From a virus, in the IMG/VR virus record IMGVR_UViG_3300048694_000674, positions 32,001-96,000 of that record: DNA of 64,000 nt. One strand, written 5' to 3'. This document shows positions 1 through 64,000 of this stretch, piece by piece (within the stretch, counting starts at the first letter, position 1; each line of letters begins with the position of its first letter). The notes under the pieces were generated by a model. It did not search any database and was not told where the DNA came from. It was given only the letters and a program-made list of their open reading frames with translations. A program made the position numbers and the translations under genes.

Positions 1-345
1 GGCAAAAAGCAACTTCACAACGAAGCATATCGCGACTTTGATGACGATAGCGACGCAAAAACTTCTTCTTGCAGTGCATATGTCAGAGGACAAGGTTGGG
101 TAAATTATAAAGGAGCAATTGGTAAAGCTGAGCATAAAATTGGTTATGTTCGCGCTGCAATATACAACGAGTATACCAATAAAATTGACTTTTTTCTTAT
201 CCCGCCATCAAATAAAAATCGTTGTAATTATAATTATGCTGGTAGTATTATGTATTCATACAATATTTGCTCTCGTAAATATTCAAATGGTTTAGAAAGC
301 TATCGAAAAGAAAATTTAAAAGAAGTTTGTGTTGATATCGCATAA
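1..345 (+). CDS. Partial hypothetical protein (5' end outside window), possibly PD-(D/E)XK nuclease-like
   Basis: Frame 1 is open from base 1 to TAA at 343-345 (GKKQLHNEAYRDFDDDSDAKTSS...VCVDIA*). The D..D.SDAK segment only loosely resembles a PD-(D/E)XK motif. Confidence 0.6.
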   Translation, partial: GKKQLHNEAYRDFDDDSDAKTSSCSAYVRGQGWVNYKGAIGKAEHKIGYVRAAIYNEYTNKIDFFLIPPSNKNRCNYNYAGSIMYSYNICSRKYSNGLESYRKENLKEVCVDIA

Positions 346-350
346 AATGC

Positions 351-379
351 TTGACATTATCCCAGTTCTAAGCTATAAT
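351..379 (+). promoter_or_regulatory. Sigma70-type early promoter
   Basis: Perfect TTGACA (351-356), 17 bp spacer, TATAAT (374-379); upstream of GGAG RBS and ATG 405. Confidence 0.9.
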
Positions 380-404
380 TCTATAATAAAAATGGAGAAT
401 AGAT

Positions 405-1532
405 ATGGCTCGTCGCGCACCATTGATCGCTAAGAAAGCAAAGAAAACTCGCAGCACACGCAGCGAAAGCTATCTTGTCAATCTAAAGTATCTTGGCGAC
501 GAGCCAATATTCAATGCACCACTTACACAGGGCGAATATAGCTCAGCATTGAATTGGTATAATTACATGTGCGAAACAAAAGACGCACGTGAGTATATCG
601 AAACTTATCTTAAGCAGAATGGTCGAGTGGCTGAGATCAAGAAGCTCAAGCGTGTATCTGATACATGGATACCAACAACAGTTGCTTGGGTTTGTCGAAT
701 GTTGTCTCGAGGATACAATCTTCCTGGCAATCCAAGACAATATATCGATCAACGATTGATTGAAGTTGTTGCTAAAGCAACAAAAGAAGAACAGCCAAAG
801 GAAGAAACAGCGCAGGTTGTATCGATCCAAGATCGTATCCGCGAACGTCAGCACGATATTCTCGGCGAGATCGAAGGAATGATCGATGAATCAAATTATG
901 AATTCAATCTTTACGATTGGTTAAAGGCGAACCAAATACCTGCTACATATTGTTCTTCGATTGTAGCGAAGTATTCACCATGCCTTTCTGAGCTCTTAGA
1001 AGCTTATGAAGGAAATGATGAACAGCTAAAAGAAGGCTATAGTCATCTCAAGAAGGCACAACTAAAAGAACTGATTGTGTTCTTCTCCAAGTTGATCGAA
1101 GACGCAGAAAAGTATGGTGATGTAGCTAAGAAGACTCGTGCACCACGTAAACCTCGTGCAGTTTCTGTTGAAAAGAAATTGAAGAATCTGAAGTATCAGA
1201 AAGAAAGTAAAGAGTATAAGATTGCATCGATCAATCCTGAAAAGATAATTGGTGCACAAGAATTATGGACGTTCAACACTAAATATAAGTTGGTAACTGT
1301 GTTTCGCGCCATCGATCGTGGTGGATTGCAAGTCAAAGGAACATCGATCATAGGTTACGACGACAAATCATCTTTCAGTAAAGGTTGTGGGCGTAAGCCT
1401 GAAATAGTACTTGACAAATTACAAAATGGCGGTAAAATAGTATTGAGGAAATTGATGGATGATCTGAAGACAGATAAACCACTTCAGATTCGAATCAATG
1501 AGAATACTATCTTGATGAAAGCGATTACTTGA
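405..1532 (+). CDS. Conserved T4-like phage hypothetical protein (375 aa)
   Basis: Long ORF with GGAG RBS behind a consensus promoter; basic N-terminus; no function recognised. Confidence 0.85.
   Translation: MARRAPLIAKKAKKTRSTRSESYLVNLKYLGDEPIFNAPLTQGEYSSALNWYNYMCETKDAREYIETYLKQNGRVAEIKKLKRVSDTWIPTTVAWVCRMLSRGYNLPGNPRQYIDQRLIEVVAKATKEEQPKEETAQVVSIQDRIRERQHDILGEIEGMIDESNYEFNLYDWLKANQIPATYCSSIVAKYSPCLSELLEAYEGNDEQLKEGYSHLKKAQLKELIVFFSKLIEDAEKYGDVAKKTRAPRKPRAVSVEKKLKNLKYQKESKEYKIASINPEKIIGAQELWTFNTKYKLVTVFRAIDRGGLQVKGTSIIGYDDKSSFSKGCGRKPEIVLDKLQNGGKIVLRKLMDDLKTDKPLQIRINENTILMKAIT
1411..1438 (+). promoter_or_regulatory. Possible internal sigma70-type promoter
   Basis: TTGACA (1411-1416), 16 bp spacer, TAAAAT (1433-1438), ~90 bp upstream of the next ORF. 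Confidence 0.45.
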
Positions 1533-2050
1533 TGCAGGTTAATACAGATTCATCTTTCTTAACTAAAGACATGATCAAGAAGATCGAGAAAGCGCGCAAC
1601 TGTAAGTATGTGTTCGAATCTTGCTTGAAGACTGTCGATGGTGGATGGTTCAATGGTCCAGCTGCTATCTTTTATAACGAAGAGAAGCATCCAACTGGTT
1701 CTAACTATATGGCTGTCTATGTTGATGGTAGGACTCTATATCTCGCCGATGGCATTTCAGCTGTCGATAATGTGATCTATGAAGGTATTGAAGCTGAAGG
1801 CGAGGTAGTCTATTCTCGTTACCGCCATGACTTCCGCGAGCATAAGAATGGTGCATACATCGACGGCGGTCGCGATTATACTAAAGTTGGTGGCGATAAG
1901 TTCAATGACTATAATCTGGTTCAGTTCAAAGTCGTTGGTGGTAAAATTGTTTTCATCGCAAAAGACGAAAAATGCGCTGGTGGTAACTGGCGTTCACAAT
2001 GTGATGATTGGAAATGTGTTGGAGGGTGTCGAAACGAAAAGGAGAAATAG
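1529..2050 (+). CDS. Hypothetical protein with SRYRHDF...IDGGRDY motif
   Basis: ORF coupled to the upstream stop (TTGATG overlap; ATG at 1532 possible); motif typical of a small phage protein family of unknown function. Confidence 0.8.
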   Translation: MMQVNTDSSFLTKDMIKKIEKARNCKYVFESCLKTVDGGWFNGPAAIFYNEEKHPTGSNYMAVYVDGRTLYLADGISAVDNVIYEGIEAEGEVVYSRYRHDFREHKNGAYIDGGRDYTKVGGDKFNDYNLVQFKVVGGKIVFIAKDEKCAGGNWRSQCDDWKCVGGCRNEKEK

Positions 2051-2356
2051 ATGTTCAAACGAGTATTGCTTATAGCATCATTACTGCTGCTTCCGTCAAC
2101 AGTATATGCTCAGACTTCTTGTGGCAAGACGGAAGACATTGAGGATGTGCTAAAAGCAACTGGTTATGAACCTTTGTTGAGATCGCTAAACTCGCCGACG
2201 AACCAAGTACTGCTTTGGTTCAATAAAGACAAAAGAGTAATAGCTGTATTGGCAGCTCCTCTTACTGTCGGTAAACCAACTGAAATTTGTTTTGTCGATA
2301 GACTGGTCGAGGTACAATTAAACCTTGACTTATTACAGGAATTAATGTATCATTAG
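2051..2356 (+). CDS. Hypothetical exported protein
   Basis: GGAG RBS; classical signal peptide MFKRVLLIASLLLLPSTVYA-Q; two Cys. Confidence 0.8.
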   Translation: MFKRVLLIASLLLLPSTVYAQTSCGKTEDIEDVLKATGYEPLLRSLNSPTNQVLLWFNKDKRVIAVLAAPLTVGKPTEICFVDRLVEVQLNLDLLQELMYH

Positions 2357-2368
2357 AATATAGGATAT

Positions 2369-2475
2369 CGTCTTCACCACAAGCACCACAGACAGAGTGA
2401 CACGTAAGATGACTGTGCATCTGAGGGTCGGGATTCTTTGCCTTGGCAACACCGAGGGTGCTTTTGATGGAGACG
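2369..2475 (+). ncRNA. Putative structured RNA closed by an acceptor-stem-like ACCA/UGAU helix
   Basis: CGTCTTC-ACCA-C-AAGCACC (2369-2387) pairs with GGTGCTT-T-TGAT-GGAGACG (2457-2475); internal hairpins AGATG/CATCT, TCGG/CCGA, TTGC/GCAA; non-coding. Confidence 0.55.
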
Positions 2476-2485
2476 AATAAATAAA

Positions 2486-2820
2486 TTGCTGAGGTCGTTG
2501 AGGCGTTCAGAATAGACGTTTCGGACGGGAGGGCAGTACTCCCCCAGTCCACCATAGATACACTGGTCGTTGGGTGCAACAGTCCTCCTATTATAAAGAG
2601 GGTATGGCAGAAGAGACTAGTATATAACTGTTAGCACTGGGCAAAGCGGTGTCTCACAGTGTATCTTTGATGGGCTGGAAATCAGGTTCGACGGGATGTA
2701 GTAAAGGTGCGAAGAGACCAAAAGCAACGTTCAGATGCAAACGATAATGCACCTATCACTCTGGCACTAGCTGCCTGAGTATGAGCTTCGGGGCTGAGCT
2801 TGGAAACAGAATCAGCCCCA
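2486..2820 (+). ncRNA. ssrA: Circularly permuted (two-piece) tmRNA, alphaproteobacterial type; tag ANDNAPITLALAA
   Basis: Acceptor piece ~2486-2554 ends in T-arm GGGAG-GGCAGTA-CTCCC plus CCAGTCC-ACCA. Coding piece starts GGGCTGG at 2672, giving G3-U70. Tag reading frame 2737-2778. 3' hairpin GGGGCTGA...TGGAAACAGAA...TCAGCCCC (2790-2819). Confidence 0.95.
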
Positions 2821-2851
2821 CAAATTCCATTTACAACAAGGAGTATATAAT

Positions 2852-3067
2852 ATGAGCGCAGCATTTGATGAATTGTTAGTAAAGTATATCGACTTGAAGA
2901 ACAAGTATGATAATCTCTCTAAGAGTCTTGGTGGCAGCACTATCTCGCTATCAGGAGCTCCCCAAACTTTCTTAACAGAACCAGCACCAGCTCCATATGT
3001 TAAGTCAGGTTATACGGTCTCAGTTAATGCCATTTCTACTGACACTGTTAAGTTACTCGATAGTTAA
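2852..3067 (+). CDS. Hypothetical protein (71 aa)
   Basis: AAGGAG RBS, ATG start, short coiled-coil-like N-terminus. Confidence 0.75.
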   Translation: MSAAFDELLVKYIDLKNKYDNLSKSLGGSTISLSGAPQTFLTEPAPAPYVKSGYTVSVNAISTDTVKLLDS

Positions 3068-3075
3068 TCCATATT

Positions 3076-3152
3076 GGTCTCTTAGCTCAGTTGGATAGAG
3101 CAACAGCCTTCTAAGCTGTGGGTCATTGGTTCGAGTCCAATAGAGATCGCCA
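3076..3152 (+). tRNA. tRNA-Arg(UCU)
   Basis: Cloverleaf: acceptor GGTCTCT/AGAGATC, D-arm GCTC/GAGC, anticodon arm ACAGC-CTTCTAA-GCTGT, T-loop TTCGAGT, encoded CCA. Confidence 0.97.
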
Positions 3153-3167
3153 TTTCTCGGAGCGCCT

Positions 3168-3377
3168 ATGCAAACGACGAAAATAATCCGCGATATACCT
3201 TTGGGTGTATTGATGTTAGTGGTGTCCCAGTTCTTCATTTATGGAGCATTGTACCTATCGAAGTTCCCAAATGTATTCGAATTTCTTGGTATTATGTTTT
3301 GTGTATGGGCGACTGGATTTTTGACTGACTTAGGCATCCGAGTTATTAAAGGAATTGAAGTTGCTGAATCTGAGTAA
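3168..3377 (+). CDS. Small membrane protein, two TM helices
   Basis: GGAG RBS; two hydrophobic stretches. Confidence 0.7.
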   Translation: MQTTKIIRDIPLGVLMLVVSQFFIYGALYLSKFPNVFEFLGIMFCVWATGFLTDLGIRVIKGIEVAESE

Positions 3378-3585
3378 TACATTTTTTGTACAAGAAATAG
3401 AAACATTATGCCAAACAAAGAGTATCGAATATATTGATGCGGTTGTTTATTGGTGCGAAAAGAATAATGTGGAGGTAGAATATGCTGCCGCATTGATCAA
3501 AAAAGACCCAGTATTTAAATCGAAGATAGAGGTGGAAGCTGAAAATCTCAATATCCTGAAAAAGGGAGCTCGATTGCCCGTATAA
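3355..3585 (+). CDS. gp33: Late promoter transcription coactivator
   Basis: F..EIE.L......YIDAVV.WCE.N..E.E....LI....K.KIE.EA..LN.L...ARLP pattern; position before gp59/gp32; TTG start uncertain. Confidence 0.88.
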   Translation: MKLLNLSNTFFVQEIETLCQTKSIEYIDAVVYWCEKNNVEVEYAAALIKKDPVFKSKIEVEAENLNILKKGARLPV

Positions 3586-3588
3586 ATA
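3581..3588 (+). promoter_or_regulatory. T4-type late promoter TATAAATA
   Basis: Exact gp55 consensus ~30 bp upstream of the next ORF. Confidence 0.75.
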
Positions 3589-3615
3589 ATATTGGATACA
3601 ACATGGGAGATCCAA

Positions 3616-4068
3616 ATGCTATTACGAACAGCAGGTAAACCCAAAAGAGTTCCAATAAGTTTATGTAAGCAAGCCGTAAAGTGGTATGGTAAGTATCTGC
3701 TAGGCAGACTCTACCATAATATAGAGTTGAAGCTAGAGTTTGATAAGAAATCTCTAGGTCCGTATGTATATGGATGCTGTGATTGGAATGACGATAATCA
3801 CAAGGCTAGAAGCTTCACAATAACCGTTGATCCGAATCTCGGTAAAAGAAACATGCTACTCGTTATTGCCCACGAGATGGTTCATGTTAAACAATATGCC
3901 AAAGGCGAAATGAAAGACTATATCAAAATGGATAGAGTCAAATGGAAGGGTAAAGTTTATAATGAATCAATTATAGATTACTGGGAACATCCATGGGAGA
4001 TAGAGGCTCATGGTCGAGAAAAAGGTTTATACTATAAATTTCTTGAGAACGTTAAACAGAACCATTAA
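3616..4068 (+). CDS. Zincin-type metallopeptidase-like protein (SprT-like)
   Basis: AHEMVHVKQ (HEXXH) and YW..PWEIEA motifs; ATG 3616 with GGAGA RBS preferred over 3592. Confidence 0.8.
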   Translation: MLLRTAGKPKRVPISLCKQAVKWYGKYLLGRLYHNIELKLEFDKKSLGPYVYGCCDWNDDNHKARSFTITVDPNLGKRNMLLVIAHEMVHVKQYAKGEMKDYIKMDRVKWKGKVYNESIIDYWEHPWEIEAHGREKGLYYKFLENVKQNH

Positions 4069-4074
4069 TTTATT

Positions 4075-4671
4075 ATGAGTGATGATACAATGTCTGCATT
4101 TGAATGTTATAAAGAGTATATAGCTCTAAAGAACCATTTCACAAAACCATCATATAGCTACCACAAGTATAACGGTAAAACAAAACTATCTTTTCAATCT
4201 TTCGAATCAAGAAAAGATAAGATATACTTTATGAAGGTAGCCAAGCATCCTGATCCAGTCAACTACATCTTATCTAACCTGTTGGAGAATGATAAGCTAT
4301 GGATTAAGGATATCGCTTATAGTGATAGCGCCAAGCTTGTTTATCAGGATTGGCAAAAGCGTCAGCAATCGCTGATGTATATGTTTTCACAAGAATTATC
4401 TAAACTTGCCAATGACTTTGATTCGAATTTCATTAGCGAGGATAACAGCCATCCATATGTAATCAAGTTATTCCTCAGAAAAGAGATTAGCTTGGAGACA
4501 TTGGTAATGCTTGTTGATCTAGTCAAGTGCGTAAAGACTTGGAAAAACAAGTATGAATACGACCCGATTGTTGATGAGCTCTTAACTAAAATTGTGAAGT
4601 ATCGTCCTTTCCTCCAATATGATCATGATAAAGTTAAGAAAACAGTCATTGACAATTTCAGCAATCGGTAG
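4075..4671 (+). CDS. gp59: Helicase loader
   Basis: F..YK.Y.ALK.HF....Y.Y.KYNGK...SFE.RKD and ISLETLV motifs; upstream of gp32. Confidence 0.92.
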   Translation: MSDDTMSAFECYKEYIALKNHFTKPSYSYHKYNGKTKLSFQSFESRKDKIYFMKVAKHPDPVNYILSNLLENDKLWIKDIAYSDSAKLVYQDWQKRQQSLMYMFSQELSKLANDFDSNFISEDNSHPYVIKLFLRKEISLETLVMLVDLVKCVKTWKNKYEYDPIVDELLTKIVKYRPFLQYDHDKVKKTVIDNFSNR

Positions 4672-4674
4672 TAT

Positions 4675-4744
4675 AATAAATAATGTTGCGAGCTTATGCT
4701 CAACATAACTAATATGATTAATACAAACAATACGGAGAATACAA
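4675..4744 (+). promoter_or_regulatory. gene 32 leader: late promoter, hairpin and A-rich putative autoregulatory operator
   Basis: AATAAATA at 4675; hairpin ATGTTG-CGAGC-ttat-GCTC-AACAT; AATAC x3 around the GGAG RBS, analogous to the T4 gene 32 translational operator. Confidence 0.5.
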
Positions 4745-5653
4745 ATGGTAGATTTCGCAAAACTTAAAGCTATGTCTGGTAAGAAGTCACTCGAATCTCT
4801 TACTGCCGAACTTAATAAGATCAATGGTAATCAGAACGATAAGTCAAAGGATGATCGCTTCTGGTATCCTAATGTGGATAAAGCTGGCAATGGTTACGCT
4901 GTTATTCGCTTCCTCCCCGCACCAAATGAAGAAGATGTTCCGTTCATTCGCATGTTCGAACATGGTTTCAAAGGTCCATCGGGTTCATGGTATATTGAAA
5001 ACTCTCTCACAACTATCGGTAAGCAGGATCCTGTTGGCGAGTTAAACACTCAGCTCTGGAATTCTGGTCTTGAATCCGATAAGGAAGTTGCTCGTAAGCA
5101 AAAGCGTAAGCTTCACTTCGTCAGCAATATCTATGTTGTGACTGATCAACAAAATCCTGAGAATGAAGGTAAAGTCTTTCTGTTCAAGTATGGCAAGAAG
5201 GTATTCGATAAGTTGAATGAGGCTATGAATCCTCAGTTTGCTGATGAAGATCCTATGAATCCATTCGATCTTTGGTCTGGTGCTAACTTCAAGTTGAAGA
5301 TTCGCAACGTCGAAGGCTATCGTAACTATGATAAGTCTGAGTTCGCTGCAGCTGGTCCATTGTTCAATGATGATGAGGAAATGGAAGCAGTTTGGAAGAA
5401 GTGCCATTCACTTCAAGCATTCCTAGCTCCTTCTAACTTCAAGTCCTATGATGAATTGAAGGCTCGCTTGAATAAGGTTCTTGGTCTTGATGGTTCAACT
5501 CGCGCTGTTGCTAAGGTTGTTGATGAAGAACTTCCTTGGCAAAACGAAGAAGCTCCTGCTCCTGCATTGAAGGCAAAGGCAGCTCCGAAGTTTGACGAGG
5601 ATGAAGAAGAGGATGAAGATATGCTCCTCTTTGCCAAGATTGCTAATGGCTAA
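4745..5653 (+). CDS. gp32: Single-stranded DNA-binding protein
   Basis: DDRFW.P..DKAGNGYAVIRFLP, WYIENSLTT, YGKK.FDK, NPFDLW.GANFKLKIR motifs; acidic tail. Confidence 0.98.
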   Translation: MVDFAKLKAMSGKKSLESLTAELNKINGNQNDKSKDDRFWYPNVDKAGNGYAVIRFLPAPNEEDVPFIRMFEHGFKGPSGSWYIENSLTTIGKQDPVGELNTQLWNSGLESDKEVARKQKRKLHFVSNIYVVTDQQNPENEGKVFLFKYGKKVFDKLNEAMNPQFADEDPMNPFDLWSGANFKLKIRNVEGYRNYDKSEFAAAGPLFNDDEEMEAVWKKCHSLQAFLAPSNFKSYDELKARLNKVLGLDGSTRAVAKVVDEELPWQNEEAPAPALKAKAAPKFDEDEEEDEDMLLFAKIANG

Positions 5654-5660
5654 AATGAAT

Positions 5661-5688
5661 TGGGGAGCTTTTCAGCTCCCCTTTTTTT
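5661..5688 (+). terminator. Rho-independent terminator
   Basis: GGGGAGCT-tttc-AGCTCCCC followed by T7, between convergent genes. Confidence 0.88.
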
Positions 5689-5689
5689 A

Positions 5690-6154
5690 TTACTTTGTAA
5701 TCTTTTCCTGAGTTCTACCATATGCGGTAACACCAAGGATAGCACCGAAGGCAAGATGAATCAATCCACCATTATCGAGTGTGATTGACTTCCATGCAAC
5801 ATATGGTAATCCTTTAATGAATACTGGCATGAACATCGAGATAATTGGGAATCCAACAAAGTCACAAAAGCAGATAAGCATATAGAGCCAACCCATTGCT
5901 GGTCTCCAATATGCTTTCATCCAATGTTCGTCTTGTTTAGCGTTCTCTTTTTCCCATTGTTGTTTCTCTAACTCAATCTTAGCAAGCTGTGCTGCTTCTG
6001 ATAGTTGTTGAGTGGGAGCAGAAGAAGAGGATGATGATGTGAATGTAGTAGTAATAGAAGCTGCAGCACCTTTTGTAGCAGGTGGAATTTGATCCATCGC
6101 AGGTTTAGCAACAACTGGCTCTACACTATCATCGACAGTTCCAAATTTAGCCAT
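5690..6154 (-). CDS. 3TM (GTA-type) holin-like protein
   Basis: W...WRPAMGWLY, three hydrophobic segments, LG...YGRT.EK C-terminus. Confidence 0.78.
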   Translation of the reverse strand: MAKFGTVDDSVEPVVAKPAMDQIPPATKGAAASITTTFTSSSSSSAPTQQLSEAAQLAKIELEKQQWEKENAKQDEHWMKAYWRPAMGWLYMLICFCDFVGFPIISMFMPVFIKGLPYVAWKSITLDNGGLIHLAFGAILGVTAYGRTQEKITK

Positions 6155-6177
6155 GTTATTTTCCTTTTTATTATTAT

Positions 6178-7824
6178 CTAACTATGGTATAAATATAGCA
6201 ATTCAGATGATGTAGGTGGTTTATGTCCAACGACATTATTTATTTCTTGTTCGCTCTGGCTATTTTCCTCGCTATAATATGACATCTCATTATACTGGCT
6301 TTGTTGAGAGTAGTCACCAGATTGTTGTGGGCTATCATATCCACCCATCATCATTTGTGGCTGTTCTTCGACAGCTCCAAGTTGAGCAGCTGATTGTATA
6401 ATTTGAGGTAGCATCATTGCCATTGTTTGGACAGGATCTGATTGCATACCACTGTTCATTCTATCTCCTGGAACACTTGAGTGTGTTGGTTGCGAACCAG
6501 AGTACATATTTGCTACGCTTGAATATTTTGGATCTGAACCGCCAAACATACTGCGAGTAATACCAGCTGGAATAACACTATCGCCCTGTTGAAGATTGCG
6601 AATAACTGGTCCTCTACCAGATGATTTCATTTGACCTGACTTGCTGATGATTGCTTCTGGTCCAAGTTCGCCAGTAATTGCTGGACCAGTTTTTGGAACA
6701 TACATTGATCCTAACATATACGCAGGAAGTTGTTTGACATCGACGCTACCACCTTCACTTTTTGCTATAGAAAAGTGCATTGGGTCTTTTACTGATCTCC
6801 AATTCATTCCCCAACCAAGACCCCACTTTGCTGCTATTTCAGCTGTTTGTGGTGGTAGATCTGTTTGTGTTGTCCCATATGGATTCGTCGAAGGATTGAT
6901 GTCAATCGCAGCACCAAGACCATGAAAACTTAATTTAGAGGGATCAGATTTATTTGGTCTATTTGCATAACCTCCTATCGATTTAATTTTATAACCAGTT
7001 GCTTCTAGATCAGAAACAAATCCTTGAAATTTGTCGATATAATTAGCGCCAACTCTTGCAGGACCAGCAGAAGTTTTGATAATATCAAGAGGTACGTTTG
7101 TTCTTCCACCAGCTAATCTATTACCAACATCCTTAACAGCTTTTTCTCTATCTTCAGCATCTTTAGGAGCAGGAGCAGGTAATAATCCTGGAGAAGATTG
7201 TGAAACATTTACTCCACCAATCCCTTTTACTTCATTTGCTTTGATTAACATTTCATTTGCTGAGAATACAATATCATTAGCAGAGAACTCAATTATATTA
7301 CCATTTACATCTTTTACTGCATCTGATTTATTTTTATTAGCTGCATATCTTGGATCATTGATTGATGTTCCTACCATCCCACCAGTCATTCTATAAACAA
7401 AGTCATCTACCTTTGCAGCTCCTGGAATGTTTTCATTTATCCAATTTCCAATTATACTGTTTCCCGCCTTAGATTCATCAGCATCGAGGAAATGAGAAAC
7501 GCCTCCAGCAATCGCAGCTGGTATTGCAGCTATAGCTAGACCAGCCAATGCGCTTAGGATAGATGTACCACCAAACCCACCACTGCCACCTGTCTTAACA
7601 TTTTCCAACGATTTCAACATCTCAACAAGAAGATAGTTCTGTGTTTGTTGTGCGTCTATCAGTACTTTGGTAAGTTCAGTTGATTGTGATATTGCTTCAC
7701 CAACTGCAGCGATAGTTCCCTGTTCAGCAGTTGTTGGTTTTTCCTGCACCATGGTAGCATTAATACTACGGTATTTTTTCTTTTCACTGAATAATGCAGA
7801 AAATATAGTTGAGAGTAAAGCCAT
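6178..7824 (-). CDS. Tail/baseplate-hub protein with M15-family peptidoglycan peptidase domain
   Basis: GGY..R...SFHGLGAAIDINP...WGLGWG.NW...DPMHFS motif; tape-measure-type GELGPEAI motif; N-terminal hydrophobic segment. Confidence 0.8.
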   Translation of the reverse strand: MALLSTIFSALFSEKKKYRSINATMVQEKPTTAEQGTIAAVGEAISQSTELTKVLIDAQQTQNYLLVEMLKSLENVKTGGSGGFGGTSILSALAGLAIAAIPAAIAGGVSHFLDADESKAGNSIIGNWINENIPGAAKVDDFVYRMTGGMVGTSINDPRYAANKNKSDAVKDVNGNIIEFSANDIVFSANEMLIKANEVKGIGGVNVSQSSPGLLPAPAPKDAEDREKAVKDVGNRLAGGRTNVPLDIIKTSAGPARVGANYIDKFQGFVSDLEATGYKIKSIGGYANRPNKSDPSKLSFHGLGAAIDINPSTNPYGTTQTDLPPQTAEIAAKWGLGWGMNWRSVKDPMHFSIAKSEGGSVDVKQLPAYMLGSMYVPKTGPAITGELGPEAIISKSGQMKSSGRGPVIRNLQQGDSVIPAGITRSMFGGSDPKYSSVANMYSGSQPTHSSVPGDRMNSGMQSDPVQTMAMMLPQIIQSAAQLGAVEEQPQMMMGGYDSPQQSGDYSQQSQYNEMSYYSEENSQSEQEINNVVGHKPPTSSELLYLYHS

Positions 7825-10259
7825 TATCTTCTTGCTCTACCGATGTGATGATGCAATCCCTGATATGCCGCATACCCAAGAGCAACAGTTCCGAGTATCT
7901 CGAACACACGTCTGATCATATCATCATTGCCACCATCAACAACTCCAGGCTGTTTTGGTTTTGCTGTTTTGCTTTCAACATGCTTATCCAGTTTCTTTGA
8001 GACTACTGGTTTTGGTGCTGGTTGTGAAACAGAAGGAAGACCACTGAATTGATATGGGCTTACTGATCCAAATGTTTGAACACTTGGAGAAATTGGATAT
8101 AATTGTGCTGCTGGAGTGGCTTGACCTGGACCCAGAGGTAAACCAGATACTGGATCTATCGAATAAGGTTTGTCTGTACCTTTTAATGCTCTTTCGAGAA
8201 TATCTCCCTGTTCAAATTCATATCCAAAAGCTGGTTGATAATCTTCAACATTTATTGCGCCAATTTCGTCCAAATATGCGCCAGCTCCTCTGCGAGCTTT
8301 ATATCTATTAGCAGCATCAGTTAATGAAGCGCCTCTGCCAGCTAAAATATCGCCAACCTGTTTTAAATTTTTACTTCGATCTTCAACATCTCCTGGGACT
8401 GCTTTATTAGCTTCAACGAAATCATCCCACTGTGCGCTTGCTTGACGTACTGTTTGGCCAAGCACTTGAGACATTGGAGTTAATGGTACATCGGTTAGAG
8501 TTGGAGGATTCAATCCACCACTCCAATCAGCAATTGGAATTCTAGTATCAGTAGTTGGCGAGCGAGCTGCTGCAGGTGTTGTTTGAGGAGTTGCTTGCGC
8601 TGGCGTTTGTGTAGTTGTTACTGGAGCTGTATTAGTGTTTGTTAAATTAGCTTTAACTTCTTGGTTTGTGGCTACTGTACCACCACCCATCTTAGCACTA
8701 ATTGATGTTAGTTTTGCTCCATAATCTGGATCTGTTGCATATCCAGATCTGGATTGAGCGGCAATAGCTTCATTGATATTTTTAGCAGCAATAACACCTT
8801 TATATCTTTTATCAGACATTAAAAGATTAACATAATCTGCAGCTGATTCTGTTGGATCGCTATAAGATCTGAAATTCTGTTTGGTGGTAACCATTTTACC
8901 ACCAACAAACTCTTGTGTGGTAGCACTTACAGAATTTGGACCAGAACCTTTTATTCCGAACGCATTATTTCCAACCATGCGTCTACCATATCCAGTTTCA
9001 AGTGAAGTTTGTGTTGCTCCTAGTTGAGCAATAACTTCTGGATTTGGCACGCCTTTCTCTTTTGCAGCTGCATATACAGCATTGTACATTTTATCATAAT
9101 AACTTTTTTGAGATTCTGTTGCAGGTGAAGGAGCGACGCCTGGAGTTATAGGTGTAGTTGGAGTTGGTGGAGTAATCGCTTGTGTAGCGCCTCCACCTAC
9201 TATCGGTGTTTGTGTTGAAAGATTAGGTGTTCCCTGTGGCGTTTGTATTGATGCTGCTGGACCAGTTGCTCCACTAGAAGCGCCACCACCTCCACCCATA
9301 CCGCTAGCAGTAGAAGTTGTGCTACTTTTTGAATCGATCGTTAACGTACCAACTTCAAATGTAAGTTTCTGTGCACTGAAACGTAACTCATCAGCTTTAA
9401 ATGTTATATTGTTTTTGCCACCTCTTTGTTGAGCTTCAGCTATAGCCTGAGATTGTTTCTTATTGTCGCCAAAGAAATAGTCATATCCTTTTTGACCAAG
9501 TTCACTACCAGCTATTGAACCACCAATACCACCAATGACTCCACCTGCAAGAGAACCAAATGGTCCTCCAATCATTCCCAGCGCAGCACCAGCTTCAGCT
9601 CCTGCAATACCGCCAGCTAAAGCACCACCACCAGCTGTTGCAGCTTTACCAACACTACCAGTTTGTTCATAAACATCTGATGCTTCTAATGCAGCACCAA
9701 TACCAGGAAGTAATTTTCTACCTAAAAATCCACCAATTCCTGGACCTTTGACTTTACCACCAACTCCTTTTGGCGTTTTACCACCAGCTGCAGGTTTAGC
9801 TCCACCACCAACACGACCAATTGGAATTTTATCTGTCAGATTTTTGATAGCATCTAATATACCACCACCATCTTTTGATATATTACCAATCTTTTCGGCG
9901 ATCTCAGATAGTAATGTTGATGATTGTTCCATCTCAGCCAGTTGTTCTCTGAGAATGGTATTATTATCACGTATATAATCTTGGATTGATTCGAGCTCTA
10001 ATCTAAGTTCAGCTTTATCTCGCTTATCTTCATTGTCGAGCTTCTGTTTGTCTTCTTGAAAAACCTTACGTTGTTTTTCATTATTATACGTATCAGGGAA
10101 AATGGAACTGAGAAACTTGGCATATCCAGGAAGCGTTTCCTCGATTGCTTTACCTTCTTCGTCGGTAAATCTATCCTGTTTGTCGCGATAAATGTTTCTG
10201 CCGCCAACAACACCCACAAACTCGTGACCAAGTTTATTATTCTTTTTCTTTTTAGCCAT
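7824..10259 (-). CDS. Tape-measure/gp29-like protein with GH73 (FlgJ-like) glucosaminidase domain
   Basis: Coiled-coil N-terminus, glycine-zipper region (GGALAGGIAGAEAGAALG), LETGYG...NNAFGIK...YATDPDY motif; follows gp26/gp51. Confidence 0.78.
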   Translation of the reverse strand: MAKKKKNNKLGHEFVGVVGGRNIYRDKQDRFTDEEGKAIEETLPGYAKFLSSIFPDTYNNEKQRKVFQEDKQKLDNEDKRDKAELRLELESIQDYIRDNNTILREQLAEMEQSSTLLSEIAEKIGNISKDGGGILDAIKNLTDKIPIGRVGGGAKPAAGGKTPKGVGGKVKGPGIGGFLGRKLLPGIGAALEASDVYEQTGSVGKAATAGGGALAGGIAGAEAGAALGMIGGPFGSLAGGVIGGIGGSIAGSELGQKGYDYFFGDNKKQSQAIAEAQQRGGKNNITFKADELRFSAQKLTFEVGTLTIDSKSSTTSTASGMGGGGGASSGATGPAASIQTPQGTPNLSTQTPIVGGGATQAITPPTPTTPITPGVAPSPATESQKSYYDKMYNAVYAAAKEKGVPNPEVIAQLGATQTSLETGYGRRMVGNNAFGIKGSGPNSVSATTQEFVGGKMVTTKQNFRSYSDPTESAADYVNLLMSDKRYKGVIAAKNINEAIAAQSRSGYATDPDYGAKLTSISAKMGGGTVATNQEVKANLTNTNTAPVTTTQTPAQATPQTTPAAARSPTTDTRIPIADWSGGLNPPTLTDVPLTPMSQVLGQTVRQASAQWDDFVEANKAVPGDVEDRSKNLKQVGDILAGRGASLTDAANRYKARRGAGAYLDEIGAINVEDYQPAFGYEFEQGDILERALKGTDKPYSIDPVSGLPLGPGQATPAAQLYPISPSVQTFGSVSPYQFSGLPSVSQPAPKPVVSKKLDKHVESKTAKPKQPGVVDGGNDDMIRRVFEILGTVALGYAAYQGLHHHIGRARR

Positions 10260-10298
10260 TTATGAGCCTGTTATTATTGAATTTATTATATTTAGTTG

Positions 10299-10487
10299 TT
10301 ACCTAGCCTGTTTTTGTTTCTCTTCCAGTTCTTTCAGATAAGCAGATAGTAACTCAACATATATGTCACGCTCAAAAACTATTAGATTCTCTATTTCAGA
10401 TAAAGACCATTTGTGGTGATGAGTCAGAGCAAAAATGGTCTTATAATAGTTGTCGAGCGTATTGTGAGTTACCGCAACGTAAAAAAA
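10299..10487 (-). CDS. gp51: gp51-like baseplate hub assembly protein lacking a start codon (probable -1 frameshift extension of gp26)
   Basis: Manual translation: YVAVTHNTLDNYYKTIFALTHHHKWSLSEIENLIVFERDIYVELLSAYLKELEEKQKQAR*. Not in the ORF track because it has no ATG/GTG/TTG. Confidence 0.82.
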   Translation of the reverse strand, partial: FFYVAVTHNTLDNYYKTIFALTHHHKWSLSEIENLIVFERDIYVELLSAYLKELEEKQKQAR

Positions 10488-11194
10488 TCGGTTAATGCCT
10501 TCATCTCAATTGTGCGGGTATTACCAAGCGAGTTTTTGTATTCTATCTTGTAATAGAGCGAAGGTAGATTAAACATAAACTCGCGAATCTTTTCGAAGCT
10601 CTGAATATCCATCAATTCAATAAACTCAAGCATATCTTCTTCTGAAAAATCTTTGCTCTCATATACATTTTCTGAGTCATAGACCTGATCAATACATCGG
10701 ACTATCAATCTATAGAATGTTTCTTCGCCCTGTGCGCCGAGGAATGTTTTGTCATCATAGATTTCTGCTGTTGGATATCTCATAATCAAACCAGAAGTAG
10801 GTGTGATCGCAATCTTAGTATCAATCTTCTTTGGATAAACAATTGATACTTTCTTTAGATCAACTTCAAACTCATAGCTCTTTTCATCCTCTGTATCTCT
10901 GTATGATACTTTGATTGTATCGCCAATAGAAAAACCACGAAGGCGAACAAACAAATACTCCAATGCAAATAGAGATATCTTTTCAACATTGAGCGAAGGA
11001 TCAAGACAACAATTTGTTACAACCTGTTTGATTGCAGAAAGAATGTCTGTTGGTTCCTCGCTGACTTTTGCCATCAAAAGAAGCTTTTCTTCTTTGACCA
11101 ACATTGGTCGAAACATATATTGTTTCTTTTCGGGAGGGATTGCAATGTTGATTGTCGGATAATCAATTTTAGGTAACTGCATATTATACTCCAA
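10469..11194 (-). CDS. gp26: Baseplate hub assembly protein
   Basis: LPKI..P......P......FRP.LVKEEK.LLMA, EYLF..LR..SIG and terminal L.DFF motifs. Confidence 0.9.
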   Translation of the reverse strand: MEYNMQLPKIDYPTINIAIPPEKKQYMFRPMLVKEEKLLLMAKVSEEPTDILSAIKQVVTNCCLDPSLNVEKISLFALEYLFVRLRGFSIGDTIKVSYRDTEDEKSYEFEVDLKKVSIVYPKKIDTKIAITPTSGLIMRYPTAEIYDDKTFLGAQGEETFYRLIVRCIDQVYDSENVYESKDFSEEDMLEFIELMDIQSFEKIREFMFNLPSLYYKIEYKNSLGNTRTIEMKALTDFFTLR

Positions 11195-11206
11195 TTGTTA
11201 CATAAA

Positions 11207-11902
11207 TTATGGTTGTGGTTGACGAGTAGTTCTTACTCCACCAAGAGTTGTTTGAGTTTGAGGATCGCCGAGCACCCATTCTCTGAATGTCAATCTTGTT
11301 GTTATCTTTACTAGATTATTATGATCGCTCCAGCTGAGAGGAACGTCATTAATAGAAATCGGATAAGCTTTCAGCAATGTTGTTCTTATTGCCTCGAGTC
11401 CAGAAGTATCATATACTGTGATGTTGACAGTCGCTGCGTAATTGTCTTTGTACTCAGCTGTATAGAATGAGCCTCTCAAATTTGAATTAATATCATTGTT
11501 TATTGGTCCAAATATATTTGTTTTCGATTCATGACCATTCATACCAAAAATATAATTGAACCATGTATACCAAAACGAATATGCAAGACCAAATCTATCA
11601 CAAACAAATGTCAAATCAATATCAGTGTAGTTGGCAGAGAATGGCATTTTTTCTTGAATACCAAGACCAAGACGATTGATATCTGTTGTACGCATCGCCA
11701 TTCCAGGTATCGAAGCATTAATACAACGATATGTCAGATCACGAGATGTTTGTCTATTCGAATCGCTATTACCAGCCTGATCGTTAATTCTATAACCTGC
11801 TAACGGACCCTGAAGAAAGATGGTAACATCGTATTTGTTTGTTTGTAGTATACCATCGTCTTCAATATATGCCTTAAAACGTTCTATGTCGAAACCGTAC
11901 AT
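11207..11902 (-). CDS. gp54: Baseplate tail tube initiator
   Basis: N.Y.V, C..ASIPG, K.P...Y.DI.LTF, AYP.SI....LSW motifs. Confidence 0.82.
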   Translation of the reverse strand: MYGFDIERFKAYIEDDGILQTNKYDVTIFLQGPLAGYRINDQAGNSDSNRQTSRDLTYRCINASIPGMAMRTTDINRLGLGIQEKMPFSANYTDIDLTFVCDRFGLAYSFWYTWFNYIFGMNGHESKTNIFGPINNDINSNLRGSFYTAEYKDNYAATVNITVYDTSGLEAIRTTLLKAYPISINDVPLSWSDHNNLVKITTRLTFREWVLGDPQTQTTLGGVRTTRQPQP

Positions 11903-11905
11903 TTA

Positions 11906-12499
11906 TTACACCATTGAAAGAGAATCTTTGAATACGATAGACTTGTTTGCCTTTTGGAATCTTTCAGTCGGTAGCATTAATGCATAATCCCATTCATCTG
12001 GTGAAATGTAAATGAATGGCGAGCCAACATGCGAAAATAGATATTTTTTAACACATGGTTTGAAATATCTAAAACGACTGGCTCCGCTCAATATCTGATA
12101 AGATATCTTCAACAAAGTTGTTTTATCATACTTTTTATTATTTATTGTTGAATAAAGAGCATCCATCAGTCTAGCTCTCAACACAGGAGGCAGGTAATGG
12201 AGATTTATACCAAGGAAACTGTCGCCATAAAACTCAATTGGAAATACCAATGGGAATGTATCATAGTATGGCAAAATGTCTTTTGTTTTGGGATCATAGA
12301 CAAACATATACATTTTACCAATAGAGTTCGCTGACAATGATTGAAAACGAACAAATGGTTGTGTTGTTTGTGTTATCTTTCTGTTGTCTATTCTTTTGAC
12401 TTTGAGAGCTTGAGAACGAAACCAGTCAACAGCCTCTCTAGATCCAGCTTTGAGATCCTGAGAAGAAGCTTTTGTCAATATGTTCTGGAATACAGCCAT
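11906..12499 (-). CDS. gp2: DNA end protector protein
   Basis: GKMYMF.YDPK.K..LPYYD.FPL, GINLHYLPP..R, PC.K.YL..H motifs. Confidence 0.96.
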   Translation of the reverse strand: MAVFQNILTKASSQDLKAGSREAVDWFRSQALKVKRIDNRKITQTTQPFVRFQSLSANSIGKMYMFVYDPKTKDILPYYDTFPLVFPIEFYGDSFLGINLHYLPPVLRARLMDALYSTINNKKYDKTTLLKISYQILSGASRFRYFKPCVKKYLFSHVGSPFIYISPDEWDYALMLPTERFQKANKSIVFKDSLSMV

Positions 12500-12942
12500 C
12501 AGAATTTTATCCCTAACTCTTTTTCGGTCATAATCATAAATTCCCAGCCTCTATCAAGACAGTACTCGCGAGCAGCTTTCCACTTAGCATCATTTACACC
12601 CCATGTCATTACCTCAGTAATATACCTTCTTGTCTTGGTATTCTGGACGACAGGAGGCTTGGTTTGCGCTGCTGGTTTTACTTCGATCAACACTGTTTTC
12701 TTTATACCTTCTTTATTTATGATTGTGGCTATAAAGTCAACAAAGTATCTATGGATTCTGTTATCGACTGGAGAACGATAAGGTATGACAACTTCTTCCG
12801 ATCCCCAGCTAACCACATTTGGGTCTTTATCAAAACGATCCATCAAAAGACATTCCCAGCGAGAGCGATAAATAATATTCGAAGGATTGCCTTTGTATTT
12901 TTGAGGATTCAGCGGTTTGAAATAACCTTTGTAAGTCGCCAT
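12499..12942 (-). CDS. gp4: Head completion nuclease
   Basis: YKG.F.P.NP.KYKG...IIYRS.WE, WGSEE..IPY.SP.D...HRYF.DF, IEVKP motifs. Confidence 0.96.
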   Translation of the reverse strand: MATYKGYFKPLNPQKYKGNPSNIIYRSRWECLLMDRFDKDPNVVSWGSEEVVIPYRSPVDNRIHRYFVDFIATIINKEGIKKTVLIEVKPAAQTKPPVVQNTKTRRYITEVMTWGVNDAKWKAAREYCLDRGWEFMIMTEKELGIKF

Positions 12943-12959
12943 GCGTTGTAAAGACTCTC

Positions 12960-12984
12960 AATAAATAATAAAAAGATATTTATC
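12960..12984. promoter_or_regulatory. Divergent late promoters between gp4 and gp48
   Basis: AATAAATA on + (12960-12967) and GATAAATA on - (12977-12984) in the short intergenic gap. Confidence 0.55.
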
Positions 12985-12995
12985 AAGGAACCAGA

Positions 12996-13904
12996 ATGCC
13001 AGTTGTAATCGATCCAGTCACAGGCGAAGCTATTAGTTCTCCTGGAGTTTCAGGTAAAAGCCCCGCATATTTCCCTTTGGATTTAGCAACGTTTGATTAT
13101 TGGATGACATTTCAATTTTATGAATATCAGATGCCTGATTTAATTTCGCAACAAATTTCAAATAGTTTAACATCTGTTGGGTTTCCCATTAGATTACCTC
13201 TACCTAACTCAATGATTGACGCTAATCATGTTGAATATTCGGCTGAAGGCATAGGATTAGCTGGAGCAGCTGCAGTTACTGCTGCTAAAGGATTATCTGG
13301 AGCAGATTTTAGTTCTGTAACAAGTCTTGGAAAAACGCTTGCTAAACCACTAATGGATACAGGATTGTATGCATTAGGATCTAAATTAGAATCAGTTTTA
13401 AATAATGCGCCTGGGAGAGCTGCTTTAGCAACAAAAGGAGTAGCTTTAAATCCTTTTTTGACAGTTTTATTTAAATCTCCTGCATTCAAAAAACATACAC
13501 TGTCATGGAAATTAACTCCATCTAATGAACCAGAATCTAGAATTCTTAATTCGATATTAACAAAATTTCGCGCTAATATGTTACCTGGGATGGCTGATGG
13601 GTTGGGTGGAGCTTTGTTAACATATCCAAACATTGTTCAAATTGACGTTAATAGTAGCAGCGAAGAATATTTTAGATATACTTTCAAACCAGCAGTAATT
13701 ACTGATGTTGCTATAGATTTTACAGCAGCGGGTCAACCATCATTTTTTGGATCAACGAAAGCTCCTACAGAAGTGTCACTTCGTCTAGAATTGATGGAAA
13801 TTGAATATTGGTTGTCAAGAGATTATGGTTTAAATCCAAATTCAGTTGGTGCTGATTTTGTCAAACAACTTATGGGTAATACAGTTGAAGAAACTCCAAG
13901 ATAA
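12996..13904 (+). CDS. gp48: Baseplate tail tube cap
   Basis: I.LP.P, NP....LF..P.F..H...WKL.P....E, LELMEIE motifs. Confidence 0.85.
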   Translation: MPVVIDPVTGEAISSPGVSGKSPAYFPLDLATFDYWMTFQFYEYQMPDLISQQISNSLTSVGFPIRLPLPNSMIDANHVEYSAEGIGLAGAAAVTAAKGLSGADFSSVTSLGKTLAKPLMDTGLYALGSKLESVLNNAPGRAALATKGVALNPFLTVLFKSPAFKKHTLSWKLTPSNEPESRILNSILTKFRANMLPGMADGLGGALLTYPNIVQIDVNSSSEEYFRYTFKPAVITDVAIDFTAAGQPSFFGSTKAPTEVSLRLELMEIEYWLSRDYGLNPNSVGADFVKQLMGNTVEETPR

Positions 13905-13927
13905 TAACATATTAGGTTATAAAATAA

Positions 13928-14842
13928 ATGCCTGAGTCATATTTTAAAAACTTTAACACAATACAGTACGGTAACAGTACATCTAATTCAACTGTTGTTG
14001 ATATAACAGAACGTGTTGTTGTGCTTAATAATGTTCAGAAAAATCTCAATGGTTACTATCCAATGGATATTACAGATGGTAAACGTGCTGATCTTGTTTC
14101 ATATAATATGTACAAAGATCCATACGCTAGCTGGACGCTTTATCTCGCAAACGATATCGTCGACCCATACTACGAATGGTATATGACGGATCAGCAATTT
14201 AATGATTACATTGTTTCAAAGTATGGTTCTATTGCTATTGCATCACAGAAGGTCGCATTTTGGAGAAATGACTGGGTTGATAAACCAACACTATCTCCTG
14301 ACGCATATCAGGCTGAGATCTTAGGTAATCCAGAGCGTATTAAATATTGGCAAGCAAATTATAATTACAGCGGAACACCAATCGATTATTATAGAGTAAA
14401 AGAAGATTGGAAGGTAAACACAAATAAGATTGTAAAGCTGAACGTTGCAGTTGGTAGTAATACTTCATTTATTACCAATGAAGTTCTTACTATTGATTGT
14501 ACTGCTCTCAGCTATGGCTCTGGTAAAGCTCAGGTTATTTCTGCCAACTCAACAAACATAATTATCAATAATCCAGTCGGCGATTTTATTACTAATTTCT
14601 CTGCTGACCCAGTATTCAACATTGGAACAATTACTGGTCAGGAAAGTGGTGTTACCTGTAATATGACAGGAGCATCAGAGATTTATAAAAATTTGGCTGA
14701 CAATGTTGTAGCATATTGGTCGCCTGTTTATTATTATGATTATGAGAGAGAAAAAAATGAGGGTAACAAAACAATTAAAACGATCAAACCAGCTTATGTT
14801 CCAACATTTATTAATAATGTCAAATCATTGTTAGGACAATAA
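13928..14842 (+). CDS. gp53: Baseplate wedge subunit
   Basis: YF..F..I.Y, G.RAD.V....Y.D....W....N.I.DPY.EW, YDYE...NE motifs, with an insertion. Confidence 0.88.
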   Translation: MPESYFKNFNTIQYGNSTSNSTVVDITERVVVLNNVQKNLNGYYPMDITDGKRADLVSYNMYKDPYASWTLYLANDIVDPYYEWYMTDQQFNDYIVSKYGSIAIASQKVAFWRNDWVDKPTLSPDAYQAEILGNPERIKYWQANYNYSGTPIDYYRVKEDWKVNTNKIVKLNVAVGSNTSFITNEVLTIDCTALSYGSGKAQVISANSTNIIINNPVGDFITNFSADPVFNIGTITGQESGVTCNMTGASEIYKNLADNVVAYWSPVYYYDYEREKNEGNKTIKTIKPAYVPTFINNVKSLLGQ

Positions 14843-16080
14843 TGGCAAGTTTTAATCCTGGCGACGTTCTCATTGATAAAATACAGATAGTATCACCAAG
14901 AACCTCTTCGTGGAACTTGGCACCTAATTTTTTGTCATGCGATATATTCGAATCGATTTTTACTCCTGCAGTTCTTGCCTATATCGAAGTGCTTGATGAT
15001 AGAGATTATCTTGGTACATATGCCAAATTAGCTGGCGATGAGTTAGTAATTTTCACATTTAGAGTTCCAAATAAACAACAGGTATCATATTCATTCCATC
15101 TAAACAGCGTCAAAGATATTGTTAATGAGGGTGCAAACAAGTCAAAGGTTTATAAGCTAGAGTGTATCAGCCGCGAAGCATTGACAGGTCAGGTTAATCA
15201 TGTTCAAAAAGCATATGATGGAACAATCGATGAGATGGTACAGGATATTGTCAAAACAAAATTGAATACGAAGTTGCCACTCGATGCAGAAAAGACAAAG
15301 GGTAAAAGCAAAAGAGTTATTGTCAATCAGCCAGCGCTGCAGGTAATCGAAACACATCGCAAAGAAGCTGTTTCTGATAAGAACAAAGGTTCAAACTTTA
15401 TGTTCTGGCAAACATGGCGTGGATTTTATTTTCAATCATTAGAATATATGATGCAGAAAAACGATGTCAAAAAGTTTAAACACATTAACACAGTTGGTCA
15501 TGATATTAGAACTTCAATCGATGATAACATTCTCGCATACGAAGTAAAACAGAATATGGATGCAGCTTCGCGTATCAAAGCAGGTGTTATGAATCATCGT
15601 ATTACAACATATGATCCACATACCCATGCCTATGTTTCTCAAGACTTCAAGCCAAAAGGCGAAGAGATGACTAACTTGGGCAAAGGTATCATAACAACAT
15701 TAGCATCATTTACAGATCTGTTCTCTGATCCTTCTTATAACAAAACACATTTCAGAGTAAATAATCCAAATTTATCTGTTGGGTTAGGTAAAAGCTTTGT
15801 TCCTGAATCTATACCTTACAAACAGCTGAATATGGCACAGATGCAAGAGCAGATGTTACATTTGACAGTTATTGGAGATCCAGTATTGGAGCCAGGAAAA
15901 ACTATCAATGCTGTAATCAATAAGATTACTGGCGAAACAATATCAAATCAACAGGACACACAGGCGAGTGGTCGTTGGTTGATATCAAAAACACATCATC
16001 AAATAAGAAGAGCAAATCAATTACCTAGATATGTTATGAGTTTAGAATGTCTCAAGGGTTCATATGAGGAGAAGGTATAA
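14842..16080 (+). CDS. Baseplate hub protein (gp27-like)
   Basis: IFESIF.P, F.FWQ...GF.F.SLE, GDP.L.PG, SGRWLI....H motifs; between gp53 and gp5. Confidence 0.75.
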   Translation: MASFNPGDVLIDKIQIVSPRTSSWNLAPNFLSCDIFESIFTPAVLAYIEVLDDRDYLGTYAKLAGDELVIFTFRVPNKQQVSYSFHLNSVKDIVNEGANKSKVYKLECISREALTGQVNHVQKAYDGTIDEMVQDIVKTKLNTKLPLDAEKTKGKSKRVIVNQPALQVIETHRKEAVSDKNKGSNFMFWQTWRGFYFQSLEYMMQKNDVKKFKHINTVGHDIRTSIDDNILAYEVKQNMDAASRIKAGVMNHRITTYDPHTHAYVSQDFKPKGEEMTNLGKGIITTLASFTDLFSDPSYNKTHFRVNNPNLSVGLGKSFVPESIPYKQLNMAQMQEQMLHLTVIGDPVLEPGKTINAVINKITGETISNQQDTQASGRWLISKTHHQIRRANQLPRYVMSLECLKGSYEEKV

Positions 16081-16403
16081 TGACACAGAGTTCTCTTGGC
16101 AGCTATATGGAAATGTTTGTTGCGGAAGTAAGAGACATTCGAGACCCAAATCCAGGATCTGGTAAAGTTAAGTTGATGATACATGGCCATCATAATGCAG
16201 GTCCAGAACCAATCAAGGATGAAGATTTACCATGGGGGCATTGTATTGTTAACAATTCACCATCATTGAATGGTATTGGTAAAACAATCAACTATTTGCC
16301 AGGAACAACTGTTGTTGGATTTTGGTTAGATCCTGAGACAAAAAAGATTCCAGTTATTTTAGGTAGCATGCACAGAGCTGCGCTACCAGATTATGCGGAT
16401 TAA
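16080..16403 (+). CDS. gp5: gp5 N-terminal OB-fold, stand-alone
   Basis: F..EV.D..DP...G.VK....G.H.....EDLPW and G..VVGFW.D....PVILGS motifs. Confidence 0.85.
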   Translation: MTQSSLGSYMEMFVAEVRDIRDPNPGSGKVKLMIHGHHNAGPEPIKDEDLPWGHCIVNNSPSLNGIGKTINYLPGTTVVGFWLDPETKKIPVILGSMHRAALPDYAD

Positions 16404-16406
16404 CAA

Positions 16407-18029
16407 ATGTCAATAGATCCAAATCCAAAAGTAGGAGCGACACCTCCATCTAAAGTTGAAACTGAAGGTACAGCTCCAGACAAAAAACCAAATCCATCAG
16501 CTCCTGTTGGTCCATTACAAAAATTAAATAATCCTATTGCTGGTAAAGATGGTTATAAAATGCCGCAAGGTATTGGCGCTGATGGTACTGGTAAAGTTCC
16601 TTCTGATAGTGCATCTTTATTGTCTAAAACTGGATATACATGGGGATTGAATTCACCAGTAGGCGAACAACAAAGTTCTAATACGCCAACAGATGCGAGT
16701 GCTGTTAGAAAAGCCAAAGATGAAAAGAAAAAACAAAATCCAAAACTAGATCCAGATCAACCAACGATTGTGTCTCAAGATCTCAGTAAAAATGTACAAG
16801 ATGCATTTATGTCTGCAAATCCCCAATCACTTGGAGCTGTTCTTGTAAAAGCAATGCAGTCAATGGTTATGCTGAAGATGATGAACAAACTGACTAGCCC
16901 TGCTGGTATAAACAGTATGTCATCTGGTGGTATCGGTGGAGCTTTACAGGGAGTAGCAGGAGCTGTTGGTCTTGGATCAATGATGGGTGCATTGAATCAA
17001 GTAATGATTCCATTATCAACTTCTGGTCTATTAAATGGATCAGCAACAGATGCTCTTCATGCTGGTATGGTTGGAATGATGAATAATACAGCTGTTGGCG
17101 CATTATCTGCACAAGAGATAGCAGCTGCTCAATCAACAGTTTCGACAGTAGCATATGCTATGAATGCTATTGCTACTGGTAACGCAAGCGGAGCAGTTGA
17201 TGCTATTGCGTCTTTCGGTGGTCCTGCATTTGGATTAACACCTGGATCTCTTGCAGCAAGAATTGCTTTAGTTGGACCAAGTGGCAGAATACAATCTTCA
17301 GGTATATACAATGGTGTAAGAATTTATACGACAATAACAACATCCCCAAATCCACATCTTACAAACAATATTCCTATTCTTACGGGCGCAGAACATGTTA
17401 GTATAGCAACTGCAGCAGTTAGCGTTATTGCTGGTGGCTTGAGTGATGCTCTTGGTATCGATAATCCTGTTGGTTCTACATTAAATTTTGTTAGTAAAGC
17501 ATCTGGAACTGTTAGCGACCTGACAGCTGGTGCTGGACTTATTTCTGGCTTTCCAAATATAAATAGCTTTACTCATAATGCTTTTGGTAGTATAATCAAT
17601 AGTGGGATCGATAATATAGTTAGTTCTGGATTAAACAAAGTACTTGGTGTTCCTACTTCTGGATTGCTGGGTGCTGCGACATCATTACTACCAGCCATTG
17701 GCGGAGATATTATCAGCTCTATATCTGAAGCTCCTTTAGCTAATGTTAATAGCGGTAAGATAAATCAAGCAATGCAGAATGCTACAAAGGCATTAGCATT
17801 ATCAAGAGCTGGATATAACGTTGCTCAGAATATATTTGGAGCTTCAAGAGCAGAACAGATAGTTCAAGCAATTGACAGTTCATCAAATTTAGCTGCAGCT
17901 GTTGGTGGCGCGATTAATATGGTTACAGCTTTTGGAGATATTATCCATAGCGCTCCAGCTGAAATGCAAAATAAAATGGTGACGGCTGGAACACAATATG
18001 CTGTTGGTAATGGTTTAATAAGGTTATAA
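16407..18029 (+). CDS. Gly/Ala/Ser-rich hydrophobic protein between the gp5 halves
   Basis: 540-aa ORF; Pro/Lys-rich linker followed by long apolar helical segments. Confidence 0.8.
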   Translation: MSIDPNPKVGATPPSKVETEGTAPDKKPNPSAPVGPLQKLNNPIAGKDGYKMPQGIGADGTGKVPSDSASLLSKTGYTWGLNSPVGEQQSSNTPTDASAVRKAKDEKKKQNPKLDPDQPTIVSQDLSKNVQDAFMSANPQSLGAVLVKAMQSMVMLKMMNKLTSPAGINSMSSGGIGGALQGVAGAVGLGSMMGALNQVMIPLSTSGLLNGSATDALHAGMVGMMNNTAVGALSAQEIAAAQSTVSTVAYAMNAIATGNASGAVDAIASFGGPAFGLTPGSLAARIALVGPSGRIQSSGIYNGVRIYTTITTSPNPHLTNNIPILTGAEHVSIATAAVSVIAGGLSDALGIDNPVGSTLNFVSKASGTVSDLTAGAGLISGFPNINSFTHNAFGSIINSGIDNIVSSGLNKVLGVPTSGLLGAATSLLPAIGGDIISSISEAPLANVNSGKINQAMQNATKALALSRAGYNVAQNIFGASRAEQIVQAIDSSSNLAAAVGGAINMVTAFGDIIHSAPAEMQNKMVTAGTQYAVGNGLIRL

Positions 18030-18031
18030 AA

Positions 18032-18712
18032 ATGTCAGCACCAAATACTCCAAATAAAGCAGCAGACGATCAACCAACTCCAGGAAAATTTGGATTAGTT
18101 CAGATTGAATCTGGTCTCACAAATTTAATTGTGCAGTCTCATGATGTTGAAAATGGCATTCATGAATTTCTTGCCAAAATGCATAATGATGGCACTTGGT
18201 CAACACATACCAAGGATGCGAATGGTTCTATTACCGATATAAACCATGGCGCATATAAAAGTTCTTCTCAAGCACAGCATGAAGATGTTATGGCTCATGA
18301 TCAAAAACGTGTCGGAGGTGGATCTGCGGAACATATTGAAAATGGTAAAGATGAACAGGTTGGAAATTCCAAAACATCATCCGTTGATGGACCTACATTA
18401 GAAAATCTATCTGATTCTAAGAAAACACTTAGCTCTGGTGGTGATGGTCATCAGTTTATGAAAGGCGACCAGACGTTTACTGTCGATGAGGGTGGTGTTC
18501 ATTTCGAAGTTGCGAAAGACTTCTCAATTATAAGTAAAGGTAATGCAGTTCAAATTAATACTGATAACGAGTTTTATCTCAATTCAGGTGGCAGAGTTGG
18601 TATTATTGCCGATCTCAGTATTACTTTAACATGTGGTACTTCTCAAATTATCATGGAGCCTAATAAAATCACAATAACGGCTGCTGATATAGAATTCATA
18701 AAGGCGACCTAA
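18032..18712 (+). CDS. gp5 C-terminal beta-helix spike
   Basis: H..G.W motif and repetitive beta-strand C-terminus (ITLTCGTSQIIMEPNKITITA); immediately precedes PAAR. Confidence 0.7.
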   Translation: MSAPNTPNKAADDQPTPGKFGLVQIESGLTNLIVQSHDVENGIHEFLAKMHNDGTWSTHTKDANGSITDINHGAYKSSSQAQHEDVMAHDQKRVGGGSAEHIENGKDEQVGNSKTSSVDGPTLENLSDSKKTLSSGGDGHQFMKGDQTFTVDEGGVHFEVAKDFSIISKGNAVQINTDNEFYLNSGGRVGIIADLSITLTCGTSQIIMEPNKITITAADIEFIKAT

Positions 18713-18716
18713 ATAT

Positions 18717-19004
18717 ATGGCTATCTGTCACAGAAATGGAGATGCAAGAGCTTGTGGTGCTACGACAGTTGTGTCGGGGCAGGATTTTGTTAAAGTAGAT
18801 GGTCAACTTTGGGCGGTAAATGGTGATCCAAATACAGATGGAGATGGTAATCTAATTACTTCTCATAGTTGGTTGAGGATAAACGGTAAGGGTATTATTG
18901 TTAATGGAGACAGTGCAAATCCAGATGATATTTGTTTTATAGCTGGTGGTGCACATTGTAATCCTTCTGCTAGTTCTGGTGATGATTTAATTAACGTATC
19001 ATAA
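18717..19004 (+). CDS. PAAR-type spike tip protein (gp5.4)
   Basis: R.GD...CG.......V.V.G.....GD repeats, H/C metal ligands, AHC.P.A..G. Confidence 0.88.
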   Translation: MAICHRNGDARACGATTVVSGQDFVKVDGQLWAVNGDPNTDGDGNLITSHSWLRINGKGIIVNGDSANPDDICFIAGGAHCNPSASSGDDLINVS

Positions 19005-19018
19005 AAAAGAGAAAATAA

Positions 19019-19441
19019 ATGGCATCAAGAGCGGACGCGATAACCCAACTACAAAAGAAAGTCGATACATATTCTGACTTTCCAAATAGCTTTGCAAAGC
19101 ACCCAATCACTAATGAGTTGGTCGTTATAAAGAACGAAGCAAGTCTCCGACAGGCATTTAAAAACCTTATTATGACAAACATCGGCGAGCGTCCATTTAA
19201 TCCTTTCTTTGGCTCTAATATATCAAGAACACTGTTCGAGCCATACGATCCATTCGTTCGCGAAGATATTATTCGCTATGTTACAGATGCTGCCAAATCA
19301 TTCGAATCAAGAATCAATGTGCTTGGTGTTGATGTGAAAGATGTTCCAGACAAAAACGGAATGACAGTTAACATTGTTTTTTCAATAATAAATAATCCAG
19401 AACCTGTAGCTTTTAGCATTTTCCTCAAGAGAGTCAGATAA
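19019..19441 (+). CDS. gp25: Baseplate wedge subunit
   Basis: YSD...F..HP, NL..T..GERPFNP.FGS, E.RI motifs. Confidence 0.95.
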   Translation: MASRADAITQLQKKVDTYSDFPNSFAKHPITNELVVIKNEASLRQAFKNLIMTNIGERPFNPFFGSNISRTLFEPYDPFVREDIIRYVTDAAKSFESRINVLGVDVKDVPDKNGMTVNIVFSIINNPEPVAFSIFLKRVR

Positions 19442-21247
19442 ATGGCGAATACATCTGTAACCTTAACCTCACTAGATTTTGATACTCTTAAGCAGAGCTT
19501 TCAAAACTATCTGACAAGTCAATCAGCATTCAAGGATTACAACTTTACTGGCTCTAACATGAACGTCCTTCTGGATGTTATGTCATACAACTCATATCTC
19601 AATGCGTTCTATTTAAATATGGTTGCGTCAGAAATGTTTCTTGACTCAGCTCAGAAGTATGATTCTATTGTATCGCATGCTAAAGAATTAAACTACGTTC
19701 CTCGTTCTAATCAATCAGCTGTTGCTAACGTTAGTTTTACATTTACTTCGCTCGCAGGACCACCAACATTTACTGTACCAAAGGGCGCTCAGTTTAGTGG
19801 TCAGAATTCTAACGGATCGTTTCTATTTACGACCAACATTGCGCAGAACTATAACTCGCTATCTTCTACATTCTCGGTAAACAATCTAAGAATCTATGAA
19901 GGGTTCTATATCGATGACGTATTTGTTATGGATTATACGATCGATTCACAGAAGTTTATTCTTAGCAATCCGAAAATTGATACTGATAGTTTGACCGTCA
20001 CTGTTATTGAAAGTGGCGCTAATACTATATTTACTCGTGTTGATACACTGTATAATCTTTCAAATACATCGAATGTTTATTTCCTGCAAGGCGCACAAAA
20101 CAATCAGTATGAAATTGTATTCGGCGACGGTATTCTTGGTCGTGTTCCAGATAATCTTGCTACGATTGTTGCTAATTATCGTGTTACCAATGGTTCAGAT
20201 GCGCAGGGGGTTTCATCATTCCAGTTAGTACAAAACCTGAATGGCACACCTTCTAATATTACAACAATATCAGCATCAACTGGTGGCGCGAATGCTGAGT
20301 CAGTTGAATCAGTACGAAAGTCTGCCCCAAGATATTTCGCAACACAGCAAAGAGCTGTTGCTTCTGATGATTACTCTTCGCTTGTATTAGCTAAGTTCGG
20401 CGGTCAGATCGCAGACGTTAGCGTATACGGCGGAGAAACAGCAGAACCAAAACAATATGGTCGTGTTATCGTAACATTGAAGCCAGCTGGTGGAACAATC
20501 GCTGCAGACTATGTAAAGAACTCAGTATCTAATTATTTGTCAAGTTATATTTCATTACCTACACGTGTTATTATTGCTGATCCAGAATACATATATGTTG
20601 GTGTTAACTCAGTTGTACAATACAACGTTACTGCAACAACCAAGACATCTTCTGAAATTGTTCTAGCAATTCGTAATAACATTTCTGCATTTAGCACTGC
20701 TACTCTTGAGCAATTCAATAGCGATTTCCGTTATAGTAAGTTCACAGCTGCTATCGATAATAGCAACGAAAGTATCACAAGTAATGATACAGATATTACA
20801 CTTATCAAGAGAATAGCTCCTCTTCTCAATTATTCTACATCATTCACATTGTACTTTAATAACCCAGCAAGTCAAGAATCCACAGGTTCATATAGTTATA
20901 CGCCAACAACAAAGTTCTACGATGAGCCTGTAATAACTTCATCAGCATTTACATATGTTGATTCGAATGATAAAAAATGGCCACTCAGTTATATTAGAGA
21001 CGATAACTTTGGCAACCTCGTAGTTTACACTACAGTCAATGGCGTATTTACTGTGCTGACTACTTTGGGTACAGTTGATTATGCAACAGGTTATGTGAAT
21101 ATTAAAGACCTAAAAGTTTCTTCATATAGTAATCATATCTCGATTTATATGAAGCCAGAAAACAAAGACATTCTTGCTAACAAAAACAAAATTATTTTGA
21201 TCGATTTGAATGACGTTAATGTATCTGTAATACCCACTCAAAAGTAA
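19442..21247 (+). CDS. gp6: Baseplate wedge subunit
   Basis: LDFD.LK, F.DYNF.GS...LLD...YN, EMFLDSA, FGDG..G, Q.RAV...DY motifs. Confidence 0.96.
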   Translation: MANTSVTLTSLDFDTLKQSFQNYLTSQSAFKDYNFTGSNMNVLLDVMSYNSYLNAFYLNMVASEMFLDSAQKYDSIVSHAKELNYVPRSNQSAVANVSFTFTSLAGPPTFTVPKGAQFSGQNSNGSFLFTTNIAQNYNSLSSTFSVNNLRIYEGFYIDDVFVMDYTIDSQKFILSNPKIDTDSLTVTVIESGANTIFTRVDTLYNLSNTSNVYFLQGAQNNQYEIVFGDGILGRVPDNLATIVANYRVTNGSDAQGVSSFQLVQNLNGTPSNITTISASTGGANAESVESVRKSAPRYFATQQRAVASDDYSSLVLAKFGGQIADVSVYGGETAEPKQYGRVIVTLKPAGGTIAADYVKNSVSNYLSSYISLPTRVIIADPEYIYVGVNSVVQYNVTATTKTSSEIVLAIRNNISAFSTATLEQFNSDFRYSKFTAAIDNSNESITSNDTDITLIKRIAPLLNYSTSFTLYFNNPASQESTGSYSYTPTTKFYDEPVITSSAFTYVDSNDKKWPLSYIRDDNFGNLVVYTTVNGVFTVLTTLGTVDYATGYVNIKDLKVSSYSNHISIYMKPENKDILANKNKIILIDLNDVNVSVIPTQK

Positions 21248-21252
21248 AATAA

Positions 21253-23469
21253 ATGCAATTTAATATTGAAAAGAAAATATCAAATTTTGTCGAAAGCCAG
21301 TTTCCACAGTTCTATTTGGAAGATGGCCAAACATTTGTATTATTCGTCAAGGCATATTATGAGTGGCTAGAATCAGAAGGTCAGGCTGTTAATCAATCTC
21401 GTTCTCTTTTTGATCTTAGAGATATTGATAATACTCTCGATAGCTTTCTAGAACACTTTCAGAAGAAATATCTTTATGGTGTTCCTTTCAACGTTATCAT
21501 CAATAAAAGATTTTTGCTGAAACACATTCTTGACGTTTATCGTTCAAAAGGTTCTATTCAGTGTTATAAGCTGTTGTTCAAGCTTATCTACAATCAGGAC
21601 GTTGAAGTATACTTACCTGGTTATGATCTACTCAAGCCATCAGATGGTACATGGGTATTACCAGAATATCTCGAAGTAACAAACTCACCAGTACTAAAGA
21701 ATTATGTTGGTAAACAGATCGTTGGTATCTCATCGAACACTACAGCTGTTGTTGAGAATTATATTCAACAACCAATTAATGAAAACATATCAGCTTCTCT
21801 TATTATTTCAAACATTCTTCCTCGTGGTGGTGCATTTAACGTTGGCGAAGAAGTAATATTATCTACTGATACTGGTAATGCGAATATCGTCTTTACTGCA
21901 CCAAGAGTCGTTGGATCATTAGATAGCTTGAAGATCATTAATGGTGGTCAAAACTTTGCTGTTGGCGACATCATTAAGCTTGTTCATAGAGACCTAACAA
22001 ATAACGCAGTTGTTTCATATGGCGTAGATGGACTACTACGTGTAACAGGATTACAAAGACAACTTGGAGCTGTCAACTTCAATATCATCGATGGTGGTTT
22101 TGGATATGACGAAAATAACAAAGTATTTATTTATCGTGGTGATGGTGACACAACAGGAACAGGCGCTTCTTTTCAGATAGGCAGTCTTTCATATAATCAA
22201 TCACTAAAACATAATACTGATATTATCGCCGACTATGCCAATCTACAATTCAACGTAGCTGCATATAACTTCCCTGCTAATGTAACTGCAAATAGTATTT
22301 CGCTTATACAAAATGCATTGGCGTTCACGAACACAACATATGGTACGCTTGCAACTCTAAACAATGTGTTTACTGGGAATAATTATACACAAACGCCATT
22401 TGTTTTTGTTCGTTCTATTCAGGATTCAAGACTACCACTAGAAGGTAGCATTAGCTATACAACATCCTCTAATACGATAACAGGAACAAGCACTAGCTTT
22501 ACTTCTTATTTCGCAAATGGTGATGTTATTTGTTTACAGGCTGACTCTTCGAATAACTTGACAAGAGAATATCATATTATTAGAAATGTTATTAGTGATA
22601 CGAATATACTTCTTTATGGACATCCTACATATAACTCTGTAGCTAATGCATTTGTAAGAACAGCTCCTGTTGCATTGCCTTCTAATTTTGCTTTATATGA
22701 AGCGCCAATGTTCAGAGCGGATGGGAAAATAAACGGCGAAGATGAAATAATCTATAGCGATCCATCGAGCGGTAACAGTATTATTGCCACAACAACAGCC
22801 TATAATTCTGGTAAAGGATATGTTCAGGACGAAATAGTTCAAGCATATCTTTATTCTGGGTTAGCGCCAATAACGATAAACACTGGTGGATCAATGTACA
22901 TAAACAATGATCCTCTTGTAATTTCTGGTGGTGATTATACAACACCTGCATCTGGTTATGTAACAACTGATTCTTCTGGCGTTATTACTTCTGCGATTTT
23001 AAATTATAGTGGTTCTGGTTATAAGTCAATGCCAACAATATCTGTTAAATCAAGAACAGGTTCTGGCGCTGTATTAGAATCGTCAATCCTGGAATATAAT
23101 ACACAGAGTAAAGTGCTCGGTAAAGTAACAAAAAGAGGCGTTGGTATTGGTCAGGGATACTGGTCAACAACTCGTGGGTTCTTAAATTCTGACAAGTATA
23201 TTCAGGACAGTTATTTTTATCAGGATTTTTCTTATCAAATTAGAGTTGCCTCAACACTCGATAAATATAAGGAGATTCTTTATAACACCTTCCATACAGC
23301 TGGTACAGAATTGTTTGGTCAGTTTTATGATGTTATATTAGACGCTTCTATTGGTAAAATTAATTATGAAATGTCGTCAGCAATAGTTGCAACATTGATT
23401 ACTGTTGATACTAATAACCTTACTGCTGACAACGCTATTTCACCATCTGCGGACTCAGGATTGTTTTAA
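21253..23469 (+). CDS. gp7: Baseplate wedge initiator (gp7-like)
   Basis: F..F.KAYYEWLE, K.I...Y.SKGS, LKPSDG.W, IQDS.FYQDFSY, H.AG..LFG motifs. Confidence 0.8.
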   Translation: MQFNIEKKISNFVESQFPQFYLEDGQTFVLFVKAYYEWLESEGQAVNQSRSLFDLRDIDNTLDSFLEHFQKKYLYGVPFNVIINKRFLLKHILDVYRSKGSIQCYKLLFKLIYNQDVEVYLPGYDLLKPSDGTWVLPEYLEVTNSPVLKNYVGKQIVGISSNTTAVVENYIQQPINENISASLIISNILPRGGAFNVGEEVILSTDTGNANIVFTAPRVVGSLDSLKIINGGQNFAVGDIIKLVHRDLTNNAVVSYGVDGLLRVTGLQRQLGAVNFNIIDGGFGYDENNKVFIYRGDGDTTGTGASFQIGSLSYNQSLKHNTDIIADYANLQFNVAAYNFPANVTANSISLIQNALAFTNTTYGTLATLNNVFTGNNYTQTPFVFVRSIQDSRLPLEGSISYTTSSNTITGTSTSFTSYFANGDVICLQADSSNNLTREYHIIRNVISDTNILLYGHPTYNSVANAFVRTAPVALPSNFALYEAPMFRADGKINGEDEIIYSDPSSGNSIIATTTAYNSGKGYVQDEIVQAYLYSGLAPITINTGGSMYINNDPLVISGGDYTTPASGYVTTDSSGVITSAILNYSGSGYKSMPTISVKSRTGSGAVLESSILEYNTQSKVLGKVTKRGVGIGQGYWSTTRGFLNSDKYIQDSYFYQDFSYQIRVASTLDKYKEILYNTFHTAGTELFGQFYDVILDASIGKINYEMSSAIVATLITVDTNNLTADNAISPSADSGLF

Positions 23470-23484
23470 ATTGGAGAAATTTTC

Positions 23485-25614
23485 TTGTCACAAGTTATAA
23501 TCAATATTGGTAATGCTCCAAACGATGGAACAGGCGACGCTCTTCGCACAGCATTTGATAAGACAAACCAAAATTTTACAGATCTTTATGACACAATTAG
23601 CACAGTTACTAATGGTCTTGTCAATAGTTCGCAACTTTCTGCCAATCTAAGTAATTATCAAACTACTGCTGGTTTATCTGCTAACGTCGCAAAGCTTACT
23701 GCCAATACAACAACATTTGTTGGGTCAGTATCTGCAGCTAACGTTGTGTCTAATGCCCAACTCACTGCCAATCTCACAAATTATGCTCTATTATCAAATG
23801 CCAATTTTACAGCTAATGTTAATGTGACTGGTAGCGCAAATCTTAGCTTAGATCTTAATGTCGGTAGAAACCTGACTGTGGCTGGTAATCTTACAGTTAG
23901 TGGTAATACCTTCATTGTTGGTGCGAACAATCTAATCGTTCAAGACGCTGTTATTTCTCTTCATACAGCAGCCAATCTTGCTCCTCTTGTTTCAAATGAT
24001 GGTAAACTTGTTGGTGTTGCGTTCCATTATTATGATAGTTCAGATAAACAGGGTCTCCTGTCGCTCAATCAATCAAATGCATTCTTAACTTATTATAAAA
24101 CATCATCAGATGCATCTGTTGGTGATCCAGTAGGAAACACATTAGGAACAATTCAAGCTGATACATTCTATGCTGGTAATGGTTCTGTTTATGCAACAGT
24201 AAATTCTACAATTTATTCTGGAACTGCTAATAACGTAACATATGTAGGTAATGTAACTGCTGCTAACGTTGTATCGAATAATCAACTACAAGCTAATCTT
24301 GGTAACTACCAGACGACTGCAGGATTGAATACGAATATTGCTGCCTATCTTCCATTGTATAATGGTATAGTTAATGCAGCTTCTATCAATGTTGGTTCTT
24401 CATTTATTGCCAATAGTACACAAGTATCTCTTTCTAGCACACCACTATCAGCCAATGGTTCTAATGGAACTTCTGGTTATGTGCTGACTTCCAATGGTTC
24501 CACTGGCTCTCCATATTGGCAGTCGATGGGTTCTGTTGGTGTCAATACTTCTGCTCAGTATACTTGGACAAATACTATATTCTATGCCAACAATATACAA
24601 GTGCTTGGTAACAATAGTCTAATCGTTAATGCTGGTGCAAAAATTATTGACTCTGTTGGTTCTCAAGGTACTGCTGGGCAGGTTCTTACATCAAATGGTG
24701 CAGGTAATGTTTATTGGGCAGCTGCGGCTGCTGGTGTAAACTCAGCAGCCCAGTATACTTGGACCAATACTCATACATTCTCAAATACAGTAACCATCAA
24801 TAACAATCTATATGCTAATGTTGTAAATGCTACATCATATAATACTGGTACGATCTATGGCACAACGCTTGGTGGTTTCTTAGCTAATACTACATTTATG
24901 GGTATTGGTAACTCTGCTACTAACGTTGCGATCAACACAACAGCAATTTCGATCGGTGGTGGCGCTGCGACACTGAATAGCACAGTATATACTGGCACAT
25001 CAAATAATGCATCATATCTTGGCGGTAGTTTAAACTTTTCAGCTAACTCTTCTCAGCTTACTTTAAATACAATACCTTTTTCTGCTAATGGTGGAAAGGG
25101 TAGCGCTGGGCAGGTTCTTACATCAAATGGTTCTACTGGTTCACCATATTGGTCAACAATATCGACTAACGTTTCAGCTCAATATGCATGGACCAATACA
25201 CAAACATTTTCTAACACAGTAACATTCAGCGCAAATATTGACCTGAGCGGTAGCACTATTCAAAACTACCAGGAATATGCTAACGGTTATGTCAATACAG
25301 GAACTGCTATTACTGTTTCAGCTAATAGTAATATCGTAAGATATACACTAACAAATAATTGTACAATTACACTGCCTTCTGGGCAGCCTACTGGCACAAA
25401 TGCTATGAAGAGTATTGTTGTTATGTTAAAACAAGATGCGACTGGCGGTCGTACTATGGCATTTGCTGCTCCATCTGGTCAATCAATCAAATATAATAAT
25501 TCTGCAACTCAGCCAGCAGTGGTTAGTGATGCAAATAAAGTTACAATTTATGTTTGTCAGAAATACGACGGCGATACGGCATGGTACATTTCATTATCGT
25601 ACATCGATGCGTAG
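23485..25614 (+). CDS. Baseplate-attached fibre protein with gp9/gp10-type N-terminus
   Basis: INIG..PNDGTGD.LR.AF.K.N.NF..LY N-terminus; GQVLTSNG...YW repeats; TTG start with GGAG RBS. Confidence 0.82.
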   Translation: MSQVIINIGNAPNDGTGDALRTAFDKTNQNFTDLYDTISTVTNGLVNSSQLSANLSNYQTTAGLSANVAKLTANTTTFVGSVSAANVVSNAQLTANLTNYALLSNANFTANVNVTGSANLSLDLNVGRNLTVAGNLTVSGNTFIVGANNLIVQDAVISLHTAANLAPLVSNDGKLVGVAFHYYDSSDKQGLLSLNQSNAFLTYYKTSSDASVGDPVGNTLGTIQADTFYAGNGSVYATVNSTIYSGTANNVTYVGNVTAANVVSNNQLQANLGNYQTTAGLNTNIAAYLPLYNGIVNAASINVGSSFIANSTQVSLSSTPLSANGSNGTSGYVLTSNGSTGSPYWQSMGSVGVNTSAQYTWTNTIFYANNIQVLGNNSLIVNAGAKIIDSVGSQGTAGQVLTSNGAGNVYWAAAAAGVNSAAQYTWTNTHTFSNTVTINNNLYANVVNATSYNTGTIYGTTLGGFLANTTFMGIGNSATNVAINTTAISIGGGAATLNSTVYTGTSNNASYLGGSLNFSANSSQLTLNTIPFSANGGKGSAGQVLTSNGSTGSPYWSTISTNVSAQYAWTNTQTFSNTVTFSANIDLSGSTIQNYQEYANGYVNTGTAITVSANSNIVRYTLTNNCTITLPSGQPTGTNAMKSIVVMLKQDATGGRTMAFAAPSGQSIKYNNSATQPAVVSDANKVTIYVCQKYDGDTAWYISLSYIDA

Positions 25615-25652
25615 CTCTGATAAATATCGATAAAGTATAGCGGAGAAATTAG

Positions 25653-26039
25653 TTGGCACTACAGACTGTTAATATTGGTTCTGCACCTAATGATGGAACT
25701 GGCGATCCGCTGCGTACAGCATTCGATAAGTCGAATCAAAATTTTATTGAGCTTTATTCAAATATGATTGTTGCTAATACAGCAAAATCAGCTAATGGAT
25801 ATGTTTGGCTTTCTAATAATGTATTAATACAATGGGGAACTGTACTAGCTAATACTACAACAGGTAATGCTACATTTTCGGCTGCATTCCCAAATGGATG
25901 TGAATCGGTTACACTTTCTGTTATTGGTTCAGCTAATGTTGCTTACCAATCAACAGCACCGAATACTACTGTTGCGACAATCAGAACTAGCTCGACAACA
26001 ACTGCTATCAGCGTAAATTACATTGCTGTAGGATATTAA
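25653..26039 (+). CDS. Short fibre protein: gp9/10-type N-terminus plus fibre-tip beta domain
   Basis: NIG..PNDGTGDPLR.AF; GY..L..G/N.LIQWG...F..AFP...Y.A.GY tip motif. Confidence 0.8.
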   Translation: MALQTVNIGSAPNDGTGDPLRTAFDKSNQNFIELYSNMIVANTAKSANGYVWLSNNVLIQWGTVLANTTTGNATFSAAFPNGCESVTLSVIGSANVAYQSTAPNTTVATIRTSSTTTAISVNYIAVGY

Positions 26040-26048
26040 GGAACTAAG

Positions 26049-27599
26049 ATGGGCGAATTTTTACCGAGTTATAAAAAGGCAATTATTGACGAGTTGATCA
26101 CGAGTATTGCATCAAATACTTCGCAGTATTACTCGTTCGCTTCGAATCCTGTTCCTTTCATTGGTCCAGTTCCTCCAATTACAAATACAGAATATAGCAC
26201 TACATTTACTAACAACTGGCAAATGATTTTCGGTAAAAGACTTACTAGCTCAGATTTGTCTCCTATGATTATCAATAATCAATGGGCTGCTAATACTGTT
26301 TATGCCATGTACGATAATACCAATTCTCAATATTCAACAACAAATAGTAGCTTTTATGTGATTACTCCTCCCGCAGTTTATGGTGGAGCATATGAAGTTT
26401 ACAAGTGTCTTAATAATGCAAACAACTTGCCATCAACAGTATTACCATCACAGAAATCGCCGCCATCTTCATTTACAACATCTGATGGATATATTTGGAA
26501 GTATATGACTTCAATTCCTGCAGCAACATATGGTAAATTTGCTGTTGACAAATATGCTCCTCTATCGATTAATGCTACCTCTGTTGCAGTTGCATATAAT
26601 TACAGCGGTGTAGATGTTGTTATGATTAATAGCGGCGGTTCAGGCTATATTTCAGTTGCTAATGGTGTTGTTCAGGGCAAATCAAACTCTACATATATTC
26701 AAATTCAAACTGCAAATACTTCTGGTGTTAACGATTTCTATACAAAGAATGCCATTTACTTTGAGAATCCAGGATCATCTACATCCCAGCTAAGAAGAAT
26801 TGTAAAGTATGAGTCTGTTCTTGGTGCTAATTATGTTACTGTCGACACACCTCTTGATCTTACTAAAATTACTGCTGGTGGTACATTATACACTATTTCT
26901 CCTGCTGTTGTCTTTAACACAGATGGGGTTGTTGACCCAAAAGGTTATACAGTAATTAATACTGAAAACTATTCTATCGCCAACGTTGTTATTATTGAAC
27001 CTGGATATGGTGTATCTTGGGCTAATGTATCAATTCAAAGTAATACTAGCTATGGAACTGGTGCTAATGTTTATGCGATTGTGCCACCTCCAGGCGGTCA
27101 TGGTTCTAATCCAACATCAGAATTAAATGTTACTGCTTATGGTATAGCTTTCCATTATGCTAACAGCGAGTTAAGCACAATCCCAACAAATGTTACCTAT
27201 AATAAAATTGGATTGTTAAAGAATCCATTCGAAAGTAATACATCTGGTGGTAAAACATTAACTCCATATTCAGCAACTACATTCAATTGTATTTTTAATG
27301 CTAACGTTTCTCCTGCTCTGACATTTAGTGTTGGTGAAGTTGTTACAGGAGGTACTAGTGGAGCTTTGGGAACTGTAGCATTTTCAAACTCTACAGTTGT
27401 ATATCTGACAGGCGACAAGAACTTTATCGATAGCGAATATATTGTTTCAGCGAACGGAACAGCGACTACACAGATATCGATAAATAGTAGAGGTCAAATA
27501 TACACAAAAGATTTAACTCCACTTTATGTACAAAACATTACTAATGTGACTCGCGACCCACTCAATTCAGAGTCATTTAAATTTATAATTCAGGTATAA
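26049..27599 (+). CDS. gp8: Baseplate wedge subunit
   Basis: W....VY..YD, FYV, VYKCL.N, DGY.WKYM, PPGGHG.N...EL motifs. Confidence 0.9.
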   Translation: MGEFLPSYKKAIIDELITSIASNTSQYYSFASNPVPFIGPVPPITNTEYSTTFTNNWQMIFGKRLTSSDLSPMIINNQWAANTVYAMYDNTNSQYSTTNSSFYVITPPAVYGGAYEVYKCLNNANNLPSTVLPSQKSPPSSFTTSDGYIWKYMTSIPAATYGKFAVDKYAPLSINATSVAVAYNYSGVDVVMINSGGSGYISVANGVVQGKSNSTYIQIQTANTSGVNDFYTKNAIYFENPGSSTSQLRRIVKYESVLGANYVTVDTPLDLTKITAGGTLYTISPAVVFNTDGVVDPKGYTVINTENYSIANVVIIEPGYGVSWANVSIQSNTSYGTGANVYAIVPPPGGHGSNPTSELNVTAYGIAFHYANSELSTIPTNVTYNKIGLLKNPFESNTSGGKTLTPYSATTFNCIFNANVSPALTFSVGEVVTGGTSGALGTVAFSNSTVVYLTGDKNFIDSEYIVSANGTATTQISINSRGQIYTKDLTPLYVQNITNVTRDPLNSESFKFIIQV

Positions 27600-27611
27600 C
27601 AGGAACCAGAA

Positions 27612-30600
27612 ATGCCAATTAAAACTGATCTAAACGTATCACCTTTCTTTGATGATTATAAGGCTAATAGCGAATACTATCGTATTCTGTTTAGACCATC
27701 AGTTCCTGTACAGGCAAGAGAGCTTACTCAAGTTCAATCTATGATGCAGAATCAGATTGAACAATTCGCTTCTAACTTCGCATATAAGAGTGGTGATATT
27801 GTAAAAGACTGCAGTATCGTTGATATTCCTATTATGCCTTATCTTCGTTTAGACGATTTTCAAACAAACGGCGCATCATTCGATGTTTTTTCACTCGTCA
27901 ACACACAGGTTATTAGTGCTAGTTCTAACTTGGCAGCTCGTGTTGTTGTTGCAAATAGTGGTCTAGCTTCAAACTATCCAAATACAAATGTTGTTTATGT
28001 TACATATGGTAGCGTGGGTCAGGCTGTAGGCGCTAATGGCGAACTTATTTTCTCTAATAATGACACATTTACCTTCAGAAAACTGCCATTGACAGGTAAC
28101 GATACGATTGATATCATTGCTGTCGTTAATGCCTATGCAAATGCGACAGCAAACACATATACAACTGGTAATGCGCATGCTATCACAGTAAGCTCTGGTA
28201 TTGTTTATCTGAACGGTCAGTTTGTTACAATCAATAGCCCAATTACTGGGCTCGTTAATAACTTTGGTGTATATGCTGGTAACAACGTTGTTGGCTTCGA
28301 ACTGAATGAATCAATCGTAACAGAAAATCAGGATACATCGCTACTTGATAATGCTCTTGGATATTCAAACGAAAATGCTCCTGGCGCATGGAGATTGAAG
28401 CTCAATGCTTCTATTGCTTCTTATGATCCAGGTTCGGCTCCAAACAATTTCGTTTCGTTTGCCAACTATAACTTCGGCAAGTATGTAGCGAAACAACCTA
28501 TTATCGATGTTAATGCAACCGTTGGGACAGCGATATCAAAAACTCTCTATGAAACATCTGGTAATTATGTTCTAAATCCGTTTACTCTTGACACAGTAAC
28601 AAATACAGGCGACCCAAACAGAGCTCCATCAAATGCTAATACAGTATTGGGTAGAGTGAGCACTGGTGTTGGATATGCTCAGGGTAACAGAATTGAGTTT
28701 TTTGCAACTCAGTATATTAATATGCGTCGTGGTGTTGATACGCTTGTTAAAAAAGAACAACAGATTTCATTTGCCTATGGTGGCTATTATATTCTAACTG
28801 AAGTTGCTGGCGGTTTTGCTTTCGCAAATGCTCAAACTGTCAATCTTTACGATCAACCACAAAAAGCAGTTACAAGCTATAAATTCTCATCATTAACACC
28901 AGCTGGTAATATTATTGGTACTGCTTCTGTAAGATCATTCATACAGGCTAGTGGTACTCCTGGAACAAATACAGCTCAGTATTATCTTCACGTATTCAAC
29001 ATTCAAATGAATAGTGGATATAACACTTCTGATATTAAATCAGTTTATTATGATGGACCTTCATTTAAGGGTGTTGGTGACGTAAAATCAAATGGATTGG
29101 TTGGAACAAATACGAAAGACTTACTCTTTTCATTCGGTTCCAGAGGATTGAAGAATCTAAAAGATTCAGCTAATAACAATAATACTCAATACACATACCG
29201 TACAAGCAAAACATCTACTATGAATTCTAGTGGTGTTGTTGTTATCAATCCAATTGCCACATCACAGCCAGGAGGTACAGATATCCTCCCGTTCGGCAGC
29301 GGTATTACTCTGACAGATACAGAAGCTGCAACAATCGATTTGATTGTCACAGCAAATGCTGATTCTTCTGCGTTATCTGGTACAGTAACAACATACACTG
29401 GTAATACATTAGTTCTTGGTTCTGGTACTTCGTTCACAACCAAGTTTGCTATCGGCGATCAGATTAAGGTACAAAACAGCAGCGCAAACGCTGTCAGAAC
29501 AGTTGTTGGTATCGTAGACAATACACATCTAAATGTTGATGCAGTATTTGGTGACGGCGCTTCTGGCAAAACATTCTACAAGGCGTATATTGCTGGTAAA
29601 ATTATTCCGCTAATTCAAAACCCACAGTATGGACCAGCTGGTAATGTAACAATTGCTGCAGCTAATACTACTGCATTTACAATCAATAGCGGACAGTTCC
29701 CAAGTGGCACAGTTGCTGTCGATGTTGTTTATAACGTATTGAGAACTGTTACATCACCAGCCAAGAAAGAAATTAAAAAGAACAGACTGGTAAAAATTAA
29801 TACTGCGACAAATGCTGGTGGAACAAAAGGACCATGGAGTTTAGGTTTCAGTGACATCCATCAGATCCGCGCTGTATATGGTTCTAACACAGGTTCTTAT
29901 GCTATCAGTGGTGATGGTATTGCTGATATCACATCGAGCTTTGTTTTCGATACAGGTCAGAAAGACACTCATTATGATATCGGTAAGTTATATGTAAAGG
30001 GTGGATATGACTCAACGACATATCCATTGCTGCTTGTTGAGCTTGACTATTTCTCACCAAACACATCAACTGGTTGCGGTTTCTTTACAGTAGAATCATA
30101 TAACATTGACGATGCCAATACGGGTAATACCACAGCTATTCAAACCAAGGATATCCCTCTTTATATTGATGAAAAGGGTAATAAGATTTGGTTGAGAGAT
30201 TATGTTGATTTCAGAACACCTGCAACAAATACTGCTAATAATACTGGCAATATTTCTGTCTATTACGATAACGTATCTCAATCTTGGTTAGCAAACACTT
30301 CTGAGCTAACAACTGCAGTAAGTTATGCTACTGTAAATCCATCAAGCACTCTAGCATTCAACATCCCATCAGGTGGTTTGAATGTTCCTGCTTATGGCGA
30401 AAATTTCCAATCTGATTATACAATTTATCTTGGAAGAAGAGATCTTGTTTATGTATCTCCGCAAAACAATGGCACACTTTATGTCAAGGAAGGCGTTTCC
30501 TCTGAAACTCCACAACAACCATTGTTCCCAGATAACGGTATGGCTCTGAGTGTATTCAATATTCCTCCATATCCTTCATTATCAACAGATCAGATTGACG

Positions 30601-31550
30601 AAGATCAAGCTACAAACAGAACATCTATCAATCTAATTAGAGATACATCTACTGCGATATCAACTAGCTTAGTAACAAATAGACGTTACACAATGCAAGA
30701 CATTGGTAAGCTAGATAATCGTATTACGAATCTTGAATACTACACACAGTTAAGTTTGCTACAACAGAAAGTTAACAATCTAACAATTACTGATTCAAAC
30801 GGTCTAAATCGATTCAAAAACGGTATTTTTGTTGAATCTTTCAATGACTTCCAGAAAAGCGATGTTTCTAATCCAGAATATAAATTTGCTATCGATTTTG
30901 CTAACGCAAAAGGTCGCCCAAGATTCTTTACTGAAACAATTGAATTGGTATATAATGGCGCTGGTTCTGCTAACGTTCAACAGACTGGTAACTTTATCAC
31001 ATTACCATATACAGAAATCAATCTTGTAACTCAGCCATATGCAACAAAATATAGAGCTCCTGCGCATGCTGCAAGAGCATGGTTTGGTCATATCGATTTG
31101 TTCCCATCATATAGCGCTGACGTAGATACTAAGAATACAGCATCTGTAAATATGACTAATGATAATGCAAAACCATATCAAGACTTTGCTCAAACACCAT
31201 TTGCAACAACATATGGCACACCAAGAACCACAACATCAACAACTTCTAGTACAGTTACAACAGGTTCAGTTGAAAATATCACTCAGACAAAAACAGTTGA
31301 TAGATATATTGATAGCACAGTTGTTGTTCCAGGAACTACACAAACTCAAAATATATACATAAGTCTTCCTGGAGGAGGCACAGGTGTAGATTATCAAGCT
31401 ACTTTCAATAGTTGGATTAATGGAGATGTTGCTGTTCCTTTACAATATGTACAGGGTGGATTGCCAAATCAGGGGTTTGGACCAGGAGCTGTAATTGGTA
31501 ATGTGACTGTTAATGAACCAACTCGTATAGTTGAAGACGGATTAAATTGA
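27612..31550 (+). CDS. Large virion structural protein, VrlC/DUF4815-like N-terminal part
   Basis: LNVSP.FDD....YRILFRP..PVQARELTQ.Q, APGA.RLK, FD.GQ.D..YD, YTM.DIGKL..RI..LEYY, NRFKNG.FV..F motifs. Confidence 0.85.
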   Translation: MPIKTDLNVSPFFDDYKANSEYYRILFRPSVPVQARELTQVQSMMQNQIEQFASNFAYKSGDIVKDCSIVDIPIMPYLRLDDFQTNGASFDVFSLVNTQVISASSNLAARVVVANSGLASNYPNTNVVYVTYGSVGQAVGANGELIFSNNDTFTFRKLPLTGNDTIDIIAVVNAYANATANTYTTGNAHAITVSSGIVYLNGQFVTINSPITGLVNNFGVYAGNNVVGFELNESIVTENQDTSLLDNALGYSNENAPGAWRLKLNASIASYDPGSAPNNFVSFANYNFGKYVAKQPIIDVNATVGTAISKTLYETSGNYVLNPFTLDTVTNTGDPNRAPSNANTVLGRVSTGVGYAQGNRIEFFATQYINMRRGVDTLVKKEQQISFAYGGYYILTEVAGGFAFANAQTVNLYDQPQKAVTSYKFSSLTPAGNIIGTASVRSFIQASGTPGTNTAQYYLHVFNIQMNSGYNTSDIKSVYYDGPSFKGVGDVKSNGLVGTNTKDLLFSFGSRGLKNLKDSANNNNTQYTYRTSKTSTMNSSGVVVINPIATSQPGGTDILPFGSGITLTDTEAATIDLIVTANADSSALSGTVTTYTGNTLVLGSGTSFTTKFAIGDQIKVQNSSANAVRTVVGIVDNTHLNVDAVFGDGASGKTFYKAYIAGKIIPLIQNPQYGPAGNVTIAAANTTAFTINSGQFPSGTVAVDVVYNVLRTVTSPAKKEIKKNRLVKINTATNAGGTKGPWSLGFSDIHQIRAVYGSNTGSYAISGDGIADITSSFVFDTGQKDTHYDIGKLYVKGGYDSTTYPLLLVELDYFSPNTSTGCGFFTVESYNIDDANTGNTTAIQTKDIPLYIDEKGNKIWLRDYVDFRTPATNTANNTGNISVYYDNVSQSWLANTSELTTAVSYATVNPSSTLAFNIPSGGLNVPAYGENFQSDYTIYLGRRDLVYVSPQNNGTLYVKEGVSSETPQQPLFPDNGMALSVFNIPPYPSLSTDQIDEDQATNRTSINLIRDTSTAISTSLVTNRRYTMQDIGKLDNRITNLEYYTQLSLLQQKVNNLTITDSNGLNRFKNGIFVESFNDFQKSDVSNPEYKFAIDFANAKGRPRFFTETIELVYNGAGSANVQQTGNFITLPYTEINLVTQPYATKYRAPAHAARAWFGHIDLFPSYSADVDTKNTASVNMTNDNAKPYQDFAQTPFATTYGTPRTTTSTTSSTVTTGSVENITQTKTVDRYIDSTVVVPGTTQTQNIYISLPGGGTGVDYQATFNSWINGDVAVPLQYVQGGLPNQGFGPGAVIGNVTVNEPTRIVEDGLN

Positions 31551-31566
31551 TTTTAGGAGAAATACT

Positions 31567-34344
31567 TTGGCTGAGTTAAATACTACAACTACTACTCAAA
31601 CTTCTACAACAGCGCAAGATGTTACTAATTTAGTAGTTAGTACACAAACCAGCACACAAACTGTTGGCAATTATGTAACAGATGTATCAATAAATCCATA
31701 CATCAAGTCTCAAACCATTTATTTTTCTGCATACAATCTACGTCCAGGGCAAACGATCCATGCGTTTTTTGACAAAGTTTTAGTTGATCAATATTGCGCT
31801 CCAGGCGATCCTAGCAACCCATCAGTAGATAGTAATGGTTTAAAAACATTTCCTCTAACAGCAGCATTTGGTTCTCCTCTTGTTGTTGACAGTAAAGGAC
31901 GTCTTGCTGGCGCTTTCACAATTCCTGAAGGAATGTTCAAAACAGGAGATAGAACATTCGAATTAGCTGATGCTGATAATCTAGCAGCAGCTGCAGACGC
32001 AATTTCAACTAAGGCGTTTTCAACATTCACTGGATCTCATCTTACGGTAACAAAACAGGCTGTTACTCTCACAACAATAAATCCAGTAATCTCAACATCA
32101 ACATCTACAATCACTTCAAGTAGCACACAATCATTCGTAAACACACAAACAATACCAGATAATGTTATAACACAAACAATTTATAACGATATTGCTAATA
32201 CTACAACAATACAAAATCCTTCAAGTACAGTATATAACTTTATTGTTCAACAAACTTCTGACACTAATGGTCCAGAAAACAACAGTGGAGCTGCGGACGA
32301 TCCAATCGCTCAGTTTTTCAGAGTAAACACTGGCGAAAGTTCATCAGGTGTATTTGCTACATCTCTGGAAATATATTTCAAACAGAAGCCAGCTACAAAC
32401 ATTAATGGTGTTACTGTTTATATTTGCGAACTTAACAATGGATATCCTGATAGCAGTAAAATTCTTCCTTATTCAATAAAACATCTTACATGGGATAATA
32501 TTGTTGTAACTACTGATTCAACAACATCAACTAAGTTTACATTCGATTGTCCAATATTCATGAACAACAACAAAGAATACGCTTTTGTTGTGAAGCCAGA
32601 CAACAATGATGTCGATTACTGGGTATATTCTGCAGAGCTTGGTGAAGTTGATCCATATCAAAATATTCAAGTATCAAGTATACCAGTTGTTGGTACTGCA
32701 TTCTATAGCGCAACAGAAAAAGCTTGGACAGCTCTACAAACAGAATATATTAAGTTCAAATTAAATGTTGCTCTGTTCGCAACATCTGATACAGGAACAG
32801 CGTATTTCAATAATGATGATAAAGATTATCTTACGGTATATAACGTTGGTAGAACAGCTGCTAAAGATATAACTCCAGGAGATTATGTTTTCCAAGCATC
32901 AAATTCAACTCCATCAACAGCAAACACCAAAATATTTGGTGTACTGAAATCATATGATGATGTTAATGGAATTATGTATGTACTGAATACTTCTGGAAAT
33001 AATTATACTTCAAATACTTATCTTCAAGTACATAGATTTGCTAACTCTTCTGTTACAATCAACGGAACAAATGTTAATACAAGTACAATTATTGCTTGGG
33101 CAAATACAGGAAGCTTCCATACTCCTGTGATTGATGCAGCTCAAATTCGTTTTGCTCCTATGACTCCAGGTGGTACAAACATCACTTATGGTTATCAGGG
33201 TACAAGCAATGCATATGTAACTGAATCAGGATATAATAACGTTGTACAGGGATACGAAAGAGAATTCAGAGATCAGGAAAGAATCGTTGCAAGTTATTCT
33301 GACCCATCTGCTCCAGCTAACTATAGTGCACAAATTAAAGCAGATTTGTCGACAATATCTGTATATACATCTCCTGTTATTGACTTGACATCATCAAATA
33401 TGTTCACATACAAGAACTTGGTTGATCCAGTTGCGTTCAATTATGGTGAATATCTTAACAATGGTAATTCATCAACGAAGTATGTTTCTCAGGTAATTAC
33501 ACTCGCTCCAGGTCAGGATGCTCAGGATCTTCAGGTTATTGTTACTGGTAGTCGTCCTGTTGGAACTGATATCAAAGTTTATGCTAAATTCCTTAATGCT
33601 CAAGATGGCGAAACTATCATTGATAAGTCTTGGTCGCCATTGTATAATTCAGGTTATGACACCTATACAGATCCAGCAAATATTGGAGATGTGAAGGAAT
33701 ATACATTCAAAACATTCCCATACTATGGATTGGTCAAAACATCTGGCACTATTTCTACCAGCGGTACAACTGTAACTGGTGTAGGTACAGCATTTGATAC
33801 AGAGCTCGCTGTTGGTTGGTATATCAATATGGCAGCTACTGCTACACAGCAGGAAACATCAAGAAAAGTTGTTGCTATTGCTAATAGCACTTCATTGACT
33901 CTTGATAGTGCATTTACCTATAGTTATTCTGGGCAACCATACTATCTTGTTCCACCACCAACCACAGCTTATAGATCTAAGTACAGTAATACTGCTCTTG
34001 CTGGAACTGTTTCTACATATACTACAAATAATAGTATTATTGGTAACGGGACTAACTTTACTGGCGATTTCCGCGCAGGTAGTATCATTTACGTAAATGG
34101 AGACAGCCAAGTTATAACTTCTATTGCTAACTCTACTTTATTGTATGTTGGTAAACCGTGGACAGCAAATAATAGTAGCAATGTTTATAGCATTCAGACG
34201 CTTGCTGGTATGACATATCTGAATAACAACAACAATCTTTATACGAACTACAAGCAGTTCCAGCTAAAGGTTATCCTCCAATCTAATGATAGCTCGAAAG
34301 TTCCAATTCTACAGGATGTTTCGGCAGTGGCTCTACAGCTGTAA
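31567..34344 (+). CDS. Large virion structural protein, DUF4815-like C-terminal part
   Basis: DPIAQ.F, G.F.TS...YF, T.F.F..P, SP.IDL, F.QFQ.K....S.....P motifs; own AGGAG RBS and TTG start. Confidence 0.82.
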   Translation: MAELNTTTTTQTSTTAQDVTNLVVSTQTSTQTVGNYVTDVSINPYIKSQTIYFSAYNLRPGQTIHAFFDKVLVDQYCAPGDPSNPSVDSNGLKTFPLTAAFGSPLVVDSKGRLAGAFTIPEGMFKTGDRTFELADADNLAAAADAISTKAFSTFTGSHLTVTKQAVTLTTINPVISTSTSTITSSSTQSFVNTQTIPDNVITQTIYNDIANTTTIQNPSSTVYNFIVQQTSDTNGPENNSGAADDPIAQFFRVNTGESSSGVFATSLEIYFKQKPATNINGVTVYICELNNGYPDSSKILPYSIKHLTWDNIVVTTDSTTSTKFTFDCPIFMNNNKEYAFVVKPDNNDVDYWVYSAELGEVDPYQNIQVSSIPVVGTAFYSATEKAWTALQTEYIKFKLNVALFATSDTGTAYFNNDDKDYLTVYNVGRTAAKDITPGDYVFQASNSTPSTANTKIFGVLKSYDDVNGIMYVLNTSGNNYTSNTYLQVHRFANSSVTINGTNVNTSTIIAWANTGSFHTPVIDAAQIRFAPMTPGGTNITYGYQGTSNAYVTESGYNNVVQGYEREFRDQERIVASYSDPSAPANYSAQIKADLSTISVYTSPVIDLTSSNMFTYKNLVDPVAFNYGEYLNNGNSSTKYVSQVITLAPGQDAQDLQVIVTGSRPVGTDIKVYAKFLNAQDGETIIDKSWSPLYNSGYDTYTDPANIGDVKEYTFKTFPYYGLVKTSGTISTSGTTVTGVGTAFDTELAVGWYINMAATATQQETSRKVVAIANSTSLTLDSAFTYSYSGQPYYLVPPPTTAYRSKYSNTALAGTVSTYTTNNSIIGNGTNFTGDFRAGSIIYVNGDSQVITSIANSTLLYVGKPWTANNSSNVYSIQTLAGMTYLNNNNNLYTNYKQFQLKVILQSNDSSKVPILQDVSAVALQL

Positions 34345-34345
34345 T

Positions 34346-34570
34346 ATGATGAATAAATATAGAAGAACAAATGTTGAAGGTCTAGTAGAGGATCCAGTTT
34401 CTGGCGCAATATTGAATATAAACAATGGTGCGCTAGAAGCATACAAACGCCAAAAAGCTGTTTTGGAGAATTCCAAAGAATCTCAGAAACGGATTGATAA
34501 AATAGAAGACGATATTGATGATATCAAACAAATGTTGCAACAGCTGTTGATGAAGAGACAAGAAGAATGA
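34346..34570 (+). CDS. Conserved small coiled-coil protein
   Basis: GLV.D..SGAI.N then a coiled coil ending IK.ML..LL; ATG 34346 preferred. Confidence 0.8.
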   Translation: MMNKYRRTNVEGLVEDPVSGAILNINNGALEAYKRQKAVLENSKESQKRIDKIEDDIDDIKQMLQQLLMKRQEE

Positions 34571-35280
34571 CAATTTTAATACAAAATACTTCGGTAACAA
34601 ACACCTTTGATTTCTGGCGCAATCGTACAAACGAAATAGCGACAGCAATGTCAAACTCTGTTGTTACTGTCAATTCAAATACAGCTACGGGTAATGCGGC
34701 TATTTCAGGAACGTTTACAGCTAACAATCTAGCTCTTGGAACTGGTGCTGCTTATGTTATGATCGGTAATACTACGGTCAATGCATATATGAATACATCA
34801 TCGGTGTTTCTAGGTAATAGTACAGCAAACATTGTATTAACAACAACAGCATTGACGATCTCTACCAATTCTACTGCAAATATTATATTATCAACACCGA
34901 CGTATACACAGTACTCAAACGGTCAGTATTATCTTAATGCCAACGGTAACTGGGCAGTTATTGCTCCTTCTGGAACAGGCACTCAGACAATTCAAACAAC
35001 TGGAACTAGTGCTGCTGACTTAGATAACTTCTCTCCTAATACATACAATGTTGCGGAGTATATTGTTTCAGTAAAAGATAACAATGCAAACAACTACTTT
35101 ACTGGTAAGTTTATTGTGGCGCATGATTCTGGAACTGCATATATTACTCAATATGCTACATTTACTTCGAACTCAACTATTGGTACATTTGCGTCAACTA
35201 TTGCTAGCGGAAACGTCTATTTCAGATTCACACCAACGTCATCTAATACCACAGTCAAATATTTTAGGTCAATCGTATAA
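34567..35280 (+). CDS. Virion fibre/structural protein
   Basis: TF..WR..TNE N-terminus; C-terminal D.F......AEY.V...H.G..AY...Y beta domain. Confidence 0.75.
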   Translation: MTILIQNTSVTNTFDFWRNRTNEIATAMSNSVVTVNSNTATGNAAISGTFTANNLALGTGAAYVMIGNTTVNAYMNTSSVFLGNSTANIVLTTTALTISTNSTANIILSTPTYTQYSNGQYYLNANGNWAVIAPSGTGTQTIQTTGTSAADLDNFSPNTYNVAEYIVSVKDNNANNYFTGKFIVAHDSGTAYITQYATFTSNSTIGTFASTIASGNVYFRFTPTSSNTTVKYFRSIV

Positions 35281-35921
35281 TGGCAACAAAGGCTAACATA
35301 AACATTGATCAGGGAACTTCTTTTACAACCTACATTACTCTTACGGACGATGCAGGTAACGCACTAGATTTGTCTGCATATAGAGCTGAATCACAAATTC
35401 GTCGTTGGTATAATTCGATCAATTGTTTTAGCTTTGATACTTCGCTTTCATTAGGGCAGATTGCCCTTTCGATGAATGCCGAAACAACTGCCAAGCTTAC
35501 ACAACAGCGCTACCTTTATGACGTTGTTCTTTTCGATGGCAGCAATACTTCTACTCGTGTTGTAGAAGGTATGATTACCGTAAACTTTGGTATTACAAAA
35601 CCAGTAAACACTACCTATTATTATGGTATTCTAGTCGGCAACGTACAGGGAACTATTTGTACAGGTGATACTGTTTATCAGTCTAATGGCTCAGCTAACG
35701 TTACTGGTATTGTTTATGACATTGAAGGACCGCTGCTTGGCTATGGTTCGAACAATGCAGCGAATACAACAAATAGAGTAACAAGTAATACAGTTCTTAT
35801 TAAGATCTCTGATGCGTCAGGTTCATTCTCAACTACTGCAGATAGCGGTTATATTATAACAAGTTCGAATACAAACGCTAATGGTAATGTCCTATCGATT
35901 ACACAGTATGTAACGAGGTAA
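35280..35921 (+). CDS. Virion structural protein
   Basis: AN..IDQG..F...DL..Y....QIR...RY.YDV...RVVEG...V motif, common in T4-like structural modules. Confidence 0.78.
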   Translation: MATKANINIDQGTSFTTYITLTDDAGNALDLSAYRAESQIRRWYNSINCFSFDTSLSLGQIALSMNAETTAKLTQQRYLYDVVLFDGSNTSTRVVEGMITVNFGITKPVNTTYYYGILVGNVQGTICTGDTVYQSNGSANVTGIVYDIEGPLLGYGSNNAANTTNRVTSNTVLIKISDASGSFSTTADSGYIITSSNTNANGNVLSITQYVTR

Positions 35922-35927
35922 ACGGTT

Positions 35928-36188
35928 ATGGCTATAAATGCAGTCATAAAAAGACCGAACCTGATTATAGCGAATACTGCTCCGCTTACAACAACTCAGT
36001 CTAACCCAGCGATAGAGCTAAAAAACAATTCTTCTGGTGTAAGCCAGAATTATCTCTCACATCTACTTGATGTTACAATAGACCATCCAACTGATGGCCA
36101 GGTCTTAACTTACAATGCGAATACTGGCAAATATGATTTAGCTTCAGTGCAAATCGGTGAAGCCAGCCTTGATGGTGGAAGTTTCTAG
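35928..36188 (+). CDS. Small fibre-associated protein
   Basis: L..L.DV.....DGQVL.YN...GK and C-terminal LDGGSF motif. Confidence 0.72.
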   Translation: MAINAVIKRPNLIIANTAPLTTTQSNPAIELKNNSSGVSQNYLSHLLDVTIDHPTDGQVLTYNANTGKYDLASVQIGEASLDGGSF

Positions 36189-36190
36189 TA

Positions 36191-36198
36191 TATAAATA
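36191..36198 (+). promoter_or_regulatory. Late promoter TATAAATA
   Basis: Exact consensus in the intergenic gap before 36230. Confidence 0.8.
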
Positions 36199-36229
36199 AA
36201 TATAAAGAATAATAACAAGGATTCCAGCC

Positions 36230-37810
36230 ATGGCAAACAAAATTCAGATTAAAAGAAGTGCTACTACAGAAACACCTACCTCGCTAAATGCGGGCGAACT
36301 TGCGTTTTCTAACGTAGTTGGTGGTTCTGGTGTACTGTTTATTGGCTCGACCGATGGTGGAACTGTTGTTCCTATCGGTGGTGTAAGAAATCCTGGCGTA
36401 CTTACTGCTAACCAAGCATTGGTTGCTAATACGACTTCTGGTATCGACAAGATTATTACTGCTAATTTAGCTGTAACAAGCGTTTGGGCTAATGGTTCAT
36501 CTGGTTCTGTCGGCAATTTACTTTATTCTAATGGTTCTGGTGTTTTCTGGGCGGCTCCAGCCCCATCAGTATCAGGTTCAAATACACAAATTCAGTTTAA
36601 TGATTCTGGTTATTCTAACGCTGTTTCTGCATTTACATTTGATAAAACTATAAACAAGCTTTCAGTAGCAAATATTGATACTACGACAATTTATTTTGGT
36701 TTATCAGGTAGCATTGATTATGCAAACTATACTGGTACAGCTTATAATGCTAATAATGCAACCAATTTTGATGGATCTAATTCTACAACATGGCAAGGTT
36801 ATATTACCAGCAATGCAGCTGCAGCGTATACAAATGCTACTTCATATGCTGACACTGTAGCAGGAACTGCTTACTCAAATGCTACCAGCTACGCAGATAC
36901 AAAAGCAGGTACAGCATACTCTAACGCTACGTCGTATGCAGACACTGTGGCTGGCACAGCCTATTCTAATGCTACTTCATATGCTGATGCGAAAGCAGCA
37001 AACGCTTACTCGAATGCAATGTCAGATACGCTATCTCGTAATGGTAGCTATACAGGCAATAACACATTCGGTGGAACAAATACTGTATTCAATTCGAATG
37101 TTGTATTCGGCGGTAGTATTACTAGCTCTATTACACCAGCTGCCAATGTTACATACAATATTGGTACGAACTCAATGCGTTGGAATGAAATCCACGCTTC
37201 TAATGTCCATTCTGTAACTGGTTACTTCGATGGCAACGTTGAAGTTGCTGGCGATCTTATCGTTTCTGGTAACGTTACAACAACAAACGTAAATTCTGTT
37301 ATCATATCTGATCCTTTAATCTATCTCGCTGGTAATAACTACTATGCTGACTTGGTAGATATTGGTTTTGTCGGTAACTACTATGATGGCGCCAATCAAC
37401 GTCATACTGGTGTGTTCCGTCATGCTTCAACAGATGAATACTATGTATTCCATAATCTGACACAGGAACTTTCAGGTAACACTGTTGTTGACATCAACGA
37501 TAGTTCATTCCAGCTTTCTACTTTGAACACCTATCTAAAATCTGGTGGTCTAGTATCCAACAGTTCGAACGTTCAAATTACCGCTAACAGCACAGTTGGC
37601 GTTAATATTACTGGTAATACATTGACATTATCTACTCCTCTTGCAGGAACATCTGGTGGTACTGGATTAAATACATATACTGCAGAAGATATTCTTGTTG
37701 CTAATGCAACCAATGGATTCCGTAAGCTTAATGTTGGAACAGAAGGTTATGTCCTTCAAGTTTCATCAGGTGTTGTTGCTTGGAACTCATTAGATGGTGG
37801 TACGTTCTAA
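36230..37810 (+). CDS. Tail fibre protein with Mtd-N-like N-terminus
   Basis: IQIKRS....P..L..GELA N-terminus; 15-aa tandem repeats; ends LDGGTF. Confidence 0.82.
   Translation: MANKIQIKRSATTETPTSLNAGELAFSNVVGGSGVLFIGSTDGGTVVPIGGVRNPGVLTANQALVANTTSGIDKIITANLAVTSVWANGSSGSVGNLLYSNGSGVFWAAPAPSVSGSNTQIQFNDSGYSNAVSAFTFDKTINKLSVANIDTTTIYFGLSGSIDYANYTGTAYNANNATNFDGSNSTTWQGYITSNAAAAYTNATSYADTVAGTAYSNATSYADTKAGTAYSNATSYADTVAGTAYSNATSYADAKAANAYSNAMSDTLSRNGSYTGNNTFGGTNTVFNSNVVFGGSITSSITPAANVTYNIGTNSMRWNEIHASNVHSVTGYFDGNVEVAGDLIVSGNVTTTNVNSVIISDPLIYLAGNNYYADLVDIGFVGNYYDGANQRHTGVFRHASTDEYYVFHNLTQELSGNTVVDINDSSFQLSTLNTYLKSGGLVSNSSNVQITANSTVGVNITGNTLTLSTPLAGTSGGTGLNTYTAEDILVANATNGFRKLNVGTEGYVLQVSSGVVAWNSLDGGTF
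36820..37020 (+). repeat. Four ~45-bp coding tandem repeats (AYSNATSYADT[V/K]AGT)
   Basis: Visible in the translation; synonymous codons differ between copies. Confidence 0.85.
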
Positions 37811-37823
37811 AAGGAAAAATATT

Positions 37824-38021
37824 ATGGATGTTGAATTTGTTAATGCTTATATTGAAAAGCTTTTAAATGAAGTGATGGAATTAACTAAGACAAAAATGTT
37901 ATTGGAAACACAGTTAGTCATTGCTTCTAAAACAGTGACTAGCTTGAAGTCTGAAAACGAGAAGTTACAAAACTCACTAAATAAAAAGTCTTCTAAAACT
38001 AAAGAAGAAAACAGTTTCTAA
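37824..38021 (+). CDS. Small coiled-coil protein
   Basis: AAGGA RBS, ATG 37824, heptad pattern. Confidence 0.75.
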   Translation: MDVEFVNAYIEKLLNEVMELTKTKMLLETQLVIASKTVTSLKSENEKLQNSLNKKSSKTKEENSF

Positions 38022-38053
38022 ACCTCGGTATATACCGATTATGAGGATGCCAT

Positions 38054-40627
38054 ATGGCAAAAATTCAGATCAAGCGCACGTCTGTATCTGGACGCACGCC
38101 GAATACCACTAACTCAGGCAACGGTCAGTATATTGACTCTGGCGAATTTGCGCTAAACCTTGCAGATGGTATTCTGTATTCCTCAAATGGTGGTCTTATC
38201 GCAATCGGTGCTAACAACGTTGATGTTAGCGTATCAAACTCAATTAACATCGGTAATAGTAGCTCATATGTATTTGCCAATTCAACTATAATTGGTGGTA
38301 ACAGCTACAATAATCCTGCACTATTTGCACCAAATGTTAATGATCCTTATTGGTCATTTGGTTCGTTTGCCAACAGCACCGACTTCTTTATGCAAACAAG
38401 ATTCTGGGGCGGTAATGATACCAATCACGGATTCAGAATTTTCGATACAAATAGCAATACGGTTCCTTTTAAAATAGATGGTACAGGATATGTCTATTTC
38501 GACAAACTGAAAGCAAACAATACTTCAGGATCTTCTGGTCAAGTTCTTACATCAAATTCTACTGGTGGTCTATATTGGCAATCTCCTGGTGCATCTAGTG
38601 TTGATACTGATGCGCAATATACTTGGACGAACACTCATACTTTTCAGAATACTATCACATTCAGCTCTCGATTAAATGTTGGATCTAATGTATCAGTAAA
38701 CACTTCTATGATTTCTGTTGGTAATGCAACAGTAAATACTCAAATTGTTGCTGGTAACGTTATACTCCATGGTTCAGCGATAACAATTACTAACTCAACA
38801 TCGCAAATTATTATTAATGACGCTGGATATAGTATTACAGATATATCTACTGGCTCTAACACTGTTGCCAATTCATCATCTATTGTTATCGACGGTCAAT
38901 ATGTTCTCACATCAGCAACAGCTGGTGTTGCGAACGATGCATTACATTTAGGTGGTGTTGCACCAGAAGGGTATCAAACTACTGCTGGGTTAGCATCAAA
39001 TGTGGCTACTTTAACATCCAACAATACATCGTTTGTTGGATCTGTAACAGCTGCAAATGTTGTATCTAATGGCCAACTACAATCAAATCTAAGTAATTAT
39101 CAAACAACTGCAGGACTTGCTGGTAACGTGGCTACACTTGCCGCCAATTCTGCAAGCTATCTTGGAACTGTTGCAGCAGCATCCTACGTACAAAATACTG
39201 ATTCTAGAACACTTTCTGGTAATCTAAATTTCACTGGTGTAAACACATATTTTAGCAGTACAACATATTTCAATGGCAATGTGACATTTACAAACAATGC
39301 TATGATTGTTGCTAATGGATCTGGTGGAGCAAATGGAACTGTTCTTGTTTCTAATGGAACATCAATTTACTGGTCTAACAGTATTAGTACAGGTACAGTT
39401 GTTGCAACTAGCGCTCAGATTGCTGATGCTGTTAATGTTGGTAATAGCACAGTTAATGTTAGCATCAATTCTACAAGTATTTTCGTTGGTAATAGTGTAT
39501 CTAATACTGTTGTCAATACTACATTCATCGCAGTAAGTAATACTCTAAGCAATTCAGAAATATCACCACAAATGATTTTTGTTGGTAATACTTCTGCTAA
39601 TACTCTTGTAGATTTGTCTGGCGCTGGTAATAGCGTAACTGTAAGCTATGCTACACTTTATACAAACGGGTATTGTGTTGTAAATACAGCATCAAACCAT
39701 GGTGTGTTATATACCACTGGCTTAACTGTATCGATATCTAATACATCAGTCCCATATCTTAATACTGCAAATTATCCAGCTGGTTTTTTAATAAGAAAAG
39801 GTGGTATTGGGTCTAACAGTTTCTCGTTTAATATAAGTCCTTCTACCTTTGCTTCTGGTGCAAGAATTATTACATCAGCTATAAGAAGTGCTAATGTTAT
39901 TACTATCAGAACTTCACAACCACACCAATTAACAAATAATGATTTAGTAACGTTTACTGGAATTACTGGAACACTTTATACATTTATTCCACCAACTTCT
40001 ATCAATATTTCAACTGTAAATGGCGATCCTTCTGCATTTACTTACAATTGCGGTAATAATATTGGTGGAAGTATATCTGGTAATACTTACACATTTCCTA
40101 CGATGACGTCATCAGCTACTGGACCAATATTGATGGTAATCAGTAAACCAAATAATGGTTTTACAGTTGGTCAATATGTTGCCATTTCTGGTGTAACGAA
40201 TGGATCACCTGCAGGAACTTTTTATCCATCATCAAGAGGTAGTATTAATAATTATTTCAATATAAACAAAACATGGTCCATATATGCTGCAAATAGTACC
40301 ACATTTACGATCAAAGTAGGAACAAAAGTTAGCACATCGGGACCCATGGGTGGTACTGGTACAATTACTGGAGCAGCTGCGATTGCTGGTGTTTCCTACG
40401 ATGAAACCGCACCATTAACACCAGGTTCAGGGCTAGTAATACAATCATTTACTGCAAATACATTAGGTGGTGGAGCTGTTGCTAGATCAGCAAATCCAAT
40501 AGGTATTACTATTTCAAACAGTTCGTTCCAAGTTAAAGCAACACCAAATTTCTTGTACATAGGTTCAACTTCCGCAGGTTATCTATTCACGCCAACTGGC
40601 GGTAGCGCCACTTCAGGTATTCCATAA
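38054..40627 (+). CDS. Tail fibre protein (857 aa)
   Basis: IQIKRTSVSGR.P...GE.ALN..DG.LY N-terminus; shared YQTTAGL modules; C-terminal T...HG/H.L..G..V beta domains. Confidence 0.82.
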   Translation: MAKIQIKRTSVSGRTPNTTNSGNGQYIDSGEFALNLADGILYSSNGGLIAIGANNVDVSVSNSINIGNSSSYVFANSTIIGGNSYNNPALFAPNVNDPYWSFGSFANSTDFFMQTRFWGGNDTNHGFRIFDTNSNTVPFKIDGTGYVYFDKLKANNTSGSSGQVLTSNSTGGLYWQSPGASSVDTDAQYTWTNTHTFQNTITFSSRLNVGSNVSVNTSMISVGNATVNTQIVAGNVILHGSAITITNSTSQIIINDAGYSITDISTGSNTVANSSSIVIDGQYVLTSATAGVANDALHLGGVAPEGYQTTAGLASNVATLTSNNTSFVGSVTAANVVSNGQLQSNLSNYQTTAGLAGNVATLAANSASYLGTVAAASYVQNTDSRTLSGNLNFTGVNTYFSSTTYFNGNVTFTNNAMIVANGSGGANGTVLVSNGTSIYWSNSISTGTVVATSAQIADAVNVGNSTVNVSINSTSIFVGNSVSNTVVNTTFIAVSNTLSNSEISPQMIFVGNTSANTLVDLSGAGNSVTVSYATLYTNGYCVVNTASNHGVLYTTGLTVSISNTSVPYLNTANYPAGFLIRKGGIGSNSFSFNISPSTFASGARIITSAIRSANVITIRTSQPHQLTNNDLVTFTGITGTLYTFIPPTSINISTVNGDPSAFTYNCGNNIGGSISGNTYTFPTMTSSATGPILMVISKPNNGFTVGQYVAISGVTNGSPAGTFYPSSRGSINNYFNINKTWSIYAANSTTFTIKVGTKVSTSGPMGGTGTITGAAAIAGVSYDETAPLTPGSGLVIQSFTANTLGGGAVARSANPIGITISNSSFQVKATPNFLYIGSTSAGYLFTPTGGSATSGIP

Positions 40628-43600
40628 TGACTGACGTATTTCAATCTAAATTACTAACAGACAGTTTAATTATTCAATCAGTACCAGAACTTGACGGTAT
40701 TGCGAATACTGATGCAAATAACTTTTTCGTTAATACAAGTACAATTCATATTGGTAATACGTCTGTTTCAGTAACAATAACACCAAATAATGTTACAACA
40801 CCATCAGTTTTCGTTGGCGATGCTTTTCAAAATACAACTATTACACCAACAACATTAACAATACTTGATATTACTGGTGCAAATACTTACATTGACAACT
40901 TTATTGCATCTTTTCCTGCTGAAGTTATAGTTGGTGGTTCGATAACAATTACTGGTGATCTTGCTGCTAATGGCGCGACAGGAAATACTGGCCAAGTATT
41001 AGTATCAGATGGAAATGGTAGTATATACTGGGGTGACGCTAATAATACAGCGTATCTCGGTGGTGTTGCTGCAGCTGGCTATCAAACTACTGCTGGGCTT
41101 TCAGCTAATGTAGCTACTCTTACTGCGAACAATACATTATATCTTGGAGGAACTGCAGCTGCTGGTTATCAAACTACTGCTGGCTTGAATGCAAATATTG
41201 CTGCATATCTTCCAAACTATACTGGTACAGTAAATGCAACAACAATAAATGCTACGACTGCAACGTTTACTGGTAATGTATCTGTTTCTAGTCTTATTGT
41301 AACTGGCAACGTAGAAGTTATCGGTGCAAATAATCTTTCTATTTCAGATAATATGATCTATCTGAATGCAAATTCAACATATTCTAATCCTGATCTTGGA
41401 TTTGCTGGCAATTATAATGATGGTACATATCATCATGCTGGTTTCTTTAGAGATCATTCTTCTGGCGTTTGGAAAGTATTTGATAACTATGGACCAGAAC
41501 CAGATGCATCTCAGTATATTGATCAAACAAATACTACATTCCATATAGCTAACTTCCAAGCAAATGTTGTTTATGTCGGTAACACTAGTGTTTACTCAAC
41601 AGTAAACACAACAAACTTTACAGGAACTGCCAATAATACTTTATTCGTCGGCTCAGTATCTGCTGCAAATGTAGTATCAAATGCGCAGCTATCGGGTAAT
41701 TTAGCTAGTTACGCAACAACATCTAGTTTGTCTAGTTATCAAACAACTGCTGGTCTAGCAGCTAACGTAGCTACACTGACATCTAATAATTCAACTTATT
41801 TAAATGGTCAGCCAGACACATACTATACGAATGCAACAAATATTAGTTCTGGTACACTTGCTTGGGCAAGAGCTCCTGCAGGCACAGTAAACACTTCTGG
41901 TAATTTTATTATCGGTGGTAATCTCAATTTCACTGCATCAAATACATATTTCACTACAGCAATCTATGCTGCTGGTCAGGTTGTAATTAATCCTAGTGGC
42001 GATTTGGTTATCTCCAATGGAGCTGGTATCCAAGCGAATGGCACATTTGGTACAGCTGGTCAAATTTTATATACCGATGGTAGTGGTAATGATTATTGGG
42101 GCGATCCAGGAACGACAATTGCAACTGCAAACAATGCACTATATCTTGGTGGTGTCGCTGCTGCTGGTTATCAAACTACTGCTGGATTAGCATCAAATGT
42201 TGCAACGTTAACAGCGAATAATACTAGCTTTGTTGGTTCAGTATCTGCTGCAAACGTAGTATCAAACGCGCAATTATCAGCTAATTTAGCTAACTATCAG
42301 ACAACTGCTGGCTTGAACGCAAATATTGCTGCTTATCTACCAACTTATACTGGCGTGGTAAATGCATCATCTCTTACATTAGGTACAGCTGTAACTGTTA
42401 ATTCCACAGGTCTTTATACTGGTACAACAACGGATACAACAACTGGTACTGGCGCAACTATTGCTAATGATACATTGATTTTTATTGGTAATAATACTAT
42501 CAATACATCAATTACCGCTGGTTCTATATCTGTTAATGGTACGGCGGTAGTTGCCAACAGTACTGGTATTTTTACAACTAGTACAGTTAATGCAGCTTCG
42601 CACACAACAGGCGCAACTGGAACAGGTACAGGCGGCATTTCAGCCAATGTTACCACTTTATTGATTGGTAACAATACTATCAATACAACAATTACTTCTG
42701 CAGGATTGACTGTTAATGGAACTGCAGTAGTCGCCAACTCTTCTGGCGTATATACCACTGGTACAATTAATGCTACTTCTTTTACGATTGGTACGACAAC
42801 AACAGTAAATTCAACTGCAGTATATGTTTCAAATACAACTGGTAACGTAACAATTGGACCTTACGGCGTAACTATTACAGCCAATGGTTTAGGTTACCTT
42901 ACAATGGGTAATACCACCGTAAATACTGTCGTTAACGCAACATCAGTTTATATAGCCAATACAACTGGTAATGTTATTATGTCTCCCTATGGAATCACAG
43001 TAGCTGCCAATGGTCTTGGTTTTTATAAACTTGGCAACTCAACAGTAAATTCGACATCTAATGCATCTGGATTCTTTACAACTGGTACAGCTAACGCTTC
43101 ATCATTAACTGTTGGCACTAATTTTATTGCAAACACAACACAGCTGACAATAACAATCCCACTTTCTGCTAATGGTGGCACAGGATCAGCTGGGCAGGTA
43201 TTGACTTCTAATGGTGCTACTGGCGCTCCATATTGGGCAACTGGTGGTGGTGGTGGATTTTCGAACGGGCAATCTATATCTGTAAATAATTTCGTAATTA
43301 CTGGAGCTTTTACAGCAAATAGCGCTAATGGTACAGCAGGACAAATTCTTACCTCCAATGGTTCCGCAACATACTGGTCAACTTTACCATCAGCTGTAAG
43401 ACAACAATTTACAGGCGACGGTTCAACGACAATATTCACAGTTACTGGTGGGTATTCAGCCAATAATTTGGATGTTTTTGTTAATGGTGTTAAAGTAAGA
43501 AATGGTACAGATGTAACAGTAACGAATGGATCTACATTTACATTTACATTAGCTCCACCTAACGGTTCATTAATTGATGTGATCGGTTCAGCAGCATCGG

Positions 43601-44019
43601 GCGGCGGCGGTTTCACAAATGGTCAGTCGATATCAGTAAACAATTTCGTAATTACTGGTGCATTTACAGCAAACAGTTCTAATGGTACAGCTGGCCAAGT
43701 ATTAACAACTAATGGTTCTGCTACATACTGGTCAACAGTATCTATTCCTATGGTCGTTGTTACTGGAACAACTCAGACAGCTACTATAAATAACAGGTAT
43801 GTACTGACCAATGCTGCGGCAACAACAGTAACGTTACCAGCATCTCCTTCTGCTGGCGATACTCTTTATATTGTTGTAGCAAATGGCTTAGCAACAAATA
43901 TAGTTGCCAGAAATGGTAATAAAATTATGTCTACTAGCGAAGACTTAACATTAGATGTGAATTATTATTCGTTGGGTCTTATGTATGTTAATTCAACTTT
44001 AGGATGGGTGATTATATGA
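40627..44019 (+). CDS. Tail fibre protein (1130 aa), sequon-rich, with gp9/10-like C-terminal adaptor domain
   Basis: GQ.L.SNG...YW repeats; F.GDG.TT.F...V.VNGV domain; C-terminal TVTLPASP..GD...RNG.KI...DLTLD...GW. Confidence 0.85.
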   Translation: MTDVFQSKLLTDSLIIQSVPELDGIANTDANNFFVNTSTIHIGNTSVSVTITPNNVTTPSVFVGDAFQNTTITPTTLTILDITGANTYIDNFIASFPAEVIVGGSITITGDLAANGATGNTGQVLVSDGNGSIYWGDANNTAYLGGVAAAGYQTTAGLSANVATLTANNTLYLGGTAAAGYQTTAGLNANIAAYLPNYTGTVNATTINATTATFTGNVSVSSLIVTGNVEVIGANNLSISDNMIYLNANSTYSNPDLGFAGNYNDGTYHHAGFFRDHSSGVWKVFDNYGPEPDASQYIDQTNTTFHIANFQANVVYVGNTSVYSTVNTTNFTGTANNTLFVGSVSAANVVSNAQLSGNLASYATTSSLSSYQTTAGLAANVATLTSNNSTYLNGQPDTYYTNATNISSGTLAWARAPAGTVNTSGNFIIGGNLNFTASNTYFTTAIYAAGQVVINPSGDLVISNGAGIQANGTFGTAGQILYTDGSGNDYWGDPGTTIATANNALYLGGVAAAGYQTTAGLASNVATLTANNTSFVGSVSAANVVSNAQLSANLANYQTTAGLNANIAAYLPTYTGVVNASSLTLGTAVTVNSTGLYTGTTTDTTTGTGATIANDTLIFIGNNTINTSITAGSISVNGTAVVANSTGIFTTSTVNAASHTTGATGTGTGGISANVTTLLIGNNTINTTITSAGLTVNGTAVVANSSGVYTTGTINATSFTIGTTTTVNSTAVYVSNTTGNVTIGPYGVTITANGLGYLTMGNTTVNTVVNATSVYIANTTGNVIMSPYGITVAANGLGFYKLGNSTVNSTSNASGFFTTGTANASSLTVGTNFIANTTQLTITIPLSANGGTGSAGQVLTSNGATGAPYWATGGGGGFSNGQSISVNNFVITGAFTANSANGTAGQILTSNGSATYWSTLPSAVRQQFTGDGSTTIFTVTGGYSANNLDVFVNGVKVRNGTDVTVTNGSTFTFTLAPPNGSLIDVIGSAASGGGGFTNGQSISVNNFVITGAFTANSSNGTAGQVLTTNGSATYWSTVSIPMVVVTGTTQTATINNRYVLTNAAATTVTLPASPSAGDTLYIVVANGLATNIVARNGNKIMSTSEDLTLDVNYYSLGLMYVNSTLGWVII

Positions 44020-44744
44020 AGAAAATTTTTATTGGTACTCCTGCATATGATGGTAAAGTCGATGTTCCTTATGCGATGGCGCTGCTGGATACATGCGAAT
44101 TATTGAAGTCCTGTTTTTATGAACCAATCGTAAGAGTTCCTGTTTCTGGTTCTCTTCTTGTTGCAGAAAGAAATAGATTAATTGAAATGTTTTGGCAATC
44201 AAATGCTGATTATATGTTGTGTATTGATAGCGATTTAGGTTGGAATCCATATTCAGTAATAAGATTATTAAATTCTGGTAAGGACGTATGCGGTGGTGTT
44301 TATCCTGGCAGAAAGGGAAATGGATTTACATTTAGACCATCTCTTCAGCCAGATAAACAAATTGAAATGTGTCCAGAAACTAAATTGTTGAAAATGGAAT
44401 ATATTCCAGCTGGATTTATGCTTTTTAGTAGAAAAGTTATTGCTGCTATGAGAGAGAAATTTCCAGAACTATATTATTCCCCAAAAGATCCAAGAAATGA
44501 TTCTGAAAGTGCATTTTGTTTCTTTGATACACAGGTTTATGAAGGCGAATTTTGGGGCGAAGACTACGTATTTTGTAGAAGGGTAAGAGAAGCTGGTTTT
44601 GATATTTGGGTTGATCCGATGATTGAGTTTAATCATGGTGGAACATGTGGTGCATTGATTCAGTCTCTTACTACTGATAAGAAATTAGCAGGGGTAACAG
44701 AAATAAATGACATCACCAGCGAAATCCAGCACGCCTCAGCTTAA
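44016..44744 (+). CDS. Glycosyltransferase-like protein (GT-A/GT2-like fold)
   Basis: IGTP.Y, ERN.L, CIDSD (DxD), G.YP, GFML.SR, GED..FC, DP.I...H.G motifs; ATGA overlap with the fibre gene stop. Confidence 0.8.
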   Translation: MKKIFIGTPAYDGKVDVPYAMALLDTCELLKSCFYEPIVRVPVSGSLLVAERNRLIEMFWQSNADYMLCIDSDLGWNPYSVIRLLNSGKDVCGGVYPGRKGNGFTFRPSLQPDKQIEMCPETKLLKMEYIPAGFMLFSRKVIAAMREKFPELYYSPKDPRNDSESAFCFFDTQVYEGEFWGEDYVFCRRVREAGFDIWVDPMIEFNHGGTCGALIQSLTTDKKLAGVTEINDITSEIQHASA

Positions 44745-45876
44745 CATTGGTGAATTTGTTACCGTTGTAAGTGCTAATTTAGTTCATCAATCAACATTAT
44801 CTGCACCATCAACTGTTCAGAATAAATTTCTGACAGTTGGCGGTTATTATAACCAAGCAGATTATCCTGCTCTTTATGCTCAAATTGGATTGATAGGCGC
44901 ATTCCCAACTACACCAAGAACATCTAATACTAGCTCAAATATAAACTCAGTAACCTATGGTAATGGTCTATATGTTTATGGAGGAGCTGGTGGCGTATTG
45001 GCAACTTCTACGGATGCGATAACTTGGGCAACACAAGCGAGTGGCACAACATCAGTAATTAACTCAGTAACCTATGGTGCTGGTGTATACGCATATGCTG
45101 GAACTGGTGGTGTATTAAAAACATCTACAGATGGTGTTACTTGGACGACACGAACATCTGGAACCGCATCAGCTTTACAAGTAATCACATATACTAATGG
45201 TATATTTTTGTATGGAGGAGCTGGTGGAGTATTGGCAACTTCTACTGATGCTATTACTTGGTCGTCAAAAACTTCTGGAACTACTTCTCAAATAAACCAC
45301 ATAACCTATGGTAATGGTTTATATTTTTATGATACAAATCCAGGTTCTGCGAACGTTGGTTCATCATCAGATGCAACAACATGGACAACAACTATTAATA
45401 CTGGTTTAACAGCAACAATTAAGACTGGTGTTGTTTATGGTAATGGTATATATGTGGTTGGTGACAGATTAGGATCCGTGGCTACATCAACTAACGGTAC
45501 ATCTTGGTCAAATACCAAACCTACTTCAACTGCAATTATTCATATGGCGTATGGTAATGGGTTATTTGTTTATGGCGGTGTTGCTGGTATTCTTGCTACT
45601 TCTGTTGATGGTGTTACATGGACAACTGTATCTTCAAATACAACATCAACAATACAGTGGATAACTTATGGAAATAATTTGTATGTTTATGTTACGCAAT
45701 TGGGAGGAATTATAACATCAAAATCATTTACAGCAGAATATTCTACCTATTATGATGCAACAAGTCAATTTTATGCGCCAGCTTTTACATCTACTGATTT
45801 GTTGACAGTTCAAGCAACATCAACATTGTTATCTTCAGCTGTTTATACTACTACGTATGTGAGGGCAAAAAAATGA
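44707..45876 (+). CDS. Receptor-binding-like protein with YGNG / S.DG.TW (Asp-box-like) beta-propeller repeats
   Basis: Collar-like Y....YP.L...IG N-terminus; ~39-aa repeats; split collar C-terminus (F..P...YVRAK). Confidence 0.78.
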   Translation: MTSPAKSSTPQLNIGEFVTVVSANLVHQSTLSAPSTVQNKFLTVGGYYNQADYPALYAQIGLIGAFPTTPRTSNTSSNINSVTYGNGLYVYGGAGGVLATSTDAITWATQASGTTSVINSVTYGAGVYAYAGTGGVLKTSTDGVTWTTRTSGTASALQVITYTNGIFLYGGAGGVLATSTDAITWSSKTSGTTSQINHITYGNGLYFYDTNPGSANVGSSSDATTWTTTINTGLTATIKTGVVYGNGIYVVGDRLGSVATSTNGTSWSNTKPTSTAIIHMAYGNGLFVYGGVAGILATSVDGVTWTTVSSNTTSTIQWITYGNNLYVYVTQLGGIITSKSFTAEYSTYYDATSQFYAPAFTSTDLLTVQATSTLLSSAVYTTTYVRAKK

Positions 45877-47093
45877 CATCGATTAAAAAACTAAGCTCTC
45901 CTCAAGTAGAATTTGGCGAATACTTTACAGCTGTATCAGCAAATATTATTCATCAAGAAACACGTGGAGCAAATTCTGTTCAAAATGATGCTAACAATTC
46001 TGCTGTGTTTCTCAAAGATAATGCTGCATATAGTCAGGCGACATATCCAGATCTGTATAATAGACTTGGACTAATTGGAGCTGGTGTTACTACACCAATA
46101 ACTTCTGGTACTGCGGCTACAATTCAAAAGATTGTATATGGGAATGGAATTTATCTTTATGGAGCTTCTGATGGAACTGTGGGGACTTCTACTGATGGTG
46201 TAACTTGGACAACTAGATCTGTCACAACTGTTACTGCTATAGTTGATTTAGATTATGGTAATGGTATTTTTGCTTTTGCTGCTAACCCACAATCAGTAAG
46301 ATATGGAACTTCTACTGATGGCGTAACTTGGACAACACAAACTTCTGATTCGAATCCAGTCGTTGCATTGACTTATGGAAATGGTATATTCATAGTAAGC
46401 AAAAGTTTAGGTGGTGGTACAGGCGCGTCTTTGCAAAAATCTACAGATGGACTCAACTACAGCACAACGGGTATTGCAACTCCATCTTCTTCATCACCAA
46501 TTAACAGTCTTTTTTATGCCTCTAGTGGATTATGGCTGTGTTGTAATCAAGACGCAACACAGTATGTAAAATCTTCAACAGATAATGGAGCATCATGGTC
46601 ATCTTCTGGTACATTAGGTTTTGGTGCATCGACAGCAAAAACATTTGGTTATGGTAATGGTTTATATGTTTTAGTTTCAACAAATGCAACTTTATACACA
46701 TCAACCAATGGAACAACATGGACATCCAGAACTTCTGGTACTGCATCAGCTATTAATACGGTAACATATGGTAATGGTTTATATGTTTATGGAGCTGCTA
46801 GCGGTACATACGTTACATCAACAGATGCAATTACATGGAATCAAGCTTTATCAGTTGTTGGTTCTATTACCTTTTCCTGTTCTTCATACATGAATAGTAA
46901 ATATTATTTTGGAGGCGGTTCTGGTTCGATAACAACATCAACAACTATGACAAATGTTGAATATTCTCCATATTATACTGCCGCTTCTCAATTCTATATA
47001 CCACCACTAACAGAATCAAGTACTTTGACGTTGCAAGCAACAACCACTTTATTATCTTCAGCAATTTATTCAACTTATATAAGAGCAAAATAA
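45873..47093 (+). CDS. Paralogous Asp-box-like beta-propeller protein
   Basis: Same architecture as 44707-45876. Confidence 0.78.
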   Translation: MTSIKKLSSPQVEFGEYFTAVSANIIHQETRGANSVQNDANNSAVFLKDNAAYSQATYPDLYNRLGLIGAGVTTPITSGTAATIQKIVYGNGIYLYGASDGTVGTSTDGVTWTTRSVTTVTAIVDLDYGNGIFAFAANPQSVRYGTSTDGVTWTTQTSDSNPVVALTYGNGIFIVSKSLGGGTGASLQKSTDGLNYSTTGIATPSSSSPINSLFYASSGLWLCCNQDATQYVKSSTDNGASWSSSGTLGFGASTAKTFGYGNGLYVLVSTNATLYTSTNGTTWTSRTSGTASAINTVTYGNGLYVYGAASGTYVTSTDAITWNQALSVVGSITFSCSSYMNSKYYFGGGSGSITTSTTMTNVEYSPYYTAASQFYIPPLTESSTLTLQATTTLLSSAIYSTYIRAK

Positions 47094-47094
47094 A

Positions 47095-49920
47095 ATGAGC
47101 AATGCTAGTAATTTCAGACCAGATCCAGTATCTTTACCAATAGGTACAGTAAAGAAAGAAATATTCGTTGGTACTCCTAATACTGGAGTGACAACTCCAA
47201 CAACTCTTACTGAAAATGGTGTTTGGCTTTTATCTGGTTCTACTTATGCACAAGCAACGTATCCAGCGCTATATAACCAATTAGGATTGTTACGTGGTAC
47301 AAGCCCAATACCAAAAACAACTGGCAGTACAACAACAATTAATGCTGCAGTTTATGGTGCTGGTCTTTATGTTCTTTCTGCAACTGATGTTTATTTAACT
47401 TCGACTGATACAAATGTTTGGACTACGAGATCTTCTGGTACATCATCGATAATATATTCAACAGCATATGGTAATGGAATTTATCTTTATGGCGGAGCTG
47501 GCGGCGCTCTAGCAACTTCTACAGATGCAATAACTTGGACTCAAAGAACATCTAACTCATCGACATTTTTATATACATTGGCGTATGGTAATGGCGTATA
47601 TCTTTATGCAGGATCTGGTGGTGGTTTAGGATCTTCTACAGATGCAACAACATGGACAACAAGAACTTCAGGAACAAGTTCTGCAATACAAGATCTTGCA
47701 TATGGTAACAGTTTATACGTATATGTTGGGGCTGGTGGTGTAACAGGCACATCAACAGATGGTATAACTTGGACATCAAGAACATCTGGTGCTGCGAATG
47801 GCGGTTCTACTACTACTCAGGCTTTAAATGGTGTTATCTACGCTAACGGATTGTATGTTTCAGGAGGAGCTGCTGGTACAATTATAACAAATACAAACCC
47901 AAATGGAACTAACTGGACAACCAGAACTTCTGGAACTGCATCAATTATATATTCTGTTGCTTATGGCGCTGGCGTTTATGTATACGCTGGGGCTGGTGGT
48001 GTATTAGCTTCATCAACTGATGGTACAACATGGACATCCAGAACTTCTGGTACAACATCTATTATTCTTGATATTGTTTATGGTAATGGCGCTTTTACGT
48101 ATGTTGGCGTTGCTGGTGCCACTGGTTATTCAACTGATGGTATAACTTGGTTTTCAGGTATTTCGTTGACAACATCTTCATATGAATCTGTTACTTATGG
48201 TAATGGTGTTTATGTTACTGGAGGTTATGGTGGATTATTAAAAATTTCAACTAATAATTTGACAAACTGGTCTCCATATTCAAACTTTATAACATATGGT
48301 AATGGTAAATTTGTTTCTGCTTCTCAGGCTTATGTAGAAACATCAACGGATGCTTATACTTGGACAGCAAGAACTGCATATACAAATAAAGCAATATCGT
48401 TTGTAAATTATACCAATGGTATCTATGTATATACTGGATTACTTGGTAACTACGGATCATCAACAGACGGTATAACTTGGTCAGCAAGAAATGTTGATAC
48501 AGGATCTGTTCTTAGAGCGACGGCGTATGGTAATGGTACTTATGCGATGGGTGGAACTGGTGGCGCTCTTTTATCAAATTCAGATTCAACGCTGAAATTA
48601 TTCACATCTAGAACTTCTGGCACTGCTTCACAAATTTTAGCAATGGTATATGGTAACGGCGTTTTTGCTTATGGAGCAGTCAGTGGTGGTTTAGGATCTT
48701 CTACAGATGCCATTACGTGGACAGCAAGAACTGCAGTAAATACATCCACAGTAAATGCTATGGCATATGGCAATGGTACATATGCGCTTGGAGGAAACCT
48801 TGGTGTATTAGGATCTTCTACAGATGCCATTACGTGGACAGCAAGAACTGTTGTAAACACATCAACAGTATATGGAATGACTTATGGCAACAGCTTATTT
48901 GTTCTTGGCGGTCATTTAGGGTTAATTGCTTCATCACCCGACGCTATTACTTGGACATCAAGAACAGTTGTAAATACTTCAACAGTATTTGCTGTTACAT
49001 ATGGTAATGGTACATATGTTGTTGCTGGTCATCTTGGCGTTTTAGGAACAAGCACAGCTCCAGCAACTGTCGCTTTTTCTGCTAAAACATCTGGTACAAC
49101 ATCTTCTATTCGTAGTTTGACGTATGGTAATGGTATTTATGTATTTGGTACAGATGCTGGTGGTATTAGCTCTTCTACAGATGCAACAACATGGAATGCA
49201 AGAACTTCTGGAACGACAGTTACAATTTGGTCGCTTAGTTATGGTAGTGGTACTTTTTATTATGTTGATAACAATGGATCTGCTGGTACTTCTACTGACG
49301 GCACTACTTGGTTACCATACAAAGCAGGTCCAACAACATCAACAATAAACAGTGTTGTTTATGGCAATAGTTTATATTTATTTTCTGGAACTGGTGGTTA
49401 TTTAGTAACAACAACCAATTTCAATACATGGACAGTTCAAACATCTGGCACAACATCTAATATTATTGCAGTATCGTATGGTAATGGATTGTTCCATTAT
49501 GGTGGTGTTGGTGGTGTGTTAGCCTCTTCTACTGACGCTGTTACTTGGACAGCTAGAACACCTGGAGTGGGAACAGCAACTATTGAATCTATAACTTATG
49601 GTAATGGTAATTATACTTTAGTTGCTGATTCTGGCTGGATGAGTACATCAACAGATGGTATTACTTGGAATCTAAAACCAACAAATACCACCTCTACGCT
49701 GAATAATATAACATATGCTAGTGGAGCTAATACGCATCTGATAAGTGGTATTACTGGTTATTTCGCTGTGGCAAATAACACATCATTGATAAATTATTCG
49801 CCTACATATGATGTTAGCACTAATTTCTATGTACCATCATTTACTGGTCAGGGAACATTTGGTACAGTTACTTTAGGTTCTCAGCCTGTAATACAAACAT
49901 ATGTGAAAGGTAAAAACTGA
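47095..49920 (+). CDS. Long Asp-box-like multi-propeller protein (941 aa)
   Basis: About 20 YGNG...STD..TW..RTSGT repeats between collar-like halves. Confidence 0.8.
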   Translation: MSNASNFRPDPVSLPIGTVKKEIFVGTPNTGVTTPTTLTENGVWLLSGSTYAQATYPALYNQLGLLRGTSPIPKTTGSTTTINAAVYGAGLYVLSATDVYLTSTDTNVWTTRSSGTSSIIYSTAYGNGIYLYGGAGGALATSTDAITWTQRTSNSSTFLYTLAYGNGVYLYAGSGGGLGSSTDATTWTTRTSGTSSAIQDLAYGNSLYVYVGAGGVTGTSTDGITWTSRTSGAANGGSTTTQALNGVIYANGLYVSGGAAGTIITNTNPNGTNWTTRTSGTASIIYSVAYGAGVYVYAGAGGVLASSTDGTTWTSRTSGTTSIILDIVYGNGAFTYVGVAGATGYSTDGITWFSGISLTTSSYESVTYGNGVYVTGGYGGLLKISTNNLTNWSPYSNFITYGNGKFVSASQAYVETSTDAYTWTARTAYTNKAISFVNYTNGIYVYTGLLGNYGSSTDGITWSARNVDTGSVLRATAYGNGTYAMGGTGGALLSNSDSTLKLFTSRTSGTASQILAMVYGNGVFAYGAVSGGLGSSTDAITWTARTAVNTSTVNAMAYGNGTYALGGNLGVLGSSTDAITWTARTVVNTSTVYGMTYGNSLFVLGGHLGLIASSPDAITWTSRTVVNTSTVFAVTYGNGTYVVAGHLGVLGTSTAPATVAFSAKTSGTTSSIRSLTYGNGIYVFGTDAGGISSSTDATTWNARTSGTTVTIWSLSYGSGTFYYVDNNGSAGTSTDGTTWLPYKAGPTTSTINSVVYGNSLYLFSGTGGYLVTTTNFNTWTVQTSGTTSNIIAVSYGNGLFHYGGVGGVLASSTDAVTWTARTPGVGTATIESITYGNGNYTLVADSGWMSTSTDGITWNLKPTNTTSTLNNITYASGANTHLISGITGYFAVANNTSLINYSPTYDVSTNFYVPSFTGQGTFGTVTLGSQPVIQTYVKGKN

Positions 49921-49921
49921 T

Positions 49922-50140
49922 ATGCTATTATACAGAATATTAGAAAATGGTTATTATGGTGGTTGTTATCAAGTCCCAGATGATCCAGATGATGTAAATG
50001 GCATTCCTCTTGGCACAACAAAGAAAGCTGTTCCTGATGATATTCCAGAAGGATTGTATCCTTTTTGGGGTGGCTCTGGTTGGAATTTGACGAATATACC
50101 TCCAACCCCACCTCCACCACCCGAAGAAATACCACAATAA
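49922..50140 (+). CDS. Tail fibre assembly chaperone-like protein
   Basis: Y.....G.Y.G.....IP...T...P......W.G..W pattern following the fibre genes. Confidence 0.65.
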   Translation: MLLYRILENGYYGGCYQVPDDPDDVNGIPLGTTKKAVPDDIPEGLYPFWGGSGWNLTNIPPTPPPPPEEIPQ

Positions 50141-50171
50141 ATAGGTATACTATGTTATTTGGAGATATATT

Positions 50172-50885
50172 ATGAAAATAATGATTGCTACGCCTACGCA
50201 AAATAGTATGTGTACTATTAACTATACTGCTTCTATGATTAATCTGTTCAAAGAAGCAGCAAAATATGATGACTTTGAATTAGAATTTTTATATGGTACG
50301 AATGAAGCTCTAGTAACTCATGCCAGAAATTTATGTGTAAATCTTTTTTTAAAATCAGATGCGACTCATTTGCTTTTTATAGATTCGGATATTCAATTTC
50401 ACCCAAGTCAAATTATACAAATGATTAGAACTAAATCTGACTTTGTTTGTGGCATATATCCAAAAAAAAAGATTGATTGGGAAAAGGTAAGAGTTGCTGC
50501 ATTACATGGCGTACAGGCTCAACTATTGCAATCACATTCAAACGAATATTTGGTTGTACCTTCTGCTAATACAGAACCACTAGAAAATGGGTTGGTAGAA
50601 ATTGATAGAGCAGCTACTGGTATGATGTTGATCAGTAAAACTGTATTTGAAACATTGAAAGATAAGGTGAACGCATTCAATCTAGTTGCGCCAGTTCAAT
50701 CCAATATTCAATACGGTCAGGATGAAAAATATTATGAGTTTTTCTATTCTCAAATTGAACCAGAAACTAATTTGTTTCTCAACGAAGATTTTAGTTTTTG
50801 TAAATTGTGGATAGATAATGGTGGTAAGATATACGGCGCACCATGGGTAAAATTGTTTCATGTCGGTAATCATGTTTATGGATGA
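50172..50885 (+). CDS. Second glycosyltransferase-like protein (GT-A/GT2-like)
   Basis: IATP, ARN....FL...ATHLLFIDSDI, G.YPKK, TGMMLI...VF, ED..FC..W...GG.I motifs; AATAAATA late promoter at 50136. Confidence 0.82.
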   Translation: MKIMIATPTQNSMCTINYTASMINLFKEAAKYDDFELEFLYGTNEALVTHARNLCVNLFLKSDATHLLFIDSDIQFHPSQIIQMIRTKSDFVCGIYPKKKIDWEKVRVAALHGVQAQLLQSHSNEYLVVPSANTEPLENGLVEIDRAATGMMLISKTVFETLKDKVNAFNLVAPVQSNIQYGQDEKYYEFFYSQIEPETNLFLNEDFSFCKLWIDNGGKIYGAPWVKLFHVGNHVYG

Positions 50886-50894
50886 GGTATTATT

Positions 50895-51425
50895 ATGAGA
50901 AAAGAATTATTGATTGGTTGTGGAGCTCAGAGAAAAAAGGTTTTGTTCTCAAAAGGAAACGAGAGCTGGAGTAATTTGGTAACATTGGATATTGAAGCTG
51001 TTCATAAGCCTGATGTTATTCATGATCTTTGTGTTTTACCATATCCTTTTGAGAGTGATGAATTTGATGAAATTCATGCCTACGATGTTTTAGAACATAC
51101 TGGACAACAGGGAGATTATAAATTCTTTTTTGCTCAGTTTAGTGAATTTTGGAGAATACTAAAACCGAATGGTATGTTATTCGCAAAATGTCCTTCTTAT
51201 AAATCGAGTTGGGCATGGGGTGATCCAGGTCATACTCGTATAATTCAGTCTAATACTTTGGTATTTTTAAAACAACCAGAATATACTAAGCAGATCGGCA
51301 AATCGCAAATGACTGATTATCGTTCAATATACAAAGCAGATTTCCAAGAAGTATATGTAAAAGAAACAGATGAAGATCTATTTTTTGTTATGAAAGCTAT
51401 AAAACCATCCAGAATAAGCATCTAA
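50895..51425 (+). CDS. Class I SAM-dependent methyltransferase (type 11-like)
   Basis: LLIGCG, LDI...PD..HDL...PYPF...FDEI.A..VLEH, E.WRILKP.G motifs. Confidence 0.88.
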   Translation: MRKELLIGCGAQRKKVLFSKGNESWSNLVTLDIEAVHKPDVIHDLCVLPYPFESDEFDEIHAYDVLEHTGQQGDYKFFFAQFSEFWRILKPNGMLFAKCPSYKSSWAWGDPGHTRIIQSNTLVFLKQPEYTKQIGKSQMTDYRSIYKADFQEVYVKETDEDLFFVMKAIKPSRISI

Positions 51426-51453
51426 TAAATATAACAAAAAAAGAGAAAAACCA

Positions 51454-51966
51454 ATGACAATCAGTTTAGAATTAGCAAAAGTCGCTCAGTATGTTTCAGT
51501 CAATACATCTTCGAATGTAGTGACTTCGAATGCAACATTGGCATTGTCTGGTTCGTCTTCTTCTCTTGGTACGTTATTATTAAATGCAGCCGAAACTACT
51601 AACGTTTCTGCAACAGCTGCCAATAGTACTATGACATATTATTTGTCTAGCCAATCTGTAATGTATTTGACGACAAATGCTGCAGCTAACTGGAATCCAA
51701 ACGTAGCATTTTCTTCTGGAACTACTTTGAATACTGCTCTGACAACTAACCAAGCTATTACATTTGTTATGATGGTTACTCAAGGAACTACTGCTTATTA
51801 TAGTAATACAATTTATGTTGATGGAACGCAAGTAACACCAAAATGGCAAGGTGGATCAGCCCCTACTGCAGGTAATGCTTCTGGCGTTGATATATATACA
51901 TATACAATAATTAAAACTGCTAGTGCTACATTTACGGTATTCGCTTCGCAGACACAGTTTAAGTAA
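51454..51966 (+). CDS. Fibre adaptor/structural protein
   Basis: KW.GG.AP......DIY.YTIIKT C-terminal domain; AATAAATA promoter at 51424. Confidence 0.72.
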   Translation: MTISLELAKVAQYVSVNTSSNVVTSNATLALSGSSSSLGTLLLNAAETTNVSATAANSTMTYYLSSQSVMYLTTNAAANWNPNVAFSSGTTLNTALTTNQAITFVMMVTQGTTAYYSNTIYVDGTQVTPKWQGGSAPTAGNASGVDIYTYTIIKTASATFTVFASQTQFK

Positions 51967-51975
51967 GAGGAAATT

Positions 51976-53379
51976 ATGCCTACAATTATTACTCGTGGTG
52001 CTGCTTCTCCGCGTGGATTTGGATTTGGATACAGTTCATCTTTAACAAATTATATTGCATATCAGTCTTTTACACAACCCCCTTATAGCACAGTTCATGC
52101 GTACGGATCTTGTACAGATAGTTCAGGTAATTTTTACTATGTTGGAAAGGGCGCATATACTACTAATTCAGGATTATATTTACAAAAACAAGATTCAAAA
52201 GGTAATACAATATGGACTCAAGGATTCAATGATACTCATTTAAATGATATTTGTTTTGGATATCTATTCAATATTGGAACTTGTATAGATGTTGATTCGT
52301 CAGGAAATATTTATGTTGGTGGAAGTACTTATATAGTAAGTACAGGTTTTACTTATGCTTTTATTATAAAATTTGACTCTACTGGTTCGTTACAATATGA
52401 AAAGAAAATTCTTTATAGTTCTGGTACAGGCACAGATCCTATTTGTGTGAGTGGATTGAAATGTGATCCATCATCAGGATATATTTATGTGGGTATTCAA
52501 TTAGACAATTCAAGTTATGGATTAATAAAATATGATTCAACTTTGACATCACAATGGAAATACAGATTAGCTGGCGCTCGTACATTTTATCAAGACTATT
52601 CATATATATATGGTTCAACAAATAATATGGCTTTAGACAGTTCAGGAAACATTTATGTTAATATAGTAACAACTGTTACTTATTCTGGAGATAGAGCAGG
52701 TTTTATAAAATTTGATAGTTCAGGAAATGTATTACTTGAGCGCAGATTAGCTACAGGAGGTAATTCATATTATGGTGGATTTGGTATATGTTTAGATTCA
52801 TCAAATAATATTTATATTACTTCTGGATATAACAATTCTTCATATGTTAATGGTTTTCTTTCAAAATTTGATTCAAGTGGAACATACCTTTGGAGTTATT
52901 ATATAGCAACTGCTAGTCCATCCCATACTATTGCAAATTGTCTATCAGTCGATAGTAGTAATAATATTTATGTTGGAGGCGGAACTGGTATATCTGGTGC
53001 TGGTAATGCCTTTATTATGAAATTTAATTCAAGTGGAACTATACAATATCAAAGAAATATAGGTGATGCAGGCACTATAGTTGTTAATAGATATGTTACA
53101 TCTTTAATAATGAACGGTAAAAATGCATTTTATATAACTGCATATGGAACAAATACTCCATTTATAGCAAGTTTACCATTAGATGGTTCTAAAACAGGAA
53201 CTTACACAGTAGGAGCTTATTCAGTTGTTTATACTGCTTCATCGTATACTATAAGTTCAATATCGCTTACTGATTCTGCAGGAACTAGATCAACAAGTTC
53301 AGGAGCTGTTATGTCTGAAAGTACTGCAACACAAACACAAACTACTGCTACATCTACAAACAGTGTTAAAGTAATATGA
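51976..53379 (+). CDS. SBBP-type beta-propeller protein (adhesin-like)
   Basis: Repeated DSSGNIYV.G...KFDSSG...W motifs; N-terminal MP.I.TRGA.S.RGFG. Confidence 0.82.
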   Translation: MPTIITRGAASPRGFGFGYSSSLTNYIAYQSFTQPPYSTVHAYGSCTDSSGNFYYVGKGAYTTNSGLYLQKQDSKGNTIWTQGFNDTHLNDICFGYLFNIGTCIDVDSSGNIYVGGSTYIVSTGFTYAFIIKFDSTGSLQYEKKILYSSGTGTDPICVSGLKCDPSSGYIYVGIQLDNSSYGLIKYDSTLTSQWKYRLAGARTFYQDYSYIYGSTNNMALDSSGNIYVNIVTTVTYSGDRAGFIKFDSSGNVLLERRLATGGNSYYGGFGICLDSSNNIYITSGYNNSSYVNGFLSKFDSSGTYLWSYYIATASPSHTIANCLSVDSSNNIYVGGGTGISGAGNAFIMKFNSSGTIQYQRNIGDAGTIVVNRYVTSLIMNGKNAFYITAYGTNTPFIASLPLDGSKTGTYTVGAYSVVYTASSYTISSISLTDSAGTRSTSSGAVMSESTATQTQTTATSTNSVKVI

Positions 53380-53678
53380 GATACATTAAGCTAGAAACCT
53401 TAGAATACCCACGACACCAAGGGGATATTCGACTTGAATATCCAGAAATGGGAGAACAATTTGTTTGTCCAGATACATATGCTTTTGTTGATTTGGATTT
53501 AACACCTGAGTACGATCCAGATACACATACATTCGAATGGCAGTTTCCTTCTAATGAAAATGGAAAATGGATTCAAAAAGCAAAGGTAAGATTATTAACT
53601 CAAGATGAAATTGATAATAAAAACAAATTTATAAATTTAAATCAAGTATATGGGACTGCACCAGATGTTATCGGTTAA
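53376..53678 (+). CDS. Small fibre-associated (chaperone-like) protein
   Basis: YP....DIR...P, P.YD...P....G.W.Q...V..LT..E motif. Confidence 0.65.
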   Translation: MRYIKLETLEYPRHQGDIRLEYPEMGEQFVCPDTYAFVDLDLTPEYDPDTHTFEWQFPSNENGKWIQKAKVRLLTQDEIDNKNKFINLNQVYGTAPDVIG

Positions 53679-54012
53679 ACCAATCGAAAATATTGGCGAT
53701 CTTCGTGGTGGTATATATGACTTCGAAAAATCAGGAGATATTTTACCGAAGCACGTTCACACTGAAGACAATGTTCACATAACTATTGTCGCTCGTGGAC
53801 GTATCAAAGCTTATAGCCATGATTGGGAACAAGAAGGATCTGCAGGTCAAATACTCAACTTTCGACCCGATGAGCCTCATGAAATTATGGCCTTGGAAGA
53901 CAATACTCGTATTATCAATATACAGAAAAAGATGGGCGGAGTTTATTCTTCAGATACAGACTTATTGAGTTTGGACAGGGAAACATCGACTGCAACCATC
54001 GACCAACTATAA
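53665..54012 (+). CDS. Cupin-domain protein
   Basis: LPKHVH....H.TIV.RG and P...HE..ALED metal-binding cupin motifs. Confidence 0.82.
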   Translation: MLSVKPIENIGDLRGGIYDFEKSGDILPKHVHTEDNVHITIVARGRIKAYSHDWEQEGSAGQILNFRPDEPHEIMALEDNTRIINIQKKMGGVYSSDTDLLSLDRETSTATIDQL

Positions 54013-54015
54013 ATA
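54008..54015 (+). promoter_or_regulatory. Late promoter TATAAATA
   Basis: Exact consensus 30 bp upstream of 54045. Confidence 0.75.
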
Positions 54016-54044
54016 GAAATAAAAACACAAAGGGAATATAAGTT

Positions 54045-54455
54045 ATGGCTGGTTTATCATTTAATGTTCAATCTGGTGTAAATCTTCAGAGCAATACGAT
54101 TCAGAATTATACTGAATTTGCTACTGGATCTTCATTTACAGGAACTTCTGCTACAGTTCCATCTAACACCAACGTTGTCCGATATATTCTGAATAACAAT
54201 ACAACAATCACTCTTCCATCAAGTCAGCCAGGAGTTTCAAACGCTCTCAAGACGATTGTTCTTATGTTCACACAGGATGCTACTGGTGGAAGAACGATGA
54301 CACTGGCAGCTCCTTCTGGAGAATCAATCAAATACAATAACGCATCTACACAACCAGCAGTTGTTAGTGGAGCTGGCAAAACAACAATCTATACATGTAT
54401 GAAATTTGACTCTGACACTGTTTGGCGTGTAGCTCTTTCTTATATCGACGCTTGA
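54045..54455 (+). CDS. Fibre adaptor protein, paralogue of the C-terminal domain of 23485-25614
   Basis: Near-identical TIQNY.E.A...QDATGGRTM..AAPSG.SIKYNN..TQPAVVS...LSYIDA. Confidence 0.85.
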   Translation: MAGLSFNVQSGVNLQSNTIQNYTEFATGSSFTGTSATVPSNTNVVRYILNNNTTITLPSSQPGVSNALKTIVLMFTQDATGGRTMTLAAPSGESIKYNNASTQPAVVSGAGKTTIYTCMKFDSDTVWRVALSYIDA

Positions 54456-54471
54456 TAAAGGAGTTAACGCG

Positions 54472-56247
54472 ATGCCAGGAATAGCATTTTCGCTTTTAAT
54501 GAAGTCGATTGTACCAGCCAATACTCAGACGTTTACGGCTAATGGTACATATACTGTTCCTTATGGTGTAAGAAATATCACAGTATCAAACGTCGGTACA
54601 GCAGGTAATCCTGGCAATCCAGGGAATCCAGGAGCCTCTGGTAATGCTGGTGGTACAGGAAATCCAGGTAATGCTGGCAATCCAGGAAATAACGGCGCTG
54701 CAGGAGCAGCAGGTAATGCTGGTAATCCAGGAAATAATGGCGCAGGTGGTGCTGCAGGTAATCCAGGAAATGCTGGATCTCCTGGTAATGCTGGTAATCC
54801 AGGAACTCCAGGATACGGTGGTAATGGCGGCGCAGGTGGTTATGCTGGTGGTGCTGGTAATCCAGGATATAACGGTTCTGCAGGTAACGGTGGCGCTGGC
54901 GGTCCAAATGGTGGTCCAGGAAATCCAGGAAATGCTGGCAGTATTGGTTATGATCCATCAAACGATACATACTACGGAATAAACGGTAATCCAGGTAATC
55001 CAGGAGCAAGTTATTCTGGTGGTTACTCTGGTGGCGCTGGCGGACCAGCTTCATATGTTTACGATTACAATTATAATGTTTCTTATTATAACGGTAGTGG
55101 TGGTACTGGTGGATCTGGTGGATCTGGTAGCCCAGGAAATCCAGGCTCTGCTGGTGGCGCTGGGTATTCAGGTTATCCTGCAACTGGCGGTTATCCAGGA
55201 AATCCAGGATCATATGGTAGCGCAGGTTCTGCAGGAAATCCAGGATCTGCAGGTAATTCTGGTACAGGAACGCCAGCTGGTAACGCAGGTAACAATGGAA
55301 ATCCAGGAACGGGTACACCTGCAGGTGGAGCTGGAAGTGATGGTACAAATGGTACATCAGGAAATCCTGGAGCTGCAGGTAATGCTGGCGCAGATGGTAC
55401 AAATGGAACTGCTGGTAATCCAGGAAATGGCAACGCAACATTCTACAACAATTCTTATTTTACACTAACATTTACAGCTGGTAATGGTGGTACTGCAGGT
55501 ACTAAAGGAACTGGTGGTGCAGGAGGAAATGGTGGCGCTGGCGGTAATGGTGGCACTAAAGGAACTGCTGGTAATCCAGGAAATCCAGGAACATACGGTA
55601 ATGCTGGTACTAAAGGAAATCCAGGCAATGCTGGTACATATGGTAATGGTGGTAACGGTGGTGCTGGCGGTGCTGCAGGTAATGCTGGTGGATTAGGAGC
55701 TCCAGGAAATCCAGGAAATGATGGTACTGCTGGTAATGGTGGTTCTGCAGGAAATCCAGGTAATCCTGGTAATGCAGGAAATCCAGGAGGTGGTGGTACA
55801 GGTGGTAACTCTGCTACAGGATTTGGTTCTCCAGGAGCTGGTGGACCAAGTAATCCAGGAACTGCTGGTAATGCTGGTACAGGCGCTACTGCTGGTAATC
55901 CAGGATATTCAGGAAATCCAGGAAATGCTGGTACGCCAAGTTATGCTGGTTCAGGTGGATCTGGTAGTCCAGGAAATCCAGGAAATCCAGGAGTAGCAGG
56001 AAACCCAGGAAATGGCGCAACAGCAGGAAATCCAGGATCTGCAGGTAATTCTGGTACAGGTGCTACTGCTGGTAATCCAGGAAATCCAGGATCTGCTGGT
56101 AACCCAGGATCTGCTGGCAATTCTGGAACTGCAGGTGGAGCTGGTAACGGTACAACAACACAATCTTCAAATACTGTATCTTTGGTAACATACAACTTTA
56201 CAGTAGCTCCAGGAGGATCAACTACAATATCATATGCTAGACAATAA
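54472..56247 (+). CDS. Collagen-like / glycine-rich (Gly-X-Y, GNP-rich) fibre protein
   Basis: About 500 residues of G-X-Y triplets between short beta-strand termini (TFTANGTYTVPYGV; YNFTVAPGGSTTISY). Confidence 0.88.
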   Translation: MPGIAFSLLMKSIVPANTQTFTANGTYTVPYGVRNITVSNVGTAGNPGNPGNPGASGNAGGTGNPGNAGNPGNNGAAGAAGNAGNPGNNGAGGAAGNPGNAGSPGNAGNPGTPGYGGNGGAGGYAGGAGNPGYNGSAGNGGAGGPNGGPGNPGNAGSIGYDPSNDTYYGINGNPGNPGASYSGGYSGGAGGPASYVYDYNYNVSYYNGSGGTGGSGGSGSPGNPGSAGGAGYSGYPATGGYPGNPGSYGSAGSAGNPGSAGNSGTGTPAGNAGNNGNPGTGTPAGGAGSDGTNGTSGNPGAAGNAGADGTNGTAGNPGNGNATFYNNSYFTLTFTAGNGGTAGTKGTGGAGGNGGAGGNGGTKGTAGNPGNPGTYGNAGTKGNPGNAGTYGNGGNGGAGGAAGNAGGLGAPGNPGNDGTAGNGGSAGNPGNPGNAGNPGGGGTGGNSATGFGSPGAGGPSNPGTAGNAGTGATAGNPGYSGNPGNAGTPSYAGSGGSGSPGNPGNPGVAGNPGNGATAGNPGSAGNSGTGATAGNPGNPGSAGNPGSAGNSGTAGGAGNGTTTQSSNTVSLVTYNFTVAPGGSTTISYARQ

Positions 56248-56266
56248 ATTGAAAGGATAACTTATT

Positions 56267-56962
56267 ATGTTTTTTGGTGATGATAAAATTAAATTTATGT
56301 GCGATCCAAGAATGATAGAGGTAATACCAAAACCTTATCCAGCAAGAAAGTATATTCCAGATTGGTATAAAAAGCTTTCAAACCATTGGATGGATAAAGA
56401 TGGTTATGAAACGCCAACAATCAAAAGATGTCCACCATTCCTTGATGCAATGTCAGCTGGTTGGATTATACCTTTCCCAGCAGACACATACGTTCAAGTA
56501 TTTGATGATGGTTCTGGAATAAAATGGAAAACAGATTTCTTTGCTGATACAATTTCAACACATAGTTTGAACCAGATAGAAACTCATCCAAAAGTTCCTA
56601 CTGTGCCCGTAAAGGTTTTGAATTACTGGATGATTCAAACTCCTCCAGGATGGTCTTGTGCTTTTGTGCCACCTCTAAATAGACCAGACGATGTTTTCGA
56701 TCTATTATCTGGTATTGTTGACACAGATAAAAACTTTTGGGAATATGTAAATTTCCCAGGATTTCTCAAAGCAAAGGAAGGCTCGTTCAAAATACCGAGC
56801 GGTCATCCTATGATGCAGGTAATACCATACAAAAGAAACTTCAACAAAGAAGCAGAAGTCAGAGCACTTACTCCAAGAGAAATGCAAAAAGTGCAGAAAC
56901 ATCGCGATAAACATTCAGCAAATTTTAGTAATTATAGAAACAACATGTGGGAAAAGAAATGA
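56267..56962 (+). CDS. DUF6065-like protein
   Basis: TIK.CPPFLDAM..G.IIP, W.I.TPPGWS..F..P.N, GIVDTD...NFP motifs. Confidence 0.65.
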   Translation: MFFGDDKIKFMCDPRMIEVIPKPYPARKYIPDWYKKLSNHWMDKDGYETPTIKRCPPFLDAMSAGWIIPFPADTYVQVFDDGSGIKWKTDFFADTISTHSLNQIETHPKVPTVPVKVLNYWMIQTPPGWSCAFVPPLNRPDDVFDLLSGIVDTDKNFWEYVNFPGFLKAKEGSFKIPSGHPMMQVIPYKRNFNKEAEVRALTPREMQKVQKHRDKHSANFSNYRNNMWEKK

Positions 56963-57495
56963 TTACAAATCCTCTTTATTGGTCATGGAAAAAAGAAATA
57001 CCAGATTCTGTTTGTGATGCTATTATCGAAGAAGGTAAAAAGTTAGAATTGAAAGATGGTCTTGTTGGAGATGAAAAAAAGCTAAACAAATCTATCAGAA
57101 ACTCTCAAATAGGTTGGTTCTCGAATATTACATGGGTTGCTGGTATTATGCGACATTATACTGAAGTTGCAAATAATCAGGCTTGGAATTTTAAACTAGG
57201 ATACATACAAAATCCACAGTTTACGATCTATTCAAAAGGTGGATTCTATGGGTTTCATCAGGATTCTAGCGTTGTCAACGATGGTATGCGAAAACTGAGC
57301 TGCGTAATAACAATAACCAAACCAGATGAGTATGAGGGCGGCGAATTTGAGTTTGAAGACGGTACAGTTCCAGATATTAAGGAAAGAGGGTCTATTATTG
57401 TATTCCCATCATTCCTTCGTCATAGAGTAAGCCCAGTTACTTCAGGAACAAGGTATTCATTGGTCTCTTGGTATGAAGGTCCGAAGTTTATATAA
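56959..57495 (+). CDS. 2OG-Fe(II) oxygenase, prolyl-4-hydroxylase/PKHD-type
   Basis: FH.D, RKLS, YEGGEF, G..IVFPS..H.V.PV..G.RYSLV.W (HxD...H...R) motifs. Confidence 0.92.
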   Translation: MITNPLYWSWKKEIPDSVCDAIIEEGKKLELKDGLVGDEKKLNKSIRNSQIGWFSNITWVAGIMRHYTEVANNQAWNFKLGYIQNPQFTIYSKGGFYGFHQDSSVVNDGMRKLSCVITITKPDEYEGGEFEFEDGTVPDIKERGSIIVFPSFLRHRVSPVTSGTRYSLVSWYEGPKFI

Positions 57496-57498
57496 ATA
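57491..57498 (+). promoter_or_regulatory. Late promoter TATAAATA
   Basis: Exact consensus upstream of gp13. Confidence 0.8.
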
Positions 57499-57526
57499 CA
57501 AATAAACACTAATAATAGGGTCCAAA

Positions 57527-58264
57527 ATGGCTGTTCCAAGAACCAGAGATGAATTCAAGACATATTGCCTTCGTAGATTAGGAGCTCCTGTTATTGAAAT
57601 TAACGTCGATGATGATCAGGTCGATGATCGTGTGGACGAAGCTATTCGCTATTATTGGGACTATCATTTTGATGGCGCAGAAAAGGTTTACTACAAGTAC
57701 AAAGTAAACGCTGTTGACATAACAAACAGATATATCACAATGCCAGACAACATCATCGGCGTTGTCAATCTATTCCCTATCGGTCAGGCTCTCAATACAA
57801 ACAATCTGTTTAATATTCGTTATCAAATTGCATTGAACGATCTTTATACTTTGACATCAGTTTCGATGGTACCATACTATATGGCGCTTACTCATGTTCA
57901 GTTTCTTGAACAGTTTCTTGTTGGCCAGCAGCCACTCCGCTATAACAGAATGATCAATAAGTTGTATATCGATATGGACTGGACAATCATCAATGAAGGC
58001 GATTATCTAATCGTCGAAGCATATCAGGTTGTTGATCCAGCTGTTTATCCAAAAGCATTTGGCGAACGCCTACTACAGAACTATGCTTCTGCGTTGATCA
58101 AAGAACAGTGGGGAACGAATTTAAAGAAATTTGGTGGTATGCAACTTCCAGGTGGAATTACATTTAATGGCCAACAAATATATGATGAAGGTCATAATGA
58201 AAGATTAGAAATTGAGAAACAAATCTATGATAGCAGCCTACCAATTACAGATATGATAGGCTAA
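57527..58264 (+). CDS. gp13: Neck protein
   Basis: YCLR.LGAPVIEINVDDDQ..DR.DEA, QWG.NL.KF.G.QLPGG...NG motifs. Confidence 0.97.
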   Translation: MAVPRTRDEFKTYCLRRLGAPVIEINVDDDQVDDRVDEAIRYYWDYHFDGAEKVYYKYKVNAVDITNRYITMPDNIIGVVNLFPIGQALNTNNLFNIRYQIALNDLYTLTSVSMVPYYMALTHVQFLEQFLVGQQPLRYNRMINKLYIDMDWTIINEGDYLIVEAYQVVDPAVYPKAFGERLLQNYASALIKEQWGTNLKKFGGMQLPGGITFNGQQIYDEGHNERLEIEKQIYDSSLPITDMIG

Positions 58265-58266
58265 TT

Positions 58267-58989
58267 ATGGCAACCAATTTCTACTTCAATAATTTTAAGC
58301 AGTCACAAGAACAAAACCTGCTTGAAAATTTGATCATTGAAGCGATCCGTATATATGGTGAGGATATGTATTATATCCCACGTAATATTAATAATCTAGA
58401 TCAGCTCTATACAGCCGACGATCAATCATCATATACACAAACATTCATGCTTGAGTTCTATATCAAGTCCGTTGATGGTTTTTCTGGTGATGGTAACTTC
58501 ATGTCTAAGTTTGGTCTTGAGATTCGCGATCAGGTTGTATTCTCTGTCGCACAAAAAGTATTCAATCAGGAGATTGGTTCCTATACTACATTGACAAGAC
58601 CACGTGAAGGTGATCTAATATTCTTTCCACTGAACAACAAATGTTTTCAGATCAAGTATGTAAATAAGTTTGAGATGTTTTATCAGTTAGGCGCATTACA
58701 GACATGGGAAATGACTTGTGAATTGTTCGAGTATTCTAACGAAGTATTCAATACAGGTATACCAGAGATCGACGCTATTCAGACTAATTTCAGTACCAAC
58801 ATAATTGATTATAGCGTAAAAGACGAACAAGGTCAAGCACTTTTAGACGAAGAAGGAAATTATATTGTTATGGAGCAATATGATTTAGCAACAATTATTG
58901 GTACTGGCGAGAATGATATTATTCAACAAGAATCAGATCAATTTGTTGACTTTACGGTTCAGGATCCATTTAGCGAGGGTCATGTGTAA
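58267..58989 (+). CDS. gp14: Neck protein
   Basis: EQ.L...L..E.I..YG...YY.PR, SKFG..I.D, RP.EGDLI.FP, FYQLG, CELFEYS motifs. Confidence 0.97.
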   Translation: MATNFYFNNFKQSQEQNLLENLIIEAIRIYGEDMYYIPRNINNLDQLYTADDQSSYTQTFMLEFYIKSVDGFSGDGNFMSKFGLEIRDQVVFSVAQKVFNQEIGSYTTLTRPREGDLIFFPLNNKCFQIKYVNKFEMFYQLGALQTWEMTCELFEYSNEVFNTGIPEIDAIQTNFSTNIIDYSVKDEQGQALLDEEGNYIVMEQYDLATIIGTGENDIIQQESDQFVDFTVQDPFSEGHV

Positions 58990-59567
58990 TGTACACATAT
59001 TTAATTGGATGGAGCGATAAAAATATATTTTATTATGGTGTTCGTTATGCAAAAAAATCTGATCCAAACGAATTGTGGAAAACATATTTTACTTCTTCAA
59101 AATATGTAAAATCATTTAGAGAAAAAAATGGCGATCCAGACATAATTCAAATAAGAAAAACATTCAATGATAAAAAAGCAGCTATATTGTGGGAACATAA
59201 AGTTCTCAAAAGATTAAATGTGGTAAAGGATGAAAAATGGTTAAATAAAACAGATAATTTCGCAATCGATTACACATCATCAAAAAGAAATACAATTCCT
59301 GGTATGTTAGCTTCGAAGAAAAAAATTAAAGGTAAAACTTACGAAGAACTTTATGGTCTTGAAAAGGCTGCATTTTTAAAAGAAAGATCAAAAGGAATTA
59401 TGGAAGAGAATTGGAATAACCAAGAAACAAGATTAAAAATGTCAAAAAAACCTTCTGATACTTCGAAATATAAAGAAGCTGCATTGAAAAGATGGGCTAA
59501 CAAAGAACAACGCGAAAAGCTTTGTGCTAGTATGCGTGGTGTTTCTAAAAAGTCCAAGGAGGTGTAA
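58989..59567 (+). mobile_element. Free-standing Seg-like (GIY-YIG variant) homing endonuclease gene
   Basis: YTYLIGW....YYG.RY, YFTSSK, IRKTF...A..WE, WLN motifs; Lys-rich NUMOD-like C-terminus (KGKTYEELYG); AT-rich; inserted between gp14 and gp15. Confidence 0.85.
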
Positions 59568-59568
59568 C

Positions 59569-60408
59569 ATTTTCGGGCATAATTTTTACTACCAAACGAT
59601 TCGTAAATACGTTGCGCTATTTGGCACATTATTCAACGATATTCATATCTCAAGAACAGATAAGAATGGGAATCTTGTTGCATATATGAAGGTTCCAATT
59701 ACCTACTCAGCAAAAGATAAAATGCTGGCGCGTATTCAACAGGATCCTAATATTGACCGACCAACAGCAACGATACCACTTCCTCTTATGACATTTGAGC
59801 TTACATCAACAACATATGATGGCGATCGTAAGTTACCAACTATCAATAGATCAGCTACCAAGAATGCAAACAACAGCAATATTGTAAATTATCAATACAA
59901 TCCTGTGCCATATAATTTTGGATTCCGACTGAATATTCTTGTTAAAAATGCAGAAGATGGTACAAAAATTGTTGAACAGATCCTCCCATTCTTTACACCA
60001 GACTTCACTGTCACGGTTCAACTAATACCTCAGATGAACGAATTGAAAGATATTCCTGTTATCCTCAACAGTATTTCACATGAAGATACGTACAGCGGCG
60101 ACCTAAAAGAAAGACAGACTCTAACATGGACTCTTGACTTTACATTGAAGGGTTATCTGTATGGTCCAATCAAAACATCGAAGATTATCAAGTATGCAAA
60201 CGTATATTTCTATACACCATCTGTTCCAGATGGTCAGTTAGTAGCAGCTGTTGGGAATACAGCAAATGTTTCATATATACATATACAGCCAGGATTAACA
60301 GCAAATGGTATGCCAACATCAAATGCTGCTTTATCAATACCTGTAGCTGACATTAATATAACTGATGATTTTGGATATGTAATAGAGAAGGTAGATGCCC
60401 CAGAATAA
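59569..60408 (+). CDS. gp15: Tail sheath stabiliser / terminator
   Basis: FG..FY..TIRKYV..FGTLFNDI, VP..Y, QI.EQILPFF.P-like, W.L.F..KGYLYGP motifs; start placed at ATT 59569 behind AAGGAGGT (track gives GTG 59524). Confidence 0.93.
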   Translation: MFGHNFYYQTIRKYVALFGTLFNDIHISRTDKNGNLVAYMKVPITYSAKDKMLARIQQDPNIDRPTATIPLPLMTFELTSTTYDGDRKLPTINRSATKNANNSNIVNYQYNPVPYNFGFRLNILVKNAEDGTKIVEQILPFFTPDFTVTVQLIPQMNELKDIPVILNSISHEDTYSGDLKERQTLTWTLDFTLKGYLYGPIKTSKIIKYANVYFYTPSVPDGQLVAAVGNTANVSYIHIQPGLTANGMPTSNAALSIPVADINITDDFGYVIEKVDAPE

Positions 60409-60817
60409 TAATGATCCTATTGGTAAGGCGCTTAATCTCGCACCAATAACAACTGAGAATGCTGTCAAGTCTATAGTCGCCAAAGCGCATGACGATTCAG
60501 CTAAAAATGATTTCGAAATGGCTCGTTCAAATATACATGAGGTCATTCAGAATGGCGTCAATGCAATGGAAAAACTATCACAGATTGCTGACAGCAGCCA
60601 ACATCCAAGAGCATTCGAAGTTCTAGCAAAGCTTATGGAAACAATGCTTCAGGCGAATAAAGATTTACTTGCGCTTCAAAAAGATATTCGTGAGATAGAT
60701 GCTAAAGACACACCAACAAACGAACAAGCAAAGTCAGTTACCAATAACCTTTTCGTAGGATCAACAGCAGATCTCCAAAAAGCAATAGAAAATATGAAAA
60801 ATGGAAATAGATCTTAG
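60395..60817 (+). CDS. gp16: Terminase small subunit
   Basis: D...AR.N, HPRAFEV...L, TNN.LFVGST.DLQ-like motifs. Confidence 0.95.
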   Translation: MPQNNNDPIGKALNLAPITTENAVKSIVAKAHDDSAKNDFEMARSNIHEVIQNGVNAMEKLSQIADSSQHPRAFEVLAKLMETMLQANKDLLALQKDIREIDAKDTPTNEQAKSVTNNLFVGSTADLQKAIENMKNGNRS

Positions 60818-62450
60818 TAGTCTAAAAGGTTATAATGGTAATCTTCTATTAAAAAGATCCAATCAGAATATTGAATGGACTCCTGAATTAGTTGAAGAAT
60901 ATGTCAAATGTTCCAACGATGTAATATACTTCACAGAAAAGTATATGAAAATCATCAACATTGACAAAGGTCTAGTTAGCTTTACACTCTACGAATATCA
61001 AAAAGAAATGCTCCAGTCGATGCAGGAGAATCGTTTTACGATTATTGCTACTGCTCGTCAGGCTGGTAAGTCGACTGTAACCTGCGCATTTATATTGTGG
61101 TATATCATTTTCCATGCTGAAAAAACTGTTGCGTTGCTGGCTAACAAAGGCGAAACAGCGAGAGAAATTCTTGGTCGTGTTCAGCTAGCATATCAACACC
61201 TACCTAAATGGCTGCAACAGGGCGTTAAAGAATGGAACAAGGGTTCTATGGAACTCGAAAACAACAGCCGTGTTCTTGCTGCAGCTACATCATCAGATGC
61301 CATTCGTGGTTATTCTATTAATCTTCTGTTTATCGACGAAGCTGCATTTATTGAGAACTGGGATACGTTTTTTACATCAGTTTATCCTACAATTTCTTCT
61401 GGTAAAGAATCTAAGATTGTTCTTGTTTCCACACCAAACGGATTGAACCATTTTTATTCATTGTGGATCAATGCCAAAGAAGGAAGAAACGGATACAACC
61501 CAATACAAGTAACATTCGATAAAGTTCCTGGACGCGATGAAAAGTGGAAACAAGAAACACTAGCTTCAATGAATTTCGATATTCCTAAGTTCGAACAGGA
61601 ATACTGCGTCGAATTTATGGGTAGCTCTGGTACTCTTATTGCTGGCTGGAAACTAAAGGAGCTCGTTCATCAAACACCAATAACGCATAAAGAAGGGCTG
61701 TCACAATATTTCCAGCCAAAGGAAAGACATGTCTATGTTACTGTTTGTGACGTTTCCAGAGGTAAGGGACTAGACTATTCAGCATTTCACGTAATAGATG
61801 TTACCTCTATGCCATACGTTCAGGTTTGTTCATATAGAAGCAATACAATAACACCAGTAGATTATGCGGCTGTTATTTTCAGAGTTTCAAAGGCATATAA
61901 CAATGCTTCTGTTCTTGTTGAAATTAACGATATCGGCGAGCAGGTAAGCAGCTCTCTTCATTATGATTTCGAGTATGAGTATGTTCTGTTTACTGAAAAT
62001 GCAGGTAGAGCTGGTAAACGTGTCTCCGCTGGTTTCGGTGGCGGTAGCGTAGATAAAGGTATCCGTACAACAAAACAGGTCAAAGCAACAGGCTGTGCTA
62101 TTCTAAAACTGCTGATCGAACAGAATCAGCTGGTAATAAACGACTTCCATACTATAGAAGAACTGGCTACGTTTTCTCGAAAGAAAAATAGCTATGAAGC
62201 GGAGGAAGGTAAACATGATGATATGGTTATGCCTTTGGTATTGTTTGCTTGGTTATCAGACCAGCAATACTTCAAAGACTACACCGATATAAATACCTTA
62301 TTAAAGCTCCGAGAAAAAACTGAGGAAGACGTCCTCAATGACCTTTCTCCTTTTGGATTTGTTGATGATGGTCGAGGCGATTTTATAGATGATCTCGACT
62401 TGCCCCCATCAGGTAATTGGATGTTTGGAGTAGAAAATGAAAAATTATAA
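60801..62450 (+). CDS. gp17: Terminase large subunit
   Basis: Walker A RQAGKS, LANK, Walker B FIDEAAF, STPNG, D..RG.G.DYS, HDD motifs. Confidence 0.98.
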   Translation: MEIDLSSLKGYNGNLLLKRSNQNIEWTPELVEEYVKCSNDVIYFTEKYMKIINIDKGLVSFTLYEYQKEMLQSMQENRFTIIATARQAGKSTVTCAFILWYIIFHAEKTVALLANKGETAREILGRVQLAYQHLPKWLQQGVKEWNKGSMELENNSRVLAAATSSDAIRGYSINLLFIDEAAFIENWDTFFTSVYPTISSGKESKIVLVSTPNGLNHFYSLWINAKEGRNGYNPIQVTFDKVPGRDEKWKQETLASMNFDIPKFEQEYCVEFMGSSGTLIAGWKLKELVHQTPITHKEGLSQYFQPKERHVYVTVCDVSRGKGLDYSAFHVIDVTSMPYVQVCSYRSNTITPVDYAAVIFRVSKAYNNASVLVEINDIGEQVSSSLHYDFEYEYVLFTENAGRAGKRVSAGFGGGSVDKGIRTTKQVKATGCAILKLLIEQNQLVINDFHTIEELATFSRKKNSYEAEEGKHDDMVMPLVLFAWLSDQQYFKDYTDINTLLKLREKTEEDVLNDLSPFGFVDDGRGDFIDDLDLPPSGNWMFGVENEKL

Positions 62451-62453
62451 ATA
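62446..62453 (+). promoter_or_regulatory. Late promoter TATAAATA
   Basis: Exact consensus upstream of gp18. Confidence 0.8.
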
Positions 62454-62497
62454 ATTTGTAGAATTACAAATACCTTTTCTATGGAAGGAGAGTCCAA

Positions 62498-64000
62498 ATG
62501 CCATTTCAACTTAGTCCAGGCGTAAACATCACTGAAATCGACCTGACAACAATTGTTCCTGCAGTTGCCACATCAACTGGCGCTATTGCAGGTGTTTTCA
62601 ATTGGGGTCCGATCGGTGAACGTGTTCTGATTGATTCAGAAACTGCGCTATTAAATACTTTCGGTAAGCCAAATGCTAACAACGCAGAAACATGGTTCAC
62701 TGCAGCTAACTTCTTGGGCTATACAAATAGCCTTTATGTAGTTCGTGCTGCTAACACAACTGCAACAGAAGCTAATACCGTTTCTGCAAAGAACTCATAT
62801 GCTAACGTAGGTTCGGTTTCAAACGGCGCTATCGTTCTCAATAACAACGACTTTGCTGCAAAAGACGGTACATTCGATACAGACATTCTATTCGCTTCTC
62901 GTTATCCAGGCGATATTGGTAACTCACTAGAAATTTCTGTTTGCGATACAGCAAATGCATATTCTTCAAATATTGAGTTAATCTCCTCAACAGCTGCTGT
63001 ATTCAACCTACAGGCTAATGCTACTGGTGTTGATACTACATCAAATACTATCCTTCTTGTAAATGCTAACACAAAGGTAGAAGTTGGCTCAAGACTCGTT
63101 TATACAGTTCCAGCTGGTAACACCGCAATCGGCGGTCTAAACGGTGGTTCGGTTTATTACGTTTCATTCGTTAACAGCTCTGCTTTTGCCCTTACAACAA
63201 GTCCAGGTGGTCCAAACGTAAATATCACAGAATCAAGAACTGGTGTTGCTGAAACTCACACTGTTTCTAACTTCCAGGACACAAAGGCTACTTTCTCAAT
63301 TACTATTGGTTCTCGTTTCGCAACAGTAGCTGCTACATCAACTAGCGGTAACGTAACTGCCGCAAACGCATTGCTTACTTCTGTATTGGGCGGTCTAACT
63401 GTTGGCGATAATGTTACACTCGGTAACAGCTCAATTGGTATTCAGTACAATACTATTAGATCCATAACAAATAGCTCAAACGCTACTGTATCAACTGGCA
63501 CAGTAGTATTCGATAACATCTATAGCCTAAGCAAAGACTTTGTTGCTAATACATCAGAGAACGGTACAGCAACATCTGTTCTAATCAATCGTAAATGGGC
63601 ATATTTCAATGTAATCGAAAGTGCTCCAACAACATCAGAATATGTTTCTGGATTTGGAAACTCATCTGCTGTTGATACAATGAGCATCGTTGTTGTTGAC
63701 CAGGACGGTCGTTTCACTGGCACTCCAGGCGCTCTTCTTGAAACATACGTAAATGTTTCACGTGCGAAAGATGCTAAGACAGTTGGCGGTCAAACAAACT
63801 ACTACAGAAACTTGATCAATAACAGTTCAAGATACATCTGGGCTATCAATGATCGCTCAAATGCTGCTTCAAACACTGCAATGAATATTGCTTCTTCAAC
63901 TAACTATACACCTCTAACACTTTCGTTCGTTGGTGGTGCTGATGGTTATACAGAATCAACTGTTCCTCTATCAGTAATTACAAGCGGCTATCAGTTGTTT
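62498..64000 (+). CDS. gp18: Tail sheath protein (partial, runs off window end)
   Basis: MPFQLSPGVNITEIDLT..., F.WGP, FGKP, WFTAANFL.Y, VVRA, YPG..GNSL, VVD.DG..TG motifs; GAAGGAG RBS. Confidence 0.97.
   Translation, partial: MPFQLSPGVNITEIDLTTIVPAVATSTGAIAGVFNWGPIGERVLIDSETALLNTFGKPNANNAETWFTAANFLGYTNSLYVVRAANTTATEANTVSAKNSYANVGSVSNGAIVLNNNDFAAKDGTFDTDILFASRYPGDIGNSLEISVCDTANAYSSNIELISSTAAVFNLQANATGVDTTSNTILLVNANTKVEVGSRLVYTVPAGNTAIGGLNGGSVYYVSFVNSSAFALTTSPGGPNVNITESRTGVAETHTVSNFQDTKATFSITIGSRFATVAATSTSGNVTAANALLTSVLGGLTVGDNVTLGNSSIGIQYNTIRSITNSSNATVSTGTVVFDNIYSLSKDFVANTSENGTATSVLINRKWAYFNVIESAPTTSEYVSGFGNSSAVDTMSIVVVDQDGRFTGTPGALLETYVNVSRAKDAKTVGGQTNYYRNLINNSSRYIWAINDRSNAASNTAMNIASSTNYTPLTLSFVGGADGYTESTVPLSVITSGYQLF

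Follow-up and report, generated by a model that had tools for sequence, protein, structure and literature searches.

A 64,000-nt stretch of viral DNA (IMG/VR record IMGVR_UViG_3300048694_000674, positions 32,001 to 96,000; hereafter the window) contains a two-piece tmRNA gene and, just upstream of it, a second hairpin with the same base geometry as the processing helix of the tmRNA precursor. This arrangement raises the question of whether the phage has reused the helix as a device of its own, or whether the upstream element is a displaced part of a tmRNA gene.

The window comes from a 141-kb genome (IMG/VR) of a T4-like phage, in which a gp59-type helicase loader and gp32 are encoded just 3' of the tmRNA region; the gp32 proteins find their nearest cultured matches, at about 60% identity, in T4-like cyanophages, and the public runs place the phage in freshwater. 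Rfam detected a circularly permuted tmRNA of the alphaproteobacterial type at 2493-2778 (RF04321, 81.5 bits; RF01849, 71 bits) and a tRNA-Arg at 3076-3149. ARAGORN made no tmRNA call for 2493-2822 despite the good Rfam score, perhaps because the intervening segment (IVS) is 117 nt long, and in a blastn comparison of 2000-3200 with cultured phages the tRNA-Arg was the sole match, with the tmRNA unmatched. Two-piece tmRNAs are already known in phages, from the related marine pelagimyophage/Melnitz group (PMC9004378). The parts of the resident gene are as follows.

2493 to 2554, + strand: acceptor piece of the tmRNA, with the T-arm, CCAGTCC and ACCA (Rfam).
2555 to 2671, + strand: IVS of the resident tmRNA, allele A, 85% identical to the IVS of the related locus L007.
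2672 to 2822, + strand: coding piece of the tmRNA (Rfam and translation), with the tag ANDNAPITLALAA encoded at 2737-2778.

The surroundings of the gene vary between strains. Contigs of three runs (X1, X3 and X4) join 2785 to 3074, leaving out 2786-3073 of the window, which indicates co-occurring strains that have no 71-aa ORF at 2852-3067 and carry the tRNA-Arg directly 3' of the tmRNA. On the other side, the 101-aa ORF at 2051-2356 has homologues of about 73-84% identity, from metagenomes only; the next gene is the tmRNA in some relatives and a 319-aa ORF in others, pointing to a variable gene neighbourhood.

The upstream element reads CGTCTTC-ACCA-C-AAGCACC (2369-2387) ... GGTGCTT-T-TGAT-GGAGACG (2457-2475), and the tmRNA hairpin reads CCAGTCC-ACCA-T-AGATACACTG ... 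CAGTGTATCT-T-TGAT-GGGCTGG (2544-2678). Common to both are a 7-bp stem, an ACCA/UGAU pairing (A-U, C·A, C-G, A-U), a 1-nt mismatch and a helix of at least 7 bp. RNAfold returned an identical bracket pattern at the base of the two hairpins, ((((((((.((.(((((((, with folding energies of -38.1 kcal/mol (z -2.9) for the upstream element and -50.6 kcal/mol (z -4.1) for the tmRNA hairpin, and a fold of the entire 2360-2830 precursor retained both. The letters and the folds therefore agree with the preliminary description, which had read 2369-2475 and 2544-2678 as helices of the same geometry; its remark that the upstream copy has neither a T-arm nor G3-U70 also holds, since A3-U70 is seen instead and the 5' flank is AT-rich. 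The upstream element consists of three parts.

2369 to 2379, + strand: 5' arm, CGTCTTC (the equivalent of the 3' acceptor strand) followed by ACCA, aligning to CGCCTCC-ACCA of relatives.
2381 to 2463, + strand: inner helix AAGCACC (2381-2387)/GGTGCTT (2457-2463) with a unique interior that holds two sub-hairpins (RNAfold).
2465 to 2475, + strand: 3' arm, leader-like TGAT followed by GGAGACG (the equivalent of the 5' acceptor strand, with A3 for G3).

The element is not a tmRNA: T-arm and coding piece are both missing, and an A-U pair stands in place of G3·U70. Its acceptor-type pairs are G1-C, G2·U and A3-U70, not the G1-C72, G2-C71 and G3·U70 (alanine identity) of the tmRNA. In the place of a T-arm, AT-rich AATATAGGATAT lies directly after the ORF stop; on the 3' side, the match with the coding piece stops after GGAGACGAA and gives way to the late promoter of the resident tmRNA; and the sole tRNA-like domain placed by Rfam is at 2493-2554. 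A permissive Rfam search of 2200-2900 found nothing credible for the element, the best match being mir-2851 with 23.7 bits against a gathering score of 85. A 23-codon ATG ORF (2409-2480) lies inside the upstream hairpin and ends at the TAA of the late-promoter motif; having no evident ribosome-binding site, it is probably a chance occurrence. Two minus-strand ORFs (2262-2579 and 2342-2452), which overlap the tmRNA and the antisense of ORF 2051-2356, were set aside as spurious.

The base of the element was compared with the tmRNA precursors of relatives, for which 80 related IMG/VR loci were gathered through the 375-aa protein encoded at 405-1532, most of them with a tmRNA. Across about 65 related phage two-piece tmRNA genes, the base of the IVS always takes the form ACCA-N-helix ... 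helix-N-TGAT-GGG. Among 26 unique hairpins, A73-U(-1), C75-G(-3) and A76-U(-4) are paired in 92-96%, C74·A(-2) is mismatched in 24, and the inner helix covaries; G1-C72, G2-C71 and G3·U70 are invariant in the 26 unique tmRNAs of relatives. Judged from this alignment, the ACCA/UGAU base geometry is a family trait of phage tmRNA precursors. The inner helix occurs in two main types, AGATAC/GTATCT, as in the tmRNA of the window, and AAGCAC/GTGCTT, as in the upstream element, and the element matches the consensus of the IVS-hairpin family in all features (ACCA/UGAU, 1-nt mismatch, inner helix of at least 6 bp). When it is set against tmRNAs of the AAGCAC type, CGTCTTCACCACAAGCACC aligns to CGCCTCCACCACAAGCACT of locus L019 and GGTGCTTTTGATGGAGACGAA to AGTGCTTTTGATGGGGGCGAA, in a stretch that runs through acceptor strand, ACCA, helix, TGAT, acceptor strand and the first GAA of the coding piece, with no match in the T-arm or in the remaining coding piece. 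By this comparison, the upstream element is a homologue of the acceptor-stem/IVS hairpin of the tmRNA precursor. The link between the element and the tmRNA processing helix that had been proposed earlier is thus borne out as homology by the alignment and by the X3 contigs described below. The further step of reading the shared geometry as selection on structure does not follow, because the likeness reflects shared descent from a tmRNA allele and not convergence.

Contigs of a sister strain reveal how the element is placed. The X3 sequences are Logan contigs from an independent freshwater metagenome (a different sample and a different study) and are short and of low depth (4-6x); they define two further features.

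2360 to 2476, + strand: 117-nt insertion relative to the sister strain, an X3 contig joining 2359 to 2477 with a 3-nt junction ambiguity (ATA).
2375 to 2470, + strand: block common to the element and the tmRNA IVS of the sister strain (allele B), CACCA-C-AAGCACC...GGTGCTT-T-TGAT-GG, seen in X3 record 20.

The 2359-2477 junction of X3 restores a perfect TATAAATA, so that the upstream ORF is followed at once by the tmRNA promoter. In record 20, 2375-2462 stands between the acceptor piece (~2510-2549) and 2666-3110, differing at 3 of 88 nt (97% identical), and this order identifies the interior of the element as the tmRNA's own IVS in the sister strain, where it lies between CCAGTCC-ACCA and TGAT-GGGCTGG. 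The sister strains therefore carry allele B within the tmRNA and no orphan, whereas this phage carries allele A (like L007) within the tmRNA and allele B upstream.

Other relatives agree on the order without the element. In L099 and L100, which are 82% identical over ORF 2051-2356, the ORF stop leads directly into ATAAATA (GATAAATA) and the tmRNA; in L007, whose tmRNA is the closest one (85% identity, IVS included), a 336-aa ORF abuts TATAAATA, followed by the tmRNA with no element. Relatives with ORF 2051-2356 came from a protein database and its contigs, as an IMG/VR search with that ORF gave none. When the window is compared with the tmRNA loci of relatives, homology starts at about 2476. 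Conservation of the element, on which the idea of a functional cassette depended in the preliminary description, was not found: the element is absent from the sister strain, from L099, L100 and L007, and from the 80 IMG/VR loci. For the same reason the 2369-2475 helix cannot pass the covariation analysis that had been proposed for it, since no orthologues were found.

Scans for further copies gave the same result. A search of the 141-kb genome for a 7-bp stem flanking ACCA...TGAT returned five matches, compared with 0.4 expected from shuffles, and just two of the five, the upstream element and the tmRNA hairpin, also have the inner helix; shuffled sequence contained no hairpin of the full geometry. 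The element is single-copy in its own genome, where its flanking stem sequences occur once. Strict and relaxed hairpin scans of about 85 related loci found no second copy of it; the relaxed geometry scan of 85 loci gave 69 non-tmRNA-like matches against about 41 per shuffle replicate, none with the full score, and the matches other than tmRNAs are at background level. Exact and degenerate pattern scans of IMG/VR for the arms, the interior and a tmRNA with the GGAGACG stem returned nothing or chance matches in coding sequence, as did the same arm, interior and GGAGACG-stem patterns in JGI metagenome contigs, by inspection. The interior of the element had no IMG/VR match. Being absent from the sister strain and the other relatives, with no second copy found, the element is best described as a recent, singleton, ectopic IVS cassette.

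The transcripts that would include the element depend on the promoters on either side of it.

2325 to 2353, + strand: sigma70-like early promoter TTGACT-17-TATCAT (10/12 match), within the 3' end of ORF 2051-2356.
2332 to 2359, + strand: second early-promoter candidate, ATTACA-16-TAGAAT.
2476 to 2483, + strand: T4-type late-promoter-like motif AATAAATA for the tmRNA, immediately 3' of the element.

The same TTGACT-17-TATCAT lies directly 5' of the tmRNA in L099, and analogous TTGACx-17-TATTAT sites precede the gene in L015 and L024. The motif NATAAATA stands 3-5 nt 5' of the conserved start of the acceptor piece, TGCTGAGG, in nine distinct upstream contexts (L006, L007, L015, L018, L024, L043, L056, L057 and L099). 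In L015, L024 and L099, a sigma70-like TTGACx-17-TATxAT overlaps or abuts NATAAATA, which suggests that the phage tmRNA is expressed both early and late. With the insertion lying between the early and the late promoter, late transcripts would exclude the element and early or read-through transcripts would carry it.

A source for such a displaced hairpin is offered by the behaviour of the IVS in the relatives. Pairs of tmRNA genes with acceptor and coding pieces that are 95-99% identical have IVSs that cannot be aligned, and the edges of the variable region are exact, starting after ACCA| and stopping before |TGAT. Four different cassettes are present in L010 (8471-8567), L012 (8860-8932), L017 (8706-8805) and L019 (8741-8829), and the length of the IVS is 49 nt in L054 (7867-7937) vs. 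204 nt in L055 (2306-2531). Based on these sequence comparisons, the IVS of the phage two-piece tmRNA behaves as a discrete, hypervariable cassette that is replaced wholesale between otherwise near-identical genes. The 204-nt IVS of L055 also holds the start of an 84-aa ORF (L055:2330-2584) that reads on into the coding piece, and which may be either a gene that entered the spacer or a chance occurrence.

Combined, these results make it likely that the element is an ectopic, strain-specific copy of the IVS hairpin of a tmRNA precursor, a by-product of recombination and not a conserved device. The hairpin copied would comprise the acceptor stem, the ACCA/UGAU leader pairing and the base helix and interior of the IVS, and it would have arrived as part of the 117-nt insertion at 2360-2476, which is flanked by the sigma70-like early promoter and the tmRNA's late promoter. 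Its most likely source would be illegitimate recombination among co-circulating tmRNA alleles, in a population with very frequent exchange of IVS cassettes. Early and read-through RNAs would then bear the element as a 5' leader or a 3' UTR hairpin, where it may persist without harm, or be cut by the host enzymes that also remove the genuine IVS, in which case RNase P would act 5' of G2469 and the 3' end-maker after A2379; the element would be dispensable in either case. The direction of events, as read from outgroup parsimony, would run from the tmRNA allele to the orphan. The interior and the flanking genes are equally close to the sister strain, so the orphan is young, and its intact pairing is not evidence of selection.

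The outer stem is the part of the element that this origin explains least directly. Outside 2375-2470, the stem differs from that of the sister tmRNA at 4 of 6 positions on the 5' side and at 4 of 5 on the 3' side and is fully complementary, for which we estimate a chance probability of about 0.004, calculated as (6/16)^5 x 0.5. Set against the commonest stem, CGCCTCC/GGGGGCG, that of the element has four transitions, all of them pairing-preserving, with G3·U70 gone and G2-C71 weakened, and the 26 base positions adjoining these transitions are unchanged. Four pairing-preserving transitions would also fit selection under which the helix was kept and the tmRNA identity lost. A donor tmRNA allele with the GGAGACG stem was absent from the scans of IMG/VR and of JGI metagenome contigs, and the outer stem came either from an unsampled donor or from a reshaped stem, an alternative that keeps a functional explanation alive. 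Additionally, the inserted homology stops just where the helix does, at both ends, an agreement that random recombination would not predict. A MITE-like or cruciform-excision origin is speculation, with a second copy not found and a junction ambiguity of only 3 nt.

A functional explanation would hold that the RNase P/RCCA geometry has been kept and that host RNase P cuts 5' of G2469, freeing an early tmRNA precursor from its leader or from the mRNA of ORF 2051-2356 and perhaps releasing a small RNA of about 2380-2468. The geometry is identical to that of the genuine tmRNA site; all four stem differences from the consensus keep the pairing, with ACCA/UGAU and the inner helix unaltered; the position between the early promoter and the tmRNA means that early transcripts must carry the element; and bacterial RNase P can cut helices that have no T-arm and a 3' RCCA. 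Nonetheless, we consider this explanation rather unlikely, since only one copy of the element was found and neither the sister strain nor any relative has it, its interior, at 97% identity to the sister allele, is too young for its pairing to indicate selection and elsewhere occupies the excised-spacer position of a tmRNA gene, the T-arm is missing, the ACCA is predicted to be paired, and the late promoter bypasses the element. Cleavage by RNase P would be physically plausible and is not needed to explain the data. A broader version, judged quite unlikely, would make the IVS a mobile, autonomous RNA-processing cassette of freshwater T4-like phages that moves between tmRNA alleles and ectopic sites, with its stem reshaped, and acts as a self-removing 5' leader or insulator; if this were true, the ectopic stem would lose alanine identity and keep the RNase P geometry, and the orphan would be a captured intermediate in IVS turnover.

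The element could instead attenuate transcription, whether from the early promoter or from ORF 2051-2356, as a terminator or insulator that would leave the tmRNA to its late promoter, or it could stabilise the 3' end of the upstream mRNA in the manner of a T4-type promoter/stem-loop (PeSL) cassette. The hairpin lies 13 nt past the ORF stop and directly 5' of a promoter, a terminator-like CCTTGG-CAACA-CCGAGG (2441-2457) inside it is followed by GTGCTTTTGA, and PeSL cassettes mediate indels in the hyperplastic regions of T4-like phages (PMC4122927; PMC2839356), the element itself being at an indel hotspot. As a terminator the 2441-2457 site is weak, with a short U-run displaced from the stem, its four U's beginning 4 nt past the stem and belonging to the inner helix. 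A PeSL would be repeated, whereas the element is single-copy in the genome, and would have a stem-loop followed by an early promoter, whereas the order here is early promoter, hairpin, late promoter. With a sequence clearly derived from a tmRNA IVS, either role appears improbable. Mixed-strain metagenome assemblies can yield chimeras, and both IVS alleles co-occur in freshwater samples, so an assembly artefact or a chance hairpin was also considered. A Logan contig from the likely source run (X1 record 1; 4398 nt, depth 30), independent of the IMG/VR assembly, covers 1900-2544 with 0 differences, including the element and both junctions, which rules out misassembly; the flanking stem sequences are found nowhere else in the genome and the full geometry is absent from shuffles, arguing against chance. 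Together, artefact or chance is scarcely credible.

The origin from a tmRNA IVS favoured here can be set beside known systems. Permuted (two-piece) tmRNA precursors were reportedly described by Keiler et al. in 2000 and by Sharkady & Williams in 2004. The element resembles their IVS, as covered by RF04321 and RF01849, in the 7-bp acceptor-type stem, the 3' ACCA, the UGAU leader with its C·A mismatch and the AAGCAC/GTGCTT-type inner base helix, and its interior is 97% identical to the IVS allele of the sister strain; it differs in having no 5' T-arm and no 3' coding piece, in the changes of G3·U70 to A-U and of G2-C71 to G·U, and in lying outside the tmRNA gene, 5' of the gene's late promoter. 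RNase P substrates with a 3' RCCA and no T-arm include external guide sequence substrates, 4.5S RNA and the precursor of the P1/P7 C4 RNA, and work on such non-tRNA substrates and external-guide helices is said to go back to Forster & Altman in 1990, with T4 species 1 RNA reportedly also among them. Like these, the element combines a helix and its 3' RCCA without a tRNA body and could direct a cut 5' of a paired G; unlike these, it is not conserved, in the predicted fold its RCCA pairs with the leader, and it is known here from its geometry in sequence.

The 23S rRNA intervening sequences of bacteria are helical insertions of sporadic occurrence and hypervariable sequence that RNase III removes. 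Like the IVS, they are dispensable spacers that vary strongly, are cut out, keep a conserved helical base and are swapped among close relatives, but they involve another host RNA and, probably, other nucleases. To our knowledge, orphan copies outside rRNA genes are not a described feature of rRNA intervening sequences. Fragments and pseudogenes of tmRNA and tRNA genes that arise from recombination or island integration have been reported (Hudson, Lau & Williams 2014; PMC4131195), and the element is comparable to them as a partial, non-functional duplicate of a tmRNA gene beside an intact copy. The known fragments are gene ends displaced by integrase-mediated insertion, in contrast to an internal spacer hairpin bounded by both acceptor strands, found in a lytic T4-like phage with no integrase involved. 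With the PeSLs of T4-type phages (PMC2839356, PMC4122927), the element has in common that it is a small intergenic hairpin beside promoters, at an indel site in a variable T4-like region; it differs in being single-copy and tmRNA-derived and in the order of its parts. The maturation of permuted tmRNA precursors has been attributed in the literature to 'probably RNase P and tRNase Z' (PMC3985003).

Overall, the element gives no support to a phage strategy of 'small-RNA release cassettes', and taken alone it is a young and probably neutral by-product. As a fragment of a tmRNA gene, its chief value is as a marker of IVS swapping, showing that an IVS cassette can land outside the tmRNA gene with the processing geometry of the precursor fully kept. 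It is also a naturally occurring substrate for studying the requirements of RNase P and the 3'-end nucleases in the maturation of permuted tmRNAs.

Follow-up and report, generated by a model that had tools for sequence, protein, structure and literature searches.

A glycine-rich protein, possibly a long-stemmed tail-fibre tip, is encoded beside a prolyl-hydroxylase-like oxygenase in a putative marine T4-like phage

The window (the whole stretch of DNA that was analysed, 64,000 nucleotides) encodes a 591-aa Gly-rich protein, P0001 (54472-56247, plus strand, open without stops), that belongs to a family whose genes lie almost always beside genes for prolyl-hydroxylase-like 2OG-Fe(II) oxygenases. 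An oxygenase gene adjoins the family gene in 73 of 79 loci and in 44 of 45 non-redundant loci (within about 3 kb), and this linkage is strong. Because of it, phages may chemically modify their own host-binding fibres. In our tentative reading P0001 forms the tail-fibre tip (adhesin-type) of a marine T4-like phage that has not been cultured; it would be a long-stemmed relative of known tips, be made from a late fibre cassette, carry hairpin stems of the polyglycine-II (PGII) type and be hydroxylated by the oxygenase. For this reading as a whole our confidence falls somewhat short of an even chance. Composition, family membership, conserved anchors, gene linkage and oxygenase clade were read directly from the data, whereas the PGII packing, the location in the virion, the role of P0001 as substrate and the target residue are inferred.

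The Gly-rich gene is part of a compact cassette. A T4-type late-promoter motif, TATAAATA (54008..54015, plus strand), is located ~30 nt 5' of the first gene; since the motif was counted 10 times in the whole window versus 8.2 times by chance, and thus not above chance, its reading as a late promoter derives solely from its placement before a gene start. The first gene (54045..54455, plus strand) codes for a 136-aa protein that is a stand-alone copy of a fibre-gene C-terminal domain (~115 aa). A local jackhmmer search found this domain in 68 loci right at the C-terminus of ORFs of 200-790 aa, the match stopping a median of 5 aa short of their last residue, and it ends the fibre genes upstream of the Gly-rich family gene in other loci; the 136-aa protein also has a weak match to PHROG 22179 (tail fiber). 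P0001 is followed after 19 nt by a gene for a 231-aa DUF6065 protein (56267..56962, plus strand; PF19541 with 31.2 bits, phrog_7084 with 1.6e-55), which is found in 15 loci and has the equivalent position in L045 and L148. The DUF6065 protein showed no similarity to the oxygenase profile (hhalign probability 0.1%) and no solved relative was found, its Atlas matches being DUF6065 or unnamed viral clusters only; a relatives search seeded with P0002 found none, the P0002 homologues having come from other locus sets. The oxygenase P0003 (56959..57495, plus strand) is the second gene 3' of the Gly-rich gene. Its translation probably begins at ATG 56959, where an ATGA joins this start codon to the DUF6065 stop; the ORF list places the start at GTG 56947. 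The next TATAAATA motif (57491..57498, plus strand) closes the cassette 29 nt before a gp13-like neck gene (57527-58264) that lies just after it. The observation of the earlier note that the oxygenase lies two genes downstream of the Gly-rich gene was confirmed, the motifs bounding both genes in one cassette. The fibre-end domain, the Gly-rich protein, the DUF6065 protein and the oxygenase would be encoded on one late transcript. Within the cassette of the window no tail-fibre chaperone gene was found, which counts against our reading; in a related locus, L121, a tail-fibre assembly chaperone gene (PF16778) is located two genes 3' of the family gene.

P0003 matched PF13640 with 56.6 bits (cut-off 27), and the residues H104-Q-D106, H159 and R169 make up an intact HxD...H...R set, as had been noticed when the enzyme was first called prolyl-4-hydroxylase-like. 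The single-sequence match to a named prolyl 4-hydroxylase (P4H) was weak (7e-3). A profile of 15 oxygenase homologues matched PKHD first (6e-15), then the P4Hs of PBCV-1, Chlamydomonas and B. anthracis (2e-10 to 9e-10) and then EGLN1; up to an E of 1e-3 it matched nothing outside the PKHD/P4H clade. All solved relatives are PKHD proteins or prolyl hydroxylases, which supports an assignment of the oxygenase, by its sequence, to the prolyl-4-hydroxylase/PKHD clade. Those members of the clade that have been characterised act on peptidyl proline. However, the best solved relatives, the PKHD/PiuC proteins, have entries that name no substrate, and this agrees with a rather unlikely alternative in which P0001 is the Gly-rich fibre-tip protein described here, the fibre region is a slot for accessory genes and the oxygenase does not act on the Gly-rich protein at all, its role being DNA or RNA repair, 2OG drawdown, small-molecule chemistry or modification of host proteins. 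In marine viromes, 2OG-Fe(II) oxygenases of phages are abundant. For their role, DNA repair, 2OG drawdown and secondary metabolites have been put forward in print, and that of the phage P4H has been called cryptic (PMC3037559, PMC2938197, PMC9301287). In the pelagiphage Mosig, which has no member of the Gly-rich family, a row of five or six oxygenase-like genes separates the fibre genes from gp13, and 58 of 80 loci seeded with P0003-like oxygenases are without a Gly-rich ORF in the flanking DNA covered.

The pattern of the linkage speaks against such a slot. The usual gene order is fibre end, oxygenase, oxygenase, Gly-rich gene. A second order, with the Gly-rich gene followed by DUF6065 and then by the oxygenase, occurs in L045, L148 and the window, so that at least two orders are found. 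The linked oxygenases fall into at least four clades, P0003 and the enzyme of L148 being outside both oxyA and oxyB, and the linkage persists at identities of only 35-40%. In a 62-kb phage record that is rated 100% complete and has no gp23 match, the only two PF13640 genes are located directly 5' of the family gene. Further, the oxygenase genes are translationally coupled inside the late fibre cassette. Co-occurrence across genomes, which the earlier note had named as a check, was observed well outside the window. Other P0003-like oxygenases adjoin Gly_rich_2-type or collagen-like ORFs. GNP is nearly absent from some of the Gly-rich proteins encoded next to related oxygenases, so that the Pro in GNPG cannot be the universal target.

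P0001 contains 199 G, 89 N, 77 A and 55 P. More than 30 GNP triplets together with GSP, GTP, GYP and GAP, and Pro nearly always at Y, had been reported, and counting gave 34 GNP, 4 GSP, 4 GTP, 2 GYP and 1 GAP; inside the Gly-X-Y runs Pro takes position Y in 42 cases and position X in a single one. Twelve runs of at least four triplets cover 420 aa, the two longest having 40 and 37 triplets without interruption, and Asn is found at 66 of 140 X positions. When the X/Y residues were permuted inside the runs (20,000 shuffles), Pro at Y reached a mean of 21.5 and a maximum of 34, and N-P triplets a mean of 5.7 and a maximum of 15 versus the 34 observed. The only tandem repeats are degenerate (periods of 9, 27, 45 and 81 nt), and tandem-repeat analysis did not reveal a clean higher-order unit like the 33 aa of the L045 homologue. 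An antisense ORF (54578-55441, 287 aa) was taken as a by-product of the repeat codons. The strict runs, with Pro almost only at Y, and a match to Pfam Collagen (PF01391) of 77.9 bits (cut-off 27.2) argue for a true collagen, in which parallel three-chain triple helices would be formed from the Gly-X-Y runs and the oxygenase would make 4-hydroxyproline at Y, as in animals; that the P4H clade contains the B. anthracis collagen-type P4H points the same way. Against it, Gly at 37 of 280 X/Y positions and only ~2% charged residues are unfavourable for an unhydroxylated triple helix, and on all the evidence we consider a true collagen quite improbable.

A further objection to collagen is the predicted architecture, the segments of which are all on the plus strand. 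An N-terminal strand set (residues 1-41, 54472..54594) bears the family motif TFxxxGTxTVPxGV, conserved in alignments A2 and A3, and is followed by arm 1 (residues 42-161, 54595..54954), which comprises the 40 uninterrupted triplets, and by the Tyr-rich, irregular tip 1 (residues 162-221, 54955..55134), which corresponds to variable, often Cys- or aromatic-rich inserts of other family members. Arm 2 (residues 222-320, 55135..55431) follows with 33 triplets in frame, of which three (ATG, TPA and TPA) contain no Gly at their first position. The central strand pair (residues 321-336, 55432..55479; family motif xxTFxGG, alignment A2) leads into arm 3 (residues 337-447, 55480..55812), which comprises the 37 uninterrupted triplets and all three Lys found within the arms, tip 2 (residues 448-474, 55813..55893) and arm 4 (residues 475-560, 55894..56151), whose triplet blocks are split by SYAGS, ATA and ATA. 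The C-terminal strand set (residues 561-591 plus the stop codon, 56152..56247) ends in ISYARQ, where most members have ISW-x-PQ. The AF2 model of P0001 was confident in the three strand sets only, with N-terminal strands at 17-21, 25-29 and 36-41 (pLDDT 70-80), central strands at 322-325 and 331-334 and C-terminal strands at 562-566, 574-578 and 583-588, the long arms having a pLDDT of 33-41; the strand sets align as one jelly roll of ~90 residues drawn from residues 14-591. For a 289-aa family member (L120:2685-3551; mean pLDDT 75.7, pTM 0.61) pLDDT exceeded 90 in all three strand sets and in the four Gly-rich segments that flank them and bear GNPG. DSSP assigned no helix or strand to these segments, a result that agrees with PGII without being specific for it. 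The prediction is thus of a single TNF-like beta-sandwich, built from N-terminal, central and C-terminal strands, from which two Gly-rich hairpins, i.e. four arms, project, and since AF2 puts the conserved anchors in one sandwich, the Gly-rich parts would be two hairpin insertions, each segment of which must return to its origin. In the model P0001 is a beta-sandwich with paired Gly-rich inter-strand loops and variable distal tips and not a rod whose chain runs from terminal domain to terminal domain without return. The term collagen-like of the earlier note fits the Gly-X-Y runs and the Pfam match, and a stand-alone collagen rod is not supported.

Among solved folds CD109 ranked first (Z 6.2) and the tail fibre gp24 of cyanophage Pam3 (7ypx_A) second (Z 5.8; rmsd 2.5 over 83 residues, 23% identity), the latter being also the top row of Foldseek (E 0.047), and further likenesses were the Bxb1 tail tip, 9d93 (Z 4.5) and ALK (7nx3, Z 4.5); every match is at Z <8, the level below which the tool rates a likeness as possibly generic. 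A search of BFVD gave mostly 'glycine-rich domain' and fibre proteins, which count as leads only because TM was 0.14-0.26, and a PDB profile search with the family alignment gave low-complexity collagen matches only, at E 0.005 or weaker. A homotrimer prediction of P0001 residues 36-170 (three copies) scored 0.01 in a run without controls and was given no weight either way. The jelly-roll likenesses also include C1q and the collagen VIII NC1 trimers, and this would fit a collagen with hairpin topology, in which a trimeric C1q/TNF-like head carries several triple helices running out and back.

The homologues bear on this variant. The family profile found 390 cluster representatives at E <1e-3, about 70 of them at E <1e-30, and the N-terminal, central and C-terminal motifs are common to the metagenomic proteins and the 79 IMG/VR loci, with conserved stems and variable middles in the alignments. 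In these searches the family was seen solely in uncultured marine phages and metagenomic contigs. Since megablast of the locus against the INPHARED named phages gave no match and tblastn with a family member and its N-terminal 44 aa gave nothing relevant, to which the low-complexity filter and the exclusion of near-identical records may contribute, the family was seen at that sensitivity only in metagenomic contigs. Neither Pfam Gly_rich_2 (PF21722) nor gp38 matched any of 11 members at E up to 1, and PF21722 had no match in G000 either; neighbours of family genes in relatives do match PF21722 (e.g. L121 2299-4401). Of the 1320 Pro in 45 members, 213 lie in GNPG, and 61% of the X positions in GXPG are occupied by N. 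In the L045 homologue (1245 aa) the four arms measure 264, 265, 264 and 264 aa and consist of eight 33-aa repeats each, and strictly uninterrupted runs reach 88 triplets; there are 9 and 11 Lys on the outgoing arms and 8 and 11 Asp on the returning arms. All four arms, and not just pairs, are therefore equal, and the opposite charges at an equal 33-aa period indicate direct antiparallel contact, so that antiparallel hairpin stems fit better than a linear collagen rod. In L148 and L119, too, the two loops hardly differ in length (199 and 196 aa in the former, 156 and 159 aa in the latter). A loop-length correlation across the family was weak (Spearman 0.32) and was discarded because the MAFFT column anchors were visibly misplaced (L148). 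In short members, runs of 6-19 triplets are broken by poly-Gly and Cys-rich inserts, which also speaks against collagen. The polyglycine-II bundle of the gp38 adhesin type, which had been offered as the second possibility, is hence the better fit, with the likeness to Pam3 gp24 and ALK and the equal arms of L045 in its favour, its PGII geometry being putative.

In the favoured reading, the small TNF-like sandwich would bear two long hairpins with four arms of roughly 70-120 residues of GN[P/A/G] triplets and two irregular distal tips. The arms would most likely pack side by side and antiparallel as PGII/PPII-type strands, in the manner of the Gly-rich domains of ALK, Pam3 gp24 and S16 gp38 yet at far greater length. 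Collagen commonly has helices of 100-264 residues, whereas the PGII helices known to us stay below about 15 residues and arms of 100-264 residues would be unprecedented. The Gly-rich protein is most likely the substrate of the oxygenase. Its most probable target is Pro in GNPG, an X-Pro-Gly motif that occurs in the stems throughout the family, and hydroxylation would stiffen or stabilise the stems. A more specific proposal, which we regard as doubtful, is that the oxygenases put hydroxyproline into GNPG of PGII-type receptor-binding stems and thereby enable stem lengths of tens of nm instead of a few, with four arms of about 100 aa in P0001 and four of 264 aa in L045.

The locus and its relatives provide a concrete candidate substrate for these oxygenases, a Gly-rich fibre-tip protein with GNPG as its hallmark. 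If the stems are PGII bundles with 100-264 residues in each strand, they would far exceed all known ones in length and form a designable, charge-zippered nanofibre; if GNPG is hydroxylated in them, collagen and plant HRGPs would be joined by a third kind of PPII fibre that hydroxyproline stabilises, and phage adhesins would have their first known system of enzymatic tailoring. If the stems are hydroxyproline-containing triple helices, this would be the first bacterial-virus collagen using Y-position hydroxyproline. Either outcome informs how marine phages build and diversify their host-recognition organs.

Snow-flea antifreeze protein, an 81-aa, six-helix PGII bundle without a beta-sandwich, resembles P0001 in Gly-X-X periodicity, small residues and GNG/GNPG-like strings and in the antiparallel PPII-type strands proposed for P0001; the two are not known to be related by sequence or function. 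Like bacterial and phage collagens (PF01391; Scl1/Scl2, phage fibre collagens), P0001 passes the Pfam cut-off and has Gly-X-Y runs that are long and unbroken, but its Pro is at Y and not at X, it has almost no charged residues, and the runs are predicted to be inserted in one domain as matched out and back arms; a typical phage collagen in the L045 locus (10870-11784) has Pro at X 43 times in 70 triplets. The oxygenase has the PF13640 core of the P4Hs 5hv0/3itq (B. anthracis), 5c5t (PBCV-1) and 2jig (Chlamydomonas) and of the PKHD-type PiuC and Sbal_3634, including the HxD...H triad and, 10 positions beyond the distal His, a basic residue, but is shorter (178-182 aa). Pam3 gp24 (PDB 7ypx) is described as a TNF-like domain with loops in which Gly-rich motifs are paired and the tips vary (PMC9608196). 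It has in common with the predicted P0001 a beta-sandwich with emerging out and return Gly-rich loops, a variable distal tip and a gene in a fibre module, and S16 gp38 and the ALK/LTK glycine-rich domain are named as its structural kin. The two proteins differ in that P0001 has two very long hairpins of Asn/Pro-rich Gly-X-Y triplets instead of six short GGGGxGG loops, is without the N-terminal helical shaft and has no significant sequence similarity to gp24; we know of no description of an oxygenase link for Pam3. For cyanophage dioxygenase arrays, secondary-metabolite synthesis and not fibre modification has been proposed (PMC2938197). The same work by Iyer, Abhiman, de Souza and Aravind (2010) predicted that bacterial 2OG dioxygenases hydroxylate co-encoded glycine-rich collagen-like/tail-collar proteins, a prediction that covers bacterial beta-hydroxylase and PhyH operons with sulfotransferases, and the logic is the one followed here: a dioxygenase gene adjoining a gene of Gly-rich tripeptide repeats is taken as enzyme and substrate.

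The IMG/VR record that contains the window is 141 kb long, is rated 85% complete and encodes gp23, neck and sheath-stabiliser proteins of T4 type; psbA was looked for in the virus genome and was not found. Therefore, the source is a T4-like marine myovirus and probably no cyanophage. A TATAAATA motif at position 54008 (+) lies 5' of an ORF encoding a 136-aa protein (54045-54455, +), which is directly followed by the Gly-rich gene (54472-56247, +) and, after a gap of 19 nt, by a DUF6065 gene (56267-56962, +) whose stop codon overlaps the start of an oxygenase gene (ATG at 56959, +) as ATGA; a second TATAAATA motif (57491, +) is found 5' of gp13. Since the motifs lie on both sides and the genes are tightly spaced, the four genes look like a single late transcription unit; the promoter motif, which is not enriched across the window, counts here by its placement alone. 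The C-terminal domain (~130 aa) of a 714-aa ORF at 23470-25611 (55470-57611 of the whole record) is shared with the 136-aa protein (E 2e-55), whose gene resembles a detached fibre-end copy. The best matches of the DUF6065 protein in named phages were the haloarchaeal tailed viruses HF1, HF2, HRTV and HCTV (~35% identity over 98% of the length), and the homologue in halophage HF1 (L161, 48119-49003) adjoins the tail/baseplate module. A GIY-YIG-like (SegE-type) endonuclease ORF (58989-59567) is inserted between gp14-like and gp15-like genes. Set among large fibre-like genes (DUF6242, Kelch-like), two genes for phrog_1574 proteins, which match glycosyltransferases weakly, and an ORF of methyltransferase-like type (44004-44744, 50172-50885 and 50895-51425) could be additional tailoring genes.

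The product of the Gly-rich gene (591 aa) contains 199 Gly, 89 Asn, 77 Ala and 55 Pro, and 420 of its residues fall in twelve Gly-X-Y runs that are four or more triplets long (40 and 37 in the two longest). Within these runs Pro occupies position Y 42 times and position X once, Asn is found at 66 of 140 X positions, and 34 triplets of the protein are GNP, besides GSP, GTP, GYP and GAP. Shuffling of the X and Y residues within runs (20,000 shuffles) gave a mean of 21.5 Pro at Y (maximum 34) and of 5.7 N-P triplets (maximum 15), compared to 42 and 34 observed. These data confirm the earlier note, which had described a GNP-rich repeat with Pro nearly always at Y, and the 2OG-Fe(II) oxygenase (PF13640) reported two genes downstream is indeed present with intact HxD, H and R residues (H104-x-D106, H159 and R169). 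The GGN-AAY-CCN codon repeat most likely accounts for an antisense ORF of 287 aa within the Gly-rich gene (54578-55441, -), which would then be an artefact.

Few matches came from a word-indexed search. Four of them (P0005, P0007, P0009 and P0011) have an N-terminus of the form VPGGTQTFNxSGTFTVPxGV... and a C-terminus of the form ...NCVPVTPGSPYPIVVGSPGGQVVISWNPQ in common with the window protein, and their alignment retrieved 79 family loci from IMG/VR. With a profile of 49 members, 390 cluster representatives were found among 1.84 billion sequences at E <1e-3, 70 of them at E <1e-30; nucleotide and translated searches of named phage records revealed no member at the sensitivity used. Three blocks are conserved: N-terminal, central (SSGxxxTFPGG) and C-terminal. 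Typical members have 290-490 aa, triplet runs that reach only 6-19, stretches of poly-Gly, and irregular inserts, which are often Cys-rich; the window protein and a homologue of 1245 aa (L045:696-4430) are expanded forms. GNPG is the hallmark of the family, accounting for 213 of the 1320 Pro residues in 45 members; there, 61% of the X positions in G-X-P-G are N, and only 62 cases of Pro at X (GPxG) were counted. Near family loci, giant collagen-like ORFs of ~1100-1280 aa (L097:10939-14256 and L111:3-3851) have an unusual aromatic repeat, (Gly-aromatic/Ile-Ser)n, with F, Y, I or W at X and Ser at Y in 245-331 triplets.

Searched as a single sequence, the oxygenase (56959-57495, +) had PKHD-type hydroxylases as best solved relatives (~1e-9), PBCV-1 prolyl-4-hydroxylase (P4H) reaching only 7e-3. 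A profile of 15 homologues matched PKHD hydroxylases (6e-15), the P4Hs of PBCV-1 (2e-10), Chlamydomonas (6e-10) and, over nearly the full length, B. anthracis (8e-10), as well as EGLN1 (1e-4); no match of this profile fell outside the PKHD/P4H clade. Therefore, the description of the enzyme as prolyl-4-hydroxylase-like is apt at the level of the clade.

A related oxygenase gene was found at 73 of the 79 family loci; at the other six the family gene lies within ~1.6 kb of a contig end or the contig is very short. Counted without redundancy, 44 of 45 loci have the oxygenase, a co-occurrence across genomes that reinforces the operon claimed before, and the link between the family and a P4H-like oxygenase is well supported by gene neighbourhood. 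The usual order, on one strand and often with overlaps, is a fibre gene ending in a domain like the 136-aa protein, two oxygenase genes and the Gly-rich gene; the window, L148 and L045 have the 136-aa gene, the Gly-rich gene, DUF6065 and the oxygenase. No gp13 was found near other family loci, so the module is independent of the T4 core order. Nor is it confined to T4-like genomes, since a 62-kb record rated 100% complete (G004, containing locus L081) has no gp23 match and carries fibre end, two oxygenases and Gly-rich gene, its only two PF13640 genes lying just upstream of the family gene. Homologues of a cupin-like ORF of the window (53650-54012, 120 aa, weak Cupin_2 and AraC_binding matches) lie just 3' of the family gene in at least eight non-redundant loci, and the L045 locus has three DUF6065 paralogues (4472-5197, 7314-8051 and 8066-8824) and two oxygenases.

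In a quick tree of 117 oxygenases, built by maximum likelihood (short search, midpoint root) and used only for its strongly supported groups, the family-linked enzymes formed at least four groups: oxyA (SH-aLRT 96), oxyB (98), a downstream group (99) and the window enzyme with that of L148 (89), the latter among oxygenases adjoining other Gly-rich or collagen-like ORFs. The L045 oxygenase has the same gene position as the window enzyme, yet it was placed near oxyA. Of 80 loci collected with the oxygenase as seed, 22 had a Gly-rich ORF (>=17% Gly), in most cases on the same strand and immediately upstream, and several of these encode classic Gly_rich_2-type proteins. As counter-evidence, many oxygenase loci have no Gly-rich gene in the flanking DNA available, GNP is absent or nearly so from some Gly-rich neighbours, and Pelagibacter phage Mosig has an oxygenase row beside fibre genes without this family. 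The Mosig row (L160, 36324-50443) comprises five or six oxygenase-like genes, is accompanied by heme oxygenase and pcyA-like genes and lies between tail-fibre genes and gp13, the same slot as the cassette in the window. For multiple 2OG oxygenases listed in cyanomyoviruses, 2OG-related or repair roles have been proposed (Sullivan et al. 2010, PMC3037559). Bacterial dioxygenases were predicted to hydroxylate co-encoded Gly-rich collagen-like proteins, and cyanophage dioxygenase arrays were ascribed to secondary metabolism (Iyer et al. 2010, PMC2938197); a Baltic virome paper termed the role of phage P4H cryptic (PMC9301287). A link of phage oxygenases to Gly-rich fibre tips was not found in the literature searched.

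By direct reading of the sequences, the window protein has four arms of 120, 99 (in frame), 111 and 66-86 aa; a Tyr-rich tip separates arms 1 and 2, central strands separate arms 2 and 3, a second tip separates arms 3 and 4, and C-terminal strands follow arm 4. In the 1245-aa homologue the arms have 264, 265, 264 and 264 aa, each made up of eight 33-aa repeats; Lys is found in the outgoing arms, which have no interruption (9 and 11 residues), and Asp in the returning arms (8 and 11), where every repeat also has one triplet that lacks Gly (ATS). Loop pairs are nearly equal elsewhere, too (199 and 196 aa in L148, 156 and 159 aa in L119). Equal arms with opposite charges at one period argue for antiparallel packing of outgoing arms alongside returning ones, which is the logic of polyglycine-II bundles and is hard to square with a simple linear collagen; a hairpin stem of this type is the reading we favour, with some confidence. 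That each arm instead winds with its two copies in a trimer to a triple helix is unlikely, although collagen helices of such length are ordinary and we know of no precedent for polyglycine-II strands so long. Some other stem structure is similarly improbable.

The AF2 model of the window protein is poor overall (mean pLDDT 45) and reaches moderate values (65-80) only at three conserved strand sets, which together align as a single jelly roll (~90 residues, drawn from residues 14-591). The earlier label "collagen-like" holds for composition (77.9 bits to Pfam Collagen) and is probably wrong in the structural sense, given one predicted jelly roll and the equal, oppositely charged arms of the 1245-aa homologue. 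A 289-aa member (L120:2685-3551), modelled with 49 sequences, gave a mean pLDDT of 75.7 and a pTM of 0.61; its strands and four flanking Gly-rich segments had ~84-98, mostly >90 (10-residue block means), and DSSP assigned the Gly-rich segments to neither helix nor strand. GNPG is found in each of these four confident stem segments and not in the variable tips, so that hydroxylation of GNPG, if any, would affect stem stability rather than receptor contact. In the relative L121, the second gene downstream of the family gene encodes a tail-fibre assembly chaperone (PF16778).

Top matches of the model among PDB representatives were TNF/C1q-type jelly rolls and macroglobulin-type domains, with CD109 at rank 1 (Z 6.2), the fibre protein gp24 of cyanophage Pam3 (7ypx_A; Z 5.8, with 23% identity and an rmsd of 2.5 Å over 83 residues), ALK and the Bxb1 tail tip. 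Since all Z values are below 8, the likeness to Pam3 gp24 and TNF-type jelly rolls is a lead and no proof; together with the matched arms and their charges, it favours the polyglycine-II bundle that the earlier note had offered as its alternative. The window protein would then belong to the Gly-rich fibre-tip class as a new variant with long stems, and a P4H-like oxygenase would be its putative partner. In Pam3, a TNF-like sandwich has Gly-rich loops that emerge from its strands, and each loop carries a pair of Gly-rich motifs along with a variable tip. The authors compared this arrangement with S16 gp38 and ALK (PMC9608196), and the published architecture is exactly that predicted for the Gly-rich family.
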